Of a DNA stretch of 64,000 nt, positions 1 to 64,000 are shown one piece after another; positions within the stretch are counted from its first letter, which is position 1; the number at the start of each line of letters is the position of its first letter. The stretch lies in the NCBI GenBank assembly GCA_041738615.1, contig JBGSPL010000001.1:226164-290163 (forward strand). The letters are read 5' to 3'. A program made the position numbers and the translations under genes. Origin of the DNA: Patescibacteria group bacterium. GTDB lineage: Bacteria; Patescibacteriota; CPR2; UBA1875; CAIMLA01. The notes under the pieces are model-generated. The model was not told the origin of the DNA, ran no database searches, and was given only the letters and a program-made list of their open reading frames with translations.

Positions 1-1055
1 ACCGTAAAGTTACCCAGATCATCTACCGGCATATAGAAATCAATTCCATGTTTTCTGGCTACGATATTATCTTCTACACCAAAAGCAGGGGCTGTATGCA
101 CTATACCTGTACCGTCGACAGTAGTTACGTGATCGCCATCTATGACCACAAATGCCTTTTTGGGGTTCCTGTAAAAGTTAAATACGGGCTTGTAGGCTAT
201 CCCGACAAGGTCTTTACCAATGAATTTATCAGTAACTCTAAAATCACCGAGTTCAGTTGCGTAGGACTCAAGTCTTTCGCTCGCGAGAATAAATTTACCA
301 CCCCCAGTTTCCACCTTCACATATTCAATCTTTGGTCCTACGGAAAGAGCAAGATTGCCAGGTAGAGTCCAAGGAGTTGTTGTCCAGGCAAGAAAATATG
401 TACTGGGTTCATCTACAAGCTCAAATTTGACCGTAACAGCCTTGTCGCGCTTGTCTTTGTAGCCTTGACCGACTTCAAAGTTTGATAGAGGGGTAGCACA
501 GCGTGGACAATATGGCATTACTTTATGTCCCTCATACGCTAAGTCCTTCTTGTGAAGCTCAGAAAAGGCCCACCAGACGCTTTCCATAAACTCTGGGTTC
601 ATTGTGAGGTACGCGTTTTCCATATCAATCCAGCGGCCAGTACGGGCAACTATCTTCTGCCACTCCTCAGCATAGTTAAGCACCTTAGAACGGCACAATT
701 CATTGAATTTATCGATACCCAGCTCTTCGACTTGATCCTTAGTTTTGATATCGAGTTCTTGCTCAACAATGTTTTCGATAGGTAGTCCGTGGGTGTCCCA
801 GCCCCAGATGCGTTCTACTCGGTAACCTTGCATCGATTTATAACGAGGTATCACGTCTTTAATTGTACCTGCAAGTAGATGTCCATAGTGAGGAAGTCCG
901 GTTGCAAAAGGAGGGCCATCATAAAAGGAGAACGATTTATCTTCGGATTTCTCAGAAACAGATTTCTCGAAAATATGATTATCGTTCCAGTATTTCAGGT
1001 TTGCGGTTTCTAGCTTTGGAAAATTTTGTTTCGGGTCTACCCTCTTCATTGCCAT
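1..1055 (-). CDS. ileS: isoleucyl-tRNA synthetase, N-terminal portion (gene continues beyond window start)
   Basis: Reverse-strand translation from ATG at 1055 gives MAMKRVDPKQNFPKLETANLKYWNDN...GPPFATGLPHYGHLL...WDTHGLPIE and continues with class I aaRS (IleRS) sequence to position 1. No stop falls inside the window, so it is absent from the ORF track. Confidence 0.85.
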   Translation of the reverse strand, partial: MAMKRVDPKQNFPKLETANLKYWNDNHIFEKSVSEKSEDKSFSFYDGPPFATGLPHYGHLLAGTIKDVIPRYKSMQGYRVERIWGWDTHGLPIENIVEQELDIKTKDQVEELGIDKFNELCRSKVLNYAEEWQKIVARTGRWIDMENAYLTMNPEFMESVWWAFSELHKKDLAYEGHKVMPYCPRCATPLSNFEVGQGYKDKRDKAVTVKFELVDEPSTYFLAWTTTPWTLPGNLALSVGPKIEYVKVETGGGKFILASERLESYATELGDFRVTDKFIGKDLVGIAYKPVFNFYRNPKKAFVVIDGDHVTTVDGTGIVHTAPAFGVEDNIVARKHGIDFYMPVDDLGNFT

Positions 1056-1066
1056 ACCTACTCCTA

Positions 1067-1262
1067 TACAACAAAAACCACACTGCCTCAGGTGCCCTCT
1101 CGGGCGGTACCAACCTGATTCTGTGTGGATACTTACTTACTGACATTACGCTGTCACGGCGCCGAGGTCTATTAGGCCGAAGCTGTTCTTCTCGGGGCTC
1201 GCGGGTGATAACCGCTCATTCGCCTTGTAGGTATTTTAGTACAAAAATCTATAAATTACTAC
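1067..1262 (-). promoter_or_regulatory. putative T-box riboswitch leader of ileS (Ile specifier AUC)
   Basis: Minus-strand leader contains a T-box-like sequence AAUCAGGUUGGUACCGCCCG (rc of 1101-1120). A short hairpin GCGG-UUAUCAC-CCGC (rc of 1201-1215) presents AUC followed by A. A hairpin CCACACAG...CAGUGUGG followed by UUUUUGUUG (rc of 1067-1128) lies just upstream of the SD UAGGAGUAGGU and the AUG. Confidence 0.5.
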
Positions 1263-1287
1263 CAGTTTAATGTAAAATACCCTGGCT

Positions 1288-2604
1288 ATGGAAACCAAGC
1301 TAAGTAAAAACGAAACCTACGAAGTTGTAATTGAAAAAATCGTTCCTGAGGGAAAGTCACTTGCTCACATCGAAGGCAAGGTTATTTTTGTTAATGGTGG
1401 CTTCCCTGGGGAAAGGGTCACTGTACAAATCTACAAGAACAAGAAGGGCTACTCAGAAGCCAGACTTGTTGAAATTTTAGAAGCCTCCAAGATACGAATT
1501 AAACCCCAAGAGGAGCACTATTTGATATGTTCTCCTTGGCAGGCAATCCCCTACGAGCAGCAAATCGTTTTCAAAAAAGAGATTCTGGATGAAGCCTTTA
1601 TGGCAAATGCAGGAACCAAATTAAAGTTAGACGAATTCTATGAGTCAAAAGAAGAGTATGGATACCGAACCAAGTTAGAGTTTAGCTTTACCGAAAACGC
1701 CGACGGTAAAATTGCACTCGCCTTTCACAAACGCGGAGTCAACAACGAGTACGAAATCATCGAAGGCTGCGAACTAGGCTCTGAAAGGATGAACCTCGCA
1801 GCCCAGAAGATTACAGCACTTCTGAATACCACTCCAGGAGTTGTAGCCAAGGGGCTAAAGAGCTTGGTGATTCGCGAGAGCAAAACTACCGGGAAAATCA
1901 TTGCCGTCCTCTACTATAAATTTAAAGAGTTTGAGATAGGAATTAGACTAGCCGACCTTGGTGGCTCGGTGGATAGCTTATTTATTGCCTACTCTACAAT
2001 CAAGTCTCCAATGTCTGTTATCACTGAGCTCAAACACTCAGAAGGTGAGGAATACCTTGAGGAAAAGGTTCTTACGGCTTCTATTCGTTACCCATACGAC
2101 GGTTTCTTCCAAAATAACCTGCCGGTATTCGAGAAAGCTCTAGAAGAAATTCGTAATGCCTCTTACGAGTGCAAGAAAATCGTCGAGATCTACAGTGGGA
2201 CGGGTTCCATCGGGTTCAATCTAGCCGACATGGCAGAGGAACTGGTAGGTATAGAAATTGTACCTTCTGCGGTGCGTTACGCGGGTGTAAACAAGGACCT
2301 AAACAAAATAACCAACTATTCGGAGATCGAGTTACCCGACCACAAGATTCAAACTGAGCATCTCGCAGGCACTGATATTTTGATTTTGGACCCGCCAAGA
2401 GCCGGGGTGCACCCCAAGACGCTCAGGCATATTCTTGAAGCTAAACCAAAACGGATTATCTACCTTTCTTGCAATCCAGTGACCCAAGCTCGAGACTTCA
2501 AAGAGCTAAAAGAACTTTACAATCTTTCTAGGGTTTGCGCTTTCGACTTTTACCCAAATACCCTACATATGGAGTCTCTGGTTATTTTAGACATCAAGGA
2601 TTGA
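1288..2604 (+). CDS. 23S rRNA (uracil-5-)-methyltransferase, RumA/RlmD family (TRAM plus SAM-MTase)
   Basis: 438 aa. N-terminal TRAM-like region (KSLAHIEGKVIFVNGGFPGERV). C-terminal SAM methyltransferase motifs (ILILDPPRAGVHPKTL, IIYLSCNPVTQARD). Confidence 0.75.
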   Translation: METKLSKNETYEVVIEKIVPEGKSLAHIEGKVIFVNGGFPGERVTVQIYKNKKGYSEARLVEILEASKIRIKPQEEHYLICSPWQAIPYEQQIVFKKEILDEAFMANAGTKLKLDEFYESKEEYGYRTKLEFSFTENADGKIALAFHKRGVNNEYEIIEGCELGSERMNLAAQKITALLNTTPGVVAKGLKSLVIRESKTTGKIIAVLYYKFKEFEIGIRLADLGGSVDSLFIAYSTIKSPMSVITELKHSEGEEYLEEKVLTASIRYPYDGFFQNNLPVFEKALEEIRNASYECKKIVEIYSGTGSIGFNLADMAEELVGIEIVPSAVRYAGVNKDLNKITNYSEIELPDHKIQTEHLAGTDILILDPPRAGVHPKTLRHILEAKPKRIIYLSCNPVTQARDFKELKELYNLSRVCAFDFYPNTLHMESLVILDIKD

Positions 2605-2636
2605 GTACGTTTGTATAAACTATTTGCTCAAAGGCT

Positions 2637-2894
2637 TCAAAGTAATTTCGAAACCACCGCAATTAGAATTTCTATTATGAAATAGATCACCAGCGGGGAA
2701 AGGTCAATTACTCCACCAAGTGGTGGGATAACCTTTCTTAACGGTGCCAGAATCGGCTCTGTGGCATTGAAGACGAAAAGCCGAAGACGCATTAGGCTCG
2801 CTGGTAGGAAGCTGAGGATTATTCTTGCAAAGAGCAGAGCAAGAAGTGCGTTTGAAAGCAAATATAGGAAGTTAAGGACGTACTCCTTATACAT
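2637..2894 (-). CDS. YggT-family small membrane protein
   Basis: 85 aa, two hydrophobic segments. The GGVIDLSPLVIYFIIEIL motif is typical of YggT/Ycf19. Confidence 0.55.
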   Translation of the reverse strand: MYKEYVLNFLYLLSNALLALLFARIILSFLPASLMRLRLFVFNATEPILAPLRKVIPPLGGVIDLSPLVIYFIIEILIAVVSKLL

Positions 2895-3147
2895 TTCCTG
2901 CCTTGTATCTCACTTCAGAAAGCGCGGGCACACTCCCCTGCCAGAGCTCGATGTAAACTCCATTGTCGGTAGTTACAAGTACTGCGGGCGCGCTGTAAAT
3001 GTCATAAAGCTCTATCAGTCCCTGTGAATCCTCTGCTTCCCATTCCAGCTGAGTCACCAAGTACCCTTCAGCAGATAGATCCTCGCCAAGCCGCGTTGCC
3101 TCTCGGCTTTCTGGGCTTTCATCTCTTGTTAGTATACTCACTTTCAT
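2887..3147 (-). CDS. small hypothetical protein (thioredoxin-like fold suspected, no CXXC)
   Basis: 86-aa ORF. Its start overlaps the glmS stop (ATGA at 3147-3150). No recognisable catalytic motif. Confidence 0.35.
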   Translation of the reverse strand: MKVSILTRDESPESREATRLGEDLSAEGYLVTQLEWEAEDSQGLIELYDIYSAPAVLVTTDNGVYIELWQGSVPALSEVRYKAGNV

Positions 3148-3149
3148 CG

Positions 3150-4973
3150 TTACTCCACCGTTACACTTTTGGCCAAATTTCTTGGCTTATCTACATCCAA
3201 TCCCTTAGCTACCGCAACATAGTATGCAAAGAGCTGGAGCGGTGCTACGGCGAGCAGCGGTGTTAGCATTTCGAGCGTCTTTGGGATATAGATTACATCG
3301 TCAGCCACTCTAGCTGCTTCTTGTGCTCCTTCTGTTGTAATTGCTATTACCCTACCGCTGCGGGCCTTAATCTCTTCGACATTAGAGATGTTTTTCTCGT
3401 AAACGCTGTCCTCTGGAATGATAGCAAAGGTCGGAAAATCTTTGTCGATTAGAGCTATCGGTCCATGCTTCATCTCCCCAGAAGCATAACCCTCGGCATG
3501 GATATACGAAATCTCTTTAAGCTTCAGGGCACCCTCTTCTGCGAGAGGGAAGCAATACTTGCGTCCGAGGTACATAAAGTGGTCGTAATCTTTGTACTTA
3601 AGAGCCAACTTCTCAATTTGCTTCGTGTTCTTGAGTACTGCGCTGAGCAGCTCTGGCAGCTCTAAAAGCTCGGTGAGAATTTTGTTACCCATCACCTGGC
3701 TCATTCCGCGCTGTCTGCCGAGCATCACGGCAATGAGGACCATTACGGTGAGCTGCGAAGTAAATGCCTTTGTTGATGCGACAGCTATCTCGGGGCCGGC
3801 ATGGTTGTAGACACCGGCATCTGTCTCGCGTGCAATGGTGGAACCTACTGCATTTACGATACCTAGAGTTAGAGCACCTTTCTTCTTCGCCTCTCTAATT
3901 GCCGCTAATGTGTCCACAGTTTCGCCAGATTGACTAACCGCAAGCACAATTGTGCGTTCGTTAATTATAGGTTTTCGATAGCGAAATTCGGAGGCATACT
4001 CCACTTCCACGGGGATACCGGCATATTCTTCAAAGATGTATTCCCCCACCATTCCTGCATAACGTGCTGTACCACAGGCAATAATGATAATTCGATCTAT
4101 ATCCCGCAGTCTTTCGCGAACATCTTCGAGTCCACCGAGCTTTACGTCGCCTTCCTCAAGTAGGATCCTGCCTCTTGTGGAGTTTTTGATTACCTCTGGC
4201 TGTTCCATAATCTCCTTGAGCATGAAATGGTCGTATCCACCGCGCTCGGACTCCTCGAGTGTCCATTCAATCTCGGACAAACTCCCGTCTATTGGGTTCT
4301 TCTCTGTGTCATAGAGCTTATAGCCATCTTTGTTGATGTCCACGATCTCGCCGTCGTTTAAGTAGATCACCTTATTGGTGTGCCCGACAAAAGCGGAGGC
4401 ATCAGAGGCCACGAAGAACTCATTGGCACCAACACCGAAGATCAACGGACTTCCCATCCTCGCCGCCACAATCCGCTCTGGTTCATCAGCGTGGATTACT
4501 GCAATACCGTATGCGCCCCTAACTTCCAAAAGCGCTGCTTGGACTGCCTCGAGCAAATCACCGGAGTACAGTTTCCCGATAAGGTGAGCTAGCACCTCTG
4601 TATCAGTTTCTGACTTGAAATGATGCCCTTCAGCAAGCAACTGCTGCTTGATCTCTTGATAATTCTCAATGATACCGTTGTGAACAAGCGCAATCTTCCC
4701 GTCCTCTGACAGATGAGGATGAGCATTACCTTCTGTCGGTTCCCCATGGGTAGCCCAGCGTGTATGACTAATCCCTACGGTGGCCTTACCCCCTGTCTTC
4801 AGCTTCTTTTCGAGCTCCGCGATTCTGCCCACTGCCCTTACCACCCTGACTTCGCCCGATTCTACGACTGCTATACCGGCCGAATCATAACCCCTGTATT
4901 CCAGCCTCTTTAATCCTTCGAGTAATATATCGTTAACGTTCTTTCTCCCGACATAACCGACAATACCGCACAT
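3150..4973 (-). CDS. glmS: glutamine--fructose-6-phosphate aminotransferase
   Basis: 607 aa starting MCGIVGYVG (Ntn amidotransferase Cys1). Two SIS domains. C-terminus ...KPRNLAKSVTVE. Confidence 0.95.
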   Translation of the reverse strand: MCGIVGYVGRKNVNDILLEGLKRLEYRGYDSAGIAVVESGEVRVVRAVGRIAELEKKLKTGGKATVGISHTRWATHGEPTEGNAHPHLSEDGKIALVHNGIIENYQEIKQQLLAEGHHFKSETDTEVLAHLIGKLYSGDLLEAVQAALLEVRGAYGIAVIHADEPERIVAARMGSPLIFGVGANEFFVASDASAFVGHTNKVIYLNDGEIVDINKDGYKLYDTEKNPIDGSLSEIEWTLEESERGGYDHFMLKEIMEQPEVIKNSTRGRILLEEGDVKLGGLEDVRERLRDIDRIIIIACGTARYAGMVGEYIFEEYAGIPVEVEYASEFRYRKPIINERTIVLAVSQSGETVDTLAAIREAKKKGALTLGIVNAVGSTIARETDAGVYNHAGPEIAVASTKAFTSQLTVMVLIAVMLGRQRGMSQVMGNKILTELLELPELLSAVLKNTKQIEKLALKYKDYDHFMYLGRKYCFPLAEEGALKLKEISYIHAEGYASGEMKHGPIALIDKDFPTFAIIPEDSVYEKNISNVEEIKARSGRVIAITTEGAQEAARVADDVIYIPKTLEMLTPLLAVAPLQLFAYYVAVAKGLDVDKPRNLAKSVTVE

Positions 4974-4995
4974 CTTTGGCTCCTTATTACAACTT

Positions 4996-5032
4996 TTATT
5001 CTAACACAAAAGGAGCGCTCTTTTTAAGCGCT
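4996..5032 (-). terminator. intrinsic terminator hairpin between the DUF4097-like gene and glmS
   Basis: AAGGAGCGCU-UAAAAAG-AGCGCUCCUU stem-loop. On the minus strand it is followed by UUGUGUUAGAAUAAAAGUUG. Confidence 0.5.
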
Positions 5033-5041
5033 CCTTGGTAG

Positions 5042-5977
5042 TTAATACGTGGCGATTTCCAAATTCGTAAGTCCTGATCTTAATGTAATGTCATATTTGG
5101 AAAGACTAGACTCATAGTTGGCACTTTTCTTTTCCATCTCCCCGTTTACAACCTGGGAACCGCCAGGAAAGCTAATGTTGGTAAGACCGCTATTCGAGAC
5201 TGCCCTGTACCCCACATCCTTAGGAACCAGGAGTTTGTAATTTGAAGCGCCACTTTCAATCTCTATCTTGTGAGCGCCATTTTCGGACCCCAGTCTGATC
5301 TGCGAGTTCACAGCTCCGGACTTGACTACTAACTTTTCTAATCTGGCTTTACTAAAATCGAGTTTTTCATTTGCAGCACCGCTGCGCAAAGTAACCGTTA
5401 GGGGCAAATTTCGATTGACTAAGATTTTTACGCTCCGTTTGGATACGTTCCTCGGTATTACAAGAGGGTCAAAGTCTGCCCTTCTGCTGCCCTTATCAAT
5501 TTCTGAGATTACTAACTTTGCCACTCCATCGGTAATGTCCCTACTTACACTGATGCTACCAGTCAAGTTTCTACCCTCGACAAAAACATCGTCAACTAAG
5601 CTTTGCTCTTCTGTCATCTCGTGGACATCCAGAGCCACTGCGCCGGTGTCCACAGTGAGTTCAATTCTTTTTTCGAGAGCTTCCAATCTCGTCTGAGTAG
5701 TTTGTACGGTGTCCTTTTGATTGGTACCCACCAAGCCCAGCTGTGAAGGTTGGTACAAGGCGGCTGCAAAAGTTCCTACTAGGACCAAAAAGCCAACCGC
5801 GGCAAAAACCCAGCGGTCTTTGAGGATGAAATTTAAACCGAGAAGGATTAATGCCACTGGCCAAAGAGTAATTAGCACAACTAGTGCGCTCTCTGATACA
5901 TAGCCACCTGAGACAGCCAGGTATGTGCATCCTAGTAATATCCAGAAAATTCCCCAGAGAAGTCTTCCTGATTTCAT
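5042..5977 (-). CDS. membrane protein with DUF4097/LiaG-like putative adhesin beta-strand domain
   Basis: 311 aa. N-terminal TM helices (LLWGIFWILLGCTYLAV, VVLITLWPVALILLGL). C-terminal repetitive beta-rich region (VTLRSGAANEKLDF...GSENGAHKIEIESGASNYKLLV). Confidence 0.6.
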   Translation of the reverse strand: MKSGRLLWGIFWILLGCTYLAVSGGYVSESALVVLITLWPVALILLGLNFILKDRWVFAAVGFLVLVGTFAAALYQPSQLGLVGTNQKDTVQTTQTRLEALEKRIELTVDTGAVALDVHEMTEEQSLVDDVFVEGRNLTGSISVSRDITDGVAKLVISEIDKGSRRADFDPLVIPRNVSKRSVKILVNRNLPLTVTLRSGAANEKLDFSKARLEKLVVKSGAVNSQIRLGSENGAHKIEIESGASNYKLLVPKDVGYRAVSNSGLTNISFPGGSQVVNGEMEKKSANYESSLSKYDITLRSGLTNLEIATY

Positions 5978-5985
5978 AAACGCTC

Positions 5986-6216
5986 CTACCTGTTAAAACT
6001 CCTAAGCACGAGGGACAAGCCAAGAACTATCAAGACGCCTGGCCAGAAGTACTGCCAAAGATTTATATCCACAAATGACTCTGCGACGAGTATGCCCCCT
6101 ATAGAGATAAGGACAAGGCCCCAAAAGACGCCCCCCCGGTCACTTTTCCGTTCGATACGAAAGTTGCTCTCTCCTACGACTTCTGCTTCTACTGTTTCCG
6201 TTTTTTTTGTAGCCAT
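5986..6216 (-). CDS. small LiaF/LiaI-like membrane protein
   Basis: 76 aa, two TM segments (GGVFWGLVLISIGGILV, WPGVLIVLGLSLVL). Lies between the PspC gene and the DUF4097 gene with 8-9 bp spacing. Confidence 0.5.
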   Translation of the reverse strand: MATKKTETVEAEVVGESNFRIERKSDRGGVFWGLVLISIGGILVAESFVDINLWQYFWPGVLIVLGLSLVLRSFNR

Positions 6217-6225
6217 GCAGTCCTC

Positions 6226-6672
6226 CTATTTCTTTTTTAATGAGTTTGCCAAAATAACTGCCCCGATAAGGATTATCCCTACTGGCCAAATAAATCTTGC
6301 GATTGAAACGCCCAGAATAGTTCGCACTAGAAGCAAGGTGCCAAGTAGCAATATCAGGACTCCGACCCAAGCGGCCACGTCATTATTTTCGACTTGAATA
6401 CCTTTTGCGGCGTTCTTTATATCTGACGCCACCCTATCTGCTTGCGCCTTGATCTCATCTGCGCCAGTCGCTCCATTTTTGCATTTAGGATCCTGCGGTA
6501 TTAGCAACCAGGCAGCAACATACGCTAGAAAACCAAATCCCGTCGTCAGAATAACGAGTGCAAAAATTAGACGAGTTAGCGACGGGTCAAAGTCATAATA
6601 TTCAGCGACTCCTGCTGCCACCCCACCCAAAACTTTATTGTCGCAAGATCTGTATAATGTTTTTGTAGCCAT
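6226..6672 (-). CDS. PspC-domain envelope stress protein
   Basis: 148 aa. N-terminal PspC motif RSCDNKVLGGVAAGVAEYYDFDPSLTRLIFALV, followed by a TM helix. Confidence 0.7.
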   Translation of the reverse strand: MATKTLYRSCDNKVLGGVAAGVAEYYDFDPSLTRLIFALVILTTGFGFLAYVAAWLLIPQDPKCKNGATGADEIKAQADRVASDIKNAAKGIQVENNDVAAWVGVLILLLGTLLLVRTILGVSIARFIWPVGIILIGAVILANSLKKK

Positions 6673-6750
6673 ATATCCAAGCTCCTTATTTATCTTTGTG
6701 TAGCTATATTATACACCCTATCCCAAGTTATCGTGAACAACCACCTTGGT
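6673..6750 (-). promoter_or_regulatory. putative extended -10 promoter of the pspC-like operon
   Basis: Minus strand GGTGTATAAT (TGn plus TATAAT), 24 nt upstream of the pspC ATG. The -35 is weak (TTCACG). Confidence 0.35.
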
Positions 6751-7422
6751 GACATATCTTTCCATGATCTTGGCGATCTCTCCGAGTTCCTCTAACGTGA
6801 AAGCTTGCTTCGTCTCTAGGTTTTTATCATAAGTGATTTTGGAGCGAAACCCCTGCACTGTGTAACGCTTTGCGCCGCGCAGTAGTTCACCAACTTTGTG
6901 GAAATCCGATATCTCGTGGTAGTGAGGCAAGACGGTAGTTCGGAAATCGTAATCGATACCAGAGTTCATAATCAGTGAGATACTTCGTTTGATGCCAGAG
7001 GTACTTTTGTATCCACAAATCTTTTCATAACTTTCAAGTGGCCCCTTGATGTCCATAGCGATGTAGTCTACCAAGTTCTCAGAAATCGCAGATTTTAACA
7101 TATCTGGATTGGAACCGTTTGTATCCAGCTTTACCAGTAGCCCCTTGTCTTTGATCTTCCGCATAAACTCGAGTAGGTCGGGTTGGAGCATCGGCTCACC
7201 TCCCGTAATCACCACTCCGTCTAGCTTCCCTGCCCTCTTATCTAAAAGGTCGAGTATTTGCTGCTCCGGGTACTCGTTGCTCCTCGCAGCCCACTCGATA
7301 GGGATCAGATCCGGATTATGGCAAAACCCACAACGAAAGTTGCAGCCCTGTGTGAACACAACGGCTGCAACTTTGCCGGGGTAGTCAATAAGACTTGTTT
7401 TGACTAATCCCGCGATTTTCAT
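6718..7422 (-). CDS. nrdG: anaerobic ribonucleoside-triphosphate reductase activating protein (radical SAM)
   Basis: 234 aa with GCNFRCGFCHN (CxxxCxxC radical-SAM motif). Confidence 0.9.
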   Translation of the reverse strand: MKIAGLVKTSLIDYPGKVAAVVFTQGCNFRCGFCHNPDLIPIEWAARSNEYPEQQILDLLDKRAGKLDGVVITGGEPMLQPDLLEFMRKIKDKGLLVKLDTNGSNPDMLKSAISENLVDYIAMDIKGPLESYEKICGYKSTSGIKRSISLIMNSGIDYDFRTTVLPHYHEISDFHKVGELLRGAKRYTVQGFRSKITYDKNLETKQAFTLEELGEIAKIMERYVTKVVVHDNLG

Positions 7423-7431
7423 TTACTCACC

Positions 7432-7590
7432 ACATCCGCAAGTGCGGAATTCTACGCGGTCAGCGTACTCGGCCTGTTTGCCCTCGTTCCACTGATTTAC
7501 CGGGCGGATATAACCGACTACTCGAGAGTAGACTTCACATTTTGTTCTTCCGGCCTGAGCTGTTGCCTCTGTTGGTGTCATAATGTCCTC
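7432..7590 (-). CDS. stand-alone glycyl-radical segment of class III RNR (NrdD C-terminal module)
   Basis: 52-aa ORF MTPTEATAQAGRTKCEVYSRVVGYIRPVNQWNEGKQAEYADRVEFRTCGCGE. It carries the NrdD glycyl-radical consensus (RVVGY...WN.GK..E...R). Its own SD AAAGGAGG lies 7 nt upstream. Too short for the ORF track. Confidence 0.6.
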
Positions 7591-7643
7591 CTTTTTACCC
7601 GTCCGTAGCCTTGGCGCGAGCGGGTTGTTTTTGTTATCTAATG

Positions 7644-9758
7644 TTAATTAATTGCTGGTACTTTGTCGATGCTTAGTTGTTCTACGTAGCCTGTTTCCTG
7701 ATCACATATTGGGCAGAAGACGTGTTCACCCTTAAGATATCCGTGCTTCGGGCAGACCGAGAAGGTTGGTGAAAGGGTGAAGTATGGTAGATGGTAGCCC
7801 TCTGCGACCTTGCGCACCAAGCTTTTAACCGCTTCGATGTCATCTAGCCTCTCACCCATAAAGATATGCAGTACGGTTCCTCCGGTATATTTGGTCTGTA
7901 GTCCATCCTGAAGGTCTAGGGCCTCAAAGACGTCCTCTGTGAACCCTACGGGGAGCTGTGTTGAATTGGTATAGTAAGGCTTGGCTTCCATTCCCTTATA
8001 CGCTGGCATGTTTGCTACCTCGATATCCTGATATTGCTCGGTGTCGCGCTTGGCGAAACGGTAGGTAGTGCCTTCCCCTGGTGTGGCTTCTAGATTATAA
8101 ATGTGTCCGGTTTCTTCCTGATAGTTCGCGATACGGTCTCTCATGTAGTCCATTACCTTAACGGCGAATTCGTGGCCCTTCTTGGTGGTAATGTCTTCTT
8201 CTTTACCCAAGAAGTTTTTGATCGACTCGTTCATCCCCAGAAGTCCGATTGTAGAGAAGTGATTTTCCCAATACTTACCAAAGCGTTTCTTCACGTCTGC
8301 TAGGTAGATTCTGGCAAATGGGTAGAGGCCCATATCCATATAGCGTTCAAGGTTCTTACGCTTGATTTCCAGAGACTCCTTGGAGAGATCCATGAGGTGT
8401 GCGAGCTGGTCGAAATACTCTTTCTCACTCTTTGCGTTGTAGCCAAGGCGTGGCATATTGATCGTTACTACACCGATACTCCCTGTCAGTGGGTTGGCTC
8501 CGAAGAGACCACCGCCACGTTTGCGCAGTTCTCTGTTATCGAGACGAAGTCGGCAGCACATGCTGCGGGCATCGTCTGGGCTCATATCAGAATTGATAAA
8601 GTTCGAGAAGTAAGGGATCCCGTATTTTGCTGCCATTTCCCAGATAGGATCCAGGCTCTTGTCGTCCCAGTTGAAGTCCTTGGTGATATTGTAGGTTGGG
8701 ATTGGGAAGGAGAAGATGCGTCCGCTAGCGTCGCCCTCTAGCATTACCTCAGCGAATGCCTTGTTTACCATGTCCATCTCTGCCTGGAAATCCTTGTACT
8801 TTTCTTTCTGTGGCTTACCACCAATAATGACGTTCTCTTCTGCCTGCTGCCCAGTAGGGATGAGGTCCATGGTGATATTCGTAAATGGTGTCTGAAAGCC
8901 TACTCTTGTCGGGATATTCATCCCGAAAACGAACTCTTGCATCGCCTGTTTTACTTGCTCGTAAGTAAGCTTATCGTAGCGGACATATGGTGCGACTAGG
9001 GTATCAAAGCTAGATAAAGCTTGCGCCCCTGCGCTCTCGCCTTGCATAGTATACATAAAGTTTACAACCTGGTTCAGGAGGGCCTTGAAGTGTTTTGCTG
9101 GCTTCGAGTTGATCTTGCCTGGGACACCACCAAAACCTTTGATCATCAGGTCTTTTAAGTCCCAACCGCAGCAGTATGTTGCTAGGAATCCCAGGTCGTG
9201 TATGTGAAAATCAGCGTTTTTGTGAGCCTCTCGGATCTCTGCCGGGTACATCTTGTTTAGCCAATAACGTTCGGTAATCTGTGCTGCAATGAAGTTGTTT
9301 AAACCCTGAAGGCTATAGGTCATGTTGGAGTTTTCTTTGACGTACCATGTATCTTCGCCCAGGTAGTCTTCCATCATCTTGTCACTGTCGAGTAGTTTGG
9401 TCTGGCGTAGCTCCTCGTGCTGCTTACGATAGATAATGTAGGCCTTTGCTGCTTCCTCGAAGACAGAGTCCATGAGTACATGCTCTACAACGTCCTGAAT
9501 TTTTTCGACTGTAGGGAGATGGTTTGCGTCGAACTGCCTGTTTAGAATGTCCACGACCTTCTGGGCCATCTTCTCAGCAACTTCGTGGCCATACTCGTGA
9601 GTAGCTTCACCGGCCTTCTCGAGCGCTCGTACGATTCGCTCTGGCTCAAACTTCGTAAGCGTACCATCACGCTTCTCAACCTTGGTAAACTTCTTCTTTG
9701 CCAGATGCTTCTTAGATAAACCTAGCTGCTCTTGCTGAATTTCATCGGTTACGGCCAT
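7644..9758 (-). CDS. nrdD: anaerobic ribonucleoside-triphosphate reductase large protein (ATP-cone plus catalytic barrel plus Zn ribbon; glycyl-radical tail absent)
   Basis: 704 aa. N-terminal ATP-cone, class III RNR core, C-terminal CPKHGY...CPIC zinc ribbon. It ends right after the ribbon (..DQETGYVEQLSIDKVPAIN). Confidence 0.9.
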   Translation of the reverse strand: MAVTDEIQQEQLGLSKKHLAKKKFTKVEKRDGTLTKFEPERIVRALEKAGEATHEYGHEVAEKMAQKVVDILNRQFDANHLPTVEKIQDVVEHVLMDSVFEEAAKAYIIYRKQHEELRQTKLLDSDKMMEDYLGEDTWYVKENSNMTYSLQGLNNFIAAQITERYWLNKMYPAEIREAHKNADFHIHDLGFLATYCCGWDLKDLMIKGFGGVPGKINSKPAKHFKALLNQVVNFMYTMQGESAGAQALSSFDTLVAPYVRYDKLTYEQVKQAMQEFVFGMNIPTRVGFQTPFTNITMDLIPTGQQAEENVIIGGKPQKEKYKDFQAEMDMVNKAFAEVMLEGDASGRIFSFPIPTYNITKDFNWDDKSLDPIWEMAAKYGIPYFSNFINSDMSPDDARSMCCRLRLDNRELRKRGGGLFGANPLTGSIGVVTINMPRLGYNAKSEKEYFDQLAHLMDLSKESLEIKRKNLERYMDMGLYPFARIYLADVKKRFGKYWENHFSTIGLLGMNESIKNFLGKEEDITTKKGHEFAVKVMDYMRDRIANYQEETGHIYNLEATPGEGTTYRFAKRDTEQYQDIEVANMPAYKGMEAKPYYTNSTQLPVGFTEDVFEALDLQDGLQTKYTGGTVLHIFMGERLDDIEAVKSLVRKVAEGYHLPYFTLSPTFSVCPKHGYLKGEHVFCPICDQETGYVEQLSIDKVPAIN

Positions 9759-9796
9759 TTCGAATTTCCCCTCTCCCTGTTTTTTGCTTATTTTTA

Positions 9797-10261
9797 TTAT
9801 TTCTCGTTTGTTTGATTCTTGATATCCTTGAGTGCCTCGGCGAATGCCTCTACAGTCTCGAATGATCTATAGACGCTTGCGAAGCGGAGATAGGCGACTT
9901 CGTCTATCGGTAAGAGTCGCGACATAACCGTCTCTCCTATTTGTGTGGTGCTCACCTCTGTCTCTCCTGTAGAGCGTAGGTCCTTCTCGATTCCCGAGAT
10001 AAGCTTTTCGGTTACCGAATCGTCTATAGGACGCTTTTCTAGGGCTCTATAGATGCCTGCAGCGAGCTTTTCCCTCACAAACGGCTCTTTGGTGCCGTTA
10101 CGCTTTACTACCGTCAGAGAGGGCACTTCCAGGCGCTCATATGTCGTGAATCGGAATCCACAATTGGCACACTCTCTGCGCCTTCGTATTGCGGGCTCGT
10201 TATCCATGTCCCGCTTCTCGATTACGCGGAGACTCTCGGACTTACATTTGGGACAAATCAT
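9797..10261 (-). CDS. nrdR: transcriptional repressor NrdR
   Basis: MICPKCKSESLRVIEKRDMDNEPAIRRRRECANCGFRFTTYE (Zn ribbon plus ATP-cone). Start set at ATG 10261 with SD GAGGAAAGG. The longer track ORF starts at an upstream in-frame codon. Confidence 0.85.
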   Translation of the reverse strand: MICPKCKSESLRVIEKRDMDNEPAIRRRRECANCGFRFTTYERLEVPSLTVVKRNGTKEPFVREKLAAGIYRALEKRPIDDSVTEKLISGIEKDLRSTGETEVSTTQIGETVMSRLLPIDEVAYLRFASVYRSFETVEAFAEALKDIKNQTNEK

Positions 10262-10346
10262 ATATTCCTTTCCTCGATACCTTATCGGGATCAGTCTAGA
10301 TATCGGCATACATACGCTAGATGTAGCGTAGCTCATATATGATAAG

Positions 10347-10364
10347 ACACCACATGTGTGGTGT
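10347..10364 (-). promoter_or_regulatory. NrdR-box-like perfect palindrome upstream of nrdR-nrdD-nrdG
   Basis: ACACCACATGTGTGGTGT, an 18-bp perfect palindrome about 85 bp upstream of the nrdR ATG. It resembles the NrdR box acaCwAtATaTwGtgt. A weaker second site ATCCACAAATATTAGGGG lies 31 bp further at 10378-10395. Confidence 0.5.
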
Positions 10365-10465
10365 CAAGCATTTTCTTATCCACAAATATTAGGGGCTGTT
10401 TGTGCTTGAAATGGACTTTTCCACAATACTTTATCGACAGGTTCTCTTATGAACAAGTACAAAAA

Positions 10466-10495
10466 AGAGGCCTAGTGGCCCCTTTACGTTTGAAA
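10466..10495 (-). terminator. possible terminator downstream of ftsZ
   Basis: Minus-strand GGGGCCACUAGGCCUC followed by UUUUUUG. Confidence 0.35.
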
Positions 10496-10524
10496 ATTGT
10501 TATTTGAAATTTGAGAATTAACGC

Positions 10525-11628
10525 CTATTCCATCCTCTTTCGGATAAAAGTAGGGATCTCCCAGTCGTCGTCGCCATTCTCATCGTTATTTGCATCTCGC
10601 TCTGGCTCCAGGCTCACTGGTCGTGTGCCCAGATCAAGTGGCTGATGGCTCATTCGTGGAGATAGTGGGTTGTGCATCCCTTCAAAGCCTGTAGCGATCA
10701 CAGTAACAGTGACTTCACCCGTAATATTCGGATCAATTACTGCACCAAAGATGATGTTCGCTTCTGGATCTACTGCGTTGGTAATAACCTTTGCTGCTTC
10801 ATCGATTTCGTACATACCGAGATCCGAACCACCAGTTACGTTGAAAAGAACACCCTTCGCCCCATTGATAGAGAGCTCGAGTAGTGGCGAATTGATAGCC
10901 TGCTTGGCGGCTTCCATAGCTCGATTCTCGCCATTACCGCGGCCGATACCCATAAGAGCCGAGCCAGCGTTCGACATAATAGTCTTTACGTCAGCAAAGT
11001 CGACGTTTATGAGTCCGCTATCTGTAATGAGATCCGAAATACCCTGGACACCCTGTCTTAGAACATCGTCAACTACAGAGAAAGCGTCTAGAAGGGTAGA
11101 CTTCTTGTCGACAACCTGCAAGAGTCTGTCGTTAGGAATAGTAATCAGTGCGTCAACTTGGTCTTTGAGGCTCTCAATGCCTTCCTCGGCAACGCGTTTG
11201 CGCTTTTCGCCTTCGAAACCAAAAGGTTTAGTGACTACACCAACGGTAAGAGCACCTACTTCTCGTGCAATGTTTGCAACGATTGGGCTTGCCCCGGTAC
11301 CTGTACCGCCGCCAGCACCATAAGTAACGAAAACCATATCAGCGCCCTTTAAGGCTTCGTAGATTTCTTCACTGGTCTCTTCGGCAGCTTTCTTTCCAAT
11401 TTCTGGATCAGAACCAGCGCCGAGTCCCTTGGTCAGGGCTTTACCGATGTGCAGCTTCTTGTCAGCTTTTGACTTATGAAGAGCCTGAGCATCCGTATTG
11501 ATTGCAATAAACTCCACACCCTTAAGTCCGGCCTCAATCATGCGATCCACACCGTTACCACCAGAGCCACCGACTCCGACTACCTTAATCCGTGCAAACG
11601 TTTCCATACTTGGTTTTACTTCGCCCAT
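10525..11628 (-). CDS. ftsZ: cell division GTPase FtsZ
   Basis: 367 aa with the GGGTGTG tubulin signature ([18 protein letters not shown]) and an acidic C-terminal tail ending [14 protein letters not shown]. Confidence 0.95.
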
Positions 11629-11699
11629 AGGGACCTCCTACTAACATAAATTTTAACAAAAGTATTGTACATATTTATTGTTCAAAAGTAAATATCAAA

Positions 11700-11734
11700 G
11701 TAGGGTTTGTACAAAAGCTTTGTACAAACCCTAC
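11700..11734 (-). terminator. perfect 16-bp hairpin between ftsA and ftsZ (attenuator or partial terminator)
   Basis: GTAGGGTTTGTACAAA-AGCT-TTGTACAAACCCTAC. On the minus strand it is followed by a U-rich stretch UUUGAUAUUUACUUUUG. The TTGTACA heptamer occurs three times in this intergenic region. Confidence 0.5.
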
Positions 11735-11751
11735 TTAAATTAACAAAAATA

Positions 11752-12984
11752 TTATGGTAGAAATACTCGGAATATTTCCTTCAACCGACCATATATTGTC
11801 GAAACAGTCCTGCTACCACCCTTATTTTCCTTCTCTTCATAAGAGTATAGTAGCAACCCTACGGCAGTGGAAAATGATGGATTGTAGACCTTTTCGGTGA
11901 GCCCACCGAGTGAATGTGGCTTACCGATATTTACTGGAAGTCGAAAATAAGTCTTTGCTAAATCTTCTATCCCAGCAAGCTTAGCGCCACCGCCTGTGAG
12001 GATAATGCCTGCAGGTAACAAGGTGTCGTATTTGATCTTGCGGAGTTCATCCTGGATGAGTCTAAATATTTCTTCTGTACGGTCCTGGATGATCTCAGCG
12101 ACGTGCTTCGTGGGCACGATTCCCTCTTCGTGAATATCAATAACCGAGAGATCTACCTTGTTCGTCTCTGGAACCACCTCTGCCACGGCATAGCCGTATT
12201 TCTTCTTGACCTTTTCGGCTACATCTACTGAAGTCCTAAGGCCAATGGCAATATCGTTTGTGATTGCGGCAGCACCAATTGGGAAAACCTTGGTATATAG
12301 AATGCTATCTTCGATTATAACAACCATCCCTGTTGTGGCCGCTCCTATGTCTACAAGCACACATCCGAGCTCTCGTTGCCTCTTGGTAACGGCTGCTTTT
12401 GCGGCCGCAAGTGGTGACACAATCGCATCCTCGATGCCTACTCCAGCTTGGGTGACTACTTTTGACAAGCTCTTCATCGCCTGAGACGAAACTGCAATCA
12501 AATGGGTTTCTACCTCGAGACGAACACCGTTCATACCAAGTGGCTCCTTGACCGGATCACCATTATCTACCATGAAGAACCGGGGAATTACGTGAATAAG
12601 TTCCTTGTTTGCCGGAATCTGGACTGCCTGTGCGGCGTCCTCCGCTCTTACGATATCATTCTTGGAGATTTCTTGATCTGGACGGGCAACGGCGACCACT
12701 CCTCGTGAGTTTGTGGAACTGATATGACCGCCGTTTAGGTTTACTGTGGCAGAAGCTATCTGAGAACCCGAGATACCCTCGGCCATCTCTATGGCCTCCG
12801 ATATCCCGCTGACAGTCTCTTCTAGCTCTGTAACGACGCCTTTTTTGATTCCAGTATTGTACGAAGTTCCCACGCCGATAATACTAAGAACTCCCTCTTC
12901 ATCAGGAGTGCCCACTACCGCGGTAATTCTACTAGAACCAACGTCAAGTCCGACGTAATACTCTTCTTTTTTTGCCATCTTCAC
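11752..12984 (-). CDS. ftsA: cell division protein FtsA
   Basis: 410 aa, actin-fold ATPase (YVGLDVGSSRITAVVG...DIGAATTGMVV). Confidence 0.9.
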   Translation of the reverse strand: MKMAKKEEYYVGLDVGSSRITAVVGTPDEEGVLSIIGVGTSYNTGIKKGVVTELEETVSGISEAIEMAEGISGSQIASATVNLNGGHISSTNSRGVVAVARPDQEISKNDIVRAEDAAQAVQIPANKELIHVIPRFFMVDNGDPVKEPLGMNGVRLEVETHLIAVSSQAMKSLSKVVTQAGVGIEDAIVSPLAAAKAAVTKRQRELGCVLVDIGAATTGMVVIIEDSILYTKVFPIGAAAITNDIAIGLRTSVDVAEKVKKKYGYAVAEVVPETNKVDLSVIDIHEEGIVPTKHVAEIIQDRTEEIFRLIQDELRKIKYDTLLPAGIILTGGGAKLAGIEDLAKTYFRLPVNIGKPHSLGGLTEKVYNPSFSTAVGLLLYSYEEKENKGGSRTVSTIYGRLKEIFRVFLP

Positions 12985-13057
12985 TTACTGTTATCAATAA
13001 ACTAGCGCGTTACTTAACTTTGATATTATATACAAACTTTGCTGGTCGGTACAAGCC

Positions 13058-13801
13058 TTACTTGCGAATCTTGGTCAAAATCTCCGGGCCCTCTGGGTGA
13101 ATCCAGACTGTATGCTCAAAGTGGGCCGATAAACTGCCATCCTCCGTTCGATATGTCCATCCGTCTTCATCGACGACTACTTCAAAGCTTCCTACGGTTA
13201 CCATGGGCTCAATAGCAAGCGCTGTATCTGCCACTATCATGGGCCCATCTGTTTCTCTCCCATAGTTGGGGATAAATGGCTCCTCATGAACCCTCTCGCC
13301 TATAGCGTGACCCACTAGAGCCCTCACGACTCCAAAACCGCCGCCCTCAACTTCTTTTTGCACTGCATGGCCAATGTTTCCAATGTGTTTACCCATTCGC
13401 GCTTTAGCGATTCCCGCCATTAGCGAATTCTCAGTCACTGCCATCAGTCTATGGGCTTCCGCTGAAATATTCCCGACACCAAAAGTAATTGCGCTATCGG
13501 TATGGTACCCACCGTACTCTACGCCAAAATCCAACGAAACCAAGTCACCCGAGTTCACTTTGCGCTTACCAGGAATGCCATGCACTACCTCGTCGTTTAT
13601 AGAAACGCAAATTGCTGCAGGGTATCCCTCGTAGTTCAAGAATGATGGTTTCACCCTATGTTTTAGGCAAAGCCGCCTCGCGAGATCATCCATCTCGCCG
13701 GTTTCCATGCCCACATATGTCTTTTCCTTGATCTCCTGCAATATCTGCGCCAGTATCTGACCGCCAATACGCATCGCATCTAGTTTATCTTGCTTGGACA
13801 T
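13058..13801 (-). CDS. map: methionine aminopeptidase type I
   Basis: 247 aa with the pita-bread metal ligands (ICVSINDEVVHGIPG, DFGVEYGGYHTD, HAIGERVHEEP). Confidence 0.9.
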   Translation of the reverse strand: MSKQDKLDAMRIGGQILAQILQEIKEKTYVGMETGEMDDLARRLCLKHRVKPSFLNYEGYPAAICVSINDEVVHGIPGKRKVNSGDLVSLDFGVEYGGYHTDSAITFGVGNISAEAHRLMAVTENSLMAGIAKARMGKHIGNIGHAVQKEVEGGGFGVVRALVGHAIGERVHEEPFIPNYGRETDGPMIVADTALAIEPMVTVGSFEVVVDEDGWTYRTEDGSLSAHFEHTVWIHPEGPEILTKIRK

Positions 13802-14414
13802 ACCCTAGTTTCTCCTTGATGTCAGCCGCAACATCGGCGATTGACTGATCACCGTTTACTTCGGTCAGAATACCCTTGTTCTGATAGTAGTTGACCAGTG
13901 GGAGAGTGCGCTCTAGAAAAGTCTGTACACGACGCATAATAGCCGCTGGGGTGTCGTCTTCTCGTTGCACTGGTCTGCCCCCACACTTCGCGCACTTCTG
14001 GGCACCTAATGGAATGTTTAATCCACAGAGAGCACACACTCGGCGGCTAGAAAGCCTCTCGATAATGGTCTCTTCTTCGAGCTCAATGTAGATTACAGCG
14101 TCCAGAAGGCGATTGTTGTGAGCCAGAACCTCGTTGATTCCCTCGGCCTGATGCATGGTCCTAGGGACGCCATCAAAAACAACCATTTTCTCGGCTGGAA
14201 TCTCTTTGAGTAATCGATCGATGCTTTCGAGGATAATCTTGTCGTCAATCAATCCACCCGTGTCTATAATCTCACGAATCTTCTTATTCTTTTTACCAAG
14301 CTCTCTCGCTATATCCCCACCCGAGATTACCGCTATATCATAATCTTTTGCGAGCTCGGCTATCTGTGTGTCTTTGCCACTCCCTGGTGGCCCAATAACA
14401 ACTATTTCTTTCAT
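13785..14414 (-). CDS. adk: adenylate kinase with zinc-binding LID
   Basis: MKEIVVIGPPGSGKDTQ P-loop. LID cysteines CALCG...CAKCGG. Confidence 0.9.
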   Translation of the reverse strand: MKEIVVIGPPGSGKDTQIAELAKDYDIAVISGGDIARELGKKNKKIREIIDTGGLIDDKIILESIDRLLKEIPAEKMVVFDGVPRTMHQAEGINEVLAHNNRLLDAVIYIELEEETIIERLSSRRVCALCGLNIPLGAQKCAKCGGRPVQREDDTPAAIMRRVQTFLERTLPLVNYYQNKGILTEVNGDQSIADVAADIKEKLGYVQAR

Positions 14415-14824
14415 CGTTCAATCCCCTCCATCTGTAAAATTTTCTTTTCAACTTCTTGCATCTCCGTTTCTGTAACTTTGTCTGCATGGTCAAAGCCATA
14501 AATATGCAAGATGCCATGAACGGCCAGTAGCGAGACCTCGGCGTCTAGCGTTTTGCGCACGCTTCTCGCCTGATCTCTAGTATAAGTATAACAAATAAAG
14601 AGCTGGCCGACGAGCGGGTCGTCTGAAATATTAAAACTCAGAACGTCTGTCGGAGCATCTATGCCACGATAGCGATGGTTTAGCGCTTTCATGACGCTAC
14701 TCGAGACGAACTTGAGCTCAATCTCACCTTCTTTTACTGGTAAATAAGAAAAAGCAGCCTGAGCCACTCTTCTTACCCCCTCTATATTCGTCTTGTAGGT
14801 GTTTCCTACAACTGTAAATTTCAC
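14411..14824 (-). CDS. ybeY: rRNA maturation endoribonuclease YbeY
   Basis: 137 aa with HGILHIYGFDH zinc motif. Confidence 0.85.
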   Translation of the reverse strand: MKFTVVGNTYKTNIEGVRRVAQAAFSYLPVKEGEIELKFVSSSVMKALNHRYRGIDAPTDVLSFNISDDPLVGQLFICYTYTRDQARSVRKTLDAEVSLLAVHGILHIYGFDHADKVTETEMQEVEKKILQMEGIER

Positions 14825-15264
14825 GAAAGCTTTTCCCTAACTATGGTCGAAACGGTCTTACCGTCTGCGGCCCCTGCGGCCTTGCCCATGACGGCCTGGA
14901 TTACCTTACCCATATCGGCGGCGCTTGTGGCCGCGAGCTCAGAAATTGCGTCAGAAACGATGGCTTCTAGCTCGGCAAGAGACATCTTGGCTGGTAAATA
15001 CAGCTCGATCAACGCGAGTTCTGCCGCCTCTTTGGCCGCAAGCTCTGGACGATTTCCGGCATTGTACTGCTCTATAGAGTCACGTCTTTGCTTGGCTTGC
15101 TTCTCTAGCACTGCGATAGCCTCGGCCTCGTTGAGCTCATGGCCAAGGGCAATTTCAGAATTCTTGATTGCGCTTTTTAGCAACCGAATAATCGCTGTGA
15201 GTTCAGTATTCTGAGACTTCATAGCGTCCTTAAGGTCAGTATTCAGCTTATTTACGAGATCCAT
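14821..15264 (-). CDS. GatB/YqeY-domain protein
   Basis: 147 aa, all-alpha, YqeY-like (LKSAIKNSEIALGHELNEAEAIAVLEKQAKQRRDSIEQY). Confidence 0.8.
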   Translation of the reverse strand: MDLVNKLNTDLKDAMKSQNTELTAIIRLLKSAIKNSEIALGHELNEAEAIAVLEKQAKQRRDSIEQYNAGNRPELAAKEAAELALIELYLPAKMSLAELEAIVSDAISELAATSAADMGKVIQAVMGKAAGAADGKTVSTIVREKLS

Positions 15265-15483
15265 TTAGAATCCTTTCAGGAGCATACTGCGATTCTTGGC
15301 ACTCTTTCTAGCGGTTTTACGAATCGCGATTTCGCGTGATTCCCTCTTGGAAAGGTCCTTTTCGAAGTGTTGCTTCTTTCTTGCCAATGGCAAATTGCCG
15401 CTCTGTTGAACCTTGCGGTTAAAGCGTCTTAGCAAACTATCGAAATTTTCGTGGTCTTTTCTAACTACTGCTTGCAGTGTAAC
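15265..15483 (-). CDS. rpsU: 30S ribosomal protein S21 (non-AUG start)
   Basis: rc translation ..TLQAVVRKDHENFDSLLRRFNRKVQQSGNLPLARKKQHFEKDLSKRESREIAIRKTARKSAKNRSMLLKGF. SD TAAGGAGGTGA precedes it, but the only in-frame start-like codon after the upstream TGA is CTG at 15477. Not in the ORF track (<60 aa from an ATG). Confidence 0.7.
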   Translation of the reverse strand, partial: VTLQAVVRKDHENFDSLLRRFNRKVQQSGNLPLARKKQHFEKDLSKRESREIAIRKTARKSAKNRSMLLKGF

Positions 15484-15545
15484 TCACCTCCTTACATGGA
15501 AAGTAGGCAAATTGTAGCACAAAATGGGCCTACAGTAAAGGATTA
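15484..15545 (-). promoter_or_regulatory. promoter of rpsU (extended -10)
   Basis: Minus strand TTGTGCTACAAT (TGn-TACAAT), about 25 nt upstream of the SD. Overlaps the 3' end of the HIT gene. Confidence 0.45.
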
Positions 15546-15938
15546 GGCAGCTACCAATCCCCTAATCTTGTCCGCCATCGTGGCCAGATTTGCCTGGGTT
15601 TCTTCGTGCTGATTATGAAAATCAATATCTTCAGTAGTATCCATTGGCAGCAGGTGAATGTGGGCATGGTCTAGGTCAAATCCCGCTACCACTAGCCCAC
15701 ATTTCTCGGCTCCTGCAGCAGTCTTCACGGCCGTAGAGAGCTCCTTGGCCTTTAGAAAGTACTCTGCGTAAAGTCCGTCCGGAATCTCGTAGACCGTGCT
15801 GTAGTGTTCTTTTGGAATTAGGATGGTATGTCCCAGTCGAATTGGATTAATCTCCAGGAATGCCAAATATTTATCGTCTTCATAGACTTTATGAGCTGGG
15901 ATTTCTCCGGCTACAATTTTACAGAATATATCTAACAT
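15543..15938 (-). CDS. HIT-family hydrolase
   Basis: MLDIFCKIVAGEIPAHKVYEDD...HAHIHLLP histidine triad. Start chosen at ATG 15938 (SD AAGGAG). The longer track ORF extends upstream into the promoter region. Confidence 0.8.
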   Translation of the reverse strand: MLDIFCKIVAGEIPAHKVYEDDKYLAFLEINPIRLGHTILIPKEHYSTVYEIPDGLYAEYFLKAKELSTAVKTAAGAEKCGLVVAGFDLDHAHIHLLPMDTTEDIDFHNQHEETQANLATMADKIRGLVAA

Positions 15939-15981
15939 ACTAGCTATCTCCTTAAATAATAATTTTAGCACATTTCTACCC

Positions 15982-16064
15982 TTGACATAAATAGCACCTT
16001 GCAGTACAATTACTTCTTGTGGCGTATAAAAAGACTTGACAAATTGCAAGTCTTATGCTACAAT
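15982..16064 (+). promoter_or_regulatory. two tandem near-consensus sigma70 promoters
   Basis: TTGACA(15982-15987)-17nt-TACAAT(16005-16010) and TTGACA(16036-16041)-17nt-TACAAT(16059-16064), the second with TGn. Both face the secreted transglycosylase gene. Confidence 0.6.
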
Positions 16065-16151
16065 ATACCGTTCCATTGAAATGGAGCGGTGATCCGAACT
16101 ACAAAGGTTCTGATCGTCTGGAGTGGAGAAAGAGAGGTTCGTTCATACCTA

Positions 16152-16835
16152 ATGGACAAGAAAACTATCACAGCCATGCTGCTTGCCTTCATGGTAGTGA
16201 AAACGCCAGTTACCCTGGCCGAGGCTCAGGCTTACGCCCAACCTCAAATCATAGAGGCAAACGCCGCCAGTGAGGCGCATATCACTGAAAACATCAAAAA
16301 CACAATCGATAAAACAAATACATTAACAACAGAAGAGAAAGCTGCGGCCGTCATGGCCCAGTATCACAAACAGTTAGAGGAAGAGGCTATTCGTATCAAG
16401 GCCGAGGAAGAGGCTCGTCTCACTCGTGAGAACGTTTCCCGTACTCAGTCCCTTGTATCTGCCGGTCTATCCGCTGAGTTTGTGAATCAGTACGTCAAAG
16501 CTTCTGCTCAGTATGGTGTCCCTTGGCAAGTAATTGCCGCCGTCCACTATACCGAGACTGGCCAGCGCGGTTCCACTGTAGTTACCAGTTATGCTGGTGC
16601 TCAGGGACCTATGCAGTTCATGCCATCTACCTTCGCCGCTTTTGCGGTCGATGGAAATGGTGACGGGGTTACAGACATCAATAACGTCGACGACGCTATC
16701 ATGTCTGCCGCCAACTACATGGCTTCAAACGGTGCCGCTTCGGGTGACGTTACGAATGCTCTATATCGTTACAATCACGATATGGGCTACGTATATCACG
16801 TCCTCGGTATCGCTCAGTCTCTCGGATTCAAATAA
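16152..16835 (+). CDS. secreted lytic transglycosylase (SLT/MltB-like domain)
   Basis: Signal peptide MDKKTITAMLLAFMVVKTPVTLAEA. C-terminal region GPMQFMPSTFAAFAVDGNGDGVTDINNVDDAIMSAANYM is typical of lytic murein transglycosylases. Confidence 0.65.
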   Translation: MDKKTITAMLLAFMVVKTPVTLAEAQAYAQPQIIEANAASEAHITENIKNTIDKTNTLTTEEKAAAVMAQYHKQLEEEAIRIKAEEEARLTRENVSRTQSLVSAGLSAEFVNQYVKASAQYGVPWQVIAAVHYTETGQRGSTVVTSYAGAQGPMQFMPSTFAAFAVDGNGDGVTDINNVDDAIMSAANYMASNGAASGDVTNALYRYNHDMGYVYHVLGIAQSLGFK

Positions 16836-16837
16836 CA

Positions 16838-16866
16838 AAAAGCCCCCAGTGATGGGGGCTTTTTGT
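16838..16866 (+). terminator. rho-independent terminator
   Basis: AAAAAGCCCCCAGTGATGGGGGCTTTTTG. Confidence 0.8.
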
Positions 16867-16876
16867 ATAGTAATAA

Positions 16877-17191
16877 TTAGTATCTGGTAGTGATTGGGTT
16901 CTTCGGTATTCCCACAGCCACTTGATGCAAAAGATAAGCGAAGAAGTCATAGAGTCCCGCAAAGAGAGTACGTAGAACTGGGAAAGCCAGTGGCAACAAG
17001 ACGACTAGTAGTAACAGAAACAACCAGTGAAATCTCACTAGAACAAAGAAGGCCATCGCAAGTGAAAGTAAGACGATAAGGGATACTATCCAATGCAAAG
17101 GGGTTGGAAAGATACCCAAGAAACGTTCATAAACCGGTGTTATCGTGGTGATTCCCGAGAGATTCATTACGGTCATTAGATCGACATTCAT
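16877..17191 (-). CDS. hypothetical small membrane protein
   Basis: 104 aa, three hydrophobic helices. Confidence 0.45.
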   Translation of the reverse strand: MNVDLMTVMNLSGITTITPVYERFLGIFPTPLHWIVSLIVLLSLAMAFFVLVRFHWLFLLLLVVLLPLAFPVLRTLFAGLYDFFAYLLHQVAVGIPKNPITTRY

Positions 17192-17207
17192 TCACCCTCC
17201 TAAAGTA

Positions 17208-18482
17208 TTACTTAAGTTTGTTTCGTAACTCCGCGCTTACCTTGTCTACCGGAATTGTCTCCTGGTTTCCCGAAGCCATTTCCTTTACAATCACTGTCCC
17301 ATCAAAAGCTTCTTTCTGTCCCATAAGAAGTGTGTATCTAGCGCCCACCTTGTTCGCTGCCTTCAACTGTTCCGAGATAGCACCCTTATCCAAGCAGCCC
17401 TCGGCATCAATGCCTGCAGCCCAGAGCTCGTTCATCAGACGAAAACATTTTTTGCGCGCTTCATCGCCGAGCTGCGCTACGAAGACGTCCGTTTTCTCGT
17501 CAGTAGTTATCTCGATACCCTTAGCGAGAAGTAGCTCTACAGTTCTATCGAGGCCTCCTGCAAATCCGAGTGCTGGTGTAGCCTTTCCACCTAGCTGTTC
17601 GATCAGGGAATCGTATCTGCCGCCTCCGCCCAGGGAGTTCTGTGCGCCTTCGGATTCGCTCCAAAATTCAAAAACAGTACGTGTGTAGTAGTCTAGGCCT
17701 CTTACTAGTCGCGGATTAATCTCATATACAATACCAATCTCGTCCAAGTATTCCAGGACCACACTGAAGTGGTCGTGACAATCCTGACATAACGAGTTGA
17801 TAATCTGTGGTGCTTCCTCTGCTAGCTGTGAGCAAGCTTTCTTTTTGCAATCCAGGAGTCGAAGAGGGCTTGAGACCAAACGTTTCTTGCAATCCTCACA
17901 GAGCTTCTCTTCTTGAGTTTTATAGTATTTTGTCAGCTCCCCCAGATACTTTGGTCGACATTCAGTACAACCGATGCTGTTGATCTGCATCCTGATGGAA
18001 TCCCCCAGTCCTAACTTGTCGTATACGCGGTAAGCAGTCGTAATAACTACGGCATCCGCAATCGGGGCCTTGTCCCCTATCATCTCAAAACCAAACTGCC
18101 AAAACTCACGATAACGGCCAGCCTGAGGTCTATCGTAGCGATACATCGCCTCAAGATAACTTAGCTTCACGGGCTGAGCCCAGGATTGCATCCCATTCTG
18201 GAGATACGCACGGACTATTGAGGCGGTACCCTCTGGTCGTAGGGTAAGTGAATTGTCCGAGCGGTCTGTGAAGGTATACATTTCCTTCTCCACAATGTCT
18301 GTACCCTCACCTACGCCACGTACGAAAAGCGCCGTATCCTCAAAAACTGGGGTCGAAATCTTCTGAAAGCCTGCGCCTCTCGTAATAGTATAAAAAACAC
18401 GCTCGACATAATCATAGTATGCCTGCGTCTCTGGTAGGATATCCCTAGTACCTCTGGGGTTCTGAATAATTTTCTTTGACAT
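17208..18482 (-). CDS. hisS: histidyl-tRNA synthetase with Cys-rich insertion
   Basis: Class II motifs (LRPEGTASIVRAY, GGGRYD). A 60-aa insertion carries 8 Cys (CTECRPKY...CEDCKK...CKKKAC...CQDCHDHF). Confidence 0.9.
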   Translation of the reverse strand: MSKKIIQNPRGTRDILPETQAYYDYVERVFYTITRGAGFQKISTPVFEDTALFVRGVGEGTDIVEKEMYTFTDRSDNSLTLRPEGTASIVRAYLQNGMQSWAQPVKLSYLEAMYRYDRPQAGRYREFWQFGFEMIGDKAPIADAVVITTAYRVYDKLGLGDSIRMQINSIGCTECRPKYLGELTKYYKTQEEKLCEDCKKRLVSSPLRLLDCKKKACSQLAEEAPQIINSLCQDCHDHFSVVLEYLDEIGIVYEINPRLVRGLDYYTRTVFEFWSESEGAQNSLGGGGRYDSLIEQLGGKATPALGFAGGLDRTVELLLAKGIEITTDEKTDVFVAQLGDEARKKCFRLMNELWAAGIDAEGCLDKGAISEQLKAANKVGARYTLLMGQKEAFDGTVIVKEMASGNQETIPVDKVSAELRNKLK

Positions 18483-18524
18483 TGTTACTTATTTTTATCA
18501 CAAAGGACGGGCTCGGTAAAGCCC

Positions 18525-20258
18525 CTATTTTTGCGCCTCTCGTATATCAATCACCCTAAACTCTGGTGTTTTACGGTTATTCCATTCATTGAGCTCCAGA
18601 GTTACTGCTAAATCATATGATTTCTCTGCTTCAAAGGTCGCCTGTTCGCCATATCCGAAAGCTATCCCGGATAGATTGATTCCTCCTTGTTCGATAGTGA
18701 GCTTTAGATGTACAGCGGGGTTTCCTACCAGTCGATAGTCGGCAATCCTCGCACCCATTATGGCAAAAACTGGCTTCTTGTTACCCCGGCCGAAGGGCTC
18801 TAACAAAGAAAGTTGCGATATAAATTCTTGAGTAATTTCTGTGTTCAATATGCTTGTATCTATCTCTATCTCTGGTTGTAATTTCTCCACCTCAATCTTC
18901 TCATCTGCAATCCGTACAAGCTCTTCATTTATTAGGACAAATTTGTCCTTTTTTAGACTAAAACCGGCTGCGAAGGCGTGCCCCCCGAAATGCTCAAAAT
19001 GAGTACCAATTGTAGCTAAGGCTTCGACTACATTGAAACCCTCTACCGACCTCGCTGAGCCCTTGATGGTATCCCCTAGATCCTCCGCGATTAACATCGG
19101 CCGCCTAAATTCGTCAACCAGCCTAGAGGCAACAATCCCCACCACCCCTGAAGGCCAGGTCTCATTTGCGAGCAAATAGATACTTTTCCGCGAAGGGTCC
19201 TTGGCTATGATGTCTCTAGCCTCTGTCACTATCCGTTCTGTAAGCTCTTGTCTCTCCAGGTTGATCTCGTTGAGATCAACCGCAATCTTTTGAGCTGCCT
19301 CCAGGTCCTCAGAAAGCAATAAATCAAGCGATTTCTTGGCGTGTTCTAGCCGACCCGAGGCATTTAGGCGTGGGCCCAGTAGAAAACCTACCTTATAGCT
19401 ATCTATTGACTCCACAGCCACTTCGGCCGTAGCCGAGAGAGCCTGAATGCCGACCCTTCTGGTCTTTCGAAGTACTTTTAAACCATAGTTCGCGAGAATC
19501 CGGTTCTCTCCCGTAAGTGGCACGATGTCACAGATTGTTCCCAGTGCTACGAGATCTAGAAGCCACTTCTCCTGCCCCAGGGGCAGCTTTTCTGTAAAGT
19601 GCGTCTGTATCGCCCTCGCGAGGTAAAAGGCCACTGCAACGCCTGCTAGCTCGTACAGGGGGTTATCTGGATCCATTCTCTTTGGATTTATCACCGCCAC
19701 AGCTTCCGGTAGGGTAACTTTGCCCTTTTCGTCTAACCGTAGTGTGTGATGATCCGTAACCACGACATCAATCCCTACGGTTTTAGCGTAAGCCACCTCC
19801 TCGATACTGGTAACCCCGCAATCCACCGTAATCAAAAGGGTAATACCCTCACTCGATAACTGTTTCAGGGCTTCGTTATTCAAACCATACCCCTCGTCCA
19901 TTCTAGAAGGAATGTATGTTTGCACGTCTACATCGATGGACTTAAAGAAACTATATAGTACTGCGGTGGCCGTCACTCCATCGACATCATAGTCGCCATA
20001 AATTGCTATCTTCTCCCCGGCTTCGATTGCAGCCACGATGCGGTCGACTGCCTTTTGCATGTCTGGAATCTCAAAGGGATCTGTGAGCGCCTCGAATTTA
20101 GGATTCAGAAAGGCCGCAGCCCCTGTGTCTGTATTAACCCCCCTTATTTGCAGCAACCTCGCAAAAACCGCCGAATAATCCGCAATATCAAGCTTCTTAC
20201 CGCCTGCTTCTGCAAATTTCCAAACTTTCTCTGATTGATAATCTCGTACTCTTGCCAT
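18525..20258 (-). CDS. recJ: single-stranded-DNA-specific exonuclease RecJ
   Basis: 577 aa, DHH and DHHA1 motifs (IYGDYDVDGVTAT, VVVTDHHTL, GGHAFAAG). Confidence 0.85.
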   Translation of the reverse strand: MARVRDYQSEKVWKFAEAGGKKLDIADYSAVFARLLQIRGVNTDTGAAAFLNPKFEALTDPFEIPDMQKAVDRIVAAIEAGEKIAIYGDYDVDGVTATAVLYSFFKSIDVDVQTYIPSRMDEGYGLNNEALKQLSSEGITLLITVDCGVTSIEEVAYAKTVGIDVVVTDHHTLRLDEKGKVTLPEAVAVINPKRMDPDNPLYELAGVAVAFYLARAIQTHFTEKLPLGQEKWLLDLVALGTICDIVPLTGENRILANYGLKVLRKTRRVGIQALSATAEVAVESIDSYKVGFLLGPRLNASGRLEHAKKSLDLLLSEDLEAAQKIAVDLNEINLERQELTERIVTEARDIIAKDPSRKSIYLLANETWPSGVVGIVASRLVDEFRRPMLIAEDLGDTIKGSARSVEGFNVVEALATIGTHFEHFGGHAFAAGFSLKKDKFVLINEELVRIADEKIEVEKLQPEIEIDTSILNTEITQEFISQLSLLEPFGRGNKKPVFAIMGARIADYRLVGNPAVHLKLTIEQGGINLSGIAFGYGEQATFEAEKSYDLAVTLELNEWNNRKTPEFRVIDIREAQK

Positions 20259-20299
20259 ATATTAAGTATACTTGAGTTCTAAACCATTTAGGAGACTTT

Positions 20300-20788
20300 A
20301 TGACTGACATGCCAAGCCCCCACCATAATCCTGAAGATCATGTCCCACAAGACTTGCAAGAGACAGCTAACGACATAGGCGTCGGCATGAAGCTAGACGG
20401 AAAAGGCGCTTTTGTAGAGTATTCCACCGCTCCCGACCGATTTCCCGCACCAGAGAAGGTAGTCTATGAAGCACGCAAAAAGAGTGAGAATCTTCCTGAA
20501 GCCTCTGAGGAGGATATCAGGGACTTTTATAACGAGTTTGCACTAAACGCAGACGAGGTTATAGAGGATCTTGAAGAAATCGTTTATGGTTATACGTGCC
20601 TCAAGGATTCGTACTCTCTTCTCTACGGCCGATATGACCAGCTCGACATACTACAGAAACCAGAAGCCAAAAGGAAGCTCATCGAATCCGATGAAAGAAT
20701 TCAGAAACTGGAGGCCATGTTCGTGGTTCTCAAGAAACTCGCCTATGGGACTGAGTGGTTTTCGCAGATTCCCGAGTCCAGAGGATAA
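20300..20788 (+). CDS. hypothetical acidic protein
   Basis: 162-aa ORF with SD GGAGA upstream. No recognisable motif. Confidence 0.45.
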   Translation: MTDMPSPHHNPEDHVPQDLQETANDIGVGMKLDGKGAFVEYSTAPDRFPAPEKVVYEARKKSENLPEASEEDIRDFYNEFALNADEVIEDLEEIVYGYTCLKDSYSLLYGRYDQLDILQKPEAKRKLIESDERIQKLEAMFVVLKKLAYGTEWFSQIPESRG

Positions 20789-21676
20789 CTATGCTCTCTT
20801 TCGCTTTGCTTTCAGCTCCTGCCAAGTCACAAGCAGAGGGCTCGCATTTAGGATAGATGAATAGCTCCCCGAGAGGACTCCTATTACAAGCGCAAGTACA
20901 AAATAACGTATGGAGCTGCCACCAAAGATAAGCAGCACCAGCAAGATAATCCAGACCAAAAATGAAGTATTAATCGTCCTTGGCAACATTTCGTATACAC
21001 TCACCGAAACTGTGTCTTCAAAGCTGTCGTAAGAGCCCTTGATCAGGTTCTCCCGAATACGGTCGAAAATGACGATAGTGTCGTGAACCGAGAATCCGAT
21101 AACAGTAAGGATCGCCGTAATAAAGAGTGGATCCACCTCGACGCCAAAGAAGTGCCCAAGTAATGAGAAAATACCGAGAACCACTAGAGCGTCGTGAAGA
21201 AGCGCCGTCACAGCCACTAGACCAAACTCGACTGAGTTGGCTGGCTTAGGGACTTTACGGAAAGAAAAGGCGATGAAACAAATAATCACCGCTGATGCAG
21301 CGAATACAAGCAGGATAGAATTCCTGGTAATTTCCTGCGAGATAGAAGCCCCAACCGTATCAACCCTGGTTTGCTTGGCGCCAGAGACATCCTTCTCTAC
21401 TGCTGTCTTCAGAGATTTCTGCTTTGCTTCGTCTACCGTCTTGGTTCGCAAGATCAGTCCATCTTGGGAAACCGTTACGACAAAGTTTTCCACTTTCTGC
21501 GCCTTCGCCACCTGCTCGAGCTTCGCCTTATCCTTGGTCCCGCTAAATTCCAGCTGTGTACCACCAGTAAAGTCAATTGAGGGTTTCAGCCCCCATAGAA
21601 GTAACGAGAGAGTACCAGGAATTATAATTACTAGGGAGAGGATATACCACCATTTACGAAGTTTTATCAGATTCAT
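20789..21676 (-). CDS. secF: protein translocase subunit SecF
   Basis: 295 aa, 6 TM, immediately downstream of secD. Confidence 0.9.
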   Translation of the reverse strand: MNLIKLRKWWYILSLVIIIPGTLSLLLWGLKPSIDFTGGTQLEFSGTKDKAKLEQVAKAQKVENFVVTVSQDGLILRTKTVDEAKQKSLKTAVEKDVSGAKQTRVDTVGASISQEITRNSILLVFAASAVIICFIAFSFRKVPKPANSVEFGLVAVTALLHDALVVLGIFSLLGHFFGVEVDPLFITAILTVIGFSVHDTIVIFDRIRENLIKGSYDSFEDTVSVSVYEMLPRTINTSFLVWIILLVLLIFGGSSIRYFVLALVIGVLSGSYSSILNASPLLVTWQELKAKRKRA

Positions 21677-23088
21677 TACTTATTTCTCCTAGTAAACATT
21701 TTGCTCAAAGAAAAACGTGTTTTCGAGGGTTTTCCCGTTTGATCTTCCCCTTCCACGTTAAATAGCCAATTATTACTCACAAATTTGTGACGTGCGATAA
21801 GCTCTATGAGCGCCCTAGTCCCGAGAAAGGTGGTAATGAGTCCAACTATGATACCGAGCGCAAGCACGATAGCAAAGCCACGAATGCTGCCGCCGGCATA
21901 CAAAAGCAGCGCGCAGATGATGAGACTGACGATATTGGAATCTCGGATGCTGCTCCACGCCCTGTTGAAGCCGAGGTTGTAGGCGTGATCAAAATTTCTT
22001 CCGTTCCGCATTTCTTCGCGAATACGCTCAAAGACGAGTACATCAGTCTCCATAGACATACCGATTGAGAGTATCAGACCAGCGATGCCACCCATGGTGA
22101 GCGTAATTCCAAATATTTTAAAGAGTGCCAGGGTGAATACTAGATACAAGGCCAGCCCCAAAGTCGAGAATACTCCAAGTAAACGATAATAAAAGATCAT
22201 GAAAAGCGAAACCACTATGACTCCCAGGATACCAGCAACGATACTAAGACGGATGGATTCCTGGCCCAGGGTTGCCTCTACCGTACGCTGCTCAGCAAGC
22301 TTAATAGGTACTGGTAGGCGTCCTGCGTTGAGCTGAATAGATAAATTCTTTGCCTCCTGCAAGGTAAACTTCCCTGTGATCTGAGCATTACCGCCAGATA
22401 TTTGGGCGTTTACATTTGGCGCTGAGACCAGAGTTTCATCCAAATAGATGGCTAGTGGTTTACCCACGTTACGTCCTGTGATTTCCTCGAATTTCTTCGA
22501 GCCCTCGGCGTTGAACACTATGGAGATATATGGGGCACCAGTTGTTTGATCAAAGGCAACCGACGAGCTCTTGAGCTCGGCCCCACCTAGGTCCGTTTCC
22601 GTGAAGCTACTGCCGTCTGCGTTCGATTCCTTGAAAGCGAGCTTCGCCGTTTTCCCGATGATATTCATCGCCGAGTCGGTATCCTTAACTCCAGCGAGCT
22701 CCACCGTCACTCGATACTCATTGCCATTCTTACCGGTATATACCACTGGCTCCGAGACCCCAAAGGCATTTATACGGTTCTCAATCACCTTTTGCAGAGA
22801 GGCCAGAGCACTGCTGCGCTCGCCAGATGCAATCTTGCTCATGTCTACTGTATACACCAAGTGGCTACCGCCCTGTAGATCAAGGCCCTCCTTGATATCT
22901 AGGTTATTATCAAATTTAAATAAGGTACCGTCCTTCTTCACGTTCACAAAAGGAAAGGACTTTTGAGTCGCAAACTTTGGTTTTGGTAACGAAAAGTGCA
23001 CTCCTCCTGGCCAATCTACCCCTAGTGCGAGGAGTAAAAAGATGACTAAAATAGAGACTCGAATCCAGTTGCGGCGTTTACTTTTCAT
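21676..23088 (-). CDS. secD: protein translocase subunit SecD
   Basis: 470 aa with periplasmic domain and C-terminal TM bundle. Confidence 0.9.
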   Translation of the reverse strand: MKSKRRNWIRVSILVIFLLLALGVDWPGGVHFSLPKPKFATQKSFPFVNVKKDGTLFKFDNNLDIKEGLDLQGGSHLVYTVDMSKIASGERSSALASLQKVIENRINAFGVSEPVVYTGKNGNEYRVTVELAGVKDTDSAMNIIGKTAKLAFKESNADGSSFTETDLGGAELKSSSVAFDQTTGAPYISIVFNAEGSKKFEEITGRNVGKPLAIYLDETLVSAPNVNAQISGGNAQITGKFTLQEAKNLSIQLNAGRLPVPIKLAEQRTVEATLGQESIRLSIVAGILGVIVVSLFMIFYYRLLGVFSTLGLALYLVFTLALFKIFGITLTMGGIAGLILSIGMSMETDVLVFERIREEMRNGRNFDHAYNLGFNRAWSSIRDSNIVSLIICALLLYAGGSIRGFAIVLALGIIVGLITTFLGTRALIELIARHKFVSNNWLFNVEGEDQTGKPSKTRFSLSKMFTRRNK

Positions 23089-23186
23089 ATCAGTGGTATT
23101 CCTTTTGTTAACTGATAACTATCTTAATACATAGACCCGCCTTCAGTCAAAGCGAACTAATCGTGAATTTCTGGTAGAATAGAGCT

Positions 23187-25157
23187 ATGAAATACTACAA
23201 AGTTGCGCCACTTACCCATCTTGCGAATACGGACGGACTGCTAACTTACGCTTCCGATTTGGTTTTAGCTGTGGGGAGCCTGGTCAGCATCTCCCTTCGC
23301 AATGGCAAAAAACAAGCAATTATAATTAACGAGACCGAAAAACCCAGCTTTGAAACCAAGGAAATATCTGCCGTTATTTCGGAAATACCTGTAATTGACG
23401 AAGCACGTATACAACTCGCAGAATATATGTCTATCGAGTATTTTTGTACCTTGGGCGAAGCGCTTGCAGCCATCTTGCCTGTTACCTTCGGGAAGAAACG
23501 CAGAGTCGCGGCCGATTCCCAGGTGACAGAAGAGGCCCCAGAGAAGAGCCTGAAACTATCAAAGGATCAGGACGGAATATTTCGTTCAATTATTACTAGT
23601 AAAAATAGCAAGCCACATCTACTATTTGGTGTCACTGGTTCTGGCAAAACCGAGATTTATCTCCAACTCATAGAGAAGCTCCTTTCGGAAGGCAAGGGAT
23701 CTATCGTTCTCGTTCCCGAAATATCTCTTACCCCGCAAACCGTGACTCGCTTCAAAGCACGTTTTGGAGATAAGGTCGCCCTCCTTCACAGTAACCTCAA
23801 GGAGACGGAGAAATTTCGTGCATGGCAGGAGATAGCAAGCGGAGCGAAAATGGTGGTGATCGGCCCGAGAAGTGCCCTCTTCGCACCCGTAAAGAACCTC
23901 GGCGCAATAATCATCGACGAGGCACATGAAAGCAGCTACAAACAAGATAGTACGCCGAGGTATCAAACGGTAAAAGTAGCAACCGAGCTTGCCCGACTTA
24001 CTAGTTCTGTACTCCTTCTCGGCACCGCAACACCCACCATTGAACAAATGTATCGCGCTGAATCTGGCAAGCTGCATCTTCACGTTTTGAGTAACAGAAT
24101 TGTACAAGCAGCTATGCCAGAGGTAGAAATAGTCGACATGCGAAACGAATTTCAGTACGGAAATCGCAGTATATTGTCCGAAACTCTGCAAAAGGAGATT
24201 AAGGACACTTTACTGCGCAAAAGGCAGGTACTTTTGTTTCTAAATCGCAGAGGTATGAGTACTTTTGTTTCCTGCAGGGAGTGTGGTTATGTCGAAAAGT
24301 GTCCCAATTGCGATATACCACTCACTTTCCATTACGGCGACCTTTCGATGCGCTGTCATCACTGCGAACATCGTGGGACGGCTCCTACGGTCTGCCCCAA
24401 ATGTACTAGCCTAGCTATTAAATACTTTGGTTCAGGAACTCAGAAGGTAGAGGTAGAGATATGTAAGCTTATTGGCAAAGAAACCAGGATTACCAGAATG
24501 GACGGCGATACGACAAGTACGCGTGAATCGCATTCAGACATTTTTGAAATCATAAAGTCCGGGAGTACCGACATAATCATTGGGACCCAAATGGTTGCGA
24601 AGGGTTGGGACCTGGGTAACATCGACCTCGTAGGAATCATATCTGCTGATGCGCTAATCAACCTGCCCGACTATGCTGCAAACGAGCGAGCCTTTGGGCT
24701 AATGCTTCAAGTTGCTGGTAGAACAGGCAGGGGCCAAACTCGTGGTAAGGTGATTGTCCAAACTTATAACCCAGATCTGGATATCTTTCGCTATCTGGCG
24801 AACCACAAATACAAAGAGTTTTATCAGCATACGCTTGGAGAAAGAGAATCTCTCGGCTATCCTCCCTTTTCAAAACTGGTAAATTTGTTGTATAATGACG
24901 CGAGTAATGAAGTGGCAAAAGCAGAAGCGGAACTACTTGCCCCAAAGCTTGTAAAAGCGTTTCAGGACACCGAGATTGAGGTGGCACTAATCGGTCCTGC
25001 ACCCGCCTTTATCCCCAAATTACGCGGTAAATATAGGTGGCAAATCACGCTAAAGATTAAGGATACTGGTATGCCCAACTCACGACTCTTGTATAAACTT
25101 ATTACCCAAACAATCACGAAAGGCTGGGTCATAGACGTTGATCCAAATGGTATCTAA
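23187..25157 (+). CDS. priA: primosomal protein N' (PriA helicase)
   Basis: GVTGSGKTE Walker A. DEAH-like DEAHE. Cys-rich zinc module CRECGYVEKCPNCD...CHHCEH...CPKC. Confidence 0.9.
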   Translation: MKYYKVAPLTHLANTDGLLTYASDLVLAVGSLVSISLRNGKKQAIIINETEKPSFETKEISAVISEIPVIDEARIQLAEYMSIEYFCTLGEALAAILPVTFGKKRRVAADSQVTEEAPEKSLKLSKDQDGIFRSIITSKNSKPHLLFGVTGSGKTEIYLQLIEKLLSEGKGSIVLVPEISLTPQTVTRFKARFGDKVALLHSNLKETEKFRAWQEIASGAKMVVIGPRSALFAPVKNLGAIIIDEAHESSYKQDSTPRYQTVKVATELARLTSSVLLLGTATPTIEQMYRAESGKLHLHVLSNRIVQAAMPEVEIVDMRNEFQYGNRSILSETLQKEIKDTLLRKRQVLLFLNRRGMSTFVSCRECGYVEKCPNCDIPLTFHYGDLSMRCHHCEHRGTAPTVCPKCTSLAIKYFGSGTQKVEVEICKLIGKETRITRMDGDTTSTRESHSDIFEIIKSGSTDIIIGTQMVAKGWDLGNIDLVGIISADALINLPDYAANERAFGLMLQVAGRTGRGQTRGKVIVQTYNPDLDIFRYLANHKYKEFYQHTLGERESLGYPPFSKLVNLLYNDASNEVAKAEAELLAPKLVKAFQDTEIEVALIGPAPAFIPKLRGKYRWQITLKIKDTGMPNSRLLYKLITQTITKGWVIDVDPNGI

Positions 25158-25700
25158 ATGGCAAAAAAGATTCTCACTATCCCCAAGGACGAAACAACTC
25201 TACGCACCCAATGTGCAGAGATAGAGAAAATTGATGACGATGTAAGAGAGCTAGCAGCCCAGCTTCTGGAAACTTTGCGCACCAGCGAACGTCCCGGGGT
25301 TGGTATAGCGGCGCCACAAATTGGCGATACTAGACGCATGGTTATAGTGGAGTCCACCGGTTGGAAGAATGATAAAGATGAAATAGTTGGAGTCATTGCA
25401 CTCCAAACTCTTATCAATCCTGAAATTACCAAGTTTTCTGAGGAAAAGGAAGAACGTTTCGAGGGCTGCCTCAGTGTTCCGCTAAACAACGGCTATGTGA
25501 CTCGACCGAAGAAAATCAAGGTCACCGCCGTCAATCTGGACGGTGAAGCGGTGAACATTAATGCATCGGGTTTCCTATCTCGAGTCTTGCAGCACGAGAT
25601 AGACCACCTAGACGGGGTGCTCTTCACCGATAGAATCACTGACAAAACCAAATTGTTAGCAGTTAATGAGCCTACCGATGAACGTGAAACAGAATACTAA
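25158..25700 (+). CDS. def: peptide deformylase
   Basis: GVGIAAPQIG, EGCLSVP, QHEIDHLDG motifs. Confidence 0.9.
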   Translation: MAKKILTIPKDETTLRTQCAEIEKIDDDVRELAAQLLETLRTSERPGVGIAAPQIGDTRRMVIVESTGWKNDKDEIVGVIALQTLINPEITKFSEEKEERFEGCLSVPLNNGYVTRPKKIKVTAVNLDGEAVNINASGFLSRVLQHEIDHLDGVLFTDRITDKTKLLAVNEPTDERETEY

Positions 25701-26613
25701 GACTATATTTTTGGGCACGCCTGATTTTGCAGCCACTTCCTTACAGGCGCTATACGACCTTGAATATGAGATTATCGGTGTTTTTACTCAACCAGACCGA
25801 CCTAGCGGTAGAGGTCAACAAATTTCCAAATCAGCAGTAAAAAACCTTGCCGAATCGCTCGGACTCCCAATGTTTTATCCAGAGACAAAGGCAGAGCTTA
25901 CTGCCCTAGTAACCCAACTACATCCAGACCTGGCTATAGTTGCTGCATACGGAATAATCATTGAGCAAGCAGCGCTAGATGTCCCCGAACACGGTTTTAT
26001 TAATGTTCACGGCTCTCTACTACCTAAATATCGCGGTGCCTCACCTATCGCAGAAGTCATACTCCAGGGTGAATCTTCTACTGGTATCACCATCATGCAT
26101 ATGGATGCCGGCATGGATACCGGCGCAATTATTAAGGAATTTCCGCTAGATATAGAAACAGACGATACCACCGCGTCACTCACGGGTAAAATGGCAACGC
26201 TGGGGGCCTCGGCAATTACGGAGGTGATTCCTGCCTGGATAGCTGGTAACCTGACCGAAACAGCACAAGAAGAAGCGGATGCTACATACTGCAAAAAGAT
26301 TTCAAAAACGGATGCTCATATCGATTGGCAAGAGTCTGCGGAGATAATTGCCCGGAAGGTCAGGGCATACTATCCTTGGCCAAAAGCATATACCAGTGTC
26401 GAGGGAACTCGTTTTCAGCTGCTACAAGCACTCGTTTCGGAAACTACAGATTTAAGGCCGGGTGAGATTTCCTTTACCACTAAGGAGACACACATTGGTA
26501 CAGGTTCCGGAGATCTAAATGTCCTAAGGATTCAGCCTGAGAGCAAAAATCCTATCTCTGGTAAAGAATTCGTCAACAACTACCCCGGCCTGGACTCAAA
26601 AAAAGCTATCTAA
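25666..26613 (+). CDS. fmt: methionyl-tRNA formyltransferase
   Basis: 315 aa. N-terminal formyltransferase domain (IFLGTPDFA...NVHGSLLPKYRGASPI). Overlaps the def 3' end. Confidence 0.9.
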   Translation: MSLPMNVKQNTKTIFLGTPDFAATSLQALYDLEYEIIGVFTQPDRPSGRGQQISKSAVKNLAESLGLPMFYPETKAELTALVTQLHPDLAIVAAYGIIIEQAALDVPEHGFINVHGSLLPKYRGASPIAEVILQGESSTGITIMHMDAGMDTGAIIKEFPLDIETDDTTASLTGKMATLGASAITEVIPAWIAGNLTETAQEEADATYCKKISKTDAHIDWQESAEIIARKVRAYYPWPKAYTSVEGTRFQLLQALVSETTDLRPGEISFTTKETHIGTGSGDLNVLRIQPESKNPISGKEFVNNYPGLDSKKAI

Positions 26614-26641
26614 AAAGCCCCTCTCGGGGCTTTTTTACTTT
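26614..26641. terminator. bidirectional terminator between fmt and the response regulator
   Basis: AAAAAGCCCCTCTCGGGGCTTTTTT. Confidence 0.8.
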
Positions 26642-27036
26642 TACTCTTGGACAAACTTGCCGGCAAGTACTTCCTTGATCTTATCTACCACCTTAGACGG
26701 AGTAAACTGGCTCTTCACAATGTACCCAAGTGCGCCAAGCTCCAGGCCTTTTTGGATATGGTCCTCCTGACCCAGATTACTCATAATGAGAATCGGAGTC
26801 GTGGCAAGCTCTGGATCCCCCTTGATTGCCTTTATTACGTCAAAACCATCCATCTCGGGCATTAGGATATCGGTGAGCACGATGTCTGGATGTAATTCCT
26901 TAACTTTCTCTATGCCGATGCGGCCATTATCGGCCACCTGGACGTCAAAACCGTCGAGGCTCAGCTTGAGCTGATACATTTTAGAAATGTAACGATCATC
27001 CTCTACAATCAATATTTTTGCTGGAGTATCTGCCAT
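26641..27036 (-). CDS. orphan single-domain response regulator (CheY-like receiver)
   Basis: 131 aa, KILIVEDD...LTDILMPEMDG...TPILIMSN. No kinase gene adjacent. Confidence 0.8.
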   Translation of the reverse strand: MADTPAKILIVEDDRYISKMYQLKLSLDGFDVQVADNGRIGIEKVKELHPDIVLTDILMPEMDGFDVIKAIKGDPELATTPILIMSNLGQEDHIQKGLELGALGYIVKSQFTPSKVVDKIKEVLAGKFVQE

Positions 27037-27090
27037 ATTCCCCCCTTATAACTAAATTATCGGGCCTAGGGGCCCTATGTGTCAATGTTT

Positions 27091-28050
27091 TTAGATTACC
27101 GTGACTTGCCCTGCGTTTTCGGAGATAGAGCCCGCAAAAGTTAAACCCGATGCCTTCACGTGCCCACCGCCTCCTAGCTGTCTCGCTAACCTTGCGACAT
27201 CCATTGCCTCATCTCGCGTTCTGAAACTCACTTTCATAAGTCCTGGTTCTTCTTCGGTAACCAAAACGACCAGCTTGGCTCCTTTTACTTGATTGAGGTA
27301 ATTTACGATACCCGACATGGCATCGCCAGAGATCCCACAGCTTGCGATGTCGTCGTATGTTAGATAAGTACTCGCTGCATGATATTTCTTATTTAGATTG
27401 AGCCTCTTCATCGCGAGACCCCAGAGCTTCAAGACGTCGACTTCCGAGCCTCCAAATAGTTGTGCCATTACCGCCTTTTGCCTGGCTCCGCGCTTTAGCA
27501 GCTCTGCTGCAACCTCTAGAGAATGCTGGGTGGTGCTCTGGTTTTGAAAACTAGAAGTGTCTGCCACGATCCCAGCGAGAAGTAGGGTAGCGATGTTCTT
27601 GTCCACCTCTACACCGAGTTCTCGAATCACTTCATATACCAGCTCGGAGGTGGAAGAAACGGACTCATCTCGCCAAGATACTGTAGCTAGTTGCTCCAAG
27701 TCCCCTGCCGTGTGGTGGTCTATATAGACACTGTTTTGCGCTGCCTCTAGATATTTATGAGCCAGGTCAGGGTCTACTGCCCGAGAGACGTCCGAGGTGT
27801 CCAAGACCACAAAAGTATCAAACCCTTCGTGAGCTGCTTCTGCTATTTCGCCCGTATAGTAGTAGAACAAAAACTCCAGGCTCTCTGGATACTTTTCCGT
27901 GGAAACAATTTCTACCTCTTTGCCCAATGCTTCCAGCGCCATTGCTAAGGCAAAAGAGGCTCCAAAGCAGTCCACATCCCCTCTCTTGTGGCCCATTATG
28001 ACCACCCTATTTGCATTCTGGAGGGTTTTTGATACGGCCTGGGCGTTCAT
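27091..28050 (-). CDS. DHH/DHHA1 phosphoesterase, NrnA-like oligoribonuclease/pAp phosphatase
   Basis: 319 aa with GHKRGDVDCFGASFAL, DHH and GGGGH motifs. Confidence 0.7.
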   Translation of the reverse strand: MNAQAVSKTLQNANRVVIMGHKRGDVDCFGASFALAMALEALGKEVEIVSTEKYPESLEFLFYYYTGEIAEAAHEGFDTFVVLDTSDVSRAVDPDLAHKYLEAAQNSVYIDHHTAGDLEQLATVSWRDESVSSTSELVYEVIRELGVEVDKNIATLLLAGIVADTSSFQNQSTTQHSLEVAAELLKRGARQKAVMAQLFGGSEVDVLKLWGLAMKRLNLNKKYHAASTYLTYDDIASCGISGDAMSGIVNYLNQVKGAKLVVLVTEEEPGLMKVSFRTRDEAMDVARLARQLGGGGHVKASGLTFAGSISENAGQVTVI

Positions 28051-28376
28051 TATAGGCTTTCGTCTATGATCTTAGAGATCTTTTGTGCGTAATCGCCTGA
28101 CTGGTCAAGGAGAAAAGTGATGCGAGGTATGTTCTTCATCGTCAAAGTCGAGTTCAAATGTGTCTGAATCTCTCGCGTATGACGCCTCAGCTCTGCTATC
28201 GCCGAACCTCTGGCATCACCAATATAGCCAATCCAGACCTTCGCATTACGAAGGTCTGGGGTGCTCTCCACGGCTGTTATGGTCACTAACCCCTGCTGCC
28301 CCCGTAGATGCTCCTGAATATACGCACCTACCTCATGCTTTATCTGCTCATTCACTTTGTATAAACGTTCGCCCAT
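28050..28376 (-). CDS. rbfA: ribosome-binding factor A
   Basis: 108 aa KH-like. Immediately downstream of infB. Confidence 0.85.
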   Translation of the reverse strand: MGERLYKVNEQIKHEVGAYIQEHLRGQQGLVTITAVESTPDLRNAKVWIGYIGDARGSAIAELRRHTREIQTHLNSTLTMKNIPRITFLLDQSGDYAQKISKIIDESL

Positions 28377-28383
28377 CTTGGTC

Positions 28384-30168
28384 CTAGATCTTTACATCGA
28401 TAGTTTGTTTTTGCTCTTCTACCGTAAAGGCGACAATAACGTCTTTGGGCAAAATCTCAACCTTACCGTCGATTCCAAGCCCACATTCGGTACCAATCTG
28501 GCAAAAAGGAACCTCGTCCTTGCCCTTGTGCACACTAGCCACCTTGATCTGAGCAATCTCTTCCTCGCCACGCATTACCTTCGCGTGAGCTCCTTTATCG
28601 ATCTTGCCCTCGGTTACTTTACCTCCAGCAATAGTTAGCTTCTTGGTAGTCGAGAATACCTGTAGCACCTCTAGCTTACCCTGGGTCATTTCCAGGCGAA
28701 TCGGTGGCAATAAATCTTCCAGTGCTTTCTTGATATCATCGAGGAGCTCGTAAATCACGCGATAGCTTGATATCTTTACACCCTCCGCCTTCGCAAACTG
28801 CTTTACCGAAGGTGAAGATTGTACGTTGAAGGCTATTACTAGCTTGCTTGCAGTAGATGCCATCATCACGTCACTCTCGGTGACCTCACCGACACCACCC
28901 GACACCACCTTGGCCTTCACACCGGCCGTACTGTATTTATCGAGTGCTGTCTCAATAGCATCTAGAGAGCCCTGAACGTCGGCTTTTACTACAATTGAAA
29001 GCTCCAAGACATCACTGGCTGCTATCGATGAAGTTATGGACTCGAGGTTTATTTTCTTCACATTTGAGTACTTTTTGGCGCCCTGAGCTTTTTTGTAATA
29101 CTCTGCTGCGTCCCTAGCTTCTTTTTCATCACAGAGAACTGTAAACGGCTCTGCAATCTGAGCTACGTCCTTGATACCCGCAATGCGGACTGGCATACCA
29201 GGGATAGCTTCTTTTTGCTTGCGAGCCTTGTAGTCTTCCATCGAGCGGATCTTGCCATAAGTCTCGCCTATCTGCACACAATCACCGGTTCGCAAAGTAC
29301 CGTTAATCACGAGTATCGTGGCCACGGGACCTCTGCCTTTATCAAGATGAGATTCGACTACAACACCGCTGGCTAGAGCCGAGAAATCTGCCTTGAGATC
29401 AAGTATTTCAGTGACTAGGATAATCATTTCCAGCAAGGCATCGATGCCAACCTTCGTTTTTGCTGAAACTTCAACACAAACCGTCTTGCCACCCCACGCC
29501 TCTGGGACATGTCCGATCTCAGCGAGTTGCTGATAGATGCGCTGGACATCAGCACCAGGTTTATCGACCTTATTGATTACCATAATCATTGGGGTATCGG
29601 CTTTCTTCGCGTGGTTAATCGCCTCTAGGGTCTGAGCCTTTAGGCCATCGTCAGCAGCAATTATAATCAGGGCGACATCAGTAATCTTGGCGCCGTGCGC
29701 ACGCATCTCTTCGAATGCTGAGTGACCAGGAGTGTCCAGAAAAGTAATGCGGGTATCGTTCTTTGTTACCTGATAGGCACCCATATGCTGAGTGATACCG
29801 CCGGCTTCGCCGCTGACGACATCAGTCTCTCGTATAGCGTCCAAAAGCGAGGTTTTGCCATGGTCAACATGACCCATTACGGCAACTATAGGAGCTCTTT
29901 TTTCTGTCCTCTTCGCAAGTTCTTCTGGAGAACATGAAGGAGACGTAGGGCTAGCGCCATTAGTTTTGTCTTCCTCCTCGGCGACAGTCTTCCCCATGTA
30001 TTCTGCAATAATGGCCGCTGTCTCGAAGTCGACATTCTCATTGATGGTCGCCATAATACCGTTTTTCATCAGCTCCGCTACAACAGAAGCCGCTGATACC
30101 TCTAGCTTCTTTGCTAGGTCTCCCACGGAGATAATCTTTGGTAGATGTATTACTATTTCTTCACTCAT
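28384..30168 (-). CDS. infB: translation initiation factor IF-2 (short form)
   Basis: 594 aa with a GHVDHGKTSLLD G-domain. The N-terminal extension is short. Confidence 0.95.
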   Translation of the reverse strand: MSEEIVIHLPKIISVGDLAKKLEVSAASVVAELMKNGIMATINENVDFETAAIIAEYMGKTVAEEEDKTNGASPTSPSCSPEELAKRTEKRAPIVAVMGHVDHGKTSLLDAIRETDVVSGEAGGITQHMGAYQVTKNDTRITFLDTPGHSAFEEMRAHGAKITDVALIIIAADDGLKAQTLEAINHAKKADTPMIMVINKVDKPGADVQRIYQQLAEIGHVPEAWGGKTVCVEVSAKTKVGIDALLEMIILVTEILDLKADFSALASGVVVESHLDKGRGPVATILVINGTLRTGDCVQIGETYGKIRSMEDYKARKQKEAIPGMPVRIAGIKDVAQIAEPFTVLCDEKEARDAAEYYKKAQGAKKYSNVKKINLESITSSIAASDVLELSIVVKADVQGSLDAIETALDKYSTAGVKAKVVSGGVGEVTESDVMMASTASKLVIAFNVQSSPSVKQFAKAEGVKISSYRVIYELLDDIKKALEDLLPPIRLEMTQGKLEVLQVFSTTKKLTIAGGKVTEGKIDKGAHAKVMRGEEEIAQIKVASVHKGKDEVPFCQIGTECGLGIDGKVEILPKDVIVAFTVEEQKQTIDVKI

Positions 30169-30195
30169 TTCGCCTTCTTTCTAATATCAAAGCCC

Positions 30196-30238
30196 CTCGC
30201 TTGTGGTTGGTACCGACGACAAGGGGCTTTCTCTGGAT
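30196..30238 (-). terminator. stem-loop between rpsA and infB
   Basis: AAGCCCCTCGCTTGTGG...CGACGACAAGGGGCTT, an imperfect long hairpin in the 105-bp spacer. Possible attenuator. Confidence 0.35.
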
Positions 30239-30273
30239 TCGTAAATCATGGACAAACGTGGGCTACATTTGTC

Positions 30274-31464
30274 CTAAGCCTCTGTTGTCTCAGCAGCGAC
30301 AGCTTCTTCAGTCTCTGCCTTTACTGCTTTTTTGGTGGATTTTTTCTCTGGCTTTACCTCTGACAAAGCAGCAACTGCTGATTTTTTGGCTGCCTTCAGT
30401 GACAAAGCTATCTTGTGAGTCGCCTTGTCTATGTTTAGGATTGTGAACTGATACTTCTTTGCAGCCTCTACAACATCGCTAGGTGTAGCAACGTGGCCAT
30501 CGCCAAGCTCTGAAATGTGGACTAGAGCCTCGATGTTGTCATGGATACGTACAAATGCACCAAATGGTGTAATGCGAGTGACCTCGCCCTCTACCTTGTC
30601 GCCAACCGAGAATCCCTTAGCAGCCTCAGCCCAAGGATCATCAGTAAGACGTTTGATAGACAGTGAGAAACGATCGTTTTCGATACCGATAATCTCGGCA
30701 TCGACTTTGTCGCCAACCTTATAGATTTTTCCTGGATCAGAGATACGCTCCCAAGAGATCTCAGAAATATGGACCAGGCCTTCAACGCCGTCTACATTAA
30801 CGAAAACTCCGAAGTCGACTACACCAGTAACTCGACCAGCAACCTTATCCCCGATAGCAAACTTGTCGAGCACCTTAGTGATCTCGCCCTTGTTAGCTGC
30901 CTTCTCAGAGAAGATGAGCTTGTTTTCACGTTCGTCAGCGTCTAGAACGATTACGTTCATTGGCTTCCCGATAAGCTCAGCGAGTCTTGCCTGGATCTCA
31001 TCCTTATCAGCAACGCGTGGATATTTCTCGGTCGAAAGCTGTGAGACTGGCAGGAATCCGCGGATTCCTTCTAGCTCTACTAGCAAACCACCCTTGTTGG
31101 CATCCATTGGAGAAACTTCTACCATCTCGCGGTCTTTTGCCATTCTGGCAAGTACAGACCAAGATTTCTCTTTGGAGGCACGTTTCATCGAAAGTACGGC
31201 ATAGCCGCCCTCAAACTCTGGCTCGACAACAGATGCCGAAACTAGTGAGCCCGGTTTCATGTCCTCTGTAATCAGACGACGATCGTTTAGCTCTGGACCA
31301 ACGATGAGGCCCGAACCGTATTGACCGAGGTCTACCCAGACACCATTACGGTTCGCAGATACTACAGTACCTTCGACAGTGTCATTCTTTTCTAGTGTTT
31401 TGAAAGCGTCTTCATGCTGAGCAAGAAGCTCTTCCATAGTCATTTTTGTCTCTTTGGACATCAT
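30274..31464 (-). CDS. rpsA: 30S ribosomal protein S1 (4 S1 domains)
   Basis: 396 aa with repeated S1/OB motifs. Lys/Ala-rich C-terminal tail. Confidence 0.8.
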   Translation of the reverse strand: MMSKETKMTMEELLAQHEDAFKTLEKNDTVEGTVVSANRNGVWVDLGQYGSGLIVGPELNDRRLITEDMKPGSLVSASVVEPEFEGGYAVLSMKRASKEKSWSVLARMAKDREMVEVSPMDANKGGLLVELEGIRGFLPVSQLSTEKYPRVADKDEIQARLAELIGKPMNVIVLDADERENKLIFSEKAANKGEITKVLDKFAIGDKVAGRVTGVVDFGVFVNVDGVEGLVHISEISWERISDPGKIYKVGDKVDAEIIGIENDRFSLSIKRLTDDPWAEAAKGFSVGDKVEGEVTRITPFGAFVRIHDNIEALVHISELGDGHVATPSDVVEAAKKYQFTILNIDKATHKIALSLKAAKKSAVAALSEVKPEKKSTKKAVKAETEEAVAAETTEA

Positions 31465-31574
31465 ATACTCCTAAGTGCGCAAAAATTTATCCACCCAAGA
31501 CCTTGTGTCCCAGACGGATAGGCGCGGCAGGCTTTCTACTCCTACCTTAGATGTAGTGTTATTATACTAAATTT

Positions 31575-32138
31575 TTAGCTTGCCGTAAAGGGTTTGTAGG
31601 CACCTTTTTGGGTATATTTTACAGATTTACGATATATCATAAAGCCTACTGCCACACATGCCAGTCCAAATGCGCCAAATACGTTTTCCTTCGGACCACT
31701 TGTAGATAGAGCGCCGTTTGCCTCTGTAGTGCCACTTGCAACGCTCTGTGGTGCTGTTACGGGAGCTGTAACCGCAACGACTACAGGCTCTATAAGAGAT
31801 CTTGTGATGGTAATCTTCTTGCTTTGGGTAGAGTACCATTTGGCGGTGGTAAGATCAACAGCCTGAACTCCTTGCTTCAATTTTACAGTGTATTTGAAGC
31901 TACCATCCTTCTCTGGCGTAACACGCTTACCCTCAATGCGCAATGTCGCCTTTGGATCAACCTTTCCGCTGATTTGGTAAGTATCTTTTGTCGTCGTGAT
32001 TTCGGTGGCACCATCGACCTCGAGCTTGGGAGGATTCTTTAGGTTCCCATTCATCAGCATTACACCAAAAATAGCGAGGGCGAAAAGCACCATCAGAATC
32101 AGCGGAGTCGCAATTTGTTGTAGAATAGTTTTCTTCAT
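31575..32138 (-). CDS. hypothetical exported protein with N- and C-terminal membrane anchors
   Basis: 187 aa. N-terminal TM. C-terminal FGAFGLACVAVGFMIYRKSVK hydrophobic segment plus basic tail. Promoter TTGAAA-17-TACAAT lies immediately upstream, giving a very short leader. Confidence 0.5.
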   Translation of the reverse strand: MKKTILQQIATPLILMVLFALAIFGVMLMNGNLKNPPKLEVDGATEITTTKDTYQISGKVDPKATLRIEGKRVTPEKDGSFKYTVKLKQGVQAVDLTTAKWYSTQSKKITITRSLIEPVVVAVTAPVTAPQSVASGTTEANGALSTSGPKENVFGAFGLACVAVGFMIYRKSVKYTQKGAYKPFTAS

Positions 32139-32828
32139 TCTTTCCGCATTGTACCACCAAAGGTCAATTCTTTCAATTCTAGCTCGTACTCAAAAAGCGT
32201 ATCCCCGACAAGCAAAGAGATTGACCAGAGCTCCCCTTCCGCGACCTGCAAAATACAGCGAACGACGAACTGAAGGATTATCTCAAAAAGTAATGTTTGA
32301 ACTTAGTGAGTTTTACTTTTTGAGAAAGAGTGAGGGAGGAGCGACACTAGCGATTTTGCAAGGAGTCGGCAGTTTTGCACCGCTTTTGCTGCCAAAAGCG
32401 GTAAAAGTAATGCTACCCATCGATATCAATCGAAATGACAGGAATAAAAAAAGACGCTAGCTCTGGTCAGGGGTACGTAACCCGTTGACGAGAAATCTGG
32501 CGTCCTTTATCCTGGCCACAAACTAGTTATGTCCAATAATCAAAAAGAGGGTCAACCATTCTTGGCTCAAGTATCGGGGAAGAAGCATGGGATCAATGTA
32601 ATTGATGTATCCCGCTTTTTGAGACGCGGTACGCGTCCTTCCTATGACCTTTTGGCGCAAGCTCAGTAAAGCCCTCCAACAATGTATAAGTTTTTAAGGT
32701 GTAAGCTACTTTCGTAACTTACAGACATATTGTACTATGTGGGTTTGCTTTTGTCAAGTACTTTCTTCGCCACCTGTGGATAACTTATGAATACAGCCCA
32801 TTTCTGTGACTTTTGTACTTGTTTCTGC

Positions 32829-32834
32829 TATAAT
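32829..32834 (+). promoter_or_regulatory. -10 box (TATAAT) 9 nt upstream of the U32 peptidase ATG (leaderless start)
   Basis: GCTATAATCTAGCAGTTATG. No SD between the -10 and the ATG. Confidence 0.45.
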
Positions 32835-32843
32835 CTAGCAGTT

Positions 32844-34052
32844 ATGAAACCAGAACTGATACTCCCAGGAGGAGACCTAGAAAGAGTCAAGATTGCATTC
32901 ACCTATGGTGCCGATGCCGTGTATGTCGGCATCAATAAGCATTCTTTGCGTAAGGCGGAGGTTCGCTTCGACGTTGCAGAGGTGGGAGAAGCAATCAAGT
33001 ATGCCCACAGTATCGGCAAGAGGCTTTTCGTTACCTTCAATATCTTCGCACACAACCATCAGTTAGATGCGATTGCAAAAGACATGGAGGCAATCGCTGA
33101 CTTCAAACCCGATGCCTTCATCATGGCAGATCTTGGAGTAATCAATCTCGCGAAACAGGTAGCTCCCAATGTGCCGATTCATGTATCTACTCAGGCAAAT
33201 ACCGTCAATATCGAGGACGTAAAGTTTTGGCGAGACTTTGGTGCCAAGCGAGTAGTACTCGCACGTGAGCTAAGTCTTACCGAAATCAAAGAAATTCATG
33301 ACGCCGTACCAGATATCGAGCTCGAGGCCTTTGTTCATGGCTCTATGTGCATCAGCTACTCTGGACGTTGTCTCATGAGTAACTACATGACAGGTAGGGA
33401 TGCCAATAACGGCGAATGTGCTCAGCCATGCCGCTGGAACTACAACGTTTATCTAGAAGAAAAGAACAGGCCGGGAGAATACTTCCCTGCAGAAGAAACG
33501 GAAACCGGCACCAATATCATGAGCTCCAGAGACCTCTCTGCTATCGAGCTTTTGCCCGAAATTCTTGAGGCTGGTGTCTTGGGACTGAAGGTTGAGGGAC
33601 GTAATAAGAGCGAATATTACTTAGCTACCGTCGGCTACGCTTACCGACGCGCGCTAGACGCGATTGAACACAAGGATTATACAAACAAACTTAAACTTGA
33701 GTCTATAGAGGAGCTGCAAAAGGTCAATAACCGAGATTATACTACGGGTTTCTATCTCGGAGACGCCAAAGAGGGCGAGACCTATGAAGGCCGCGCCCCT
33801 ATCCGCAATTGGGATTACGTAGGACAGTTTATAGACAACAAAGGTACGGTAATTGTGAAAAACAAAATCTCTGCTGGGGATGAAGTCGAGATATTAACCC
33901 CAGAGAACAACCACCTCGAAAAGGTGGTCAGTATCACGGACCTTACCAGCAAAGAGCTTACTGAGGTTAACCCCGGCAAATCAGATCAGCAGGCGATCAT
34001 AGGGCTTTCCAAGGGATATCCGGCCAATACCTTTATCAGAAAACAAATATAA
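32844..34052 (+). CDS. peptidase U32 family protein (RlhA/TrhP-like RNA hydroxylation enzyme family)
   Basis: MKPELILPGGDLERVKIAFTYGADAVYVG and the ...CQPCRW Cys cluster typical of U32 collagenase-like proteins. Start at ATG 32844. Confidence 0.8.
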   Translation: MKPELILPGGDLERVKIAFTYGADAVYVGINKHSLRKAEVRFDVAEVGEAIKYAHSIGKRLFVTFNIFAHNHQLDAIAKDMEAIADFKPDAFIMADLGVINLAKQVAPNVPIHVSTQANTVNIEDVKFWRDFGAKRVVLARELSLTEIKEIHDAVPDIELEAFVHGSMCISYSGRCLMSNYMTGRDANNGECAQPCRWNYNVYLEEKNRPGEYFPAEETETGTNIMSSRDLSAIELLPEILEAGVLGLKVEGRNKSEYYLATVGYAYRRALDAIEHKDYTNKLKLESIEELQKVNNRDYTTGFYLGDAKEGETYEGRAPIRNWDYVGQFIDNKGTVIVKNKISAGDEVEILTPENNHLEKVVSITDLTSKELTEVNPGKSDQQAIIGLSKGYPANTFIRKQI

Positions 34053-34101
34053 TTATGCAAAGAGGTTCATACCCAAACGGATATGAACCTCTTTTGTTTC
34101 G

Positions 34102-35340
34102 CTAGTCTCCCCTCTTCCAGGCGCTTTGAACGACAACTGAAAGGGTGAGAACTGTCGCAGAAGCGAACCAAGCGACGGCGATGCCGTAGTTTTGGGAGAG
34201 TAGTCCGCCTACTACAAGGCTGATGACCACGCCGACTTCGGCAGCCATGGAAAGAATCGAGAGAATCGTTGCCCGCAGGCTTTCCTCCCCGTCTACCGAG
34301 ACTCCGTTTATCGCAGATTGCCTTCGCATGGTCATACTTTGGCCACTACAGCTATTACCCGCCTCGGCGACAAGCAGAGCTGCAAGAGCCCAGTAGTACT
34401 GCTGGGATAGCGCGAGAATAATCACAGCTACTGCCGTGACGTAGGTTCCCCAGAGGGTAATCTGTTCGTCGCTGTGCTTTCTCGCCATGCTCCTCGAGAG
34501 AAAAGCACCCACAAAGACCGATGCCTCGATGAGTAACCAAGCGAAGCTCAGTCCAGTCCACCCATTCCCACCGGCCAAGTTCTTTATGAACGGGCTCCAG
34601 TACATGAAGAGTGGCATCATGGCCATCCCAGCAAGAAACGAAAGCACCAGTTGCTTCCTAAGCTCCACGGATGAAGCTATCTGGGCAAGGGCCCGCCTCA
34701 TGGCAGGCAACACGAGCTTATGGCTTCCCTTCAGCGCTTTCTCTTGCTTATCGTTTCTAAGGAGCTTATAGGCAAACACCGACGAAATCACCACTCCCAT
34801 AGCCGAGGCAAACCACGGCAACGAAAGGTGGATGGCAGCGATGCCCGGTCCGATAGCTCCTCCGATGGCACCCGAAACCCTCACCACTCCCTCTTTCAGC
34901 AGTTGAGCATTTCGGTTTAGACCCAGAGTTTCGACAGTCGTCTGACCCTCGTCTTCTGCGTGCAATGCCACAGTTTCCCAGAGATGGGCGTCGGTACATC
35001 CCGACGCAAAGGTATAGGCGACAGCGAGGATGAACTCGGCTGCAGCAAAACCTATGAAACTATGTGCCAGCGCGTAGGTCAGAAACCCGACCACTTCTAG
35101 GGCGTTCGCCAACAGATACGACTTCTTGCGGCCGATGATGTCGGCGATAGCACCCGTCGGAGCCTCCAGGATGGGGATAGTCACGTGATAAACCAGGTTT
35201 ATCATCGCAATCTGAAAGAGATTCAGACCTCTGCTGAGCAGAAATACCGAGTAAACCGCAAACATGAACGAGTGCGACAACCGATTCGTTCCCAGCACCA
35301 GCAAGATACGAAAAACTTCTTTCTTCACTTTTTCCGACAT
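34102..35340 (-). CDS. MFS transporter
   Basis: 12 predicted TM. Start at ATG 35340 (MSEKVKKEVFRILL, SD GGAGA). The track ORF extends further upstream. Confidence 0.8.
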   Translation of the reverse strand: MSEKVKKEVFRILLVLGTNRLSHSFMFAVYSVFLLSRGLNLFQIAMINLVYHVTIPILEAPTGAIADIIGRKKSYLLANALEVVGFLTYALAHSFIGFAAAEFILAVAYTFASGCTDAHLWETVALHAEDEGQTTVETLGLNRNAQLLKEGVVRVSGAIGGAIGPGIAAIHLSLPWFASAMGVVISSVFAYKLLRNDKQEKALKGSHKLVLPAMRRALAQIASSVELRKQLVLSFLAGMAMMPLFMYWSPFIKNLAGGNGWTGLSFAWLLIEASVFVGAFLSRSMARKHSDEQITLWGTYVTAVAVIILALSQQYYWALAALLVAEAGNSCSGQSMTMRRQSAINGVSVDGEESLRATILSILSMAAEVGVVISLVVGGLLSQNYGIAVAWFASATVLTLSVVVQSAWKRGD

Positions 35341-35431
35341 TTCTGTCTCCTTTCTTGTGCCCACGCGATGGCAATGGGCGGTTATTAGGTACCAGATCAA
35401 CCAAGCTCCCTGTCCCACGTGAAACAAAAAA

Positions 35432-35452
35432 CCTCGGCTGATCTAGCCGAGG
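35432..35452 (-). terminator. terminator hairpin upstream of the MFS gene (downstream of the sortase locus)
   Basis: CCTCGGCU-GAUCU-AGCCGAGG. On the minus strand it is followed by UUUUUUG. Confidence 0.6.
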
Positions 35453-35689
35453 TAAATAAGTGTACGTTTATACTAAAATATTAGTAGTTCGACTCCTTTC
35501 TTACCCAGGCTAGACCACGATCTGCGATGGCAGACACTGTAGCATAGTTGCCCATAGAGAATAGACCTGTGTTCTGAACACCAGTTTTCTTCGGGGACAA
35601 ATTGTGGGTAAGATTTCTCATCTCACATTTTCCTTTATTATAGTGATTATTTTATCACATTTCGTATATATGTAAATAGCTTTCCATTT

Positions 35690-36316
35690 CTACTCTGTCT
35701 CTTCCGCTGTCACGGCTAGTCGCTTCCAATCAGTTCCTAACGGCCAACAGGTTAGAAGGGTTAGATATTTCCCATCTTGATGACTGTTTACATACGCCGT
35801 ATCGGAGGCCTCTATTTCACGACTTTCGACTACATTATACGTATACTTATTGTTGTTTCGGTAAATGATGATGGGGTCAGCGACATTAAGCCTGTTTATG
35901 GTAGCAAAGATATTTGAATAATACCCAGGTACGATGCTGGAGCTATGCGCAGTCAATACCACGTTACCAACCGTGCCTACCTCTGCAGTGCCAGGATAGT
36001 GGTTAATCGCCCTATCTAGATTCGCATTCATGTCATCGATGGTCGTTGGGTACTCTATCTTGCCCACAACATCCAAAGATGGTATTTCCAGGCGATTTGG
36101 TTCGTTCTTCCACTTACTATTATCAAATTGCTGGATGTTCTTTGATGGATTAAATCCCAGGTTTCTCTCTAGCCCATCGTAGTTTATCGCTACCCACAGA
36201 CCCACCAAAACAAGGGTGACCATAGCGAGACTCAGGATTAGGTTTATCCAGCTGAATCGATACTTTGCCAGTTTGAGCTTTCTAAGAAAGCGTATTTTGT
36301 ACCTGCTTATGTCCAT
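35690..36316 (-). CDS. sortase family transpeptidase
   Basis: 208 aa. N-terminal TM anchor. Catalytic His (LTAHSS) and TLLTC Cys motif (LTLLTCWP). Confidence 0.8.
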   Translation of the reverse strand: MDISRYKIRFLRKLKLAKYRFSWINLILSLAMVTLVLVGLWVAINYDGLERNLGFNPSKNIQQFDNSKWKNEPNRLEIPSLDVVGKIEYPTTIDDMNANLDRAINHYPGTAEVGTVGNVVLTAHSSSIVPGYYSNIFATINRLNVADPIIIYRNNNKYTYNVVESREIEASDTAYVNSHQDGKYLTLLTCWPLGTDWKRLAVTAEETE

Positions 36317-36358
36317 GGAGCTATTATATCAAAATAGGCGCCAGTCGGCGCCTATTTA

Positions 36359-38599
36359 CTAACTTTCCCAAACCTTCTTTTTCCGAAAGATACGCCTACG
36401 ATTCATTACTACATAGCCAGAACCCGCCATCACTAGTAGGTAAAACAGGGCAGTGATACCAGTCTTCGGTAGAGAAGACAAGGGCGTTGAAGCTGAAGCT
36501 AGGCTAGCCACATTCGCTAGGTAAATACTGTTGTAACCTTCTGCGGAGACATCACCATATGCTAGCATGCCCTTTGAGAGATACAAATTGCCGGGTTGTG
36601 GTACGGTGGTGTTTAGGACGATGGTACCCAGAAGCGCATTGCCAGACAGGCTGAATATGTTGATCATCGAGTTACTAGCTGCCAGAGCTGCTGTAGGGCT
36701 AAAGAAATCAGCTATTTGATTCATGAACCCCCCATTGTAGCCCATCTCCTCTGGTATTTTATACTCGTCCCAGATAAGTGTATCACCTTCCAGTACTATA
36801 TTCATCGGCATATACCCTTCTTTAAGAGCAAGAGCTACTTCCCTGATTGCCCCTGTAGAAATAGTGTATATGTATATCTTGGTATCATCGTACCAGTACA
36901 CACTATCCCCCGATATTTCTGGTCTATGCTGATTACCACCCATACGGCCATATCTCGCGACTCCGGCCTTCATGGTGATCAATCTGGACTGGTCTAGATC
37001 ATAAAGCAAGAAATCGCCTGTTCCAGCTGTCACGTTATCCTCTCTAAAGGCAACGTACCTACCATCTGTGGATGTTACAGAAATGAAGTTTTCTGTAGTG
37101 TAGGGAAAGGGCGTTACCTGACCATCCGATATGCGATAAACACTAACCTCTTCGGAATTATCTAGGTTTATCTTTTCATATATAACCCTGTTCGCTCCAA
37201 CGCTTAGGCCAATGAACTTATCGTCTTTTGCTACCACGGTTCTTTGTCCAGTCTCGAGATTATATAGGGTTATACAACGATCGTCGTAGTTGTCTTGATC
37301 TGGGTTCTCTACAAGTTCTGTGTAGAGGATATATTTACTTTTATCCGTAGCGTAACCCATTGGTTGAGCGTAGCCGACTGCGGCTCCACTGATCTTCGTT
37401 TGCTGCTCAGTCTTCTTGTTATAAGCGTATATCTCATAGTATTCACCATTCCGCTTATCCTCCCAGACTACAAAGTCTCCGACCGTTTTGGCGTTTACGC
37501 GGTCTAGTGAACCAGTATTGAAGCCATAGATATTGGTCTGGCCACCTACTACTCTAGTCCAGAAGGAGTAGCCTTGCGCGAAGGTCACATGGTCGTTTGT
37601 GGAATCATTAACAGATGAGGAAACCAGTGTAGACACAATAGTTGGTGTGTTATTGGGGCCCCAGGCAAGATTAGGTGTCACTACGCGCACTCCACCCCCC
37701 AGCGTACCATCTGCATTCAATGTCTGTAGATAAGTTAACGCATCCGGGATGCTACTATTGTACTGATAACTAGGCAGAAATTCCCGGTTTCCAGTGGTTG
37801 TAATCTGCCGAATCTCATCTAGATTGAAGTTATAGTAGTAAATATCACCATTTCCAGTAGCATTACTTTCGTAGTAACCCATATATCCCACGCTTACAAA
37901 GCTCTGGACTTGAGTGGCTTTTTCTACTGGGTCGCCAGTCGTCTTATCGATAGCATACAACTTTTCATCTCTGATGTACTCGATATCCTGCCCGTTCGAG
38001 TTGTAATTAGCCTCGTAGACAACCGTATTACCGGCATCAATTACACTAGTGTTGTAATGATCGGTGACGTATTCGATTTTTACTAGATCAAACGCCTCGC
38101 CATTCGGCTGCGACACAACAACATCACAAAACATGGGATAATCAGAGTTCGCAGGATTTAGCTGATCCTCAGCCAAAACACAGAGCGGGTTACTATTACC
38201 CGTAGTAAAACTATAAAGATATATGTCATAACCTGTCGTAGAGTCTGTATATCGAGAGTAAATCACTCCGTAGAAAGAATTCACAGAATCGGAAACAAAC
38301 TTCATCGATTGAACGTCGCTACCTAGCAGCTCAGCTGGCGCCTCGGAATCTTGTATGTCGCGAACGTACATATCAGACTTATTTGTACCGTCATTATGAG
38401 CTAGGTAAACAAGTGCATTATTGTGGTATATAGGAGTATGCCCAGACTCTACGTCCTCTGCATATAACACCTCACCCGGCTTACCGGCGTAATATGGCAC
38501 TTCTTCAGATTTTACGGAGGTTTGCGCACGAACCAATAGCATTGGGATAAGGAATGCACCTAGGGCTAGAGTACTAATTACCTTTTTGTTTATCTTCAT
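36359..38599 (-). CDS. LPXTG-anchored surface protein with TolB/PD40-like beta-propeller repeats
   Basis: 746 aa. Signal peptide MKINKKVISTLALGAFLIPMLLVRAQT. Repeated DIYLY/GDIYYY/EIYAY/KIYIY blades. C-terminal LPKTG plus hydrophobic segment plus RRRIFRKKK. Confidence 0.8.
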   Translation of the reverse strand: MKINKKVISTLALGAFLIPMLLVRAQTSVKSEEVPYYAGKPGEVLYAEDVESGHTPIYHNNALVYLAHNDGTNKSDMYVRDIQDSEAPAELLGSDVQSMKFVSDSVNSFYGVIYSRYTDSTTGYDIYLYSFTTGNSNPLCVLAEDQLNPANSDYPMFCDVVVSQPNGEAFDLVKIEYVTDHYNTSVIDAGNTVVYEANYNSNGQDIEYIRDEKLYAIDKTTGDPVEKATQVQSFVSVGYMGYYESNATGNGDIYYYNFNLDEIRQITTTGNREFLPSYQYNSSIPDALTYLQTLNADGTLGGGVRVVTPNLAWGPNNTPTIVSTLVSSSVNDSTNDHVTFAQGYSFWTRVVGGQTNIYGFNTGSLDRVNAKTVGDFVVWEDKRNGEYYEIYAYNKKTEQQTKISGAAVGYAQPMGYATDKSKYILYTELVENPDQDNYDDRCITLYNLETGQRTVVAKDDKFIGLSVGANRVIYEKINLDNSEEVSVYRISDGQVTPFPYTTENFISVTSTDGRYVAFREDNVTAGTGDFLLYDLDQSRLITMKAGVARYGRMGGNQHRPEISGDSVYWYDDTKIYIYTISTGAIREVALALKEGYMPMNIVLEGDTLIWDEYKIPEEMGYNGGFMNQIADFFSPTAALAASNSMINIFSLSGNALLGTIVLNTTVPQPGNLYLSKGMLAYGDVSAEGYNSIYLANVASLASASTPLSSLPKTGITALFYLLVMAGSGYVVMNRRRIFRKKKVWES

Positions 38600-38710
38600 T
38601 TTCCCTCTCTATAAACATTAACTTACTATAATAGTAATCTATAGAGTTTCCATGTCAACAACTTTGTGTAAATTATTTGTTCAGGTAAGATTAATGTCAG
38701 CCCAGAAATA

Positions 38711-38778
38711 CAAAAAAGACCCGTTTTCACGAGTCTTCGAAAAAGTCAGGTATAGAAAAAGGACTCCTTGCGGAGTCC
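38711..38778 (-). terminator. tandem terminators after 5S rRNA
   Basis: GGACUCCGCAAGGAGUCC plus UUUUUCU, and GACUCGUGAAAACGGGUC plus UUUUUUG, on the minus strand. Confidence 0.6.
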
Positions 38779-38788
38779 TTGATCATAA

Positions 38789-38904
<116 letters not shown>

Positions 38905-39030
38905 AGTAGTGTGCATCACAAGGAGACACACTACTGTCTGGAAACTAAAAGTTTCCAGAATATAATGAATGAAAGGTACGAATTGCCAGTCAACACTTTA
39001 TACTCAGCACGAATGCCGAATATAAAGTTA

Positions 39031-42076
<3,046 letters not shown>

Positions 42077-42356
42077 TCGTTCATTTTAGCATTTGAGTAA
42101 CTCTTTGGATTTGTTGTTCTTACGAACAACGGGTCTTTTGAGTTAATTTTTTTGTCTTAACATTGCAATAATGTTATTTAATGACCGTTGACTGGCAGTT
42201 CATAACTGCCATTCGTTTACCCTATTTTCTACAAATAGATTTACTTTGGGATTTCAATCTATCTGGTATTCACTTGTCAAAGTTCATATCCCTTTCGGGT
42301 ATGTGCCTCCGAGCAAGCTCGTTGGCACGTATCCGATTGTGATTTAGGCTTTAAAA

Positions 42357-42385
42357 AAACCGCCTTGTTTGGCGGGACGTCAGCA
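42357..42385 (-). terminator. possible terminator after the AT-rich membrane-protein gene
   Basis: Minus strand CGUCCCGCCAAACAAGGCGG plus UUUUUUUAAAG. Confidence 0.4.
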
Positions 42386-42507
42386 CAATTATAACTAGAC
42401 GTTTACAGTTTCCCGCATTTCTTAGCTAAATATTGTGTTATCATCGTCCCCATCCCTATTAGTGACTTGAAAATTGTATCAAATATATCAATTGTATGCA
42501 AGTGTTT

Positions 42508-43239
42508 TTATGTGGAAATATTCATATCAGGATTTGTAACTGGATCATGTGAATTCTGAAGAAATTGAACAAACCTGTTACCTTTTTCGGTAAGGCTAAC
42601 ATTAAATCCATCATTAGCGATCAAATTAGAGCTTTGCAAGGCGTTAATGATGGCTATTCTTTCTGCGGCCTGGTTGTTAATCTCAGGAGGTAAATAAAAT
42701 GTAGCATAAAATTCTCGAAGAGAAGTATTACCTGAAAGGAACGATATTAAGGCACGCTTCGAATTCATCACCAGAAAACCATTTGCTAAATAGTAAAACT
42801 CATAACGTTCCACGTTGTTCGAACCACTAACGGCGACCGAACTTTCTGATACGCCTTCGGTTGTTCCAGCCTCAGTCTGGGTAATTGTACTTAAAGAATA
42901 CTGACGACCCGCCTTATCAACCCAAGTAAGTTTATTGGTATTTTTCAAAAAGTTTTCAATTGGCAAGGCAAATTTTGTTAGAATTATCAACATAATTGTA
43001 AAAAAGGATAGCGGCCAAGAGTTCATAACCACAATGAGTATCTCCTTGAACGATAACCATACCCGAGAATCTATACTTGTCAAAAAATCTAATATGTTCC
43101 TGCTAAACAGGAAGATAATAAACAAGAGAGTTATAGTAAATGCGGCTTTGTCTTTCATGGGTACTTTATACTCTAAATGATTAAAAATGTCTACCATGTT
43201 CCAAAAATATTCCGGACAAGTTTTTCTGCCGTGAAACAT
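42508..43239 (-). CDS. hypothetical membrane protein (AT-rich gene)
   Basis: 243-aa ORF, about 33% GC, two TM helices near the N-terminus. No motif recognised. Confidence 0.45.
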   Translation of the reverse strand: MFHGRKTCPEYFWNMVDIFNHLEYKVPMKDKAAFTITLLFIIFLFSRNILDFLTSIDSRVWLSFKEILIVVMNSWPLSFFTIMLIILTKFALPIENFLKNTNKLTWVDKAGRQYSLSTITQTEAGTTEGVSESSVAVSGSNNVERYEFYYLANGFLVMNSKRALISFLSGNTSLREFYATFYLPPEINNQAAERIAIINALQSSNLIANDGFNVSLTEKGNRFVQFLQNSHDPVTNPDMNIST

Positions 43240-43252
43240 TTTTGTTTCACAA
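43228..43252. repeat. 25-bp repeat copy 1 containing palindrome GTGAAACA-TTTT-TGTTTCAC
   Basis: GCCGTGAAACATTTTTGTTTCACAA, identical to 47695-47719. An extra GTTTCAC half-site follows at 43255-43261. Confidence 0.7.
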
Positions 43253-43352
43253 TTGTTTCACGCTACCAGGGTGTCAGCCACAATCTGTATTTTTTGCTAT
43301 CCATGCGGTATAATCACACTGTTTCTCACATATCTGCGACCTGGAGGTCATC

Positions 43353-43886
43353 ATGTACCAGAGACTTGTCCGTAGTTCGGACGTACCTATCACCGATGCG
43401 CAGAGGAAGTCGCTCGGCAACTGGGCCTTGGTCCGCTACTTCGGCTGGGGATTCGGACTCATGATCGTCCTGATACCCCTCAACTTCGTGGCCGTCCTCA
43501 TCAACCGGCTACTGGGACGAGCAATCCCTCCGAGCGGGGTTTGGTTCTACATCGGAATGATTCCATTCTGCCTGGTTTCGGCTCTCGTCGGCACCTACGC
43601 GCACTACCGCATCCGGCAGCTGCCGTGGTGGCGCGCACCCGAGCCAACTGAGACAGAGAAGGCGAGGGACACGTACCAAGACACGGCCGGTGACGTCTGG
43701 ATCGGGTTTGGTATCGCCTTCTTCGGTACAATCGCCGGTCTCTTCTCCGGCGTCTACTGGTTCTACCTCGCTATTCCTGCTGGAGCCGGCTGGAGCTGGC
43801 TTGTCTACAAGTCGGCCAAGGCGCAGTACCAGGAGTATCTGAGGTTGAAGCAGGAAGAACAACGGGTCCCCACTGCCGCTACGTAG
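43353..43886 (+). CDS. high-GC hypothetical membrane protein (4 TM)
   Basis: 177 aa, about 60% GC in a 45% GC context. SD GGAGGT 5 nt upstream. GC-rich hairpin plus T-run terminator at 43895-43960. Confidence 0.55.
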   Translation: MYQRLVRSSDVPITDAQRKSLGNWALVRYFGWGFGLMIVLIPLNFVAVLINRLLGRAIPPSGVWFYIGMIPFCLVSALVGTYAHYRIRQLPWWRAPEPTETEKARDTYQDTAGDVWIGFGIAFFGTIAGLFSGVYWFYLAIPAGAGWSWLVYKSAKAQYQEYLRLKQEEQRVPTAAT

Positions 43887-43991
43887 CGGTCAACGCGCCC
43901 AAGGCGCACGCAAGAGTACTACCGTACGACGGCGCTGCACTTTGGGCGCCTTTCGTTTTTGCCCTTACATAATCATGAGACTCCATGACCT

Positions 43992-44039
43992 TGAAATATT
44001 TACTCCCCCACATACGTATTACAATTACAGGCGTATAAT
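43992..44039 (+). promoter_or_regulatory. promoter region of ECF sigma gene: ECF-type TGAAAT-N17-CGTA plus TATAAT 6 nt before the ATG
   Basis: TGAAAT at 43992-43997 and ACGTAT about 16-17 nt downstream resemble the SigW/SigE-type TGAAAC-N16-CGTA. TATAAT at 44034-44039 leaves only 6 nt before ATG 44046 (leaderless). Confidence 0.4.
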
Positions 44040-44045
44040 CTATTT

Positions 44046-44615
44046 ATGAGCAAAGAAAAAGAAACTGATGAACAACTAGCGGTAATGCTCCAAAAAGGCA
44101 ATAAAGATGCCTTTGGGCAACTTATCGACCGCTACGAACCCGCTCTCCTGCGCTATACTCACCGCCTACTTTCTGACCAAGATGCCGCTGAGGACGTCAC
44201 ACAAGAAACTTTCCTCAAGTCCTATAGAGACATCCAGGGTTTTGATCCAAATCGAAAGTTTAGCTCGTGGCTTTATCGTATAGCCCATAACCAAGCTATA
44301 GACGCTATCCGCAAAAGGAAAGGTACGGTAATACTAGAAGAGGCAGAGAGTATCGCCTCAGAAGAAGATATACACGACGATATCCAGAACAGACTAGACA
44401 AGAAGCATCTGAGAACCAAGCTAGATACCGCTATCGCCAAGATACCCACGAAGTACCGTGAAACGGTGATACTACGCTTCTATGAAGAGAAAGAATATGA
44501 CGAGATTGCCGAGATACTCCACCTTCCTATTGGTACCGTCGGAACATATATATCTAGAGCAAAAGCAGAACTGAGAAAACAATTAACTGAAATTAATATA
44601 GAGGATTACCTATGA
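44046..44615 (+). CDS. ECF (sigma-70 family, group 4) sigma factor
   Basis: 189 aa with region 2 (DVTQETFLKSYRDIQGF...SWLYRIAHNQAIDAIRKRK) and region 4 (REKEYDEIAEILHLPIGTVGTYISRAKAELR). Confidence 0.85.
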   Translation: MSKEKETDEQLAVMLQKGNKDAFGQLIDRYEPALLRYTHRLLSDQDAAEDVTQETFLKSYRDIQGFDPNRKFSSWLYRIAHNQAIDAIRKRKGTVILEEAESIASEEDIHDDIQNRLDKKHLRTKLDTAIAKIPTKYRETVILRFYEEKEYDEIAEILHLPIGTVGTYISRAKAELRKQLTEINIEDYL

Positions 44616-45103
44616 GCGAGCTAAAGAACAAACTTTTGAAAAAAATCGAGAGCGAAGACCTGAAGATGAGGTCACGTGGCTTTTTTGTCTTTACTCGGGC
44701 CCTTATCGAGATTGCGCTAGTAGCGATATTGGTAGCTACCATATATCTAGTAAACCTAGCGATCTATTTGCCCAAACGAGGACTAGGACCCATTCGACCG
44801 CAAGCATTCCGGATAAATATGTTGCTCGATATAGTACCTTGGCACTATCTGATCTTCGGAGCTATCGGACTAGGGGTTTCTTTTTGGCTGCTATACAGGT
44901 TCACCGGAACCTACAAGAAACACTATCTAGTAATGGTGGCTGTAGTATCAATACTAGTACTATTATCTGGGGCTCTACTCGCCTTCAGCAATCTGAATGA
45001 ACGATTCGAAAACAGACCACATATGCGCGGCCTCTACATGATGGACGATCCTAGGCTTGGACCTGGCAGAGGTATGGGACCAGGATTCAACAGATTGAAA
45101 TAA
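44612..45103 (+). CDS. putative membrane anti-sigma factor (translationally coupled to the ECF sigma)
   Basis: 163 aa. Start overlaps the sigma stop (ATGA). Two TM segments. C-terminus RGMGPGFNRLK. Confidence 0.55.
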   Translation: MSELKNKLLKKIESEDLKMRSRGFFVFTRALIEIALVAILVATIYLVNLAIYLPKRGLGPIRPQAFRINMLLDIVPWHYLIFGAIGLGVSFWLLYRFTGTYKKHYLVMVAVVSILVLLSGALLAFSNLNERFENRPHMRGLYMMDDPRLGPGRGMGPGFNRLK

Positions 45104-45169
45104 ATTCCATCGGCGCACCGTATTATATATAGAGGTGCACACTCTAAAGAAACTAATCAAGGAGAGACA

Positions 45170-45676
45170 ATGAATAAGAAACAAATAATCGCCGCAACAG
45201 CCCTAATAGCTGGAATCGGTCTAGCAGGAGCCTACGGCATCCAAACAGCAAAAGCTGCTACCGACACAAATAGCTTCCCACCGATGATTCAAAAAATGGT
45301 AGAGAAATTCAATCTAAACACAGACGAGGTTTCGAAATTTGTAAACGAAGATCGAGAAGCCAGACAAACAGAACGAGAAGCTGACTTTGAGAAGAAACTT
45401 GCTGATGCAGTGACTGCCGGCAAGATCACAGAAGCTCAAAAGACAGCTGTCCTCGCCAAGCACGACGAACTGCAAACGAAGAGAGAAGCTCTAAGAGACC
45501 AGAACAAGGAAGATAGAGAAGCTCATCGTACAGAGATGCAGGCCATACACACTGAGATGCAAGATTTCCTAAAAGCCCAAGGTATCGACGAATCAGTCTT
45601 GCCTACACCAAAAGGTCCACAAGGTGGTGGAATGGGAATGGGCGGCGGCATGCACCGCGGTTTCAACCGACAATAG
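45170..45676 (+). CDS. secreted LTXXQ-motif (CpxP/Spy/ZraP-like) protein with Gly/Met-rich C-terminal tail
   Basis: Signal peptide MNKKQIIAATALIAGIGLAGAYGIQTAKA. KITEAQKTAV is LTxxQ-like. Tail GGGMGMGGGMHRGFNRQ. Confidence 0.6.
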   Translation: MNKKQIIAATALIAGIGLAGAYGIQTAKAATDTNSFPPMIQKMVEKFNLNTDEVSKFVNEDREARQTEREADFEKKLADAVTAGKITEAQKTAVLAKHDELQTKREALRDQNKEDREAHRTEMQAIHTEMQDFLKAQGIDESVLPTPKGPQGGGMGMGGGMHRGFNRQ

Positions 45677-45692
45677 GAACTGAATATACTAA

Positions 45693-45725
45693 AGAGCTCT
45701 ACGGAGCTCTTTTTTTGTGGCGAGA
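45693..45725 (+). terminator. rho-independent terminator of the sigma module
   Basis: AAAGAGCUCUACGGAGCUCUUUUUUUG. Confidence 0.75.
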
Positions 45726-45858
45726 AATTATATCAAATCTACCCGATAGGCAGAAGTTTTTTGTTAACGAGCATTATATACAAAATGTGAAAAGCCCCGC
45801 AGGGCGTTTCAGTAACGAAACGTCCTTTGGGGCGCATTAGTTGGATACGGAACAGCCT

Positions 45859-46524
45859 TTACTGTGGCTGTTCTTCTATGACTGGTAACCTGGCAGGAAG
45901 ATCCGGATTTGCCTTAAAGAACAAGGAAAGCCAGATCGCGAATGAGACAATGACGAGGATGATAAAGATCATCCCCCAAATCATGTACAGTTTGCTGTTA
46001 CGCTCTTCCCTTCTCTCTCTCGCTGCCTCCAACCTCGCGCTTTTGGCCCGGGCTGCCTTTTCGGCTGGAGTGGAGTAGTGCCAATGGGGTTGATGTGAGA
46101 TTCCTCCGCTGTAGCTACCAGCGGGAGCCGAGCCCCCACTGGTGCCACCAGAAGGAACGTAGTCTCCTCCGTAATTCCCGTAGGAACCAGACGGAGAGTA
46201 GGTAGATCCTCCACCAGCAGCCGGACTAGACGAACCGTCGGGCGGTCTATCCAGACGAGCAGCCACAGAACCAGCCACCGAAACACCGTACTCGGTACCG
46301 CTTCGGCTATCCCATGGCATTTGAGCCACATACTCCGAGTGGCCACCGGGTGAGGTTACCGAAGTGTTGCCAGCGAAGTTGGTACTGACGCTAGCAACCT
46401 CTTTGCCAACACCCCCAAGTAATCCTGGTTCGTGCACGGAGACGCTGCCATCTATCTTCTCAATGCCAACGCTCGTGACGTTGCCGAAGAAATCCTTCGT
46501 TACGGTCTTATCTCCCCATGCCAT
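45859..46524 (-). CDS. high-GC hypothetical protein, Gly/Ser/Tyr-rich with C-terminal TM anchor
   Basis: Start at ATG 46524 (MAWGDK..., SD GGAGGTG 6 nt upstream). About 60% GC. Low-complexity GGSTYSPSGSYGNYGGDY. One TM near the C-terminus. Confidence 0.5.
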   Translation of the reverse strand: MAWGDKTVTKDFFGNVTSVGIEKIDGSVSVHEPGLLGGVGKEVASVSTNFAGNTSVTSPGGHSEYVAQMPWDSRSGTEYGVSVAGSVAARLDRPPDGSSSPAAGGGSTYSPSGSYGNYGGDYVPSGGTSGGSAPAGSYSGGISHQPHWHYSTPAEKAARAKSARLEAARERREERNSKLYMIWGMIFIILVIVSFAIWLSLFFKANPDLPARLPVIEEQPQ

Positions 46525-46735
46525 CGTGAGCACCTCCAACCTTCTTGTCCAAGGAACATATAATGATTGGCGTATTTATACCACGAAAAGGAGTAAATTG
46601 CAAGTCTACAAAAGGCCATTGATCTTACCACGGACAAGATTATTCTGTTCAAAAAGGAAAACTTGTGCTAGAATGCTCGCACGTAATGATGGTATGGCCA
46701 CAAGTGGCTGATTTGACAACTAGATTGGAGCTGGC

Positions 46736-47599
46736 ATGGACACTGAACTGCTAGACGTCACTGATTTCGAGCGCATCGGTGGTGGAAAGACCAAGGACAT
46801 CTTCCTCGACCCTTCGTTCCGAGGTTACGTTCTCATCCGAAGCCGCGACGACATCAGCGCCGGAGACGGCGCCCGCAAGGACACCATGACCGGCAAGGCC
46901 GAACTCGCCACGACGACGACCGTGAACAACTTCCGCTATCTCGACTCTTGCGGCATCTTCAACCACTACGTCGCTGGGGTCGTGGACCCGGTAACCTTCC
47001 GGGCTCTCGAGTGCACACCGATTCCGATCGAGTGCGTCGCGCGCCGGTATTCGGCAGGCGGCTCGTATCCCAAGCGCGTTCCCGGCATTCCCGTCGGCCA
47101 CCGCTACGACCACCCGGTCGTCGAGATGTTCTGGAAGCAGGACGTCGGCGAGTACACCGATCCGTTCATGGTCTTCGATGCCAAGAAGGGGTTCTTCGAG
47201 CTTCACCCGGCCCAGGAGCCGACTACGGCAATGAACGTCCTGTCGACAATCGCAGCGAACGAGATCCCTGGCTTCGAGAAGTTCGCTGACCCACTCCAAC
47301 TGATCGCGACCATGGAGATGATGACCGACAGAGCCTTCTGCGCCCTCGAGAGGGCCTACAGGATGGTCGCTCTCACGGTCGTCGACATGAAGATCGAGTT
47401 CGGACTCGACAACGCGGGCGACGTCACGATCATCGACGTCATCGACGCCGACTCGTGGCGCGCCTGGGTCGACGGCGACCCGGAGAAGGCAGTCGACAAG
47501 CAGTTCTTCCGGGATCACCCGGACGAGCCGGCCGACACCTCGCTCCCCGCCTATCGCTACGTCGCCGAGAAATCCGCACAGATTCTCGAGCTGCCCTAG
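46736..47599 (+). CDS. purC: phosphoribosylaminoimidazole-succinocarboxamide (SAICAR) synthase, long form (high-GC gene)
   Basis: 287 aa with GGGKTKDIF, MTGKAELATTTTVNNFRYL, IPIECVARRYSAGGS and VVDMKIEFGLDNAGDVTIIDVIDADSWRAW. About 62% GC. Native-looking AT-rich promoter (TGCTAGAAT) upstream. Confidence 0.85.
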   Translation: MDTELLDVTDFERIGGGKTKDIFLDPSFRGYVLIRSRDDISAGDGARKDTMTGKAELATTTTVNNFRYLDSCGIFNHYVAGVVDPVTFRALECTPIPIECVARRYSAGGSYPKRVPGIPVGHRYDHPVVEMFWKQDVGEYTDPFMVFDAKKGFFELHPAQEPTTAMNVLSTIAANEIPGFEKFADPLQLIATMEMMTDRAFCALERAYRMVALTVVDMKIEFGLDNAGDVTIIDVIDADSWRAWVDGDPEKAVDKQFFRDHPDEPADTSLPAYRYVAEKSAQILELP

Positions 47600-47622
47600 C
47601 GGCATCAAGCAGCCATCACTAC

Positions 47623-47656
47623 GAAGGGGCGGTTTCCAATTGGAAACCGCCCCTTC
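47623..47656. terminator. perfect 14-bp stem terminator between convergent genes
   Basis: AAGGGGCGGTTTCC-AATT-GGAAACCGCCCCTT, followed by CTGCTTTT. Confidence 0.8.
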
Positions 47657-47694
47657 TGCTTTTATAGAGATAATAGCCTCGAATACATATAATG

Positions 47695-47719
47695 GCCGTG
47701 AAACATTTTTGTTTCACAA
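47695..47719. repeat. 25-bp repeat copy 2 (same as 43228-43252)
   Basis: GCCGTGAAACATTTTTGTTTCACAA. Lies between two terminators in a convergent intergenic region. Confidence 0.7.
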
Positions 47720-47783
47720 AAGCAAAGAGCCCACGAATTCAGATGAATCGTGGGCCCCCGCTTTGACTTGAATCTGGGTGCTG

Positions 47784-48186
47784 CTACGCGCTGAGCAGCA
47801 TCCTTGCGTCCGGGCTGTTCTGGGTGAGTATCTCGAGGACAGAGGTCGCGAGCATCGGGTCGTCGGTGACTACAGTGACGGTACCGTCGCGGCACAGAAA
47901 GAGATCGGCTACCTTGCCGTAGATCCTGAGATTCGCGTACTCGGTTGGGCCGACGTGAACCATACGCGCCTCGTACTCGGAGTCGATGACGTAGCCCTCG
48001 GCCTCCCAGTGATAGTCGATCCCGGCGACGTTGAATGCGTCCGCGATGGCATCCATGTAGCGTCGCCCGCGAAGGTTAACGTAAGCCCTAGCCCTGCCGC
48101 TAAGGAGTCCCATCAAACGACGGGGACCCCTCCCAACACTGAGCTCGAAGCCAGGTGGCAGACCATCCGTGATCGGGAAATGCATG
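47784..48186 (-). CDS. high-GC hypothetical protein
   Basis: 134 aa from ATG 48186 (MHFPITDGLPPGFE..., SD GAGGAGAG). GC3 about 75% on this strand. Hairpin plus U-rich terminator at 47724-47760. The track ORF extends upstream into AT-rich DNA. Confidence 0.5.
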
Positions 48187-48353
48187 GTAGCTCTCCTCTC
48201 ATGTGGCGAACTGGATTCCAGAATGTCAAAGCGAACCTTGAGCAAGGTGGTGACCACCTTGCTTGGGAACGTAATATCATAATACTTTTCAGCGCAAATG
48301 TCAATCCACACCCAGGTGTGCTCTGGTGATTTGCCAACCGAAGTTGGGGAGAA

Positions 48354-49934
48354 CTACTTCTTCTTGGAGCCCTTCCTAGGACGCTTGGCTTTGTGTTCCG
48401 CAACCTGCTTCTTGAGCTTGTTCTCTGTTCGTCTATCCGATACCCACTTGAGGCCCCACAGGGCAGCAACACCGGCGAGTGATGATAAGCCGATAGCTAG
48501 AGCACCGTTTAGCGACGAGTCCGCGGTTTTCTCTGCACCTGTGAACTTTGGATCTACTAAGTTGATTGAAGCGATTTTCGACTTGTCAGACAAAAGCTTT
48601 TGCGCGAGCTCGGTAATCTGCTCTGGATAATCTCGACCAATTTCTGGCAACTGCAAGAGTGCAGATAGCTCTGCGTCCACCCCTTCACCAAGGTCAATCA
48701 GCCCAAACTTCTCTGGCTCTGCCGCGATAGCAGCTACGAGCTCTTTAGCAATCCATTGGGCGCCCCCTCGGTAAGAAAACTCGGAATATTCCGAGGATCC
48801 CCAATCTAAAATCCGCGACAGTGAAGCCGACTTTTTCTCGGTAAACATGAGCTCCCCGAGCATACCCATAGTTTCGTCACGGACACCCTCGGCAGATTGG
48901 GCCTGCATAAGCTCCAGGGCGCTCGTGGCAGCCGCTACCTGGTCCAACCCTAGCGTCTCCTCGTTCTGATAAAACAAGTGCCCCATTTCGTGTGCCACAA
49001 CTCTGGTAGGCACCTCTACATCAAAATCTTGAATATAACTCTCGGAAACAAATGAACCGAGCTGCATAGCTAGCACTTGTCTTTCCTCTACTGTCTTTCC
49101 TGCCTGCATTATCTTTTCCGCTCGACTCTGAATATCGAGTAAGCCCTCTGACCCTATTCTCTCCTTGGTCTCCTGTATTTGTTGCTTCTTCTCGGCGGCC
49201 TCGGTGTCAGCACCTTCTTTGTAGATAAGGACCGACTTGTATCTAGTTTGCCCTTCTAGTGGGGCCGTTGTCTTCACGCTGCTGATGCCCTCGCCATCGA
49301 GTACTAGTGGGCCGATATTCACAAGCGGAACCATCCTATCGCCGACTGCTGTCTCCACTACCGTATGCTTTGCCGACTCTACACTAAAGAAATTTGTGAT
49401 AACCCCAAAATAATCCTTGCCGGTTTCATCTGCGGCGATGGCCAAGACAGACTTGGCAAAGATGCCATACTGAGCCATTGCCTCTGGGAATCTTCGCTGC
49501 ATCACTTGTTTGTACTGTTCGGGACTAAAAGGAGTTTCTTCGTGCAAGACTTGTGCGACTGCCTGGTAAGCATCCTCGTGTGCTGCCGTTTGTTCGGCTG
49601 TAGGGGTCACAAATCCTGCGACTGTCTCCTGGCTATCGGCCATACCATCTGCAGCCACTAGCCTCTGGTATTCTTCTATCGCTGCTATCGCACTTTTTGC
49701 TTCTGCTGTTATCGGCTGCTGTTCGACCGCAAAGTCGATTGGCTTCATGGTTTCTTTGATATTCTCTACAATAACTTCATTTCCGCGAAACTCTGTCGAT
49801 GCCTCGGCACTTGTCGGTTTCTCTAGAGCCTCGGCAGCTACTGCCGCCGCTGTGCCGGCAACCCCCTGTAAAAACTGCCTCCTGGTTATTCCTCGTTCAT
49901 CTTCTGCATGATTCTCGGCCATGGTGCGCTCCAC
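48354..49934 (-). CDS. Tat-signal zinc metallopeptidase-like protein (HEMGH) with C-terminal TM anchor
   Basis: N-terminal RRQFLQGVAGTAAAVAA twin-arginine motif. VVAHEMGHLFYQ HExxH. C-terminal hydrophobic helix plus KKQVAEHKAKRPRKGSKKK. Confidence 0.6.
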   Translation of the reverse strand: MERTMAENHAEDERGITRRQFLQGVAGTAAAVAAEALEKPTSAEASTEFRGNEVIVENIKETMKPIDFAVEQQPITAEAKSAIAAIEEYQRLVAADGMADSQETVAGFVTPTAEQTAAHEDAYQAVAQVLHEETPFSPEQYKQVMQRRFPEAMAQYGIFAKSVLAIAADETGKDYFGVITNFFSVESAKHTVVETAVGDRMVPLVNIGPLVLDGEGISSVKTTAPLEGQTRYKSVLIYKEGADTEAAEKKQQIQETKERIGSEGLLDIQSRAEKIMQAGKTVEERQVLAMQLGSFVSESYIQDFDVEVPTRVVAHEMGHLFYQNEETLGLDQVAAATSALELMQAQSAEGVRDETMGMLGELMFTEKKSASLSRILDWGSSEYSEFSYRGGAQWIAKELVAAIAAEPEKFGLIDLGEGVDAELSALLQLPEIGRDYPEQITELAQKLLSDKSKIASINLVDPKFTGAEKTADSSLNGALAIGLSSLAGVAALWGLKWVSDRRTENKLKKQVAEHKAKRPRKGSKKK

Positions 49935-50055
49935 TTATAGCAATATTTTACCCTTCTATATGTAATATTCAAAGCTGTTTGGACAAACTTCTATAAAGCA
50001 AAGTGCCCGCCTCCCACGGGCTACTCTGAAGTAGTGGTGGAAGTACGGGCACGTA

Positions 50056-50667
50056 CTAGGCGGGATCCTTCTGGAAGGTGAGCTGTTTCTCTTGCCCATT
50101 CCAGATTCTCACCCAGTTCTCGCGGTGGAGCCAGATGACCATAGCCCCCATCGCGAATGCAATCACTGCTGGCCAGGTCTCCAGGGTGTAGAGGTAGACC
50201 AATATCCAGAAAAGGCCAGCGATGGCGGTAGAGCCGATGGCAACGACCCTCGTGAGCGCGACTGCGAGCACGAAGATCACGAGCAGTACTAGAGCCACCG
50301 GCCACATCTGGTAGAAGAGCGCTCCAGCTCCGGGTGCGATCCCCTTGCCGCCCTTCCAGTGGAGGTAGAACGGGAAGGTGTGACCAGCGATGACGGACAT
50401 CATGATCAAGAGCATGATGGAAGCTGATGGGTGTTTCAGGACCGTGGCAGCGAGCCACATAGCCAGGATACCCTTGCCGGCGTCCAGTAGAAGGACGGCT
50501 AGCGCCGGCTTCCACCCCAGTACCCGATACACGTTGGTAGCGCCGAGATTACCGGAGCCAGACTCTCTGATATCGGTGCGGTAGAACACCTTACCGATTA
50601 CGAGAGCCCAAGAGATGGTACCGATGGCATAGGCCAGTGCGGCACATCCCACGTAGCTGAAAACCAC
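50056..50667 (-). CDS. plsY: acyl-phosphate:glycerol-3-phosphate acyltransferase PlsY (high-GC gene)
   Basis: GSGNLGATNVYRVLG and LLLDAGKG motifs. Start placed at GTG 50667 (SD AAGGAGGTG 6 nt upstream), because the longer track ORF would overlap fabK. Confidence 0.8.
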   Translation of the reverse strand: MVFSYVGCAALAYAIGTISWALVIGKVFYRTDIRESGSGNLGATNVYRVLGWKPALAVLLLDAGKGILAMWLAATVLKHPSASIMLLIMMSVIAGHTFPFYLHWKGGKGIAPGAGALFYQMWPVALVLLVIFVLAVALTRVVAIGSTAIAGLFWILVYLYTLETWPAVIAFAMGAMVIWLHRENWVRIWNGQEKQLTFQKDPA

Positions 50668-50707
50668 TTGCCCACCTCCTTGGGTGGTAGGAACGATGGT
50701 GCGGACC

Positions 50708-51676
50708 CTACTCGCCTTCGGCAAGAGCTTGGTTCGCGCCTTCGTAGATGCGGTCGACGATGGCAGCTGCAGGCTCGATAGCGTGGATGTGACAGGCCAC
50801 CTGGCCACACATCACACTACCCCACACCGTGTCACCCTGCTTCATCGCTTTCTCGAGGGCGCCGTCACCGAGGGCAGCCTTGCCATCCTCATCTCCGGCA
50901 GCCTCCAGCTCTGCGAAACGTTCCGAGAGTGCGTTCACGAGGACGCGCACGGGTCGATGGCCGATAGCCTTGGGCGTGTATGTGACTGTAGTACAGTCGC
51001 CCTGTGCCGCAACGATCATCTGCTTGACCTCATCTGCGATCTCGGTCTCCTCGGCTACGAGGAAGGCCGTCCCGACCTGAACGCCTTCGGCGCCCGCGAG
51101 GATTGCCTTCGCTGCACTCTGTCCGTCGTAGATACCGCCCGCGGCGATAACCGGGATACGGCCAGCGACAAGGGCGATGATGTCCGACAGGATGTCGAAC
51201 AACCCGTGATTGCCGATGTGACCGCCGGATTCGAGCCCCTCGACGATGAGAGCATCGACCCCAAGCTTCAGCCAGTAGTTGGCCCACTTTACCTCAGCGA
51301 CCAACGGGATCACCTTGACCCCAGCGCTCTGAAGCAAGGATACCTTGTCCTGACGAAAGACGCCGGCGCCAATCGTGACCGCAGTGACTCCACCTTCCTC
51401 GATGAGGACATCAATGAGAGCCTGCGCTTTGACTGCGTCGACTGCCATGATGTTCACCCCAAAGGGCTTGTCGGTAAGACCCTTGATCCTGCGGATTTCA
51501 TCCCGCAGTTCCTCGGGGGTCATTCGACCCGTGGCGATGATGCCAAAGCCGCCAGCATTGCTGACGGCTGCCGCAAGGGTGGCCGTAGAAACACAAGCCA
51601 TCCCTCCCTGTAGCACTGCCTTCGCTATTCCGAGCAACTCGCAGATGCGAGCGCCCCATTCGCGTATTCGTGCCAT
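50708..51676 (-). CDS. fabK: enoyl-ACP reductase FabK-type (NPD/nitronate monooxygenase family flavoprotein, high-GC gene)
   Basis: 322 aa. LLGIAKAVLQGGMACVSTATLAAAVSNAGGFGII, GVNIM, IAAGGIYDGQSAAKAILAGAEGVQVGTAFL. SD GAGGAGAGGAG. Confidence 0.75.
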   Translation of the reverse strand: MARIREWGARICELLGIAKAVLQGGMACVSTATLAAAVSNAGGFGIIATGRMTPEELRDEIRRIKGLTDKPFGVNIMAVDAVKAQALIDVLIEEGGVTAVTIGAGVFRQDKVSLLQSAGVKVIPLVAEVKWANYWLKLGVDALIVEGLESGGHIGNHGLFDILSDIIALVAGRIPVIAAGGIYDGQSAAKAILAGAEGVQVGTAFLVAEETEIADEVKQMIVAAQGDCTTVTYTPKAIGHRPVRVLVNALSERFAELEAAGDEDGKAALGDGALEKAMKQGDTVWGSVMCGQVACHIHAIEPAAAIVDRIYEGANQALAEGE

Positions 51677-51877
51677 GCCGAACTCCTCTCCTCGAGAGCC
51701 AATGGTCTCTAAACTGTCAATGAACCCCCAAGTAATCTATCGTTGGGAATTGGCTGGATTATACCCTAAAACCAAGCTTTATTCAACGAAAATATCGCAG
51801 AAACGCAAACACTCCGCCCCGCAGGCAGTACAACGGAGTGTTATACGCCCGCAAAGCGGAGTGGTAATAGAGGGCAG

Positions 51878-52645
51878 CTATTGAGCAGCCCAGACACGGT
51901 CACGGAGTGTCCGTGCAGCAGTGGGGATGTAGTTCATAGTGATGACATCGGCAGGAAGCTCCAATCCCTCAAAGCAACCTACGCTGCACGCCCGGAGCGC
52001 CATGACACCGCTGAAACCGTCGGCGCTGAGCGCTTTCAGGACATCCGCCCCCTTGATCCCGTCGTCGAGGCAACACTCGGTGAGGACGCCGGCCAGATGG
52101 CAGTCGTGGTGCGTGATGCGCGCTTCCTGAAGACTCGATACGGCGTAGACCGACAGGTCTCCCAGGTATCCGCGATACGCCTCCAGAGCTTCTGCTCGGG
52201 CAACAACCATGACGGCGGGCTTCACCAGCAACTCAAAGACCCCCGGGTGAGCGGTCTTCCAATCACGCCAACGGGTGTACTGGCCCTCCATGCTATCGAG
52301 GAGCTCGAGCAGGGAGAGAGCACTGTGTTCCGCCGGATTCGGGAAGTAGGCAGCGGGGTTCTCCCAGGTGTACTTCTTGTAACACCAGTCGCCCTCCCCC
52401 CTCTTCCAGAAGGTTACCGTGTTGGCGCAGGGCCCACCGATGAAAGTGCCCTGAGGAGTAACCACCTCCATCTCCTTGGCAGTGCTGCCCCAGGCGGGTC
52501 CCTGGCAGATGTACTCCACGAAGGAGCGAATCTGCCTTGCCTCTTGGGCAGTCACTTCAACGGAGCCAGGAAGCAGCGTAGCGATGTAGTCCGGTCTTCC
52601 AGGATCCTTCACAGGGATCCCCAGCTTTACGAGGTGCTCGTGCAT
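51878..52645 (-). CDS. high-GC Cys-rich hypothetical protein
   Basis: 255 aa. GC3 highest on this strand in sampled codons. Hairpin AACACTCCG...CGGAGTGTT downstream. A competing 281-aa plus-strand ORF is judged less likely. Confidence 0.4.
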   Translation of the reverse strand: MHEHLVKLGIPVKDPGRPDYIATLLPGSVEVTAQEARQIRSFVEYICQGPAWGSTAKEMEVVTPQGTFIGGPCANTVTFWKRGEGDWCYKKYTWENPAAYFPNPAEHSALSLLELLDSMEGQYTRWRDWKTAHPGVFELLVKPAVMVVARAEALEAYRGYLGDLSVYAVSSLQEARITHHDCHLAGVLTECCLDDGIKGADVLKALSADGFSGVMALRACSVGCFEGLELPADVITMNYIPTAARTLRDRVWAAQ

Positions 52646-52839
52646 ATTTCTAGCCTTTCTCTCGGCGTAAACTGCAAGTCGACGATATTATACGACGAAA
52701 TACCGCTTTCTACAAGCATAAGATGACACATCGGCGGGATAAGCCTAGTAATGGCAATAACGCAAAGGCTTCACTTTTTTCCTTAATTGGGCTATAATCC
52801 AAGCGGTTCTTTTGTATACATGCCGACACTGGGGGCGCT

Positions 52840-53238
52840 ATGAGCGAGAAACCTTTGACCCGTAGCGACATCGTCAGGGAAGGAAGGTGGCTGCTGATCC
52901 TCATCTGGATCTGGCAAGATGAGGCAGACATCGACAGGTACTTCGAGCTGGCTCGAATTCTCTTCGGGATGATCTTTGTGGAGCACAACACGGGCAAGCT
53001 TGCCGACCCACTGCTCTGTCGCCCGAGTTGGGCAAACCTGCCTCTTGCCAAGGCCGTCTTCGTACTCGCCAAGGCACAAGGATTCCAACGGGGCGAAGGT
53101 AGCCAGCTGGCTACCAAACTCTGCCACGCCAAACATACCCACAACCACTACCCCGTCATCAATCTCATGGTGATACAGGGAGTGCACCCCCGGGTGGCGC
53201 CTCGCCACGTTCCCCATCTCATCGCCTTGGTCGCCTGA
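52840..53238 (+). CDS. high-GC hypothetical protein
   Basis: 132 aa. GC3 about 70% versus GC1 about 55% on plus. Perfect TATAAT at 52786-52791 in the AT-rich upstream region. Competing minus ORFs rejected. Confidence 0.4.
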   Translation: MSEKPLTRSDIVREGRWLLILIWIWQDEADIDRYFELARILFGMIFVEHNTGKLADPLLCRPSWANLPLAKAVFVLAKAQGFQRGEGSQLATKLCHAKHTHNHYPVINLMVIQGVHPRVAPRHVPHLIALVA

Positions 53239-53336
53239 GAACCGCAGCGCCACTGGCGCACAGTCTCCCGCAAAGGAAGCGCCGTGCACCACTGGCGCTT
53301 CATCATTTGTCCAAAATTATGATAAAATATAGCCAT

Positions 53337-53816
53337 ATGAAAACTCTAATCACCTATGCCAGTAAATATGGCTCCACCAAGAAGTGCGCTCAGATGGTAG
53401 CTGCAGGCCTTATCAGTGAAGCTGATCTTGTAGACCTAAAGGAGTCCATCATAGTCGACCTAGATAAATACGACACGGTTGTCATTGGAGGCTCAGTAAT
53501 GATGGGTGTAATTCAGCGTGAGGTCCGCGAGTTTCTAAACAAATACGAAACCAGGCTGCTAGACAAAAAGCTGGGACTCTTTATTTGCAATATGCGGACC
53601 GATGAGGATGCGCAAGCTGAGATCGAGGTTGCCTACCCCAAGATCCTAAGGGATAAAGCGACGGCTGTAGAATACTTTGGCGGCGAACTAAACATGGAAA
53701 AACTGAGTAGATTTGATAAATTTATCATAAAATCAGTTACTAAGGAACGCGAGAATCTCTCTGCCCTACTTGAGCCAAACATAGACCGTTTTATCGATAA
53801 GATGAACCAAACCTAA
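53337..53816 (+). CDS. flavodoxin-like protein
   Basis: MKTLITYASKYGSTKKCAQMVA...VVIGGSVMMG flavodoxin fold. Start at ATG 53337. Confidence 0.7.
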   Translation: MKTLITYASKYGSTKKCAQMVAAGLISEADLVDLKESIIVDLDKYDTVVIGGSVMMGVIQREVREFLNKYETRLLDKKLGLFICNMRTDEDAQAEIEVAYPKILRDKATAVEYFGGELNMEKLSRFDKFIIKSVTKERENLSALLEPNIDRFIDKMNQT

Positions 53817-53884
53817 GAAATTTCCCGACAAAATAACATCCTAAAATTCTATAGAATATTAGGATGTTATTTTACGATAAGTAC

Positions 53885-54151
53885 TCAGAATCCAGTGAGT
53901 GCGCGGTAGAAGAGAAAGGCAGTAATAGCCAGGAGTACAACAAAGACAGCTGTGCGGAAAACATAACTATAGGCGAAAAGGAAACGTAAGTAGAATATTA
54001 CAAAGGCAATCCAAACCAAAACTCCGACAAAGAAAAGTACCACCAGTCCCGCCCAGAAGGCAAAGAACGCCAATACCAGGATAGCGATTACAATCATCAC
54101 ATATAGTAGAAACCGAGAATCTTGGCGCAATTTGTTCAAGAAATCTTTCAT
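53885..54151 (-). CDS. small membrane protein
   Basis: 88 aa, three hydrophobic helices. Adjoins the Yip1-like gene (shared ATG/TGA boundary at 54151). Confidence 0.4.
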   Translation of the reverse strand: MKDFLNKLRQDSRFLLYVMIVIAILVLAFFAFWAGLVVLFFVGVLVWIAFVIFYLRFLFAYSYVFRTAVFVVLLAITAFLFYRALTGF

Positions 54152-54990
54152 TACTTTGCTTCCTTCTTCTTGGGTTTCTTCTTTGCTGCTGGCTTTTGTG
54201 TCACCACGGCAAGACCATCATAGGCTTTTAGCCCCTGATAAATCTGATAGAGGAAATATCCATGAAAGGCGAGAGCAATGAAGTCCTGCATCCAGAGAAT
54301 GAGGAGTGTATCCAATACATAAAGTACCAGTGCCAACTTGATAGCACCGCGGCTGCCCTCGTTTGCCTTCTTGCCCAGCATGTAAAAGATAGAGGAAAAT
54401 GCCACACTGAGACCCACTACTATTGCGTTTACCGTCAGCGCGTCATAGCCCGCGCTTCTAAACGCGATTCCGAAAGCGTCGAAGATCATGCTGATGCCAA
54501 GCCCTATGACGAAGGTAACGCTAGGGTAAACAATAGAAATCAAGGTGTTGACGACCGAAAAGATACCGATCTGCATTAGGACGTTTGTCCCACGGAAATA
54601 GCTATTTTCGAGCTTTATCTGGCCAACGGTCTTCGTAATCACCTCATCATCACCAGGTGCTGCTACTTTTGAAGGTTGAACTGTTGTCACAGAGCCCGCT
54701 GGGACCATTGGCGAACTTTTCCCAAAAATCATAGCAAGACCCTGGGGCTTTAGCTTACTGGCTCCCATAAACATATAGGCAATAAAGAAGCCCATGCGGA
54801 CCAGAAGATAGAGTAGCGCAAATATGGAAACCACGAACATGAAGTTTTCGTAGGCGCCACTACCCTCCATGAGCCGGTCGATGTTAGTCACAATGATAGT
54901 CAAAAAATAGATCGCAAACAGATCTACAAATATTCGTTTGCTGTTCTTGAGACTATAGAATTCCTTTAGCCGTTGCCATAATGTGTTCAT
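54151..54990 (-). CDS. multi-pass membrane protein, Yip1-domain-like
   Basis: 279 aa, 5-6 TM, Lys-rich C-terminal tail AAKKKPKKKEAK. Confidence 0.5.
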   Translation of the reverse strand: MNTLWQRLKEFYSLKNSKRIFVDLFAIYFLTIIVTNIDRLMEGSGAYENFMFVVSIFALLYLLVRMGFFIAYMFMGASKLKPQGLAMIFGKSSPMVPAGSVTTVQPSKVAAPGDDEVITKTVGQIKLENSYFRGTNVLMQIGIFSVVNTLISIVYPSVTFVIGLGISMIFDAFGIAFRSAGYDALTVNAIVVGLSVAFSSIFYMLGKKANEGSRGAIKLALVLYVLDTLLILWMQDFIALAFHGYFLYQIYQGLKAYDGLAVVTQKPAAKKKPKKKEAK

Positions 54991-55039
54991 AGGTTTCCTT
55001 AATTAACATTTATTAACTAACAAATATCTTGGACTGAGC

Positions 55040-55849
55040 TTACGCCTTTTTGTGCCAACCTTCAATATCAATTATGTGAAGCGCGTTGGTTTCAGCCACA
55101 TACAAAAATTGGGAGGCTTGATAATCACTAAAATCAAAGTTAAAGCCATGCTTTTCAAAATATTCCTTGAGTCGTACTGCAGCACCCGTTATCCGCCGGA
55201 CAACATCGCTCTTTTCCGCTAGAAAGTCGGGGTTACCCTCACCTGAAACGATCCTCTGCTGCAGCTCCCCTATCGTTTCTGCACCAGGAATATACTCATA
55301 GGCAACATATTGTTTGGCTGTGTGCTTTTCGTCTACCTTCCGACTTACCACTCCAAAGATGGGTTCCGCCAAGGCAATATCGGAGAATCCTGAATCAGCA
55401 ACGATCCCCCTGTACTCCTCCGAATCTGCGAGGGTCTTGATCTCACTAGCCAACTTTAGTTCGTTCAAAATGCTGTGATGTGCGTTCATACCGCGGAGTA
55501 TCTTGCTGTCGTGCTCGGTCTTCTCCTCGGGTGCTTTGCTCCTCCGTTCCAGATAGGGCCTATTTTGCACCTCCGTGAGTCCACTGGATTTCTTTTGCTT
55601 GATGAAAATCTCAGAACCACCATCGACGGCAGGCAAAAGCGTGAATCTGCCGGTCTGGGGTTTATTCCCAGCCGTTTCTAATCCGTCGAGTGTATTGTTA
55701 GCGGCCATAGAAACAACCTCGACCATAGCCTCGTAGTTTTCGCTACTGTGTTTCCCAAGCGGCATTACGGCATCTACATCGCCAAAATGATAAATCTTGT
55801 TCGTTTGTGCAGCTGGATCTTGCTCCGGTTTACTCTGTATCTCTGGCAT
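55040..55849 (-). CDS. hypothetical protein, possible kinase-like fold
   Basis: 269 aa. C-terminal ALHIIDIEGW resembles the catalytic loop region of APH/choline-kinase-like proteins. Weak. Confidence 0.45.
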   Translation of the reverse strand: MPEIQSKPEQDPAAQTNKIYHFGDVDAVMPLGKHSSENYEAMVEVVSMAANNTLDGLETAGNKPQTGRFTLLPAVDGGSEIFIKQKKSSGLTEVQNRPYLERRSKAPEEKTEHDSKILRGMNAHHSILNELKLASEIKTLADSEEYRGIVADSGFSDIALAEPIFGVVSRKVDEKHTAKQYVAYEYIPGAETIGELQQRIVSGEGNPDFLAEKSDVVRRITGAAVRLKEYFEKHGFNFDFSDYQASQFLYVAETNALHIIDIEGWHKKA

Positions 55850-55861
55850 TTCTCTCGTTTC

Positions 55862-57037
55862 CTAGTTTCTTTGCAGTTTTGCGCTATCCAGCTTTGTTAG
55901 TATTTCAGAGCTGAAAGTATAGACTGTACCCTTATTCGCATTATATCTTTCCTCGGCCAGAGAGATAAGGTTCTCGACCAGCTCCACGCCTGAAACACCC
56001 ACTGAGCGCCAATTGTGGTCATAGAGCCCACCGGGAAGAGTATTGACCTCATTTACGTAAACCTCACCCTTCTTGCCTTCTATTAGAAAATCAACCCGGG
56101 CAATACCCGTACACCCGAGGGTACGATAGGTCATCTCTCCATACTTCAGGACCTTATCGGCAAGTTTCTTGTCTATAACTGCCGGTAGCTCACTATATTT
56201 TCCGTTCAGACTACCGCCACCACCAAGCTTCTTACCACCAGAAAGGTACTTGTCCGAAAAATCAAAAAACTCAGTTTTATTTAGTGGCCGCTCTATGTTG
56301 GCAAACTTCACAACGTCGTTGCCCATCATAGGGAGCGTAACCTCAATCAGGTTTTCCACCCCTTCCTCTACAAGGACTTTCTCGTCGTAATGCAGCGCCA
56401 CCTCTATAGCATTTTCGAGTTCCCCATATGTTTTTACCTTCGAGATAGCGATACTGGAGCCCAAATGAACGGGCTTCACAAATAGCGGCAATTTGAGCTT
56501 CTTAGCACTACCAAGTAATTCCTTGTTCTTTGCTGCCCAATCCGCGCGAGAAAACCACACAAAAGGCACCACCGGCACGCCCTCGGTTTGCAAAGCTTGC
56601 TTCGTGAGAGCCTTGTCCATCGCCACAGCAGAGGCAATGAGGTCACAGCCCACAAATGGTACATTCGCCATTCTCATCATCCCCATGAGACTCCCGTCTT
56701 CGCCGTAGGTGCCATGAAGTGCTGGAAAGACCACATCAATTTTCTGCTGCCTGGCCTTGATTCCGCCAGACCAGACGAGTGTAAAACCGTCATCAAAGGA
56801 GAAATGCAACTTCTTGAGTTTACCGATCTTCTCGTCAATATCCTCCACTTGAAAGTACGAAAAATCATTCATTGCAGGCTCTGAGTACCAGGAACCGTCC
56901 TTGGCGATATAGACCGGCACCACAGTATACCTCCCGGTTGCCTGTAACGAGCTGATTATCGGATAGTGTCCCGTAATGATAGAAACGTCGTGCTCTGCAC
57001 TTCGCCCACCGAATATTACTGCAATTGTCTTCTTCAT
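55862..57037 (-). CDS. ddl: D-alanine--D-alanine ligase
   Basis: 391 aa ATP-grasp. IAVIFGGRSAEHDVSI, FPALHGTYGEDGSLMGMM. Confidence 0.9.
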   Translation of the reverse strand: MKKTIAVIFGGRSAEHDVSIITGHYPIISSLQATGRYTVVPVYIAKDGSWYSEPAMNDFSYFQVEDIDEKIGKLKKLHFSFDDGFTLVWSGGIKARQQKIDVVFPALHGTYGEDGSLMGMMRMANVPFVGCDLIASAVAMDKALTKQALQTEGVPVVPFVWFSRADWAAKNKELLGSAKKLKLPLFVKPVHLGSSIAISKVKTYGELENAIEVALHYDEKVLVEEGVENLIEVTLPMMGNDVVKFANIERPLNKTEFFDFSDKYLSGGKKLGGGGSLNGKYSELPAVIDKKLADKVLKYGEMTYRTLGCTGIARVDFLIEGKKGEVYVNEVNTLPGGLYDHNWRSVGVSGVELVENLISLAEERYNANKGTVYTFSSEILTKLDSAKLQRN

Positions 57038-57061
57038 ATCGCCTCCTTCGGCATAATTATA

Positions 57062-58492
57062 TCATCTGTACTGATCTGGTAAGTCCGTAGATAAGAGCAC
57101 CACGTCGCCTTTTACGGTAAGGTGGGGTAGCGCCCTGTGAACTGCAACCGTAGACTCATACCACAGGACTTCGCCCTGGTAGCCAGAATCCTTGAGCCCC
57201 TCTGCAACTATTTCTGTCATCGATGTTCGGACAAACAAGACCTTGTCTATCTTGGCTGCAGTAATTTCCCTGGCAATCTCTAGGTGCACTTCTCTGTTTT
57301 TTGCCCCCATCTCCACGAGGCCTGAAGTAACGTAAAATTTACGGTGTCCCTGGAGGTCGGCGAGGAAATCGATAACAGCTCTTGCCCCATCGGGATTACC
57401 GTTGTAGCTATCATCTAGAATGTAGATGTCATCCTTACTGCTGGTTAGCTCTAACCGCCTCGAGAAGGGCTTCGTGGCTGCAACCCCTGCGGCTAATTGC
57501 TGATCAGTGACCCCGAGGGTATGCCCTATTTGCATAGCAGCCACTAGTGAGCCCACCAAATGAACTCCGAGTAGGTCGGTATGTAAATCCAGAGTCTCGG
57601 CTCCATTTTGTACTGTAAAGTTCGTCCCGGTAAGGTCCGATGTGGCCGCTGCTACTTTGTAGTCGCCACAACCAAAACCAGAGTAAAACATATGGCTCCC
57701 CCGCCCCGCTGCCTTTGCTAGTTTGTTTTCGGCATTGATATACAGTGGTTTCTTCCCGATGCTGTCTGCGAGTTCAAAGATTGTAGCAACGGTTTTCTCA
57801 ATAGACCCAAACCTCTTCAGATGCGACTCATTTACACCGGTAATGACTCCAATGTCAGGACAAATAACTTTTGCAAGCCTAGCCACGTCACCGGGATAGT
57901 ACTCGCCTAGTTCAAAAACGAGAACCTCTTCGTCTCCTTTGAGGGTTTTCATAAAGTTATGGATGCCAAGTAAGGTATTGATACTCCCGCCAGGAGCGGC
58001 GACGACTTTACTGGATGAAATCACAGTCCGCAGTATTTCCCGCATGGTGGTCTTGCCGTAGCTACCAGCGATGGCGATCTTTACCCCTGGGTGCCCAGCG
58101 ATCACCTCCTTGAGTTTCTTTGCAATCGCTAGCTCGTACGGTTTCTGAATTAGATACTTGATAGTAAGAACTGGGATCGTGGCGAGATAAGGGAGCAAGT
58201 ATGGGATTGCAACGATGCCAGCAAGCGGCCAGTACCCAAGTGTAGGGAAGAAACTAGCTGTTGCTGCAATCACGGCGAACAACATGGCCAAATACTCTAG
58301 CCAGATTGCACCCCATATCACAAGGGCTTTCTTCGTCTTGTCGAGCCGCTCCACGTTCTCTACCTTCCTAAAGTTCGCTACCTTAAAGTACCATTCGAAG
58401 TAGTCGCCAAGATAGTATTCACTCGCCTGCAACATATATGTGAGCGACCGGGGGTAGCGAGGGCTAAAACGAGAAAGAGTTCGTCTTAACAT
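57062..58492 (-). CDS. murF: UDP-MurNAc-tripeptide--D-Ala-D-Ala ligase MurF with about 110-aa N-terminal membrane extension
   Basis: Mur ligase P-loop IAIAGSYGKTTMREIL. Three hydrophobic helices precede the MurF core. Confidence 0.85.
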   Translation of the reverse strand: MLRRTLSRFSPRYPRSLTYMLQASEYYLGDYFEWYFKVANFRKVENVERLDKTKKALVIWGAIWLEYLAMLFAVIAATASFFPTLGYWPLAGIVAIPYLLPYLATIPVLTIKYLIQKPYELAIAKKLKEVIAGHPGVKIAIAGSYGKTTMREILRTVISSSKVVAAPGGSINTLLGIHNFMKTLKGDEEVLVFELGEYYPGDVARLAKVICPDIGVITGVNESHLKRFGSIEKTVATIFELADSIGKKPLYINAENKLAKAAGRGSHMFYSGFGCGDYKVAAATSDLTGTNFTVQNGAETLDLHTDLLGVHLVGSLVAAMQIGHTLGVTDQQLAAGVAATKPFSRRLELTSSKDDIYILDDSYNGNPDGARAVIDFLADLQGHRKFYVTSGLVEMGAKNREVHLEIAREITAAKIDKVLFVRTSMTEIVAEGLKDSGYQGEVLWYESTVAVHRALPHLTVKGDVVLLSTDLPDQYR

Positions 58493-59238
58493 AAGAAATT
58501 CCTAATCTCGGCTACCACATCGGCGGGATTTTCTTGGTGCACAAAGTGTGTAGCCCCTGGTATGACAATAAATCGCGAGCCTACTATCAATCCTGACAAT
58601 TTCTCGCCATCTTCTTTGGGAGTCGAGGTATCGTTCTCCCCCCAGATTAACAAGGTTGGAACCTTAATCTTTGCGGCGTACTCTCGCAAGTCCTCCTTGA
58701 TTGTCAGGAGAAAATTTTCTCTAAGTGCACCCGTATCTAGGTAGTCACTACCGATAGCCTTATAAAAACGCTTTTTGATAGTATTCCTATAGAATAAAAA
58801 TGGCGGCATAAAAGTAAGCAGTCCAAAGATCTTCGCGGCTGTTGCAACCGAAAGATTTCGCAACGATTTGCCCTTTGCTATTCCTGCAGAACCGATAAGT
58901 ATCAGCTTTGCCGTCTTGAACTTGCCCGTCGAAATACCCTTGATTGCCACCCTGCCGCCAAATGAGTGCCCAAGTATCGCGTATGGATCAAGGCCTAGTT
59001 TATCGATAAAATGATTTACAAAACTTACGTATTCCGAAATCCCCCAAGTCTCTTGTGGTTTCTCAGTTCCACTAAACCCTGGCATATCTAGGCGCACTAC
59101 ACGGTACTTTCCTGCGAGTTCAGCGGCTATTGAATCGAAGGTATGAAGATTGTCCATCCAACCATGAAGCAACAGGACGACTTTCCCCTTGCCTTCGTCT
59201 AAGTATTCTGTAGCGAGTTTATCGACAATTATCTTCAT
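58486..59238 (-). CDS. alpha/beta hydrolase
   Basis: HGWMDN oxyanion region. GHSFGG nucleophile elbow. Confidence 0.8.
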   Translation of the reverse strand: MKIIVDKLATEYLDEGKGKVVLLLHGWMDNLHTFDSIAAELAGKYRVVRLDMPGFSGTEKPQETWGISEYVSFVNHFIDKLGLDPYAILGHSFGGRVAIKGISTGKFKTAKLILIGSAGIAKGKSLRNLSVATAAKIFGLLTFMPPFLFYRNTIKKRFYKAIGSDYLDTGALRENFLLTIKEDLREYAAKIKVPTLLIWGENDTSTPKEDGEKLSGLIVGSRFIVIPGATHFVHQENPADVVAEIRNFLC

Positions 59239-59341
59239 ATTTCCAACTAATTATAGCATAAGGCCATAGATAGAGACATTCTTTACTTTTGCCCTTGGGA
59301 GTGGTATAAATTTATGCATCGACAAGATTCGATGCGCATGT

Positions 59342-59593
59342 GTGCGCAAGAGGGGTAGGGGATGTCGTATGGCGCGAAGGGCATGCACTTGCACTACAGG
59401 GGAGGCCTGTGACGTGTGCGACCCGCACGGTTCGATCCGGAGGGAGATTCGCGAACGCAAGGTTCGCATCGCCGACATGCTGGCTGGTTTCTACGGAACC
59501 GACACTCATGAGGTGATTCAGGCTTTCGGTCATCAGCACAGCATCTTCCACGACGAGTCCGCCGTAACCCAGATGGTCACCGCCGGAAACTAG
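59342..59593 (+). CDS. high-GC small hypothetical protein (83 aa)
   Basis: Arg-rich N-terminus, Cys cluster CTCTTGEACDVCD. About 62% GC. Confidence 0.4.
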   Translation: MRKRGRGCRMARRACTCTTGEACDVCDPHGSIRREIRERKVRIADMLAGFYGTDTHEVIQAFGHQHSIFHDESAVTQMVTAGN

Positions 59594-59604
59594 GGAGGTC
59601 GGCT

Positions 59605-59769
59605 ATGTGCCAGCTCGGTATGTGCCTACCCCTTCTTGGGGTCTATGACGTCACAAAGGACGGGGACCGCGAACCGCAGGCTCAGATCGACGAAAGCGGA
59701 GAGTGGGCCACCCAAGCAGCTCCCACAACCGCAGACGACATGGAAGTCGACCTCGGCGACGAAGAATGA
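59605..59769 (+). CDS. high-GC small acidic ORF (54 aa)
   Basis: SD GGGAGGTCGGCT immediately upstream. MCQLGMCLPLLGVYDVTKDGDREPQAQIDESGEW... Not in the ORF track (<60 aa). Confidence 0.35.
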   Translation: MCQLGMCLPLLGVYDVTKDGDREPQAQIDESGEWATQAAPTTADDMEVDLGDEE

Positions 59770-59781
59770 GGTGATACTTCC

Positions 59782-59970
59782 ATGGCAAGGAAGAAGAAAC
59801 ACCACCTGCTCGTAACGCCGACGAAGGCTGTCTGCAGCTGTTGCGGCTCCCGACTCACTCGGCACTCAAGAGAGTGTCCCAAGTGCGGTCCGCTCCGCGG
59901 ATGGCGCTGGGCCGGCAAGAGCGATCCTCCGAAGATCGGAAATCCACTGCATTTCCTTGGCCGGGCGTAA
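59782..59970 (+). CDS. high-GC small zinc-ribbon protein (62 aa)
   Basis: CSCCGSRLTRHSRECPKCGP (CxxC...CxxC). Lys-rich N-terminus. Confidence 0.45.
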   Translation: MARKKKHHLLVTPTKAVCSCCGSRLTRHSRECPKCGPLRGWRWAGKSDPPKIGNPLHFLGRA

Positions 59971-60005
59971 CCTTTCGCCAGTCCAAGAAGACAAGTCACA
60001 CATGC

Positions 60006-60047
60006 GAAGGCCGCGACCCGTTAGGGTTCGCGGCCTTCCGCTTTTAT
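60006..60047 (+). terminator. strong GC-rich terminator after the zinc-ribbon ORF
   Basis: GAAGGCCGCGACCC-GTTA-GGGTTCGCGGCCTTC, 13 of 14 bp paired, followed by CGCTTTTATC. Confidence 0.7.
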
Positions 60048-60144
60048 CAATTATGTATCGTTTATCAATATTATGAATGGGGCCGCAAGCGCGCCCCCAT
60101 CCTTGATGGTTATGCGCTTGCGGCCAGGAGTCGTACTGTGGCTG

Positions 60145-60585
60145 CTAGGGGTGAGATGAATTGACGATATCAACCACCTCCGAAGCTCCCCACAGCAGCA
60201 ATTCCTGAAATGCGGGGTCCATGATGCCAATCGATTGCCAGTACTTCACGATATCGAGATACTCGCCGAAGTAGTCCAGGATGAGTCGATGAAACTCATC
60301 CAAAAGCCCAGCCACTTCCATGCCATGATCCAATACGGCCTCGCCGTTTAGGATATGGCACATAGTGACTGCCGCCTGCCGAGAATCCAAACCGCTAGGT
60401 AGCGGCATGCGTAACGGCACCGGATGCTGCTTGATGACGGCCCATTTGCCTTCGCTGACCTCTTGGGGAACATACTGAGCGTCGGCGTTGCCCGTCTCTA
60501 TCAGGCTGCGAAGCTTCTTCGCAAACCTCTCTAGCTCGATCCTCCTGAAGAGTTCTCTTTCTTCGCCAGCCACATCTAACACCAC
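60145..60585 (-). CDS. hypothetical protein (moderately high GC)
   Basis: 146-aa ORF. 12-bp perfect inverted repeat GGCCGCAAGCGC...GCGCTTGCGGCC at 60083-60127 downstream. Confidence 0.45.
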   Translation of the reverse strand: MVLDVAGEERELFRRIELERFAKKLRSLIETGNADAQYVPQEVSEGKWAVIKQHPVPLRMPLPSGLDSRQAAVTMCHILNGEAVLDHGMEVAGLLDEFHRLILDYFGEYLDIVKYWQSIGIMDPAFQELLLWGASEVVDIVNSSHP

Positions 60586-60679
60586 CTATCAATGTACGGG
60601 CCACCGCAGTGGCGTGTCTCCTAGCTGGCATCCTACCCTCAAACGAAACATCTGTCAACCCTAATGGGTAACTTTTAGG

Positions 60680-60796
60680 CTAGACCACTTCGTCCTTTGT
60701 TTTACGGTGTAGTTCCACTTCCTCGTAGTCCTTTTCCATATATATAGCCAATATAGTTGTAAGAATAATCCCAATTCCAATGTATAAAATATCCAT
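60680..60796 (-). CDS. candidate 38-aa single-TM peptide
   Basis: MDILYIGIGIILTTILAIYMEKDYEEVELHRKTKDEVV. SD GAGGTG 4 nt upstream. Confidence 0.3.
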   Translation of the reverse strand: MDILYIGIGIILTTILAIYMEKDYEEVELHRKTKDEVV

Positions 60797-60915
60797 GTGC
60801 ACCTCGATTATCAAAATAATCCAATTTGGTCATATAGTGGGCAATAGCGACAATAATTACCTCATCGCCGCTATGCCCTATACTTGATTTCCGTCGTTTT
60901 CTTTCTCTTGCGCTT

Positions 60916-61080
60916 TTAGTATTCTTGCTGAACCGAGCGGATAACGTTACTCATAAGTCGGCTACATGCCTCCAGCTCCCCGGCTACATGAAAGTGACGA
61001 TGATCATCCATTATATTTTTTGCGTCCAAGATATCAAGCTGCGCCTGATCAAGTATTTCAATTAGTCTATTTTTACTCAT
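60916..61080 (-). CDS. small ORF B (54 aa), tandem paralog of ORF A
   Basis: MSKNRLIEILDQAQLDILDAKNIMDDHRHFHVAGELEACSRLMSNVIRSVQQEY. RBS context AAGGGGGAATACTATGAGT is nearly identical to that of ORF A. Confidence 0.45.
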   Translation of the reverse strand: MSKNRLIEILDQAQLDILDAKNIMDDHRHFHVAGELEACSRLMSNVIRSVQQEY

Positions 61081-61091
61081 AGTATTCCCCC

Positions 61092-61262
61092 TTAATATAC
61101 GCTGTTTTGTGTCTCTTCGCGGATATATCCGATAATCATATTTATCGCGGTTATCTCGCCACTCAGTTCCTGGAGCTGCTTTTCCCTTAGGACCTCACCG
61201 GCTCCTGCCAGGTTTATCCCGGCTTGGCAAAGATGTTGGATTGCCTTGTCTTTACTACTCAT
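61092..61262 (-). CDS. small ORF A (56 aa), tandem paralog of ORF B
   Basis: MSSKDKAIQHLCQAGINLAGAGEVLREKQLQELSGEITAINMIIGYIREETQNSVY. RBS context TAGGGGGAATACCATGAGT. Confidence 0.5.
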   Translation of the reverse strand: MSSKDKAIQHLCQAGINLAGAGEVLREKQLQELSGEITAINMIIGYIREETQNSVY

Positions 61263-61738
61263 GGTATTCCCCCTAATCTTCTTAATGTATTTCACTTGTC
61301 CAGTCGACCATGGACTCTATAGTAATCTTATTTTGGGGGTCGTAAATAGCACCCTATGTTGGACTATAGGTGTCGCTCAAAATATGGGAATGAAGAACTT
61401 CTGAATCCTCGTGATTACGCTGCGGGTTTCGGGTGTGTGGCTTCCTTTTGTAGGTTCTAGTTGGTCTATCATCGTACCAAAGATAGAACATACTTGTCAA
61501 TAGCTGAAAGCTGTGGAAATCAAATATTTGCAATCTTTAACCTTTGCGGCAGCAAAAGAATTTTAACTATTTTTGGATTACTGCAACACGGTAATTTTGG
61601 AACCAGAATGCAGCCCGGGATAAAGCCTTCCATTAACTAAAATTATGCAGCAATCTTATGCGTAGACCTTGGAATAACAATACAACAAAAAGAAGCATTA
61701 CTGCTTCGCCACATTTTCTCTTCCTTTATTGAGGTTGC

Positions 61739-61760
61739 CCGGCCCCTTGGGGCCGGGCAG
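61739..61760. terminator. GC-rich hairpin downstream of the M23 peptidase gene
   Basis: GCCCGGCCCC-TTGG-GGCCGGGC. No U-tract. Confidence 0.4.
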
Positions 61761-61774
61761 GTTGTAGGTACATG

Positions 61775-62281
61775 TCACTTGCGTTTGGGAAGCAGTTTGA
61801 GTGGGTTCTTGGTGTGCCAGTTCACCCACATTTTCGGCCCAATCCCAAAGTGGAGATGGACCGTCTTGGTTAGCCCGGTTTTGCCCATCTTACCGAGCAT
61901 TTTCCCTTGCTTGACTCTCTGCCCCTTCTTCACGCTCACCTTGGAGAGGTGGGCATAGATGGAATAGAGACCGTTCTTGTGCCGGATGACAACGTAGTTG
62001 CCATAGCCTCCACCCTCGTTCGAGGCGCTGTGCCGAGCCTTGCGGTTTACGGCAACCACTTTGCCCCCACGAGCGGCGTAGATCTTGGTGCCTTTCTTGT
62101 TGGCGATGTCGATGCCGTTGTGGCGCCGCCACTCACCCGTGACAGGCTGGTGGCGCATCCCCGGCTTGGATATGACCTTGCCCTGTGCGGGCCACTCCCA
62201 AATGGAGGCTGAAGCCACCGATGGTAAAGCCATGATGCCAAGCAGAAACACGGTAAATACGTAACGTTTCACGCTTTCCAC
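61775..62281 (-). CDS. secreted M23 (LytM/lysostaphin-type) peptidase, high-GC gene
   Basis: Signal peptide MESVKRYVFTVFLLGIMALPSVASA. HNGIDIA, GYGNYVVIRH and VHLHFGI motifs. About 57% GC. Confidence 0.8.
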   Translation of the reverse strand: MESVKRYVFTVFLLGIMALPSVASASIWEWPAQGKVISKPGMRHQPVTGEWRRHNGIDIANKKGTKIYAARGGKVVAVNRKARHSASNEGGGYGNYVVIRHKNGLYSIYAHLSKVSVKKGQRVKQGKMLGKMGKTGLTKTVHLHFGIGPKMWVNWHTKNPLKLLPKRK

Positions 62282-62514
62282 CTTCTCCTAAGAGAGTCGA
62301 TGCAGACAGGTACATGAATCAACCAAAATATGGTCGACTTGTTACAATACACTATATATGCCCATGTGTCAAGGGTTGAGTGTCGATCCAGCTTGGGCGC
62401 AATGCAATGAGGCACTTAGCCGCGTACTGGATTGTCTTTAAAAAGAATTAATTAGTTGGTGAAGCATTGCCTGTGTAGCGCCGTAGATTGGAGTCTTCTA
62501 AGGTGTTAATCGGG

Positions 62515-63306
62515 CTATTCGAAGTCCCCTTCAAACACATGCGTCTCGGGTTTATTATCTAGACCCTGGGCAGATGTTTCCTCGGTTATTACTACCCTTT
62601 TATAATCACGACTGTCTTTAGCTGATTCGTAAGTCAAGGTATAGGTGTCTGAATTTTTCGTCATTTTACCAGTCGAGAAGAATGAGAATCCCTTGACTAG
62701 CCAGCCCTCAAAAAATTTACCCGTAGCGGGGTCAGGACTTTTTAATATCACGGTGTGTAGGAATTTTCCATCCAGATAGCTCCTGGTTGCAGAAGCCGTC
62801 CCCGTGTAGCTGTTTACTGCCTTAAGGTTGATTTCGATAGGGTATCCAGAAGTTAGCCAAGGACCATAATTACCCTCAAGCCTATAAACATTAGGGATTC
62901 CAGCATCTATCAATTTCTGAGCACCAGGGATAGAGGCGCTGTCGACGTGACAATAAACAAGATAGGTCTTTTGCTTGTCCAAGGTAGTAACTGCCTTGTC
63001 CAGTGATCCGTCCCCCACATAGTAATTAACCGCGCCGGGAAGATGACCTTTATCAAACCTTGGCGAAACATCAACGATAACTAACTCGGGGTTTTCTTGG
63101 ATTAATTTATAGGCATCCGCCGGTCCAACGTCTTTGTACTTATTGTCTTGGGCTGGTTCTGCCGTAACAACCTCATCTTCGGTTTTTGTTTGTATTTGAT
63201 TACTACTAACGTACCAATAGGCCAAACCAGCTATAAGAACAGCAAATATAGCTATTGCTACAATTATAATAGTTTTCTTGTGATTTTTATTGTTTGCGTC
63301 TCTCAT
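62515..63306 (-). CDS. membrane-anchored rhodanese-domain protein
   Basis: Start ATG 63306 (SD GAAGGAGA). TM helix IIIVAIAIFAVLIAGLAYW. Rhodanese motif YLVYCHVDSAS. Confidence 0.65.
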   Translation of the reverse strand: MRDANNKNHKKTIIIVAIAIFAVLIAGLAYWYVSSNQIQTKTEDEVVTAEPAQDNKYKDVGPADAYKLIQENPELVIVDVSPRFDKGHLPGAVNYYVGDGSLDKAVTTLDKQKTYLVYCHVDSASIPGAQKLIDAGIPNVYRLEGNYGPWLTSGYPIEINLKAVNSYTGTASATRSYLDGKFLHTVILKSPDPATGKFFEGWLVKGFSFFSTGKMTKNSDTYTLTYESAKDSRDYKRVVITEETSAQGLDNKPETHVFEGDFE

Positions 63307-63436
63307 AAAAATCTCCTTCTGTTTTCTATAGTATACCTCATGCCCATAGCTAGGGGCAAAACCCAAAGTATGTTAGTCGGATCCGACCCCCCTGAGTTTA
63401 CGTATCAAAAAAGCCACCAGATGGTGACTTGCTTGA

Positions 63437-63459
63437 TGGTGGACCCGACAGGACTCGAA
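63437..63459. repeat. 23-nt duplicate of the tRNA-Ala 3' end (att-like scar)
   Basis: TGGTGGACCCGACAGGACTCGAA, identical to 63612-63634 inside the tRNA. The sequence diverges immediately after. Confidence 0.6.
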
Positions 63460-63611
63460 GGGCGCCGTGCCCTATTTGCTGAAATCCTTAAGTCAGTTTT
63501 GTCGGAAAACCAATGCGATACCCATACCAATACTTAGTAGATACGCTTACTTCGCAGATTCTCTCCGCCGAGACAAAAAAAATATCCCAGTCAAAAGACT
63601 AAGATATTTTT

Positions 63612-63687
63612 TGGTGGACCCGACAGGACTCGAACCTGCCACCTCCTCAGTGCAAATGAGGCGCTCTACCAGATGAGCTACGGGCCC
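63612..63687 (-). tRNA. tRNA-Ala (anticodon UGC), CCA encoded
   Basis: rc GGGCCCGTAGCTCATCTGGTAGAGCGCCTCATTTGCACTGAGGAGGTGGCAGGTTCGAGTCCTGTCGGGTCCACCA. Cloverleaf with G3:U70 and a TGC anticodon loop. Confidence 0.9.
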
Positions 63688-63697
63688 ATGAATGTGT

Positions 63698-63955
63698 TTA
63701 CTCGACTAGTATGGAACCTGCCGGATTAACTATGGCGTAATATATCCAATCCCCAAATCCGAACATTACTAGCAAGGAAACAATAAAGATAATGACTCCA
63801 ACAAAGCGGACAAAAGTATATGTACCTGCGCCACCCATATAGCGCTCTGCGAAACCTATCGGTCCGGTAATCTGCTCTACGATGTACCTGGTATAGATAA
63901 TAATAACTATCCCAGACGGTACGCCGATGAGACCAAAGATTATTTTTCCGAACAT
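63698..63955 (-). CDS. hypothetical membrane protein
   Basis: Start likely at MFGKIIFGLIG. Two TM helices. The upstream in-frame GTG gives the longer track ORF. Confidence 0.4.
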   Translation of the reverse strand: MFGKIIFGLIGVPSGIVIIIYTRYIVEQITGPIGFAERYMGGAGTYTFVRFVGVIIFIVSLLVMFGFGDWIYYAIVNPAGSILVE

Positions 63956-64000
63956 ATACCCTCTCTTTCCCTCGAGTAACAAATAGTGACTAGGCACTAG

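Follow-up and report, generated by a model that had tools for sequence, protein, structure and literature searches.

The leader in front of ileS at the left end of the window (the whole stretch of 64 kb of DNA that was analysed) is almost certainly a genuine, though divergent, T-box, as judged from its sequence and from comparison with relatives. The leader occupies positions 1225-1073 on the minus strand, directly upstream of the gene, and probably acts as a tRNA-Ile-sensing switch controlling ileS, most likely by transcription attenuation. It combines an ultrashort Stem I that carries an isoleucine specifier, a Stem II with pseudoknot and a T-box discriminator with a hairpin and U-run ahead of the gene. 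Unless stated otherwise, all features described below lie on the minus strand.

Gene context and start of the leader

The regulated gene, ileS, is placed at 1-1065, with the SD sequence AGGAG at 1065-1061 and the ATG start codon at 1055-1053. The ORF extends past the left end of the window, and the 351 residues inside the window are identified as isoleucine--tRNA ligase (TIGR00392, ileS; E=1.1e-127). A divergent neighbour, an rlmD-like gene (1288-2604, plus strand), lies on the far side of the leader. In a scan with the IleRS N-terminus, using one genome per species, the host was placed in the Patescibacteria (CPR); the nearest IleRS loci belong to MAGs labelled Saccharibacteria/Patescibacteria (60-81% amino acid identity) and to CPR2/Howlettbacteria (66%). 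From the hexamer TAAAAT (1238-1233), read from the sequence as a candidate -10 element, transcription is predicted to begin near 1226, with the first base of the structured leader. In 85 of the 105 family leaders the GAG(Y)GG motif is preceded, at a distance of 15-18 nt, by the end of a TAnAAT hexamer, and the spacing in the window, 16 nt, is the modal distance of the family. A sigma-70 scan of positions 950-1450 found no promoter and no full -35/-10 pair. Hairpin-plus-U terminators occur elsewhere in the host genome, for example after tRNA-Ala.

Relatives of the leader and identification as a T-box

The Rfam T-box model RF00230, a scan with which had been proposed as a check of the T-box reading, gave no match to the window at the gathering threshold and none at E<=10 (451-nt stretch), and none of the other Rfam families matched the leader. 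The folding z-score of the whole leader is unremarkable (-0.95), so that thermodynamics alone lends no support. Because of these two results comparative evidence was sought. Searches by way of protein similarity revealed the same leader architecture in L001-L004, L007, L009, L011 and L012, and nine ileS leaders of Patescibacteria genomes have it in all. It lies upstream of ileS in L001, L002, L004, L007, L009 and L012, and one ORF further upstream in L003 and L011. A metagenome scan with a 25-base pattern across the Stem I loop and the T-box yielded 107 stretches with 105 unique leaders, and about 100 metagenomic leaders have the same architecture as the window leader. The best matches of the IleRS proteins of these metagenomic members are Patescibacteria loci, at only 45-50% identity, and their host taxa are putative.

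A covariance model (R1) was built from 76 metagenomic relatives, with the window and its nearest relatives left out. Its sole match in the 64 kb is the leader itself (1225-1088, full length, 101 bits, E=1.3e-27), a score of which part is shared by construction, since the metagenomic relatives were collected with the window-type 25-base pattern. R1 scores the Patescibacteria ileS leaders at 76-102 bits, the CPR2 leaders at 34-53 bits and Firmicutes ileS T-boxes at no more than 32 bits. Two of the relatives, L111 and L091, can be aligned with RF00230 over its whole length, at 41-46 bits (E about 1e-6). The GA motif, the S-turn of Stem II, IIA/B, Stem III and the T-box are all matched, and in Stem I 7 nt stand in for 78 model positions. 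The CPR2 loci L010 and L008 reach 35 bits with the same model. The RF00230 scores of the relatives, 23-46 bits, are far under the gathering score of 93 bits; the failure of this model on the window is ascribed to the divergence of the family and is not counted against T-box identity. The Clostridia ileS leaders L032 and L037, examples of the canonical transcriptional T-box, were found at 90-101 bits.

In an alignment of 84 sequences, 94.7% of the cells in the seven drawn helices are paired, compared with 32-47% when the 3' partners are slid by 1-3 columns, and the covariation score is 0.52, compared with at most 0.13 for the slid partners. Changes on both sides were observed in 23 of 32 pairs, and every helix contains compensatory pairs. 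The leader might be regarded as a decayed relic, that is, as a constitutive attenuator or hairpin whose response to tRNA has been lost, since RF00230 is blind to it and it has neither a platform on Stem I nor a Stem III hairpin, nor the canonical competition between terminator and antiterminator. Such a relic is very improbable in view of the AUC+A specifier, the UGGU bulge, the S-turn and all helices, which are kept with compensatory changes in relatives with IleRS 60-80% identical and in about 100 metagenomic leaders. This conservation points to a functional fold for tRNA binding that is under purifying selection.

Decoding half of the leader

The base of Stem I is a K-turn-like GA motif (1224-1196), recognized from sequence and covariation. 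Its C-stem pairs G1224, G1223 and C1222 with G1198, C1197 and C1196, and the tandem G.A pairs are G1217.A1199 and A1216.G1200. The C-stem columns (2-4/28-30) covary between AU, UA, GC and CG, with 85% of the cells paired. In relatives, alignment to RF00230 places this segment on the GA motif of the model; the K-turn required of an RF00230-type T-box is present, with a bulge of 4 nt in the window rather than 3. Stem I itself is ultrashort (1215-1201; sequence and fold) and consists of 4 bp, GCGG (1215-1212) with CCGC (1204-1201), and the 7-nt loop UUAUCAC (1211-1205). As was originally predicted, this short hairpin exposes the Ile specifier AUC (1209-1207) followed by an A (A1206, a conserved purine), and the specifier matches the downstream gene. 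The loop, in the form NWAUCAN, is kept in the relatives found via protein similarity. Columns 12/24 of Stem I are occupied by U-A (n=51), C-G (n=30) or U-G (n=3); C.A never occurs, although it was permitted by the search pattern. A long Stem I with AG bulge, distal loop and tRNA-elbow platform is absent in the window leader.

Stem II (1195-1162) is supported by covariation and by conservation in the family. Its lower helix, CCGAG (1195-1191) with CUCGG (1166-1162), shows compensatory changes in five of five pairs, and 95% of its cells are paired. It is followed by the S-turn-like strands AAGAA (1190-1186) and AAUAGA (1173-1168) and a GC-UUCG-GC cap (1183-1176). The S-turn sequence GAAGAA...AGUAGA is conserved family-wide, and when relatives are aligned to RF00230 it falls on the S-turn of Stem II. 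The Stem IIA/B pseudoknot extends from 1161 to 1141. Stem IIA, CGC (1161-1159) with GCG (1151-1149), covaries and is paired in 94% of the cells. Stem IIB would join the loop UGACA (1156-1152) to UGUCA (1145-1141), a pairing for which the comparison of cognate and non-cognate partners gives moderate support: at least 4 contiguous pairs are found in 48% of the cognate loop/tail pairs, compared with 19% of the non-cognate ones. A per-sequence shuffle test of IIB was not significant (median p 0.55).

Discriminator, Stem III position and closing helix

The T-box core sequence that had been noticed in the ileS leader is present, as GGUUGGUACCGCC at 1115-1103, within a discriminator (1118-1088) supported by fold and covariation. 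Helix A1 pairs UCAGGU (1118-1113) with ACCUGA (1093-1088), helix A2 pairs GCCC (1105-1102) with GGGC (1097-1094) under a GAGA loop, and a 7-nt bulge, UGGUACC (1112-1106), separates the two. Across the 84 leaders A1 is 100% and A2 96% paired, with four covarying pairs each, and the A1/A2 element folds alone at -13.2 kcal/mol. The UGGU of the bulge would pair with the tRNA 3' ACCA. Bacterial tRNA-Ile generally carries A73, with which the N of the bulge, here U, would pair. A search for tRNA-Ile genes found none within the window and none in 40 related loci.

The Stem III position (1135-1119; folding and model alignment) reads UAAGUAU (1135-1129), CCACAC (1128-1123) and AGAA (1122-1119). No Stem III hairpin was found here by folding; the purine flanks UAAGUA...AGAA are present with CCACAC between them, and in the model alignment 14 Stem III positions are replaced by 5 nt. 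CCACAC (1128-1123) instead forms the 5' strand of a closing helix, the 3' strand of which falls in 1087-1078 in both the MFE and the centroid folds. This helix pairs CCACAC with GUGUGG (1083-1078), includes C1085-G1121, encloses A1/A2 and abuts the U-run. The segment after A1' thus reads GGCA-GUGUGG and then UUUUU; the U5 tract UUUUUGUUGU (1077-1073) is read from the sequence immediately 3' of the closing helix. The complete hairpin (1128-1078) has a folding energy of -25.2 kcal/mol and contains A1/A2 rather than replacing them. A hairpin and U-run just before the SD sequence had been foreseen and are confirmed, with 7 nt from the end of U5 to AGGAG. The closing helix is kept in relatives through compensatory changes (UCCAC/GUGGA, CCACGU/ACGUGG, AUCCCA-GC/GCUGGGAU and GCACCA/UGGUGU).

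A terminator and an antiterminator that exclude each other had been expected as well, and this expectation was not borne out by folding: no strong competitor of A1/A2 was found in the window. The canonical-type alternative, CACCUG-AGG-CAG(U)GUG, which takes the A1' strand as its 5' half and overlaps GUGUGG, reaches only -6 kcal/mol, compared with -25.2 kcal/mol for the hairpin that contains A1/A2; L002, L004, L007 and L009 do not keep its register, and this alternative was rejected as a canonical terminator. The original prediction named the lack of a significant RF00230 match and of such exclusive pairing as grounds for giving up the T-box reading. Taken literally both are lacking, yet the evidence supports the conclusion that these two tests were too narrow rather than that the reading is wrong.

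Output designs in the family

The output half of the family shows three designs: a canonical one, Stem III invasion (the majority) and the window type. In the canonical design the A1' strand pairs downstream, as in L093, L134, L165, L174, the CPR2 leaders L008/L010 and the "AAGUCCC" subgroup. L093 has a textbook terminator sharing the A1' strand, UUCCAAUG-GCAA-CAUUGGAA-U6, and in the "AAGUCCC" subgroup the 3' segment is G-rich and can pair either with the upstream strand or with A1'. A Stem III hairpin is present in 73 of 95 leaders (mean -6.5 kcal/mol). In the invasion design a downstream purine-rich segment pairs with the loop and 3' strand of Stem III (mean -14.2 kcal/mol), reusing 76% of the 3'-strand bases and leaving A1/A2 intact. 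Cognate 5' and 3' segments pair at -13.5 kcal/mol, compared with -8.2 kcal/mol for non-cognate ones, and a median of 4% of the non-cognates equal the cognate. The window type is without a Stem III hairpin, and a helix of 5-8 bp joins the strand at the Stem III position to the segment before the U-run. Of the 100 leaders analysed, 95 have a U-run of 4-8 that comes after the closing helix or overlaps its end.

The helix CCACAC/GUGUGG could also be taken as a split Stem III, formed in the ON state and stacked under A1, with the weak CACCUG/CAG(U)GUG hairpin before the U-run as the OFF state. The conserved purine flanks bracket CCACAC exactly where Stem III would stand, and Stem III is described as stacking coaxially in the ileS T-box of M. 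tuberculosis (PMC12647780). The canonical-type alternative does exist in the window, where it overlaps GUGUGG, and the 3' segment of the "AAGUCCC" subgroup has a comparable choice between the upstream strand and A1'. Such an arrangement is nevertheless rather improbable, given the -6 against -25 kcal/mol for its OFF hairpin and the loss of register in the four relatives named above. A stable ON-state helix abutting the U-run would itself terminate, and the equivalent helix destroys Stem III in 73 relatives and therefore cannot be the ON state there. The preferred reading of this helix is as part of a terminator, formed in the OFF state.

Level of control

An SD sequestrator helix of the actinobacterial type was not found, and the SD sequence (1065-1061) lies outside every conserved helix. 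Sequestration by the T-box, the A1' strand or the 5' leader, sought by eye and by folding, was rejected, since no anti-SD is conserved across the relatives; candidates in single leaders (UCUCCUA/UAGGAGA in L004 and CCUCC/GGAGG in L012) are not shared. Also rejected was an 8-bp MFE pairing over the start region (1234-1227/1058-1051), which is absent in L001 and for which the chance expectation is roughly 0.3 per 200 nt (a rough estimate). The U-run of the window can form a stem with the start of the coding region that leaves the SD sequence in the loop; this stem is weak and AU/GU-rich.

These results bear on a translational T-box in the actinobacterial ultrashort-Stem-I style, in which the long hairpin would span the U-rich tract and block ribosome landing as long as uncharged tRNA is missing, and would be opened by the tRNA. 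Ultrashort Stem I elements have so far been tied to translational T-boxes, and transcriptional T-boxes are stated in reviews to require the long Stem I platform (PMC7583486). The SD sequence follows the window U-run by 7 nt, the distance from U-run to start codon is tightly clustered in the family (median 19 nt), as would fit an effect on ribosome access, and many members have a predicted pairing between the U-run itself and the A-rich 5' side of Stem III. Translational control is nonetheless unlikely, as no conserved pairing over the SD sequence or start codon was found and the 8-bp pairing over the start region of the window is not kept in L001. Conservation of the U-run in about 100 divergent leaders would be unexpected for a purely translational switch, and some members have either textbook terminators (L093, L008/L010) or an SD sequence 40-150 nt beyond the U-run. 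The conserved U-run, these distant SD sequences and the hairpin-plus-U terminators elsewhere in the genome together argue for attenuation of transcription, which is the probable level of control.

Proposed regulation

The specific switch proposed here, a competition for the Stem III region, is put forward more cautiously, as a possibility somewhat short of probable. The anticodon GAU of tRNA-Ile would pair with AUC, and Stem II and the pseudoknot would buttress this contact and offset the absent elbow-binding platform. The 3' ACCA of an uncharged tRNA would pair with the UGGU of the bulge, the purine flanks UAAGUA...AGAA would dock on that duplex, and the docked flanks would hold CCACAC unpaired. 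Uncharged tRNA-Ile would in this way probably block the closing helix CCACAC/GUGUGG as GUGUGG emerges, with readthrough into ileS as the outcome. With charged tRNA, or with none, the flanks would be undocked, and CCACAC-GUGUGG would extend A1/A2 to the -25 kcal/mol hairpin on the U-run, leading to termination. In most relatives the same logic would operate through a genuine Stem III hairpin, which the downstream segment invades. The competition would thus be between the Stem III region and the terminator, and not between A1/A2 and the terminator.

This proposal follows from the family terminator, the 5' strand of which is the Stem III region; uncharged tRNA-Ile is accordingly proposed to lock Stem III, or, in the window, the CCACAC linker. 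The wiring is coherent across the Stem III-invasion and window-type designs. It departs from the established view, by which uncharged tRNA acts through stabilising helix A1. A1 is part of the predicted terminator here, so that the canonical coupling of tRNA to A1 would be inapplicable as such. The Stem III region is reported to fail to engage once the tRNA is aminoacylated (PMC7583486). Binding of the tRNA 3' end is also reported to depend strictly on Stem III (PMC7583486), with which a window leader without a Stem III hairpin is in tension.

Comparison with known T-boxes

The architecture had originally been likened to that of the atypical short-Stem-I ileS T-boxes of Actinobacteria. This likeness holds for the decoding half; it fails for the output half, which has no SD sequestrator, an unusual U-run terminator and no Stem III hairpin. 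The actinobacterial translational ileS T-boxes (M. tuberculosis, M. smegmatis and N. farcinica; Sherwood, Grundy & Henkin 2015, as presented in PMC7583486) share with the window leader the regulation of ileS, predicted for the latter, and the AUC plus purine presented by the terminal loop of a Stem I that is very short and platform-less. Within the same account, the K-turn, the S-turn Stem II, the IIA/B pseudoknot and the 7-nt bulge with UGGU between A1 and A2 are also held in common. For the members from M. tuberculosis and N. farcinica, that account has Stem II and the pseudoknot compensating for the missing elbow platform. Compared with the class as presented there, the window leader differs in its host, a member of the Patescibacteria (CPR), and in its hairpin and U-run ahead of an SD sequence that has no sequestrator. 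It also differs in being without a Stem III hairpin and in drawing the predicted competing helix from the Stem III region and not from the A1/A2 3' strands.

With the canonical transcriptional T-box (RF00230; tyrS and glyQS of B. subtilis) the leader shares the T-box AAUCAGGUUGGUACCGCC, A1, the 7-nt bulge, A2, Stem II and IIA/B, as well as a presumed output hairpin and U-run upstream of an aminoacyl-tRNA synthetase gene. Unlike the canonical form, it has a 7-nt loop in place of about 78 Stem I positions (AG bulge, distal loop and platform), and its predicted terminator retains A1/A2 and has the Stem III region as 5' strand. Closer in structure are the CPR2 leaders L008/L010, which are also matched by R1, and the metagenomic leaders L093, L134, L165 and L174. 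These have the same ultrashort Stem I with AUC loop, K-turn, S-turn Stem II, IIA/B and T-box bulge; unlike the window leader, they possess Stem III as a hairpin and form a textbook terminator with the A1' strand as its 5' half.

Significance

T-boxes are described as regulators in Gram-positive bacteria and a few other phyla. Full-text searches, covering papers outside the subscription-only literature, found none that links T-boxes with CPR, Patescibacteria, Saccharibacteria or TM7, and an earlier description is possible. The special ileS model of TBDB was applied to Actinobacteria only, and the present family is invisible at the curated threshold of Rfam and is therefore missed by current annotation. 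It is tentatively suggested that the CPR contain an undescribed and widespread class of Ile T-boxes, which would combine an ultrashort, platform-less Stem I with termination and invasion of the Stem III region with A1/A2 intact, would include the window subtype without a Stem III hairpin, and would also control genes other than synthetases, small GNAT acetyltransferases above all. Should the proposed wiring be true, holding of the tRNA 3' end by A1/A2 would be separated from the genetic decision in the Stem III region, two roles that known T-boxes combine, and transcriptional T-boxes would be able to do without a tRNA-elbow platform and perhaps also without Stem III.

CPR bacteria have tiny genomes and no amino acid synthesis, and are thought to have little regulation. 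A large T-box family in the CPR widens the phylogenetic range of T-boxes and would imply that these bacteria monitor the charging of tRNA-Ile. Leaders with an Ile specifier ahead of small GNAT acetyltransferases hint at a regulon that depends on tRNA charging and may extend beyond the synthetase.

Promoter and translation start region

In 85 of the 105 leaders of the family (T-box leaders with an Ile specifier and an ultrashort Stem I), a TAnAAT hexamer ends 15-18 nt 5' of GAG(Y)GG, when the 30 nt upstream of the K-turn are inspected; an upstream TGn accompanies it in 17 of these 85. A hexamer of this type lies at 1233-1238 (minus strand) in the window. The spacing in the family leaders implies that transcription begins with the first nucleotide of the T-box fold. 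Directly 5' of the K-turn in the window, AUACCUAC (1227-1234, minus strand) is the perfect complement of GUAGGUAU (1051-1058, minus strand), which covers the interval from the SD to the start codon; these two segments are paired in the MFE fold. This pairing is not kept in the 81%-identical relative L001 and is therefore probably due to chance. Separately, within 1041-1077 (minus strand), the U-run and the bases that follow it (UUUUUGUUGUAUA) may pair with UAUGGCAAUGAAGA in a weak stem rich in AU and GU pairs; this candidate stem would contain both in-frame AUGs and leave the SD in its loop.

Genes downstream of the leaders

In two close relatives an additional ORF separates the T-box from ileS (L003:779-1498 and L011:936-1504). 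The T-boxes score 97 bits (L003) and 76 bits (L011) with R1, a covariance model built from 76 metagenomic leaders without that of the window. The intervening ORF of L003 encodes 161 aa of unknown function, and that of L011 (135 aa) looks MazG-like by eye. The U-run of L003 has decayed to UAUUUGUUAUUU. At metagenomic loci, about 20 of the roughly 100 family leaders precede not ileS but GNAT acetyltransferase genes (~180 aa, PF00583), among them L098, L082, L102, L107, L111, L114, L133, L137, L143, L151 and L152. Other metagenomic leaders precede genes for NUDIX (L088, L101, L175), MBL-fold (L099), ArsC-like (L146) and DUF4145 (L160) proteins, and a GDSL+GNAT fusion (L186).

rRNA genes, tRNA genes and terminators

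The 23S rRNA gene (39031-42074, minus strand) is 3044 nt long, compared with 2925 model positions, and carries a large insertion after approximately model position 312. It is followed by a 5S gene (38788-38903, minus strand); neither a 16S gene nor a tRNA-Ile/tRNA-Ala spacer was seen beside it within the window. At 63570-63687 (minus strand), a clean hairpin (AUAUCUUAGUC/GACUGGGAUAU) with a U8 tract lies downstream of a solitary tRNA-Ala(UGC) gene with encoded CCA, which shows that intrinsic terminators are in use in this genome. Within the family, a textbook terminator sharing the A1' strand (3' strand of helix A1) occurs together with the ultrashort Stem I in four metagenomic leaders (L093, L134, L165, L174) and two from CPR2 (L008:1163-1400, L010:1137-1400). 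The tRNA-elbow-binding platform of long Stem I is described in reviews as essential to transcriptional T-boxes (PMC7583486); these six leaders look like transcriptional T-boxes that lack it.

Follow-up and report, generated by a model that had tools for sequence, protein, structure and literature searches.

What is marked by two identical 25-bp sequences that lie in direct orientation 4.4 kb apart on a Patescibacteria chromosome? We analyzed in silico the 64-kb stretch of DNA that carries them (hereafter the window), for which a preliminary description had offered three options: an att-like boundary of an inserted element, a MITE/REP-like element, or an operator for a dimeric regulator. Our results suggest that the repeats most likely represent docking sites for ParB on this Saccharibacteria chromosome, rather than termini of an inserted element.

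Two repeats built from parS half-sites

The 25-mer GCCGTGAAACATTTTTGTTTCACAA is present exactly twice in the window, at 43228–43252 and 47695–47719, both times on the + strand, as had been described. No additional copy was found in the window even with three mismatches allowed, and shuffled sequence gives a chance expectation of none. Each copy holds GTGAAACA-TTTT-TGTTTCAC; the inverted repeat around a 4-nt spacer that had been reported was thus recovered in both, and this 20-bp core is a perfect 8-4-8 palindrome. Outside the 25 bp, the two copies share no similarity, and neither is covered by any Rfam family.

Copy 1 (core 43231–43250, with GTGAAACA at 43231–43238 and TGTTTCAC at 43243–43250) lies in a divergent intergenic region between an ORF at 42508–43239 (−) and an ORF at 43353–43886 (+), some 1.15 kb upstream of the 23S rRNA gene. 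The further half-site noticed earlier after this copy was located on the + strand at 43254–43262, 3 bp past the core; it reads TGTTTCACG, that is TGTTTCAC followed by G, a 9-mer equal to parS positions 1–9. Copy 2 (core 47698–47717) has the purC terminator hairpin (47623–47656) on its left. On its right is a hairpin at 47729–47755 that comes, in minus-strand reading, after the stop of the ORF at 47784–48311 (−), so that the copy is enclosed by converging transcription units. A promoter-like match, TAGAGA-17-TATAAT (47665–47693), ends 1 nt ahead of this copy.

Both arms are perfect 8-mers of the parS consensus TGTTNCACGTGAAACA (PMC7022226). The order in parS is TGTTTCAC|GTGAAACA, whereas in the repeats the halves stand in swapped (“everted”) order with the T4 spacer between them. 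Each copy contains two intact half-sites, joined at copy 1 by the third, and carries the heptamer of the half-parS sites described in Pseudomonas aeruginosa (GTTTCAC or GTTCCAC). The repeats share with chromosomal parS, the site of ParB/Spo0J, the same half-site arms, an intergenic position and a low copy number per genome. However, they do not show its canonical layout (a 16-bp palindrome of abutting halves with about 1–2 mismatches), and everted halves around a 4-bp A/T spacer are by the usual definition not a parS. Because the halves are swapped and spaced by 4 bp, the central CACGTG and the geometry for a gate-closing ParB dimer are absent.

The only site in the window that fits the canonical layout is the intergenic TGTCCCACGTGAAACA at 35411–35426, with 2 mismatches to TGTTTCACGTGAAACA. 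This degenerate parS is weak when taken alone, at least one such match being found in 30 of 100 shuffles. A search of the 64 kb for paired half-sites (spacings of 0–12, up to 2 mismatches) returned only this site and the two everted copies, against a chance expectation of about 0.27 per orientation class. The three parS-related sites fall within 12.3 kb, beside the 23S-5S genes. The heptamer GTTTCAC or its complement occurs at 43231, 43244, 43255, 47698, and 47711. Over the window as a whole, half-site heptamers show no enrichment, with 10 counted against about 8 expected. Saccharibacteria are naturally competent, and a DNA uptake sequence was considered; it was rejected because the heptamers occur at chance frequency. 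We also rejected a decayed tandem parS, as the 8 nt outside the arms agree with the absent half in no more than 4 of 8 positions on the left and about 1–2 of 8 on the right, and a relative described below has the same everted layout.

Recurrence of the everted core in other genomes

We scanned 185,579 species genomes, one genome per species, for the exact 20-bp core and found 33 loci, where we estimate that chance would give about 1–5. Firmicutes, Bacteroidota, and Patescibacteria are represented among them. In 13 of the 33, parA, parB, or both lie within 4 kb of the core (tblastn with Vagococcus ParA and ParB as queries). We did not find the 20-mer in any paper.

In ten Lactobacillales, the core occupies the interval from the −10 box to the ribosome-binding site of an rsmG-parA-parB operon, 10–15 nt past a TAnAGT −10 box and 3–10 nt ahead of the rsmG ribosome-binding site (the gene order, rsmG and then parA and parB, comes from the Lactobacillales loci that were read through). 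The arms are invariant among the ten and the spacer is TTTT or AAAA. The core immediately precedes parAB in Lachnospiraceae and in one Flavobacteriales MAG.

Patescibacteria, among them another Saccharibacteria MAG, have the core as a member of perfect-parS arrays that adjoin DnaA boxes and yraN, with adjacent sites spaced by 31–61 bp. One array (L024) comprises five parS and two everted sites; another (L032), which adjoins DnaA boxes, comprises six parS and one everted site. Everted sites also belong to perfect-parS arrays at L025 and L002, and L015 and L004, once joined, read everted-parS-parS-[yraN]-parS-parS-parS-everted. At L029, the everted site follows gyrA. Several other occurrences, which count against ParB as the ligand, are away from par genes and resemble hairpin terminators, namely the Ruminococcus loci, one in the mecA/spx interval of Bombilactobacillus, and two Clostridia loci.

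Viral contigs had no preference for a 4-bp spacer among the matches listed, a count that excludes the 4-bp-spacer loci fetched earlier; among these listed matches, tandem full parS with 7–12-bp spacers predominate. BLAST of a 41-bp region against plasmids and phages gave short, weak matches only. One of the BLAST matches, of 24 nt, falls in Butyrivibrio phage Arian, within a predicted promoter between tail genes.

A counterpart of the window comes from a related Saccharibacteria MAG (L028), the one relative found. It carries the three-half-site motif at 5310–5342, in the corresponding position ahead of the 23S gene, and 33 of 34 aligned positions are identical, while the flanks on both sides are unrelated to those of the window; the motif has been kept at the orthologous site as both flanks turned over. 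The third half-site stands 2 bp past the core in L028 versus 3 bp in the window, and its spacing is therefore not fixed. The MAG has two exact copies in all, the other one directly after gyrA. Further searches for synteny added little: exact-protein look-ups returned only contigs of SRR28170474 (the same sample), 100% identical and broken at hairpins; none of the four loci from a metagenome scan with the ddl protein reached the region or carried half-sites; and homologues of the neighbouring 746-aa protein were limited to the source protein and one 3.6-kb contig.

ParB as the candidate ligand

In a co-crystal structure, one ParB DNA-binding domain occupies each half-site (PMC7383237). The arms of the repeats are two parS halves, which makes ParB the obvious candidate binder. 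From this identity, from the recurrence of the core across phyla, from the par operons and parS arrays that accompany it, and from its retention at the orthologous site of L028 while both flanks turned over, we infer that the 25-mers are probably non-canonical ParB-binding sites that would anchor ParB without clamp loading; we give this reading a probability of about 0.6. Each 8-bp half-site would be read by one helix-turn-helix domain of ParB. The half-sites face outward, their centres 12 bp apart instead of 8 bp, and the two N-terminal CTP gates would therefore be kept from the contact that they make on a true parS. ParB would be expected to stay statically bound at the everted pair, with neither clamp loading nor spreading.

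This static mode is modelled on ParB of P. aeruginosa, which forms narrow peaks on single half-parS heptamers (GTTTCAC/GTTCCAC) and does not need spreading to do so (Kawalek et al., PMC10419367; bioRxiv 10.1101/280743). Binding to half-parS has also been seen for some other ParBs. The everted sites contain the same heptamer, and by analogy the same static, non-spreading binding of single domains may be expected there. However, half-parS sites in P. aeruginosa are single heptamers scattered at about chance frequency, hundreds per genome, whereas the everted sites join two or three half-sites in a fixed arrangement, use full 8-mers, have very few copies, and recur across phyla.

The predicted consequence of such binding depends on where the site lies. 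Over a promoter, it could work as a ParB operator, a role to which its location at rsmG-parAB in Lactobacillales points; within a centromere array or along its margin, as in Patescibacteria, it could provide extra anchor or bridging points. The two copies in the window would be isolated anchors that, together with the one decayed parS, are spread across 12 kb close to the rRNA genes. Against the proposal, neither parA nor parB was found in the 64-kb window, and no oriC signal was detected there: GC skew is uniformly negative, with no skew switch and no cluster of DnaA boxes. Saccharibacteria can encode ParAB, as in Southlakia epibionticum (SEML1_0183 and SEML1_0184; PF02195 + PF17762), where both genes are growth-defect or essential by Tn-seq (PMC10633639 supplement).

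The Lactobacillales site resembles the autoregulatory operators of plasmid par systems in covering the transcript start of rsmG-parA-parB, whereas the window copies are not beside par genes. Class Ia plasmid systems use ParA as repressor, with ParB as co-repressor; chromosomal ParA is devoid of the DNA-binding domain that repression of this type requires. How the abundance of chromosomal ParA and ParB is controlled has been stated to be unresolved (PMC13371061, a 2026 preprint). If ParB binds the everted sites, the way in which cells set ParA and ParB levels would become directly testable, with the Lactobacillales site over the rsmG-parAB transcript start as a candidate operator, and so would the purpose of half-parS binding: these half-sites have a fixed geometry, are conserved across phyla, and are built into centromere arrays instead of being scattered by chance. 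The everted arrangement would also offer a natural substrate for separating sequence recognition by ParB from clamp loading.

More tentatively, and at less than even odds, we propose that the everted pair (GTGAAACA, a 4-bp A/T spacer, TGTTTCAC) may constitute a second class of ParB site, conserved and hitherto undescribed, extending from Firmicutes to Patescibacteria, at which ParB would be held open and non-sliding. On this view, it might act as the autoregulatory operator of rsmG-parA-parB in Lactobacillales and as an anchor or boundary within or along the margins of the oriC-proximal parS arrays of Patescibacteria, and the window copies would be dispersed members of the class. For the window itself, the meaning is more modest, namely that no mobile element is likely to end at the 25-bp repeats.

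The enclosed segment and alternative explanations

The gene content of the 4.4-kb segment between the repeats agrees with the earlier description. It comprises membrane proteins of 177 aa and 163 aa, the latter co-directional with an ECF sigma factor, as well as a 168-aa protein that looks secreted, a Gly-rich ORF of 226 aa encoded on the minus strand, and the SAICAR synthetase gene purC. Its composition is a mosaic of about 61%, 42–46%, 59%, and 62% GC, with block boundaries that fall elsewhere than at the repeats. The segment is part of a larger variable, horizontally acquired block, of which it makes up the left part only. This mosaic block, which is context outside the element itself, extends over 43263–53881 and is absent from the related MAG (L028, one distant relative), so that the missing DNA ends 6 kb past copy 2. 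It includes genes of about 60% GC (purC, plsY, an NMO/FabK-like gene, and a flavodoxin) in a genome of about 47%.

That both copies are recombination sites, a crossover point for foreign DNA with direct copies flanking a 4.4-kb cassette, has several observations in its favour. The repeats are direct and identical over 25 bp, the motif is all that is conserved in a region where window and L028 have different flanks on both sides, GC content rises abruptly at copy 1 (37% to 61%), and a putative tyrosine-recombinase-like gene (judged by eye from N-terminal sequence) lies beside the Wolfebacteria arrays. However, no recombinase, integrase, or transposase domain was detected in or beside the segment (Pfam, ORFs of at least 150 aa, 42.5–57 kb), at least three composition blocks make up the segment with no motif at their internal boundaries, composition does not change at copy 2, and the relative lacks 43263–53881 rather than 43253–47694. 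Neither of the two outcomes named in the preliminary description as refuting was seen: copies in promoter positions are not numerous, and the segment is not syntenic in L028, although the limits of the absent block do not match the repeats. The motif matches parS halves exactly and, to our knowledge, is unlike dif sites. We regard att-like or cassette boundaries as very unlikely. Still more improbable, in our judgement, is that the copies are selfish repeats of the REP or MITE kind, or that they go back to chance or to a neutral duplication and serve no function. A short, palindromic, intergenic repeat with one copy between convergent genes would suit this reading; against it stand two copies in 64 kb and two exact ones in the related MAG, half-site heptamers at 10 against about 8 expected in the window, the presence of the 20-mer in unrelated phyla and in specific contexts, and the retention of the orthologous site while its flanks turned over.

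The operator proposal came closest among the three options of the preliminary description, which had not recognised the arms as parS halves. Some other symmetric dimeric regulator, with a half-site that coincides with GTGAAACA by accident and with the two copies as members of a small regulon, fits the perfect 8-4-8 palindrome, the divergent promoter region at copy 1, the promoter-like TATAAT before copy 2, and the position over the transcription start in Lactobacillales, which is typical for a repressor operator. Yet such a regulator must share 8 of 8 half-site positions with parS across Firmicutes, Bacteroidota, and Patescibacteria, and must also account for the perfect-parS arrays and par operons alongside. 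At copy 2, which is flanked by convergent terminators, no downstream gene is credible, and no regulator gene is conserved beside the motif in both the window and L028. We consider this explanation unlikely. A hairpin acting in RNA or single-stranded DNA, as a 5′-UTR stabiliser, translational element, or weak terminator with the parS match secondary, appears rather unlikelier still. In its favour, the core, taken as DNA, can form a stem of 8 bp closed by 4 nt (−6.9 kcal/mol), copy 1 and the third half-site can form alternative 9-bp stems (z = −4.4), a T run follows in Bombilactobacillus, the palindrome extends to 11–13 bp in Ruminococcus and L029, copy 1 is a weak match in a terminator scan, and Caulobacter parB is under post-transcriptional control through mRNA structure (PMC13371061). 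However, a hairpin would constrain pairing and not sequence, whereas the arms are invariant across phyla and the ten Lactobacillales have no compensatory changes. A T run is absent from both strands at both window copies, copy 1 precedes the promoter-like element of its downstream gene, and membership in parS arrays is left unexplained. An intrinsic terminator was rejected on the same absence of a T run and on a stem with three GC pairs only, the scan being marginal for copy 1 and nil for copy 2. ParB anchoring remains the reading that we prefer.

A promoter for the local ECF sigma factor was also considered at the repeats. TGAAAC, a SigW-like −35 element, is present on both strands, but the −10 element CGTA or CGTC is lacking at 16–17 nt, and this candidate was rejected. 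Upstream of the sigma gene itself, we found a candidate ECF promoter, TGAAAT-N17-CGTA, at 43992–44018.

Direct repeats made of swapped parS halves

As the preliminary description reported, the sequence GCCGTGAAACATTTTTGTTTCACAA occurs exactly at 43228-43252 (copy 1) and 47695-47719 (copy 2) on the + strand. Each copy contains a perfect 8-4-8 palindrome, GTGAAACA-TTTT-TGTTTCAC, and a third half-site, TGTTTCACG, lies 3 bp downstream of copy 1 (43254-43262). The genes it listed between the copies were also correct. No third copy of the 25-mer was found in the window with up to three mismatches, none is expected in shuffled sequence, and the similarity between the copies ends at 25 bp.

The arms are both halves of parS, the universal chromosomal centromere, whose consensus is TGTTNCACGTGAAACA (PMC7022226). 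A perfect parS joins TGTTTCAC directly to GTGAAACA, whereas the 25-mer reads GTGAAACA, TTTT, TGTTTCAC: the halves are intact and their order is swapped ("everted"). Abutting inverted halves, which define parS, are absent, and the 25-mer is therefore not classed as parS; it is built from parS and, as we propose, would work like it. Its closest known likeness is the Pseudomonas half-parS site, from which it differs in that two or three half-sites are kept in a fixed, conserved arrangement and copies are very few.

Copy 1 lies upstream of the 23S gene, about 1.15 kb from it, in the intergenic stretch between two divergent genes. Copy 2 is flanked by the strong purC terminator (47623-47656) and by a hairpin (47729-47755) that comes after the stop of a minus-strand ORF, which places it between convergent units. 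A promoter-like TATAAT stops 1 nt upstream of copy 2, probably by chance in AT-rich spacer sequence. The 25-mer was also considered as an ECF sigma promoter and rejected, since its TGAAAC resembles a SigW-type -35 but no -10 CGTA follows. Near copy 1, a low-GC minus-strand ORF (42508-43239, 243 aa) with N-terminal membrane segments and a winged-helix-like C-terminal stretch gave no Pfam match. Its true start is uncertain because the longest reading begins within the copy 1 palindrome and a TTGACA-16-TATGGT match lies inside the ORF (43083-43056).

Conservation and distribution of the motif

Over the 23S gene, the window shares 99% identity with an uncultured Candidatus Saccharibacteria MAG (locus L028), the one relative, fairly distant, that covers the region. 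At the corresponding place upstream of 23S, L028 carries the three-half-site motif CCGTGAAACATTTTTGTTTCACAATGTTTCACG, identical at 33 of 34 aligned positions. The flanks are unrelated on both sides at the DNA and protein levels, homology restarting only at window position 53882, so the motif forms a conserved island in a region of turnover. This MAG has only one further exact copy, directly after gyrA. Common flanks (CC before, AA after) account for identity over 24-25 bp, with no need for a recent duplication. In place of ORF 42508-43239, L028 has five unrelated small genes.

We scanned one genome per species (185,579 species) for the exact 20-mer core and found 33 loci, against a chance estimate of about 1-5 from base composition. 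Their contexts are far from random, with par genes within 4 kb in 13 of the 33. Ten belong to Lactobacillales (four Vagococcus, Enterococcus canis, Eremococcus, Lacticigenium, Agrilactobacillus, a Lactobacillus MAG and Limosilactobacillus), where the site lies 10-15 nt past a conserved TAnAGT -10 box and 3-10 nt ahead of the rsmG ribosome-binding site; in the loci read through, the gene order is rsmG, parA, parB. Across this group the arms do not vary, and the spacer, read in the direction of the gene, is TTTT or AAAA. In Lachnospiraceae, a complete parS, TTTT and one additional half-site lie between rsmG and parA, and in a Flavobacteriales MAG the site is upstream of a three-gene run ending in parA-parB.

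In Patescibacteria, the 20-mer occurs within arrays of perfect parS in which adjacent sites are spaced by 31-61 bp. Two Wolfebacteria arrays hold 5 parS and 2 everted sites, and 6 parS and 1 everted site, the latter directly adjoining the DnaA boxes TTATCCACA and TGTGGATAA. Arrays of this kind also occur in a Liptonbacteria MAG and in another Patescibacteria MAG; in the second of these, everted sites are the majority, some with another A/T spacer. Two contigs of a second Saccharibacteria MAG, overlapping by 55 bp, join as everted-parS-parS-(yraN)-parS-parS-parS-everted. This centromere layout is a recurrent one: at Patescibacteria loci L002, L004+L015, L025 and L032, yraN (UPF0102) lies within or adjoins perfect-parS arrays, and in Wolfebacteria CP011209, DnaA boxes and a tyrosine-recombinase-like gene flank the parS array. 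All these gene identities were read by eye from the sequence without Pfam confirmation.

About 19 related small elements from IMG/VR (L034-L056, 14-17 kb, sample 3300045988) carry parS, TTTT and a half-site, with spacers of 2-5 bp in relatives. On the opposite strand, AGGAGG directly precedes the site. The frame across it is open only when TGA is taken as a sense codon, a hint of an alternative genetic code. A tblastn search of these elements with the Vagococcus protein found no ParB.

Putative ParB docking and alternative readings

One ParB DNA-binding domain contacts one half-site (PMC7383237), and ParB of P. aeruginosa and some other ParBs give narrow peaks at single half-parS heptamers (GTTTCAC/GTTCCAC), independently of spreading (PMC10419367, PMC7022226). 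One member of the Saccharibacteria that has been cultivated has genes for ParA and for a canonical ParB, the latter important for growth (PMC10633639 supplement). On these grounds, we propose that ParB docks at the 25-mers and that they act as static anchors (probability about 0.6). The half-site centres are 12 bp apart, versus 8 in parS, and their relative orientation is opposite; this geometry would allow sequence-specific ParB binding and prevent CTP clamp closure as on parS, so that ParB would be held as a static anchor. How the motif relates to parS, where it occurs and that it is conserved are shown by the data; ParB as the binder, its static mode and any effect on regulation or architecture are inferred.

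The preliminary description had offered an operator for a dimeric regulator, which is partly supported, the protein likely being ParB. That a different dimeric regulator binds the site is unlikely: it would need to match parS at 8/8 half-site positions in several phyla, and the co-occurrence with parS arrays would need explaining. A hairpin acting at the RNA or single-strand level seems less probable again; the stem is real and the site is terminator-like in some Firmicutes, but the arms do not vary and show no compensatory change, and neither window copy has a T run.

An inserted element bounded by the repeats, the description's first option, is not supported, and a recombination site or cassette boundary is given little credence: Pfam scans of ORFs of 150 aa or more between 42.5 and 57 kb found no recombinase, the segment is a mosaic of at least three composition blocks with no motif at internal borders, and the block absent from L028 runs 6 kb past copy 2. 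A REP/MITE-like element or chance is very improbable, given the low copy number and a sequence common to several phyla.

A literature search found no published paper containing the 20-mer and no ParB operator at rsmG-parAB; a 2026 preprint calls the mechanisms setting ParA/ParB abundance unresolved (PMC13371061). The finding would gain in interest if the everted half-parS pair turned out to serve ParB generally, as an anchor or in autoregulation.

Genomic setting and the variable block

No 16S gene adjoins the 23S and 5S rRNA genes of the window, which also contains ordinary housekeeping genes (ftsA/ftsZ, nrdD/nrdR, infB, rpsA, sortase, ddl, murF). GC skew is negative throughout and no DnaA-box cluster was found in the window, which places oriC outside it. 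The 23S/5S genes (38788-42074) are on the minus strand. The tRNA that usually sits in the rRNA spacer, tRNA-Ala(TGC), is found on that strand too, 21.5 kb upstream (63612-63687), and it looks as if about 21 kb of protein genes, ddl, murF, plsY and purC among them, had split the rRNA operon.

Backbone GC is about 47%; composition is mosaic from 43.3 to 53.9 kb, with some genes of about 60% GC. In block 43263-53881, these encode a 177-aa membrane protein, a Gly-rich 226-aa ORF, purC, a 175-aa ORF, plsY, an NMO/FabK-like gene and a flavodoxin. In L028 the entire block is missing, and a different ORF, acidic, of high GC and 188 aa long, stands at that place. The block is probably a horizontal-acquisition hot spot, with high-GC Actinobacteria hosts as possible donors.

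Logan contigs L057 and L058 (SRR28170474) match window 43927-47652 and about 41980-43951 at 100% identity; as the contigs come from one run, the same organism is present in that sample. They end at terminator hairpins, not at 25-mers. The ECF sigma gene (44046-44615) is preceded, 28 nt upstream, by a SigW-like match, TGAAAT-N17-CGTA (43992-44018), which is a plausible autoregulated ECF promoter. A gene overlapping the ECF sigma gene encodes a 163-aa membrane protein, probably the anti-sigma factor.

What the first reader, a model, noticed from the sequence alone, without database searches (positions are those of the whole stretch)
43300..53300. Mosaic of individually embedded high-GC genes in a low-GC genome
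At least nine ORFs are 57-62% GC with GC3 about 70-75%: 43353-43886, 45859-46524, 46736-47599, 47784-48186, 50056-50667, 50708-51676, 51878-52645, 52840-53238, and possibly 48354-49934. Neighbouring native genes and almost all intergenic spacers are 40-47% GC. Several of these ORFs carry strong SDs and native-looking AT-rich promoters. An actinobacterial contig in a mis-assembled bin would also have GC-rich spacers. The most economical explanation is repeated gene-by-gene acquisition from a high-GC donor with faster amelioration of non-coding DNA. If the organism is an epibiont of Actinobacteria, the donor could be its host.
Basis: partly seen in the sequence, partly recalled or inferred. Interest (0 to 1): 0.8.

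Follow-up and report, generated by a model that had tools for sequence, protein, structure and literature searches.

The report
GC-rich gene mosaic in a Saccharibacterium
A hypervariable stretch between the tRNA-Ala and 23S rRNA genes of an uncultured Saccharibacterium holds seven separately transcribed genes far richer in G+C than the rest of the genome, which is a real sign of imported genes, but none can be traced to an actinobacterial host.

Summary
The compositional mosaic is real, but it involves seven ORFs, not nine. These seven have GC 0.58-0.62 and GC3 0.69-0.84. The 43 native genes have GC 0.466±0.022 and GC3 0.486±0.044. ORF 45859-46524 is only Gly/Ser-rich (GC3 0.55), and 48354-49934 is native-like.

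The organism is an uncultured Candidatus Saccharibacteria. The genes lie in a hypervariable block between tRNA-Ala and 23S rRNA. A close relative (23S 98.8% identical) lacks all of them and carries different GC-rich ORFans there.

Misassembly is very unlikely. A related species, assembled independently from four metagenomes, has the same GC-rich PurC-like gene in a 0.43 GC background.

The foreign-origin reading is supported. The actinobacterial-host donor is not:
- No homologue exceeds 57% identity outside the clade.
- The hypothetical ORFs tested have no detectable homologues.
- The nearest relatives of FabK, PlsY and the PurC-like gene are themselves GC-rich genes inside low-GC contigs. One PlsY relative lies on a contig collinear with this genome.

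The AT-rich flanks are not decayed donor DNA. The PurC-like promoter and leader are better conserved than its coding sequence.

Verdict: an ordinary kind of feature (a horizontal-transfer island in Patescibacteria) with an unresolved donor puzzle. Interest is moderate.

The parts
43353..43886 (+). hyp177: GC-rich predicted membrane protein. It has its own -10 box (TATAAT, 43309-43314), a GGAGG Shine-Dalgarno motif and a terminator at 43931-43950.
   Evidence: GC .59, GC3 .75. Sequence read. Terminator. Only a sub-threshold DUF6249 Pfam hit, and no PHROG, plasmid or phage hit.
44046..45676 (+). Native-GC trio lying between GC-rich genes: ECF sigma factor (44046-44615), overlapping putative anti-sigma membrane protein (44612-45103) and hyp168 (45170-45676).
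   Evidence: GC .43-.47. Sigma70_r2 and r4 domains.
45859..46524 (-). hyp221: Gly/Ser-rich protein with a C-terminal transmembrane segment. Ambiguous; not clearly part of the GC-rich set.
   Evidence: GC1 = GC2 = GC3 = .55, GC3 z 1.4. Translation.
46664..47672 (+). PurC-like (SAICAR-synthetase family) transcription unit: extended -10 (TGcTAGAAT, 46666-46674), 61-nt conserved leader, ORF 46736-47599 and terminator 47623-47656.
   Evidence: PF01259 at 135 bits. GC .62, GC3 .84. The whole unit is 83% identical to L001 over exactly these limits, and similarity stops at the -10 box and the terminator. dS about 0.68, against saturated dS for the flanking Ddl.
47784..48185 (-). hyp133: GC-rich Arg-rich ORF with no homologue found in the libraries searched. 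Promoter-like site 48304-48276. A terminator hairpin lies just downstream of its stop codon, at about 47730-47760.
   Evidence: GC .61, GC3 .75. Promoter 11/12 match. Unrelated to the GC-rich 138-aa gene at the same position in L001. No viral, plasmid or phage hit. Terminator hairpin read by eye from the sequence; the terminator scan lists no site there.
48354..49934 (-). TAT526: protein with a twin-arginine signal, an HEMGH motif and a C-terminal anchor. Native composition; not part of the GC-rich set.
   Evidence: GC .51, GC3 .53. TAT_signal hit at about threshold. Translation.
50056..50667 (-). PlsY (acyl-phosphate:glycerol-3-phosphate acyltransferase), GC-rich. Terminator at 50021-50005. 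Joined to FabK by a GC-rich 40-nt spacer.
   Evidence: TIGR00023 at 148.3 bits, above the 137.2 cut-off. GC .58, GC3 .74. Spacer GC .62. Nearest homologues 50%, 46% and 45%.
50708..51676 (-). FabK-like FMN enoyl reductase (NMO family), GC-rich. Its own promoter-like site is at 51786-51758.
   Evidence: PF03060 at 194.7 bits. TIGR03151 at 288.5 bits, below the 453.1 equivalog cut-off. GC .61, GC3 .69. Nearest homologue 57%.
51878..52645 (-). hyp255: GC-rich ORFan upstream of FabK.
   Evidence: GC .61, GC3 .72. Only a self-hit among 5.8 billion protein clusters. No Pfam, NCBIfam or PHROG family. AlphaFold2 single-sequence model was uninformative, pLDDT 35.
52840..53238 (+). hyp132: GC-rich ORF with no homologue found in the libraries searched. 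Promoter-like site 52770-52798 and terminator 53276-53301.
   Evidence: GC .58, GC3 .72. Promoter and terminator. No family or plasmid/phage hit.
43228..43252 (+). Left copy of a 25-nt perfect direct repeat, GCCGTGAAACATTTTTGTTTCACAA. It overlaps the start codon of the GC-poor gene 42508-43239.
   Evidence: The same motif sits beside GC-rich genes in L005 and L007.
47695..47719 (+). Right copy of the 25-nt direct repeat, between the PurC-like terminator and the hyp133 terminator.
   Evidence: Chance expectation is 0.01 matches per window.
38788..42074 (-). 5S (38788-38903) and 23S rRNA (39031-42074). This is the conserved left border of the variable block.
   Evidence: Rfam. 95.6% identical to L001 and 98.8% to L005, with similarity ending at 42513.
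55862..59238 (-). Ddl, Mur ligase and alpha/beta hydrolase. This conserved native block forms the right border of the variable block.
   Evidence: Pfam. Syntenic in L001, L005 and L007.
63612..63687 (-). tRNA-Ala(UGC), the upstream part of the split rRNA operon.
   Evidence: Same arrangement in L005 and L007.

Best explanation
The window comes from an uncultured Candidatus Saccharibacteria genome. Its rRNA operon is split: about 21.5 kb of protein genes lie between tRNA-Ala and 23S. The segment next to 23S (about 42.5-55.7 kb) is a hypervariable accessory region.

Seven genes there are xenologues that spent their earlier history in one or more genomes of about 60% GC or higher. They are hyp177, the PurC-like gene, hyp133, PlsY, FabK, hyp255 and hyp132. 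They were inserted one or two genes at a time. Each now works as a self-contained transcription unit with an AT-rich sigma-70-type promoter, a Shine-Dalgarno motif, the ORF and a GC-rich hairpin terminator. FabK and PlsY probably arrived together.

The likely entry route is natural transformation followed by illegitimate or short-homology recombination. This step is inferred. At least the PurC-like unit has since moved between, or been acquired in parallel by, different Saccharibacteria species as a complete promoter-to-terminator module. Its GC3 is probably decaying towards the genome value.

The immediate donors are not identified and are not demonstrably Actinobacteria. They may be other Patescibacteria or an unsampled GC-rich reservoir. 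In function, the imports add lipid-salvage steps (PlsY, FabK-like reductase), a PAICS-type SAICAR-synthetase homologue, and several small proteins of unknown role.
For: **Shown**
- GC, GC3 and amino-acid composition are outliers: GC3 z 4.7-8.0, GARP .28-.34 against .24.
- GC drops at the gene borders.
- The lineage is Saccharibacteria. The window carries housekeeping genes of native GC: IF-2, FtsZ, FtsA, SecDF, PriA, RecJ, HisRS and NrdD.
- The island genes are absent from L005, whose 23S is 98.8% and Ddl 93% identical. L005 has a 4.5-kb interval in place of 13 kb, with a different GC-rich 188-aa gene.
- L001 and L007 carry yet other, unrelated GC-rich ORFs in the same interval.
- Four independent assemblies (L001-L004) show the PurC-like gene at GC .59 inside a .41-.44 background.
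- The window's GC-rich proteins occur in both the NCBI and Logan collections.
- For the PurC-like unit, dS is about 0.68 while Ddl, Mur and U32 are saturated. Similarity is confined to the span from the -10 box to the terminator.
- 54 of 69 synonymous third-position differences are G/C against A/T, with more A/T in the lower-GC genome (38 against 16). This fits decay from a GC3 of about .92.
- More distant FabK and PurC-like relatives lie in uniformly GC-rich contigs: L050 (57-62%, a full fab operon) and L015/L016 (67%).

**From the literature**
- Saccharibacteria are naturally competent (PMC10633639, PMC10187176).
- Genomic islands and single-gene transfers, mostly between Patescibacteria, make up as much as 13% of Patescibacteria genomes (PMC12455944).
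Against: - No donor is found. Outside the clade the best identities are 57% (FabK), 50% (PlsY) and 38-39% (PurC-like). hyp255 has no homologue in the protein database, and the other hypothetical ORFs match nothing in the libraries searched.
- The nearest relatives of FabK, PlsY and the PurC-like gene are themselves GC-rich genes in low-GC contigs (L014, L017, L052). With simple recent import from sampled hosts, the hosts should be the best hits.
- The 42.5-55.7 kb block contains no integrase, transposase or phage gene.
- The direction of GC change cannot be polarised with only two close copies.
- The promoter-like count is not above chance.
Confidence: 0.62

Rival explanations
1. Recent, direct, gene-by-gene transfer from the epibiont's actinobacterial host, with the donor's non-coding DNA ameliorating faster.
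For: - The organism belongs to a lineage whose cultivated members live on Actinobacteria (PMC10633639).
- Host-epibiont transfers with more than 99% nucleotide identity are reported for a Saccharimonadia/Ca. Phosphoribacter pair (bioRxiv 10.64898/2026.09.16.751625).
- The inferred ancestral GC3 of the PurC-like gene (about .92) would fit a donor of about 70% GC.
- The 380-aa PurC-like relatives lie on 67% GC contigs.
Against: - No actinobacterial protein is closer than about 46% for FabK. The named best hits are Desulfotomaculales and other Bacillota, and identities are flat at 40-49% across phyla.
- PlsY's nearest relative is on a contig collinear with this Saccharibacterium.
- The PurC-like protein matches mycobacterial PurC only at E 1e-4, against 2e-36 for animal PAICS.
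- The hypothetical ORFs tested match nothing in 5.8 billion proteins, 50,697 phage records or 72,556 plasmids.
- The AT-rich PurC-like leader is more conserved than the coding sequence.
- TM7x shows no strong sign of genes transferred from Actinomyces (PMC7427843).
Confidence: 0.12
2. The genes belong to a long-lived, compositionally distinct accessory gene pool resident in Saccharibacteria or other CPR genomes. Their GC-richness is either maintained (by selection on codons or mRNA, by GC-biased gene conversion in often-recombined accessory genes, or by carriage on an unsampled GC-rich mobile element) or repeatedly refreshed. It is not a transient trace of recent import.
For: - For all three genes with detectable homologues, the nearest relatives at 38-57% amino-acid identity are again GC-rich genes in low-GC contigs: L014 FabK (.64, GC3 .82, among .42-.43 genes), L017 PlsY (.57, GC3 .75, beside a .39 gene) and L052 PurC-like (.55, GC3 .67, among .37-.39 genes).
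- The PurC-like gene exceeds its background by about +.15-.17 GC in three genomes of different base composition.
- The PurC-like unit travels with its own promoter and terminator.
- Most single-gene transfers in Patescibacteria are reported to occur within the group (PMC12455944).
Against: - The lineage of L014, L017 and L052 is unproven. L052's heliorhodopsin is only 41% identical to one in a Saccharibacteria MAG.
- The PurC-like tree is star-like, with no clade made up of the embedded copies.
- The asymmetry of S/W differences suggests ongoing decay rather than equilibrium.
- Known GC-biased gene conversion effects in bacteria are far smaller than +0.3 GC3. This point rests on my own knowledge.
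- No vector was found in viral contigs, phages or plasmids.
Confidence: 0.2
3. Part of the region (43228-47719) is a site-specifically integrated element, delimited by 25-nt att-like direct repeats and inserted by a recombinase encoded elsewhere.
For: - Perfect 25-nt direct repeats bracket 4.47 kb. Chance expectation is 0.01.
- Relatives L005 and L007 carry a single copy at the equivalent border, next to their own GC-rich genes.
- A degenerate copy follows the PurC-like terminator in L001.
Against: - There is no integrase in the segment or anywhere in the window.
- The bracketed segment mixes native-GC and GC-rich genes.
- The 20-nt core occurs in 31 unrelated metagenome contigs of GC .32-.58, often with additional GTTTCAC half-sites. 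This points to a common protein-binding palindrome (operator) rather than an att site.
- Most of the GC-rich genes (47784-53238) lie outside the bracket.
Confidence: 0.1
4. Assembly or binning chimera: reads from a GC-rich organism were stitched into a Saccharibacteria contig.
For: The source is a metagenome-assembled genome. Read-level data could not be examined.
Against: - It would need about 14 chimeric joins placed exactly at gene borders, each leaving an intact promoter, Shine-Dalgarno motif, ORF and terminator.
- The same embedded PurC-like arrangement was assembled independently from four samples.
- GC-rich and native proteins of this genome both occur in the NCBI and Logan assemblies.
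- Native genes flank the region on both sides within one 293-kb contig.
Confidence: 0.02

Closest known systems
Genomic islands and individually transferred genes in Patescibacteria/CPR genomes (PMC12455944)
   Same: - An accessory block of atypical composition in an ultra-small epibiont genome.
- The block is variable between close relatives.
- It holds metabolic genes and hypothetical genes.
- Donors are often other Patescibacteria or remain unresolved.
   Different: - The block lies inside a split rRNA operon, between tRNA-Ala and 23S.
- It is a fine mosaic: GC-rich single-gene units alternate with native-GC genes.
- It has no mobility genes.
- No donor is detectable, even in very large protein databases.
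Host-to-epibiont gene transfer in Saccharimonadia (Ca. Lutisaccharimonas / Ca. Phosphoribacter, bioRxiv 10.64898/2026.09.16.751625)
   Same: - A Saccharibacteria-class epibiont.
- GC-rich Actinomycetota are the usual partners.
- Transfer is proposed to result from physical association.
   Different: Those transfers were detected at more than 99% nucleotide identity to host MAGs. Here nothing exceeds 57% amino-acid identity outside the clade, and no actinobacterial affinity is seen.
Amelioration of horizontally acquired genes (Lawrence & Ochman 1997, as cited in PMC12455944)
   Same: - GC3 is the strongest outlier.
- The two PurC-like copies differ mainly by G/C against A/T synonymous changes.
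- The copy in the lower-GC genome has lost more GC.
   Different: Relatives at 38-57% amino-acid identity are still GC-rich inside low-GC contigs. Simple amelioration of one old import does not predict this.
Integron gene-cassette arrays
   Same: - Single-ORF modules of varied origin stacked at one locus.
- Content differs between close relatives.
- Many ORFans.
   Different: - No IntI integrase.
- No attC-like element at each cassette end.
- The units lie on both strands and carry their own promoters and terminators.

Membership tests
Horizontally acquired genomic island | Base composition and codon usage deviate from the rest of the genome | tested here: met
   Seven ORFs have GC3 z 4.7-8.0 relative to 43 native ORFs. 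Their amino-acid usage is also shifted.
Horizontally acquired genomic island | Patchy presence among close relatives at a conserved chromosomal position | tested here: met
   The genes are absent from L005 (23S 98.8% identical). L001, L005 and L007 carry different GC-rich genes in the same 23S-Ddl interval.
Horizontally acquired genomic island | Insertion next to a tRNA or rRNA gene | tested here: met
   The block begins about 440 nt from the 23S gene and lies between tRNA-Ala and 23S.
Horizontally acquired genomic island | Mobility genes (integrase, transposase, phage or conjugation genes) | tested here: not met
   No such Pfam, NCBIfam or PHROG hit in 42.5-55.7 kb or in the other window ORFs scanned.
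Horizontally acquired genomic island | Flanking direct repeats | tested here: inconclusive
   A perfect 25-nt direct repeat brackets only 43228-47719. Its core is a widespread palindrome found in unrelated contigs.
Host (Actinomycetota)-derived genes of an epibiont | Nearest homologues or phylogenetic neighbours are actinobacterial | tested here: not met
   - FabK: 57% to a gene on a low-GC contig, then about 48% to Bacillota; actinobacterial hits are 43-46%.
- PlsY: 50% on a Saccharibacteria-collinear contig.
- PurC-like: PAICS-type.
- hyp255 has no homologue in the protein database, and the other hypothetical ORFs tested have no plasmid or phage match.
Host (Actinomycetota)-derived genes of an epibiont | Identified host whose genome carries near-identical DNA | not testable with these tools
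   The source sample, its reads and co-assembled genomes are not available. No nucleotide-level donor was found in the collections searched.
Integron cassette array | IntI integrase and attI site next to the array, with an attC site at each cassette's 3' end | tested here: not met
   No integrase domain was found. The repeat search found no recurring 3' element other than two copies of one 25-mer.
PlsY (glycerol-3-phosphate acyltransferase) | Score above the curated equivalog cut-off, with a full-length match | tested here: met
   TIGR00023 at 148.3 bits against a 137.2 cut-off. PF02660 matched 1-164 of 164.
FabK (enoyl-ACP reductase II) | Score above the curated equivalog cut-off | tested here: not met
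   TIGR03151 at 288.5 bits, below the 453.1 cut-off. It is a clear NMO-family member (PF03060, 194.7 bits), but the FabK function is not secured. No other fab genes are nearby.
PurC (SAICAR synthetase) | Score above the curated equivalog cut-off, and a purine-pathway context | tested here: not met
   The Pfam family is met (PF01259, 135 bits). TIGR00081 scores only 76.2 against 189.9. The best solved relatives are animal PAICS. No pur genes lie nearby.

The most novel reading that the evidence does not exclude
A set of gene families (a FabK-like reductase, PlsY, a PAICS-type SAICAR-synthetase homologue and many small ORFans) persists in Saccharibacteria-type low-GC genomes as individually embedded GC-rich transcription units across deep divergence (38-57% amino-acid identity between copies). 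This would mean one of two things. Either an unsampled GC-rich reservoir, such as a mobile element or a cryptic host clade, continually reseeds these epibionts. Or a gene-specific force holds these genes far from the genome's compositional equilibrium, contrary to the standard amelioration model.
Probability: 0.2. Interest if true: 0.7.

Novelty: new member of a known kind. Interest (0 to 1): 0.42.

Why it matters
Saccharibacteria are obligate epibionts with tiny genomes, so every imported gene is a clue to what they take from, or do to, their hosts.

This locus shows that the interval inside a split rRNA operon acts as a landing pad for single-gene imports, including lipid-salvage enzymes. 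It also shows that compositional foreignness does not by itself identify the host as donor. The specific prediction of actinobacterial neighbours fails here.

If the pattern of GC-rich copies in several low-GC genomes proves general, it would give a concrete system for testing how long foreign composition can persist. It would also help test whether CPR bacteria share a dedicated accessory gene pool.

Tried and rejected
- **Phage or plasmid origin.** PHROGs gave no hit for the hypothetical ORFs. tblastn of concatenated GC-rich proteins from the window and from relatives found only distant PurC and FabK homologues in phages and plasmids. Six viral-contig scans found nothing closer than a 44% FabK.
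- **Riboswitch or known RNA in the spacers.** The permissive Rfam scan of 43000-53500 was empty.
- **The 25-nt repeat as an island-specific att site.** A metagenome scan with its 20-nt core returned 31 loci from unrelated organisms, with no link to GC-rich genes or to window proteins. I downgraded it to a probable operator-type palindrome.
- **Function of hyp255 from structure.** The single-sequence AlphaFold2 model had pLDDT 35 and was unusable, so I ran no fold search.
- **Families among GC-rich ORFans of the four related genomes.** All-against-all BLASTP found none, apart from a small zinc-ribbon protein shared by the window and L005. Pfam found none.
- **Monophyly of the embedded PurC-like copies.** The neighbour-joining tree is star-like and uninformative.
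- **Amino-acid composition as a proxy for the GC of homologues' source genomes.** Too noisy to use.
- **Lineage of L014, L017 and L052.** tblastx against the Saccharibacteria loci in hand gave only a 41% heliorhodopsin match.
- **Exact look-ups of the window's own proteins.** The look-up of encoding contigs found no record for the window's proteins, so the source contig itself could not be fetched beyond the window.

Full report
**1. The observation**

The window is 47.8% GC. I took 43 ORFs as native. They include housekeeping genes: GlmS, NrdD/G/R, FtsZ, FtsA, HisRS, RecJ, SecD/F, PriA, Fmt, IF-2, S1, Ddl and a Mur ligase. These native ORFs have GC 0.466±0.022 and GC3 0.486±0.044, and none exceeds GC3 0.57.

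Seven ORFs inside 43300-53300 stand far outside this range:

| ORF | Name | GC | GC3 |
|---|---|---|---|
| 43353-43886 (+) | hyp177 | .59 | .75 |
| 46736-47599 (+) | PurC-like | .62 | .84 |
| 47784-48185 (-) | hyp133 | .61 | .75 |
| 50056-50667 (-) | PlsY | .58 | .74 |
| 50708-51676 (-) | FabK-like | .61 | .69 |
| 51878-52645 (-) | hyp255 | .61 | .72 |
| 52840-53238 (+) | hyp132 | .58 | .72 |

ORF 45859-46524 has GC .55 at all three codon positions because it encodes a Gly/Ser/Ala-rich protein. ORF 48354-49934 is native-like (GC3 .53).

GC falls to .42-.49 in the spacers. The exceptions are the 40-nt FabK-PlsY spacer (.62) and the 68 nt after hyp132 (.65).

The encoded proteins are also shifted towards GC-type amino-acid usage. 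GARP is .28-.34 against .24±.03 in native proteins, and the Arg/Lys ratio is higher. The signal is therefore not confined to synonymous sites.

**2. Anatomy of the units**

Each GC-rich gene is a separate transcription unit:
- Shine-Dalgarno motifs precede the start codons.
- Promoter-like hexamers lie upstream of hyp133 (48304-48276, 11/12 match), FabK (51786-51758) and hyp132 (52770-52798).
- Hairpin terminators follow hyp177, the PurC-like gene, PlsY and hyp132.

The number of promoter-like sites is not above shuffled sequence, so only their placement counts as evidence. Terminator-like sites are enriched (17 against 9.0±2.6).

Between the GC-rich genes lie native-composition genes: an ECF sigma factor, a putative anti-sigma protein, hyp168, the TAT-signal protein and a flavodoxin.

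**3. What the genes are**

- **PlsY** passes the NCBIfam equivalog cut-off.
- **The FabK-like protein** is a clear NMO-family FMN enzyme but scores below the FabK equivalog cut-off, and no other fab genes are nearby.
- **The PurC-like protein** belongs to the SAICAR-synthetase Pfam family. It is far below the PurC equivalog cut-off. Its closest solved relatives are the SAICAR-synthetase domains of animal PAICS (E 2e-36), and mycobacterial PurC matches only at 1e-4.
- **hyp177, hyp133, hyp255 and hyp132** have no Pfam, NCBIfam or PHROG family.
- **hyp255** has no homologue among 5.8 billion protein clusters.

**4. Organism and genomic setting**

Relatives of the Ddl protein in the species-representative genome collection are all uncultured Candidatus Saccharibacteria or Saccharimonadia MAGs.

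The 23S and 5S genes (39031-42074 and 38788-38903, minus strand) lie immediately left of the region. tRNA-Ala(UGC) is at 63612-63687, and there is no 16S in the window.

In the relatives L005 and L007, the contigs start with a partial tRNA and tRNA-Ala, followed by the same hydrolase, Mur ligase and Ddl block. L005 reaches 23S after about 9.5 kb. This clade therefore has an rRNA operon split by protein genes, and the GC-rich genes lie in the part next to 23S.

**5. The block is hypervariable**

L005 is GCA_964501135.1. Its 23S is 98.8% identical and its Ddl 93% identical to the window's. It shares no sequence with window 42514-53830 and has none of the island proteins. In its shorter interval it carries a different GC-rich 188-aa gene.

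L007 has a 2.2-kb GC-rich block of four small ORFs. L001 has the PurC-like gene followed by a GC-rich 138-aa gene that is unrelated to hyp133.

The GC-rich ORFs of the four genomes are unrelated to one another, apart from one zinc-ribbon peptide. None matches Pfam, phages or plasmids.

**6. Not an artefact**

- L001-L004 are contigs from four different JGI metagenomes. All show the same arrangement: the PurC-like gene (84% amino-acid identity to the window's) at GC .59, GC3 .75, among genes of GC .39-.47.
- The window's GC-rich and native proteins are both recorded from the NCBI and Logan assemblies and share one 293-kb contig.
- A chimera would need about 14 joins placed exactly at gene borders.
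- Read-level confirmation was not possible with these tools.

**7. Donor tests**

*FabK.* Among 7,989 homologues, the best outside hit is P0032 at 57%. After that, identities are flat at 44-49% across Bacillota (Desulfotomaculales, Clostridia), Actinobacteria MAGs and Nitrospirae. tblastn against plasmids gives the same flat 39-45% picture.

P0032 lies on contig L014, where it is again a GC-rich gene (.64, GC3 .82) between genes of .42-.43 GC. The next hit, P0033, sits in a uniformly 57-62% GC contig with a complete fab operon.

*PlsY.* An exhaustive HMMER search of 1.84 billion cluster representatives gives 50%, 46% and 45%, then 42% or less.
- The 50% hit (P0152) lies on a 93-kb contig whose gene order matches window 1-10 kb: NrdR, NrdD, NrdG, PspC, LiaF-like, then GlmS and a TRAM methyltransferase. 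It is therefore a Saccharibacteria-type genome, but no DNA was available.
- The 46% hit (L017) is a GC .57, GC3 .75 gene beside a .39 GC gene.
- The 45% hit (L018) is an ordinary gene in a 33% GC genome.

*PurC-like.* Outside the clade the best hits are 38-39%. One is a GC .55 gene in a .37-.39 GC contig (L052). The 380-aa family lies on 67% GC contigs (L015, L016).

*Conclusion.* No test gives actinobacterial nearest neighbours. For PlsY and the PurC-like gene, the closest relatives are in Saccharibacteria-type genomes.

**8. The PurC-like module**

Between the window and L001, similarity begins at the extended -10 box and ends just after the terminator. The 61-nt leader is about 93% identical, the coding sequence 83%, and the terminator region about 92%.

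For this gene dN is 0.10 and dS about 0.68. For the flanking Ddl, dN is similar (0.13) but dS is near saturation, and it cannot be calculated for the Mur ligase or the U32 peptidase. After correcting for codon bias, about 36% of synonymous codons are unchanged in the PurC-like gene. The figures are 15% for Ddl, 10% for U32 and 3% for Mur.

The module was therefore shared more recently than the two species diverged, or its silent sites evolve more slowly. The AT-rich flank is a conserved part of the unit rather than decayed donor DNA.

Of 69 synonymous third-position differences, 38 are G/C in the window against A/T in L001. Sixteen are the reverse, 12 are G/C against G/C, and 3 are A/T against A/T. 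This fits decay from an ancestor with GC3 of about .92, faster in the lower-GC genome. The direction cannot be proved with two sequences.

**9. Mechanism**

*Shown:* foreign composition, patchy distribution, placement in a variable interval, a unit structure running from promoter to terminator, and a younger PurC-like module.

*Inferred:* import of short DNA pieces, most plausibly by natural transformation, which has been demonstrated in Saccharibacteria (PMC10633639, PMC10187176). Integration would be by illegitimate or short-homology recombination. Units that are expressed would be retained, and AT-biased mutation would then lower their GC. Transfers between Patescibacteria are reported to be the commonest class (PMC12455944).

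No integrase, transposase or phage gene is present.

A perfect 25-nt direct repeat at 43228-43252 and 47695-47719 brackets 4.47 kb. It recurs as a single copy next to the GC-rich genes of L005 and L007. However, its core is found in 31 unrelated metagenome contigs. I treat it as a probable protein-binding palindrome, not as proven att sites.

**10. What remains odd**

For all three genes with detectable homologues, the nearest relatives are again GC-rich genes inside low-GC contigs. Uniformly GC-rich genomes appear only at greater distance. The hypothetical ORFs match nothing anywhere.

Two readings are possible. An unsampled GC-rich reservoir may feed these epibionts. Alternatively, GC-richness may persist in these genes longer than the amelioration model predicts. 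I give the second, more novel reading about 0.2.

**11. Comparison with what is known, and verdict**

This is a horizontally acquired accessory region of a kind already described for Patescibacteria (PMC12455944). Host-epibiont exchange has been reported for Saccharimonadia (bioRxiv 10.64898/2026.09.16.751625). For TM7x, no strong signal of transfer from Actinomyces was found (PMC7427843).

The locus meets the compositional, phyletic and positional criteria of a genomic island. It lacks mobility genes and an identifiable donor. It is not an integron.

- Novelty: a new member of a known kind.
- Interest: moderate (0.42). This rests on the unresolved donor puzzle and the unusual position inside a split rRNA operon.

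Noticed in passing
window 38788-42074 and 63612-63687; L005 1-13724; L007 1-645: The rRNA operon is split. tRNA-Ala(UGC) and 23S-5S are separated by 21.5 kb of protein genes in the window and by about 9.5 kb in relative L005. No 16S lies in the window. The intervening block contains conserved genes (hydrolase, Mur ligase, Ddl) plus the variable GC-rich genes.
   Followed up: partly
window 43228-43252 and 47695-47719; L005 7479-7512; L007 14524-14547: A perfect 25-nt direct repeat, GCCGTGAAACATTTTTGTTTCACAA, with palindromic GTGAAACA/TGTTTCAC arms. The left copy overlaps the start codon (MFHG...) of gene 42508-43239, and the right copy leaves a 13-codon MFHG remnant. Relatives carry a single copy beside their GC-rich genes. 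The 20-nt core also occurs in 31 unrelated metagenome contigs, often with extra GTTTCAC half-sites, so it is probably a widespread operator-like site.
   Followed up: partly
window 46664-46735; L001 9929-10000: The AT-rich 61-nt leader of the PurC-like gene is about 93% identical between two species whose flanking genes are saturated at silent sites. It contains a small conserved hairpin (GGCCAC..GUGGCU). No Rfam family matches. It could be a regulatory leader.
   Followed up: partly
window 46736-47599: The lone SAICAR-synthetase homologue is closest to the SAICAR-synthetase domain of animal bifunctional PAICS among solved structures. Some database relatives are PurC-PurE fusions, including one from a Patescibacteria MAG. 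No other purine-pathway genes lie nearby.
   Followed up: partly
window 42508-43239: A 243-aa hypothetical gene directly next to the 23S gene is unusually GC-poor (GC .36, z -4.9). It has no family hit and no counterpart in the relatives. The variable block therefore also holds GC-poor foreign-looking DNA.
   Followed up: no
window 48354-49934: A 526-aa protein with a twin-arginine signal, an HEMGH zinc-protease motif and a C-terminal transmembrane anchor with a Lys-rich tail. Its composition is native. It may be a surface metalloprotease of the epibiont.
   Followed up: no
window 59342-59970, 60145-60585, 61775-62281, 34102-35427: Further GC-rich ORFs lie outside the reported interval. They are two small Cys-rich or zinc-ribbon ORFs (one is 80% identical to an ORF at the same position in L005), a 146-aa ORFan, an M23 peptidase (GC3 .73) and a mildly GC-rich MFS transporter that is also GC-rich in L005.
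   Followed up: partly
L014 657-1598; L017 997-1650; L052 402-1220: In three unrelated short contigs of low GC (.37-.43 background), the FabK, PlsY and PurC-like homologues closest to the window's genes are themselves GC-rich (GC .55-.64, GC3 .67-.82). The lineage of these contigs is undetermined.
   Followed up: partly
Logan SRR24010766 contig carrying P0152 (no DNA available): A 93-kb contig collinear with window 1-10 kb has five extra genes between the LiaF-like gene and GlmS: a 210-aa gene, PlsY, Cmk, a 161-aa gene and a 123-aa gene. The window has only a 68-nt spacer at that point. The window genome may have lost PlsY at this site and now carries the GC-rich copy elsewhere.
   Followed up: no

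Follow-up and report, generated by a model that had tools for sequence, protein, structure and literature searches.

A divergent PAICS-like SAICAR synthetase gene of foreign composition in a single-gene cassette of a Patescibacteria genome

The described SAICAR synthetases (PurC) that best match the protein analysed here are those of animals, in which the enzyme is part of PAICS (human 2H31/6YB8, Bombyx 4JA0) and is fused to AIR carboxylase (PF00731). Bacterial proteins of a PAICS-like type, either PurC or PurC-PurE, are found in Verrucomicrobia, Chloroflexi, Parcubacteria and Saccharibacteria MAGs. Other known forms are the short PurC (E. coli 2GQR, S. pneumoniae 4FE2, M. jannaschii 2YZL; TIGR00081) and the long PurC of actinobacteria and fungi (M. 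abscessus 3R9R/6YVQ, yeast Ade1 1A48/2CNQ). Cyanophages and other viruses also carry a stand-alone purC on a mobile genome, as an auxiliary metabolic gene. In E. coli, purC forms a single-gene operon. Near-complete genomes of Saccharibacteria (CPR) are reported to hold 6 of the 12 purine enzymes, and incomplete nucleotide synthesis is typical of CPR genomes in general (PMC7786006).

The purC gene described here lies on the forward strand at 46736-47599 of the window, by which we mean the whole 64-kb stretch of DNA that was analysed, and encodes a stand-alone, PAICS-like SAICAR synthetase of 287 aa with an ATG start. A Pfam scan of this ORF gave a match to PF01259 (SAICAR_synt) with an E value of 4.6e-39 and 135 bits, against a gathering cut-off of 20, which spans residues 16-262 of the protein and positions 4-219 of the 233 in the profile. 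The match is far above chance, and the frame runs from ATG to stop with no frameshift. This confirms the ORF as a real and intact SAICAR synthetase gene, and the claim of the earlier note that a complete PurC with all signature motifs is present was borne out on both counts. The AlphaFold2 model of the protein, with a 29-sequence alignment as input, has a mean pLDDT of 93.4 and a pTM of 0.90, and on searching it against the PDB with Foldseek every one of the best 38 matches is a SAICAR synthetase (E 1e-13 to 1e-23). It may be added that an ORF of 285 aa runs antisense to purC (46751-47608), which is the usual artefact of a GC-rich gene.

On comparing the protein with all PDB chains by phmmer, the best scores went to insect PAICS (2.3e-36) and human PAICS (1.7e-32), followed by short archaeal and bacterial PurC (2e-19 to 4e-11), and the long PurC of M. 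abscessus reached only 1.3e-4. The fold gave the same order, with human PAICS (6yb8_A) at Foldseek rank 1 (E 1.8e-23, 31% identity) and the M. abscessus and yeast long forms at ranks 27 to 38 with 15-20% identity. Thus the label of a long actinobacterial-type enzyme, given in the earlier note, failed on both comparisons, and the long actinobacterial or fungal type of PurC is ruled out; it is in fact the most distant PurC class from our protein, although superfamily and reaction are the same and the lengths are similar. A product of 287 aa from a high-GC gene might still suggest a long-type actinobacterial PurC, received for example from a high-GC actinobacterial host. We regard this as very improbable, since the insertions of the long PurC are unlike those seen here, the extra length of our protein lies in a segment (residues 139-194) that is common to it and to the PAICS-like bacterial PurC, and the nearest genomic matches carry mostly the labels of other phyla, a single one (37% identity) being labelled Bifidobacteriaceae.

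By sequence and fold together, the closest kin of the protein are therefore the SAICARs domain of animal PAICS and the PAICS-like bacterial PurC and PurC-PurE. With the animal enzymes it shares the DxIDxDSWRxW motif, and differs from them in being bacterial, in having a longer stretch between residues 139 and 194, and in standing alone. No PF00731 domain was found in the ORF by Pfam, which returned PF01259 alone; the reading frame stops after residue 287, with a terminator downstream. The protein is thus of the PAICS SAICARs sequence type (DVIDxDSWRxW, KDD...DP) and is not a bifunctional PAICS fusion. The bacterial relatives align with it end to end, with the same subfamily architecture and motifs and 28 invariant alignment columns, although their identity to it is only 34-44%. 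Short PurC proteins share its catalytic residues and its fold (TM about 0.73-0.76 on the query), but their sequence matches are far weaker than those of PAICS and our protein is about 50 residues longer.

The active site can be followed residue by residue. The motifs present are G17-K-T-K20, S41-A-G-D-G45, E99/R103/S110/R114, D217-x-K219-x-E221, D234...D239-S-W-R242 and K255...R259. The key residues of E. coli PurC are K11, K13, R94, S100, D175, D191, R199, R215 and E179, which correspond to K18, K20, R103, S110, D217, D234, R242, R259 and E221 here, so that each of them has its counterpart. For human PAICS, the residues used in modelling the SAICAR synthetase site are Gly16, Lys17, Thr18 and Lys19 for ATP, and Thr40, Ala41, Gly42, Asn43, Glu97, Val99, Phe129, Lys131, Asp133, Asp137, Met190, Lys191, Glu193, Asp207, Asp212, Ser213, Trp214, Arg215, Lys228 and Arg232 for SAICAR (PMC9376930). 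Placing these on our protein through the phmmer alignment with the PDB chain gave G17, K18, T19 and K20 for the ATP site, and S41, A42, G43, D44, E99, V101, F132, K134, D136, D142, M218, K219, E221, D234, D239, S240, W241, R242, K255 and R259 for the SAICAR site. As many as 22 of the 24 are identical to the human residues. The two changes (human numbering) are the conservative T40 to S, and N43 to D, which is the consensus of the bacterial homologues (AGDG). The Mg2+ residues E97, D137, E193 and D207 (again human numbering) are all identical. The site is therefore intact with no disabling substitution, and as the CAIR/SAICAR, aspartate, ATP and Mg residues are all conserved there is no sign of a changed substrate. 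Judged by its sequence, the enzyme looks functional.

Yet the protein is a divergent one. It scores under the trusted cut-offs of all three NCBIfam equivalog models (TIGR00081, 76 against 189.9 bits; NF010568, 43 against 251 bits; NF009251, 33 against 371 bits), which makes it a divergent member of the subfamily; the low scores reflect the coverage of the models and are no evidence of a loss of function. Searching 1.84 billion cluster representatives with HMMER returned 1337 relatives, the best of which, besides the query itself, is 44% identical. Many of these are stand-alone proteins of 270-290 aa and many others are PurC-PurE fusions of 420-480 aa. In a collection of 5.8 billion proteins only two close PurC were found, namely the window's own (P0001, from an NCBI contig of 293 kb) and one other (P0002) with 84% amino acid identity. 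The nearest loci among GTDB species representatives (tblastn) are 35-42% identical and are labelled Saccharibacteria, Parcubacteria, other Patescibacteria, Verrucomicrobia (Chthoniobacter), Chloroflexi and some doubtfully labelled MAGs, including 'Rickettsiales'. A neighbour-joining tree of 211 trimmed homologues placed our PurC and P0002 together on a long branch, for which no stable sister group emerged. Neither this tree nor the search of the 1.84 billion representatives allowed a donor of purC to be named, the next-best homologues being at most 44% identical. The sub-threshold scores, the long orphan branch and the low identity to anything else all count against reading the gene as a canonical SAICAR synthetase, which nevertheless is the reading we prefer.

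A phage origin of the gene was also considered and rejected. The PurC of GenBank phages and IMG/VR are at most 35% identical to ours, viral purC in general (27-35%) being no nearer than the cellular homologues, and the ORFs around our gene have no PHROGs matches. Among the PAICS-like bacterial homologues (80 loci, L005-L084), recovered with fused and unfused members by a genome scan for the pattern DV[IV]D[NA]DSW, roughly half are PurC-PurE fusions of 420-480 aa with the domain order of animal PAICS, in Verrucomicrobia and some CPR. A metagenomic protein of 733 aa (P0027) is a PurD-PurC fusion.

The composition of the gene is that of foreign DNA. Its GC content is 61.8% (0.618) and its GC3 83.7% (0.837), whereas in a core set of 33 ORFs at 1-38.6 kb of the window the means are 0.472 (sd 0.022) and 0.493 (sd 0.048). 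This makes it an outlier with z values of 6.5 for GC and 7.2 for GC3, and the earlier description of a high-GC gene stands. It may be noted that the 80 homologues in other genomes have a GC within about +/-0.06 of that of their own genome. As the homologues track their genomes in this way, the offset of +0.15 in the window is a real sign of foreign origin, and sets our gene apart from the PAICS-like bacterial purC, which fits its own genome. Other high-GC outliers (56-61% GC, GC3 up to 0.75, with a genome at 47%) lie at 43353-43886, 50056-53292, 59342-60585 and 61775-62281, and include plsY (G3P acyltransferase), an NMO/FabK-like flavoenzyme and an M23 peptidase. These outlier genes suggest repeated imports from high-GC donors.

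The host, as judged from its protein sequences, is a member of the Patescibacteria/CPR. Named relatives of the HisRS and Ddl of the window, at 60-66% identity, are 'Patescibacteria group bacterium', 'candidate division WS5', Nanosyncoccaceae, Levybacteria and similar, and other relatives of the two proteins are much nearer (74-94%). The contigs that carry several related HisRS measure 0.58-0.85 Mb, in keeping with the small genomes of this group. The closest known relative (GCA_964501135.1, here L119) is 98.8% identical in 23S, 93% in Ddl and 94% in HisRS.

Within this genome purC lies in an island of 11.3 kb (42513-53831) between the 23S rRNA gene (39031-42074, reverse strand; the 5S rRNA gene is at 38788-38903) and a conserved gene of 88 aa. 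Also in the island are the high-GC genes at 43353-43886, 50056-50808 (plsY), 50708-51676 (NMO family), 51881-52726 and 52792-53292. In L119 there is no purC, and only 3.4 kb of unrelated ORFs lies between the 23S gene and the 88-aa gene. A third genome (L001) has a third set of genes at the same island, with purC among them. As the three gene sets differ between the same two anchors, the island is hypervariable. Absence from the nearest relative shows that purC is dispensable, a point against the canonical reading, and the distribution of the cassette departs from the species tree, which fits either lateral spread among kin or an ancestral presence followed by loss. No PHROGs matches were obtained among the ORFs of the island, and a defence-island context was rejected for want of meaningful PADLOC matches.

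Several other features of this region may be recorded. Directly upstream of the 23S gene is an ORF of 243 aa (42508-43239, reverse strand) whose GC of 36% is the minimum of the window; it matches nothing in Pfam or PHROGs and gives only a weak PADLOC winged-helix match (E 2.8e-4). Three segments of the window are absent or replaced in L119, namely 42513-53831, 35690-38599 (a sortase and a block with a 746-aa secreted protein) and about 60100-63400 (a block with an M23 peptidase and a rhodanese/anti-sigma-like protein). Gene content turns over fast around conserved anchors. The 23S match spans 3044 nt on a model of 2925 positions, which implies about 120 nt of extra sequence (insertions) in the gene. 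The usual site of tRNA-Ala(UGC) is the spacer between 16S and 23S. Here this tRNA gene (63612-63687, reverse strand) is 21.5 kb upstream of 23S on the same strand, with ddl, mur and other protein genes intervening. On looking for the 3′ end of a 16S rRNA gene none was found in the 64-kb window, and the L119 contig ends at the place equivalent to the window end. It may be that the rRNA operon is split and that 16S lies just past position 64000.

The orthologue of the gene, which encodes P0002, is present in four independent JGI assemblies (L001-L004) with a CDS identical in all four. In L001 it keeps the landmarks of the window, lying between 23S/5S and the group of ddl, a Mur ligase and an alpha/beta hydrolase. 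With 58.6% GC and a GC3 of 75% it is again an outlier, the genome there having about 42% GC. These observations bear on the reading that a high-GC fragment, from contamination or a chimeric assembly, was misjoined into a CPR contig. Abrupt GC shifts, which the window does show, would agree with a misjoin. But the flanks of the cassette are AT-rich and continuous with CPR sequence, and because all four independent assemblies show the same type of junction, with the cassette between the same CPR landmarks (23S/5S, ddl), an artefact of this kind is hardly credible.

The direct neighbours of purC differ fully between the two genomes, being an HD-domain protein and a 138-aa ORF in L001, and a Gly/Ser-rich membrane protein and ORFs with no assigned family in the window. 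DNA similarity around the gene is limited to 46666-47672, which is exactly one transcription unit. Read from the sequence, purC is a monocistronic, self-sufficient cassette about 1 kb long. Its upstream edge is a predicted extended -10 box on the forward strand, TGCTAGAAT at 46666-46674 (TGCTATAAT in the L001 alignment), which was passed over by the consensus promoter scanner because it has no -35 box. The 196-nt spacer upstream of purC has a GC of 40.8%, in agreement with the AT-rich promoter region that had been claimed for it. A conserved 5′ leader (46678-46735, aligned with 9941-10000 of L001) reaches up to the coding start, with a Shine-Dalgarno GGAG at 46727-46730, five nt upstream of the ATG. 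Downstream, a terminator scan found an intrinsic terminator on the same strand at 47623-47666 (10889-10932 in L001), whose hairpin (47623-47656) has a perfect 15-bp stem with 10 G-C pairs and a 4-nt loop and is followed by the T-tract TGCTTTTATA.

On comparing these elements between the window and L001, the hairpin is identical in 33 of 34 bases, the sole change being in the loop, and within the leader core (46678-46726) a single substitution and an indel of 2 nt separate the two genomes. Leader and terminator are about 93-98% identical. The CDS is 82% identical in nucleotides overall and 67% at third positions, so that the non-coding parts of the cassette are more conserved than its coding part. 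A riboswitch or other structured leader was rejected, as no Rfam match was obtained at E<=10 and the leader folds no better than its shuffles (z +2.2 and -0.55). Also rejected was a short upstream ORF (MMVWP...) in the leader, whose frame is broken by the 2-nt indel in L001 and which is therefore not conserved. There is no second copy of a 19-mer of the leader (46683-46701) in the 64-kb window with up to 3 mismatches allowed, and no exact match of a 23-mer (46708-46730) in the JGI metagenome contig collection. The leader may be an operator or a site of translational control.

For the coding sequence, dN between the window and L001 is 0.10 and dS 0.68, and the dN/dS of 0.15 indicates purifying selection. 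Four-fold degenerate sites of purC are 59% identical, where 35% would be expected from third-position composition, whereas those of the flanking ddl, mur, hydrolase and U32 peptidase genes are saturated at 28-34% (pS at least 0.75). Therefore either purC diverged later than the host genomes or its synonymous sites are constrained. It was also seen that over codons 121-160 the synonymous codon is unchanged in 31 of 35 cases, the figure for the whole CDS being 70% (p about 0.008, uncorrected for multiple tests). This is no more than suggestive of mosaic recombination, or of a constraint acting locally, within the gene.

These results are also the ones to be set against the view that purC is a functionless passenger, that is, foreign DNA newly arrived in a recombination hot-spot, of no use to the cell and bound to be lost. 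The hypervariable island, the absence from L119, the unameliorated GC3 of 84% and the lack of partner genes in the DNA sampled would all agree with that view. But a passenger would not be expected to stay intact in two lineages over a dS of about 0.68 with a dN/dS of 0.15 and with no frameshift or stop, nor to keep a promoter, leader, Shine-Dalgarno and terminator better than its CDS, and we consider it quite unlikely that the gene is one.

To place the gene in a pathway, every ORF of the window with at least 70 aa was scanned against Pfam. The genes recognised are housekeeping ones as expected of a small genome (glmS, nrdD/G/R, ftsZ/A, map, adk, ybeY, hisS, recJ, secDF, priA, def, fmt, infB, rbfA, rpsA, ddl, a Mur ligase and a sortase). 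No second purine-biosynthesis family was found by Pfam in the 64-kb window (GlmS and Fmt are not PurF or PurN), and no pur partner gene is present in 21 kb of L001 or in 15 kb of L119. The statement that purC has no neighbouring pur genes accordingly holds within the 64 kb, and the lack of a partner in these three regions counts against a pathway role. However, on inspecting 12 CPR loci with PurC homologues (+/-6.5 kb), we found five ORFs for a PurB-type lyase, four for PurE and two for PurH. This reveals that the usual CPR setting of the gene is a late-pathway set (AIR to CAIR to SAICAR to AICAR to IMP). Our purC differs from the PAICS-like bacterial genes in this respect too, since those often adjoin purB, purE or purH. 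With a solitary purC in E. coli as well, to call an isolated purC metabolically odd, as had been done, is overstated. Partial purine pathways are also known in CPR (PMC7786006).

It could be that purC is a true orphan, in a genome with no other de novo purine genes, and serves a non-canonical role such as the use of CAIR or AIR derivatives from a host or partner, the production of SAICAR as a signal, or the ligation of aspartate to a different carboxylate. Such a role would agree with the lack of any pur partner in about 100 kb sampled from the lineage and with the typically incomplete nucleotide synthesis of CPR (PMC7786006), while the dN/dS of 0.15 and the highly conserved leader indicate that purC matters where it is present. 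But the CAIR/SAICAR, aspartate, ATP and Mg residues are all conserved, which argues against a new chemistry, CPR relatives adjoin purB, purE or purH, the sampled share of the genome is less than about 10-20%, and no conserved neighbour that could be a new partner is common to the window and L001. On balance we think an orphan role unlikely, and the moonlighting and salvage of a host intermediate proposed in the earlier note are speculation. A bolder form of the idea would be a mobile, self-regulated purC cassette moving among ultra-small Patescibacteria that otherwise lack de novo purine synthesis, which processes a CAIR or AIR derivative of the host or partner or makes SAICAR for another use, with the almost unchanged 49-nt leader as a new cis-regulatory element controlling it; we would give this little credence.

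The explanation that we prefer, and hold to be probable, is that of a laterally acquired, intact and expressed cassette for a canonical SAICAR synthetase of the PAICS-like subfamily in a CPR genome. On this explanation purC would be transcribed from the predicted extended -10 promoter, and its product would convert CAIR, L-aspartate and ATP to SAICAR, ADP and Pi. PurC would presumably work with the late-pathway partners PurE, PurB and PurH encoded elsewhere in the genome, as in other CPR. In the simplest reading, the cassette supplies or replaces step 7 of a partial purine pathway, and it would have spread, or been kept patchily, among related CPR lineages and been held there by purifying selection.

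The enzyme family, its PAICS-like bacterial subfamily, the partial purine pathways of CPR and lateral gene gain in CPR are already known. What is new is a very divergent PurC, a mobile-looking cassette of a single gene and an oddly conserved leader, which is a small regulatory puzzle. For the family, it means that annotation by equivalog HMMs will under-call the PAICS-like PurC subfamily. If the genome should prove to be without purE, purB and purH, an orphan SAICAR synthetase kept by selection would point to an exchange of phosphorylated purine intermediates with a partner, or a use of SAICAR outside the pathway. For the organism, purC is a clean case of a single metabolic gene gained laterally, in a hypervariable island beside an rRNA gene, by a reduced genome.
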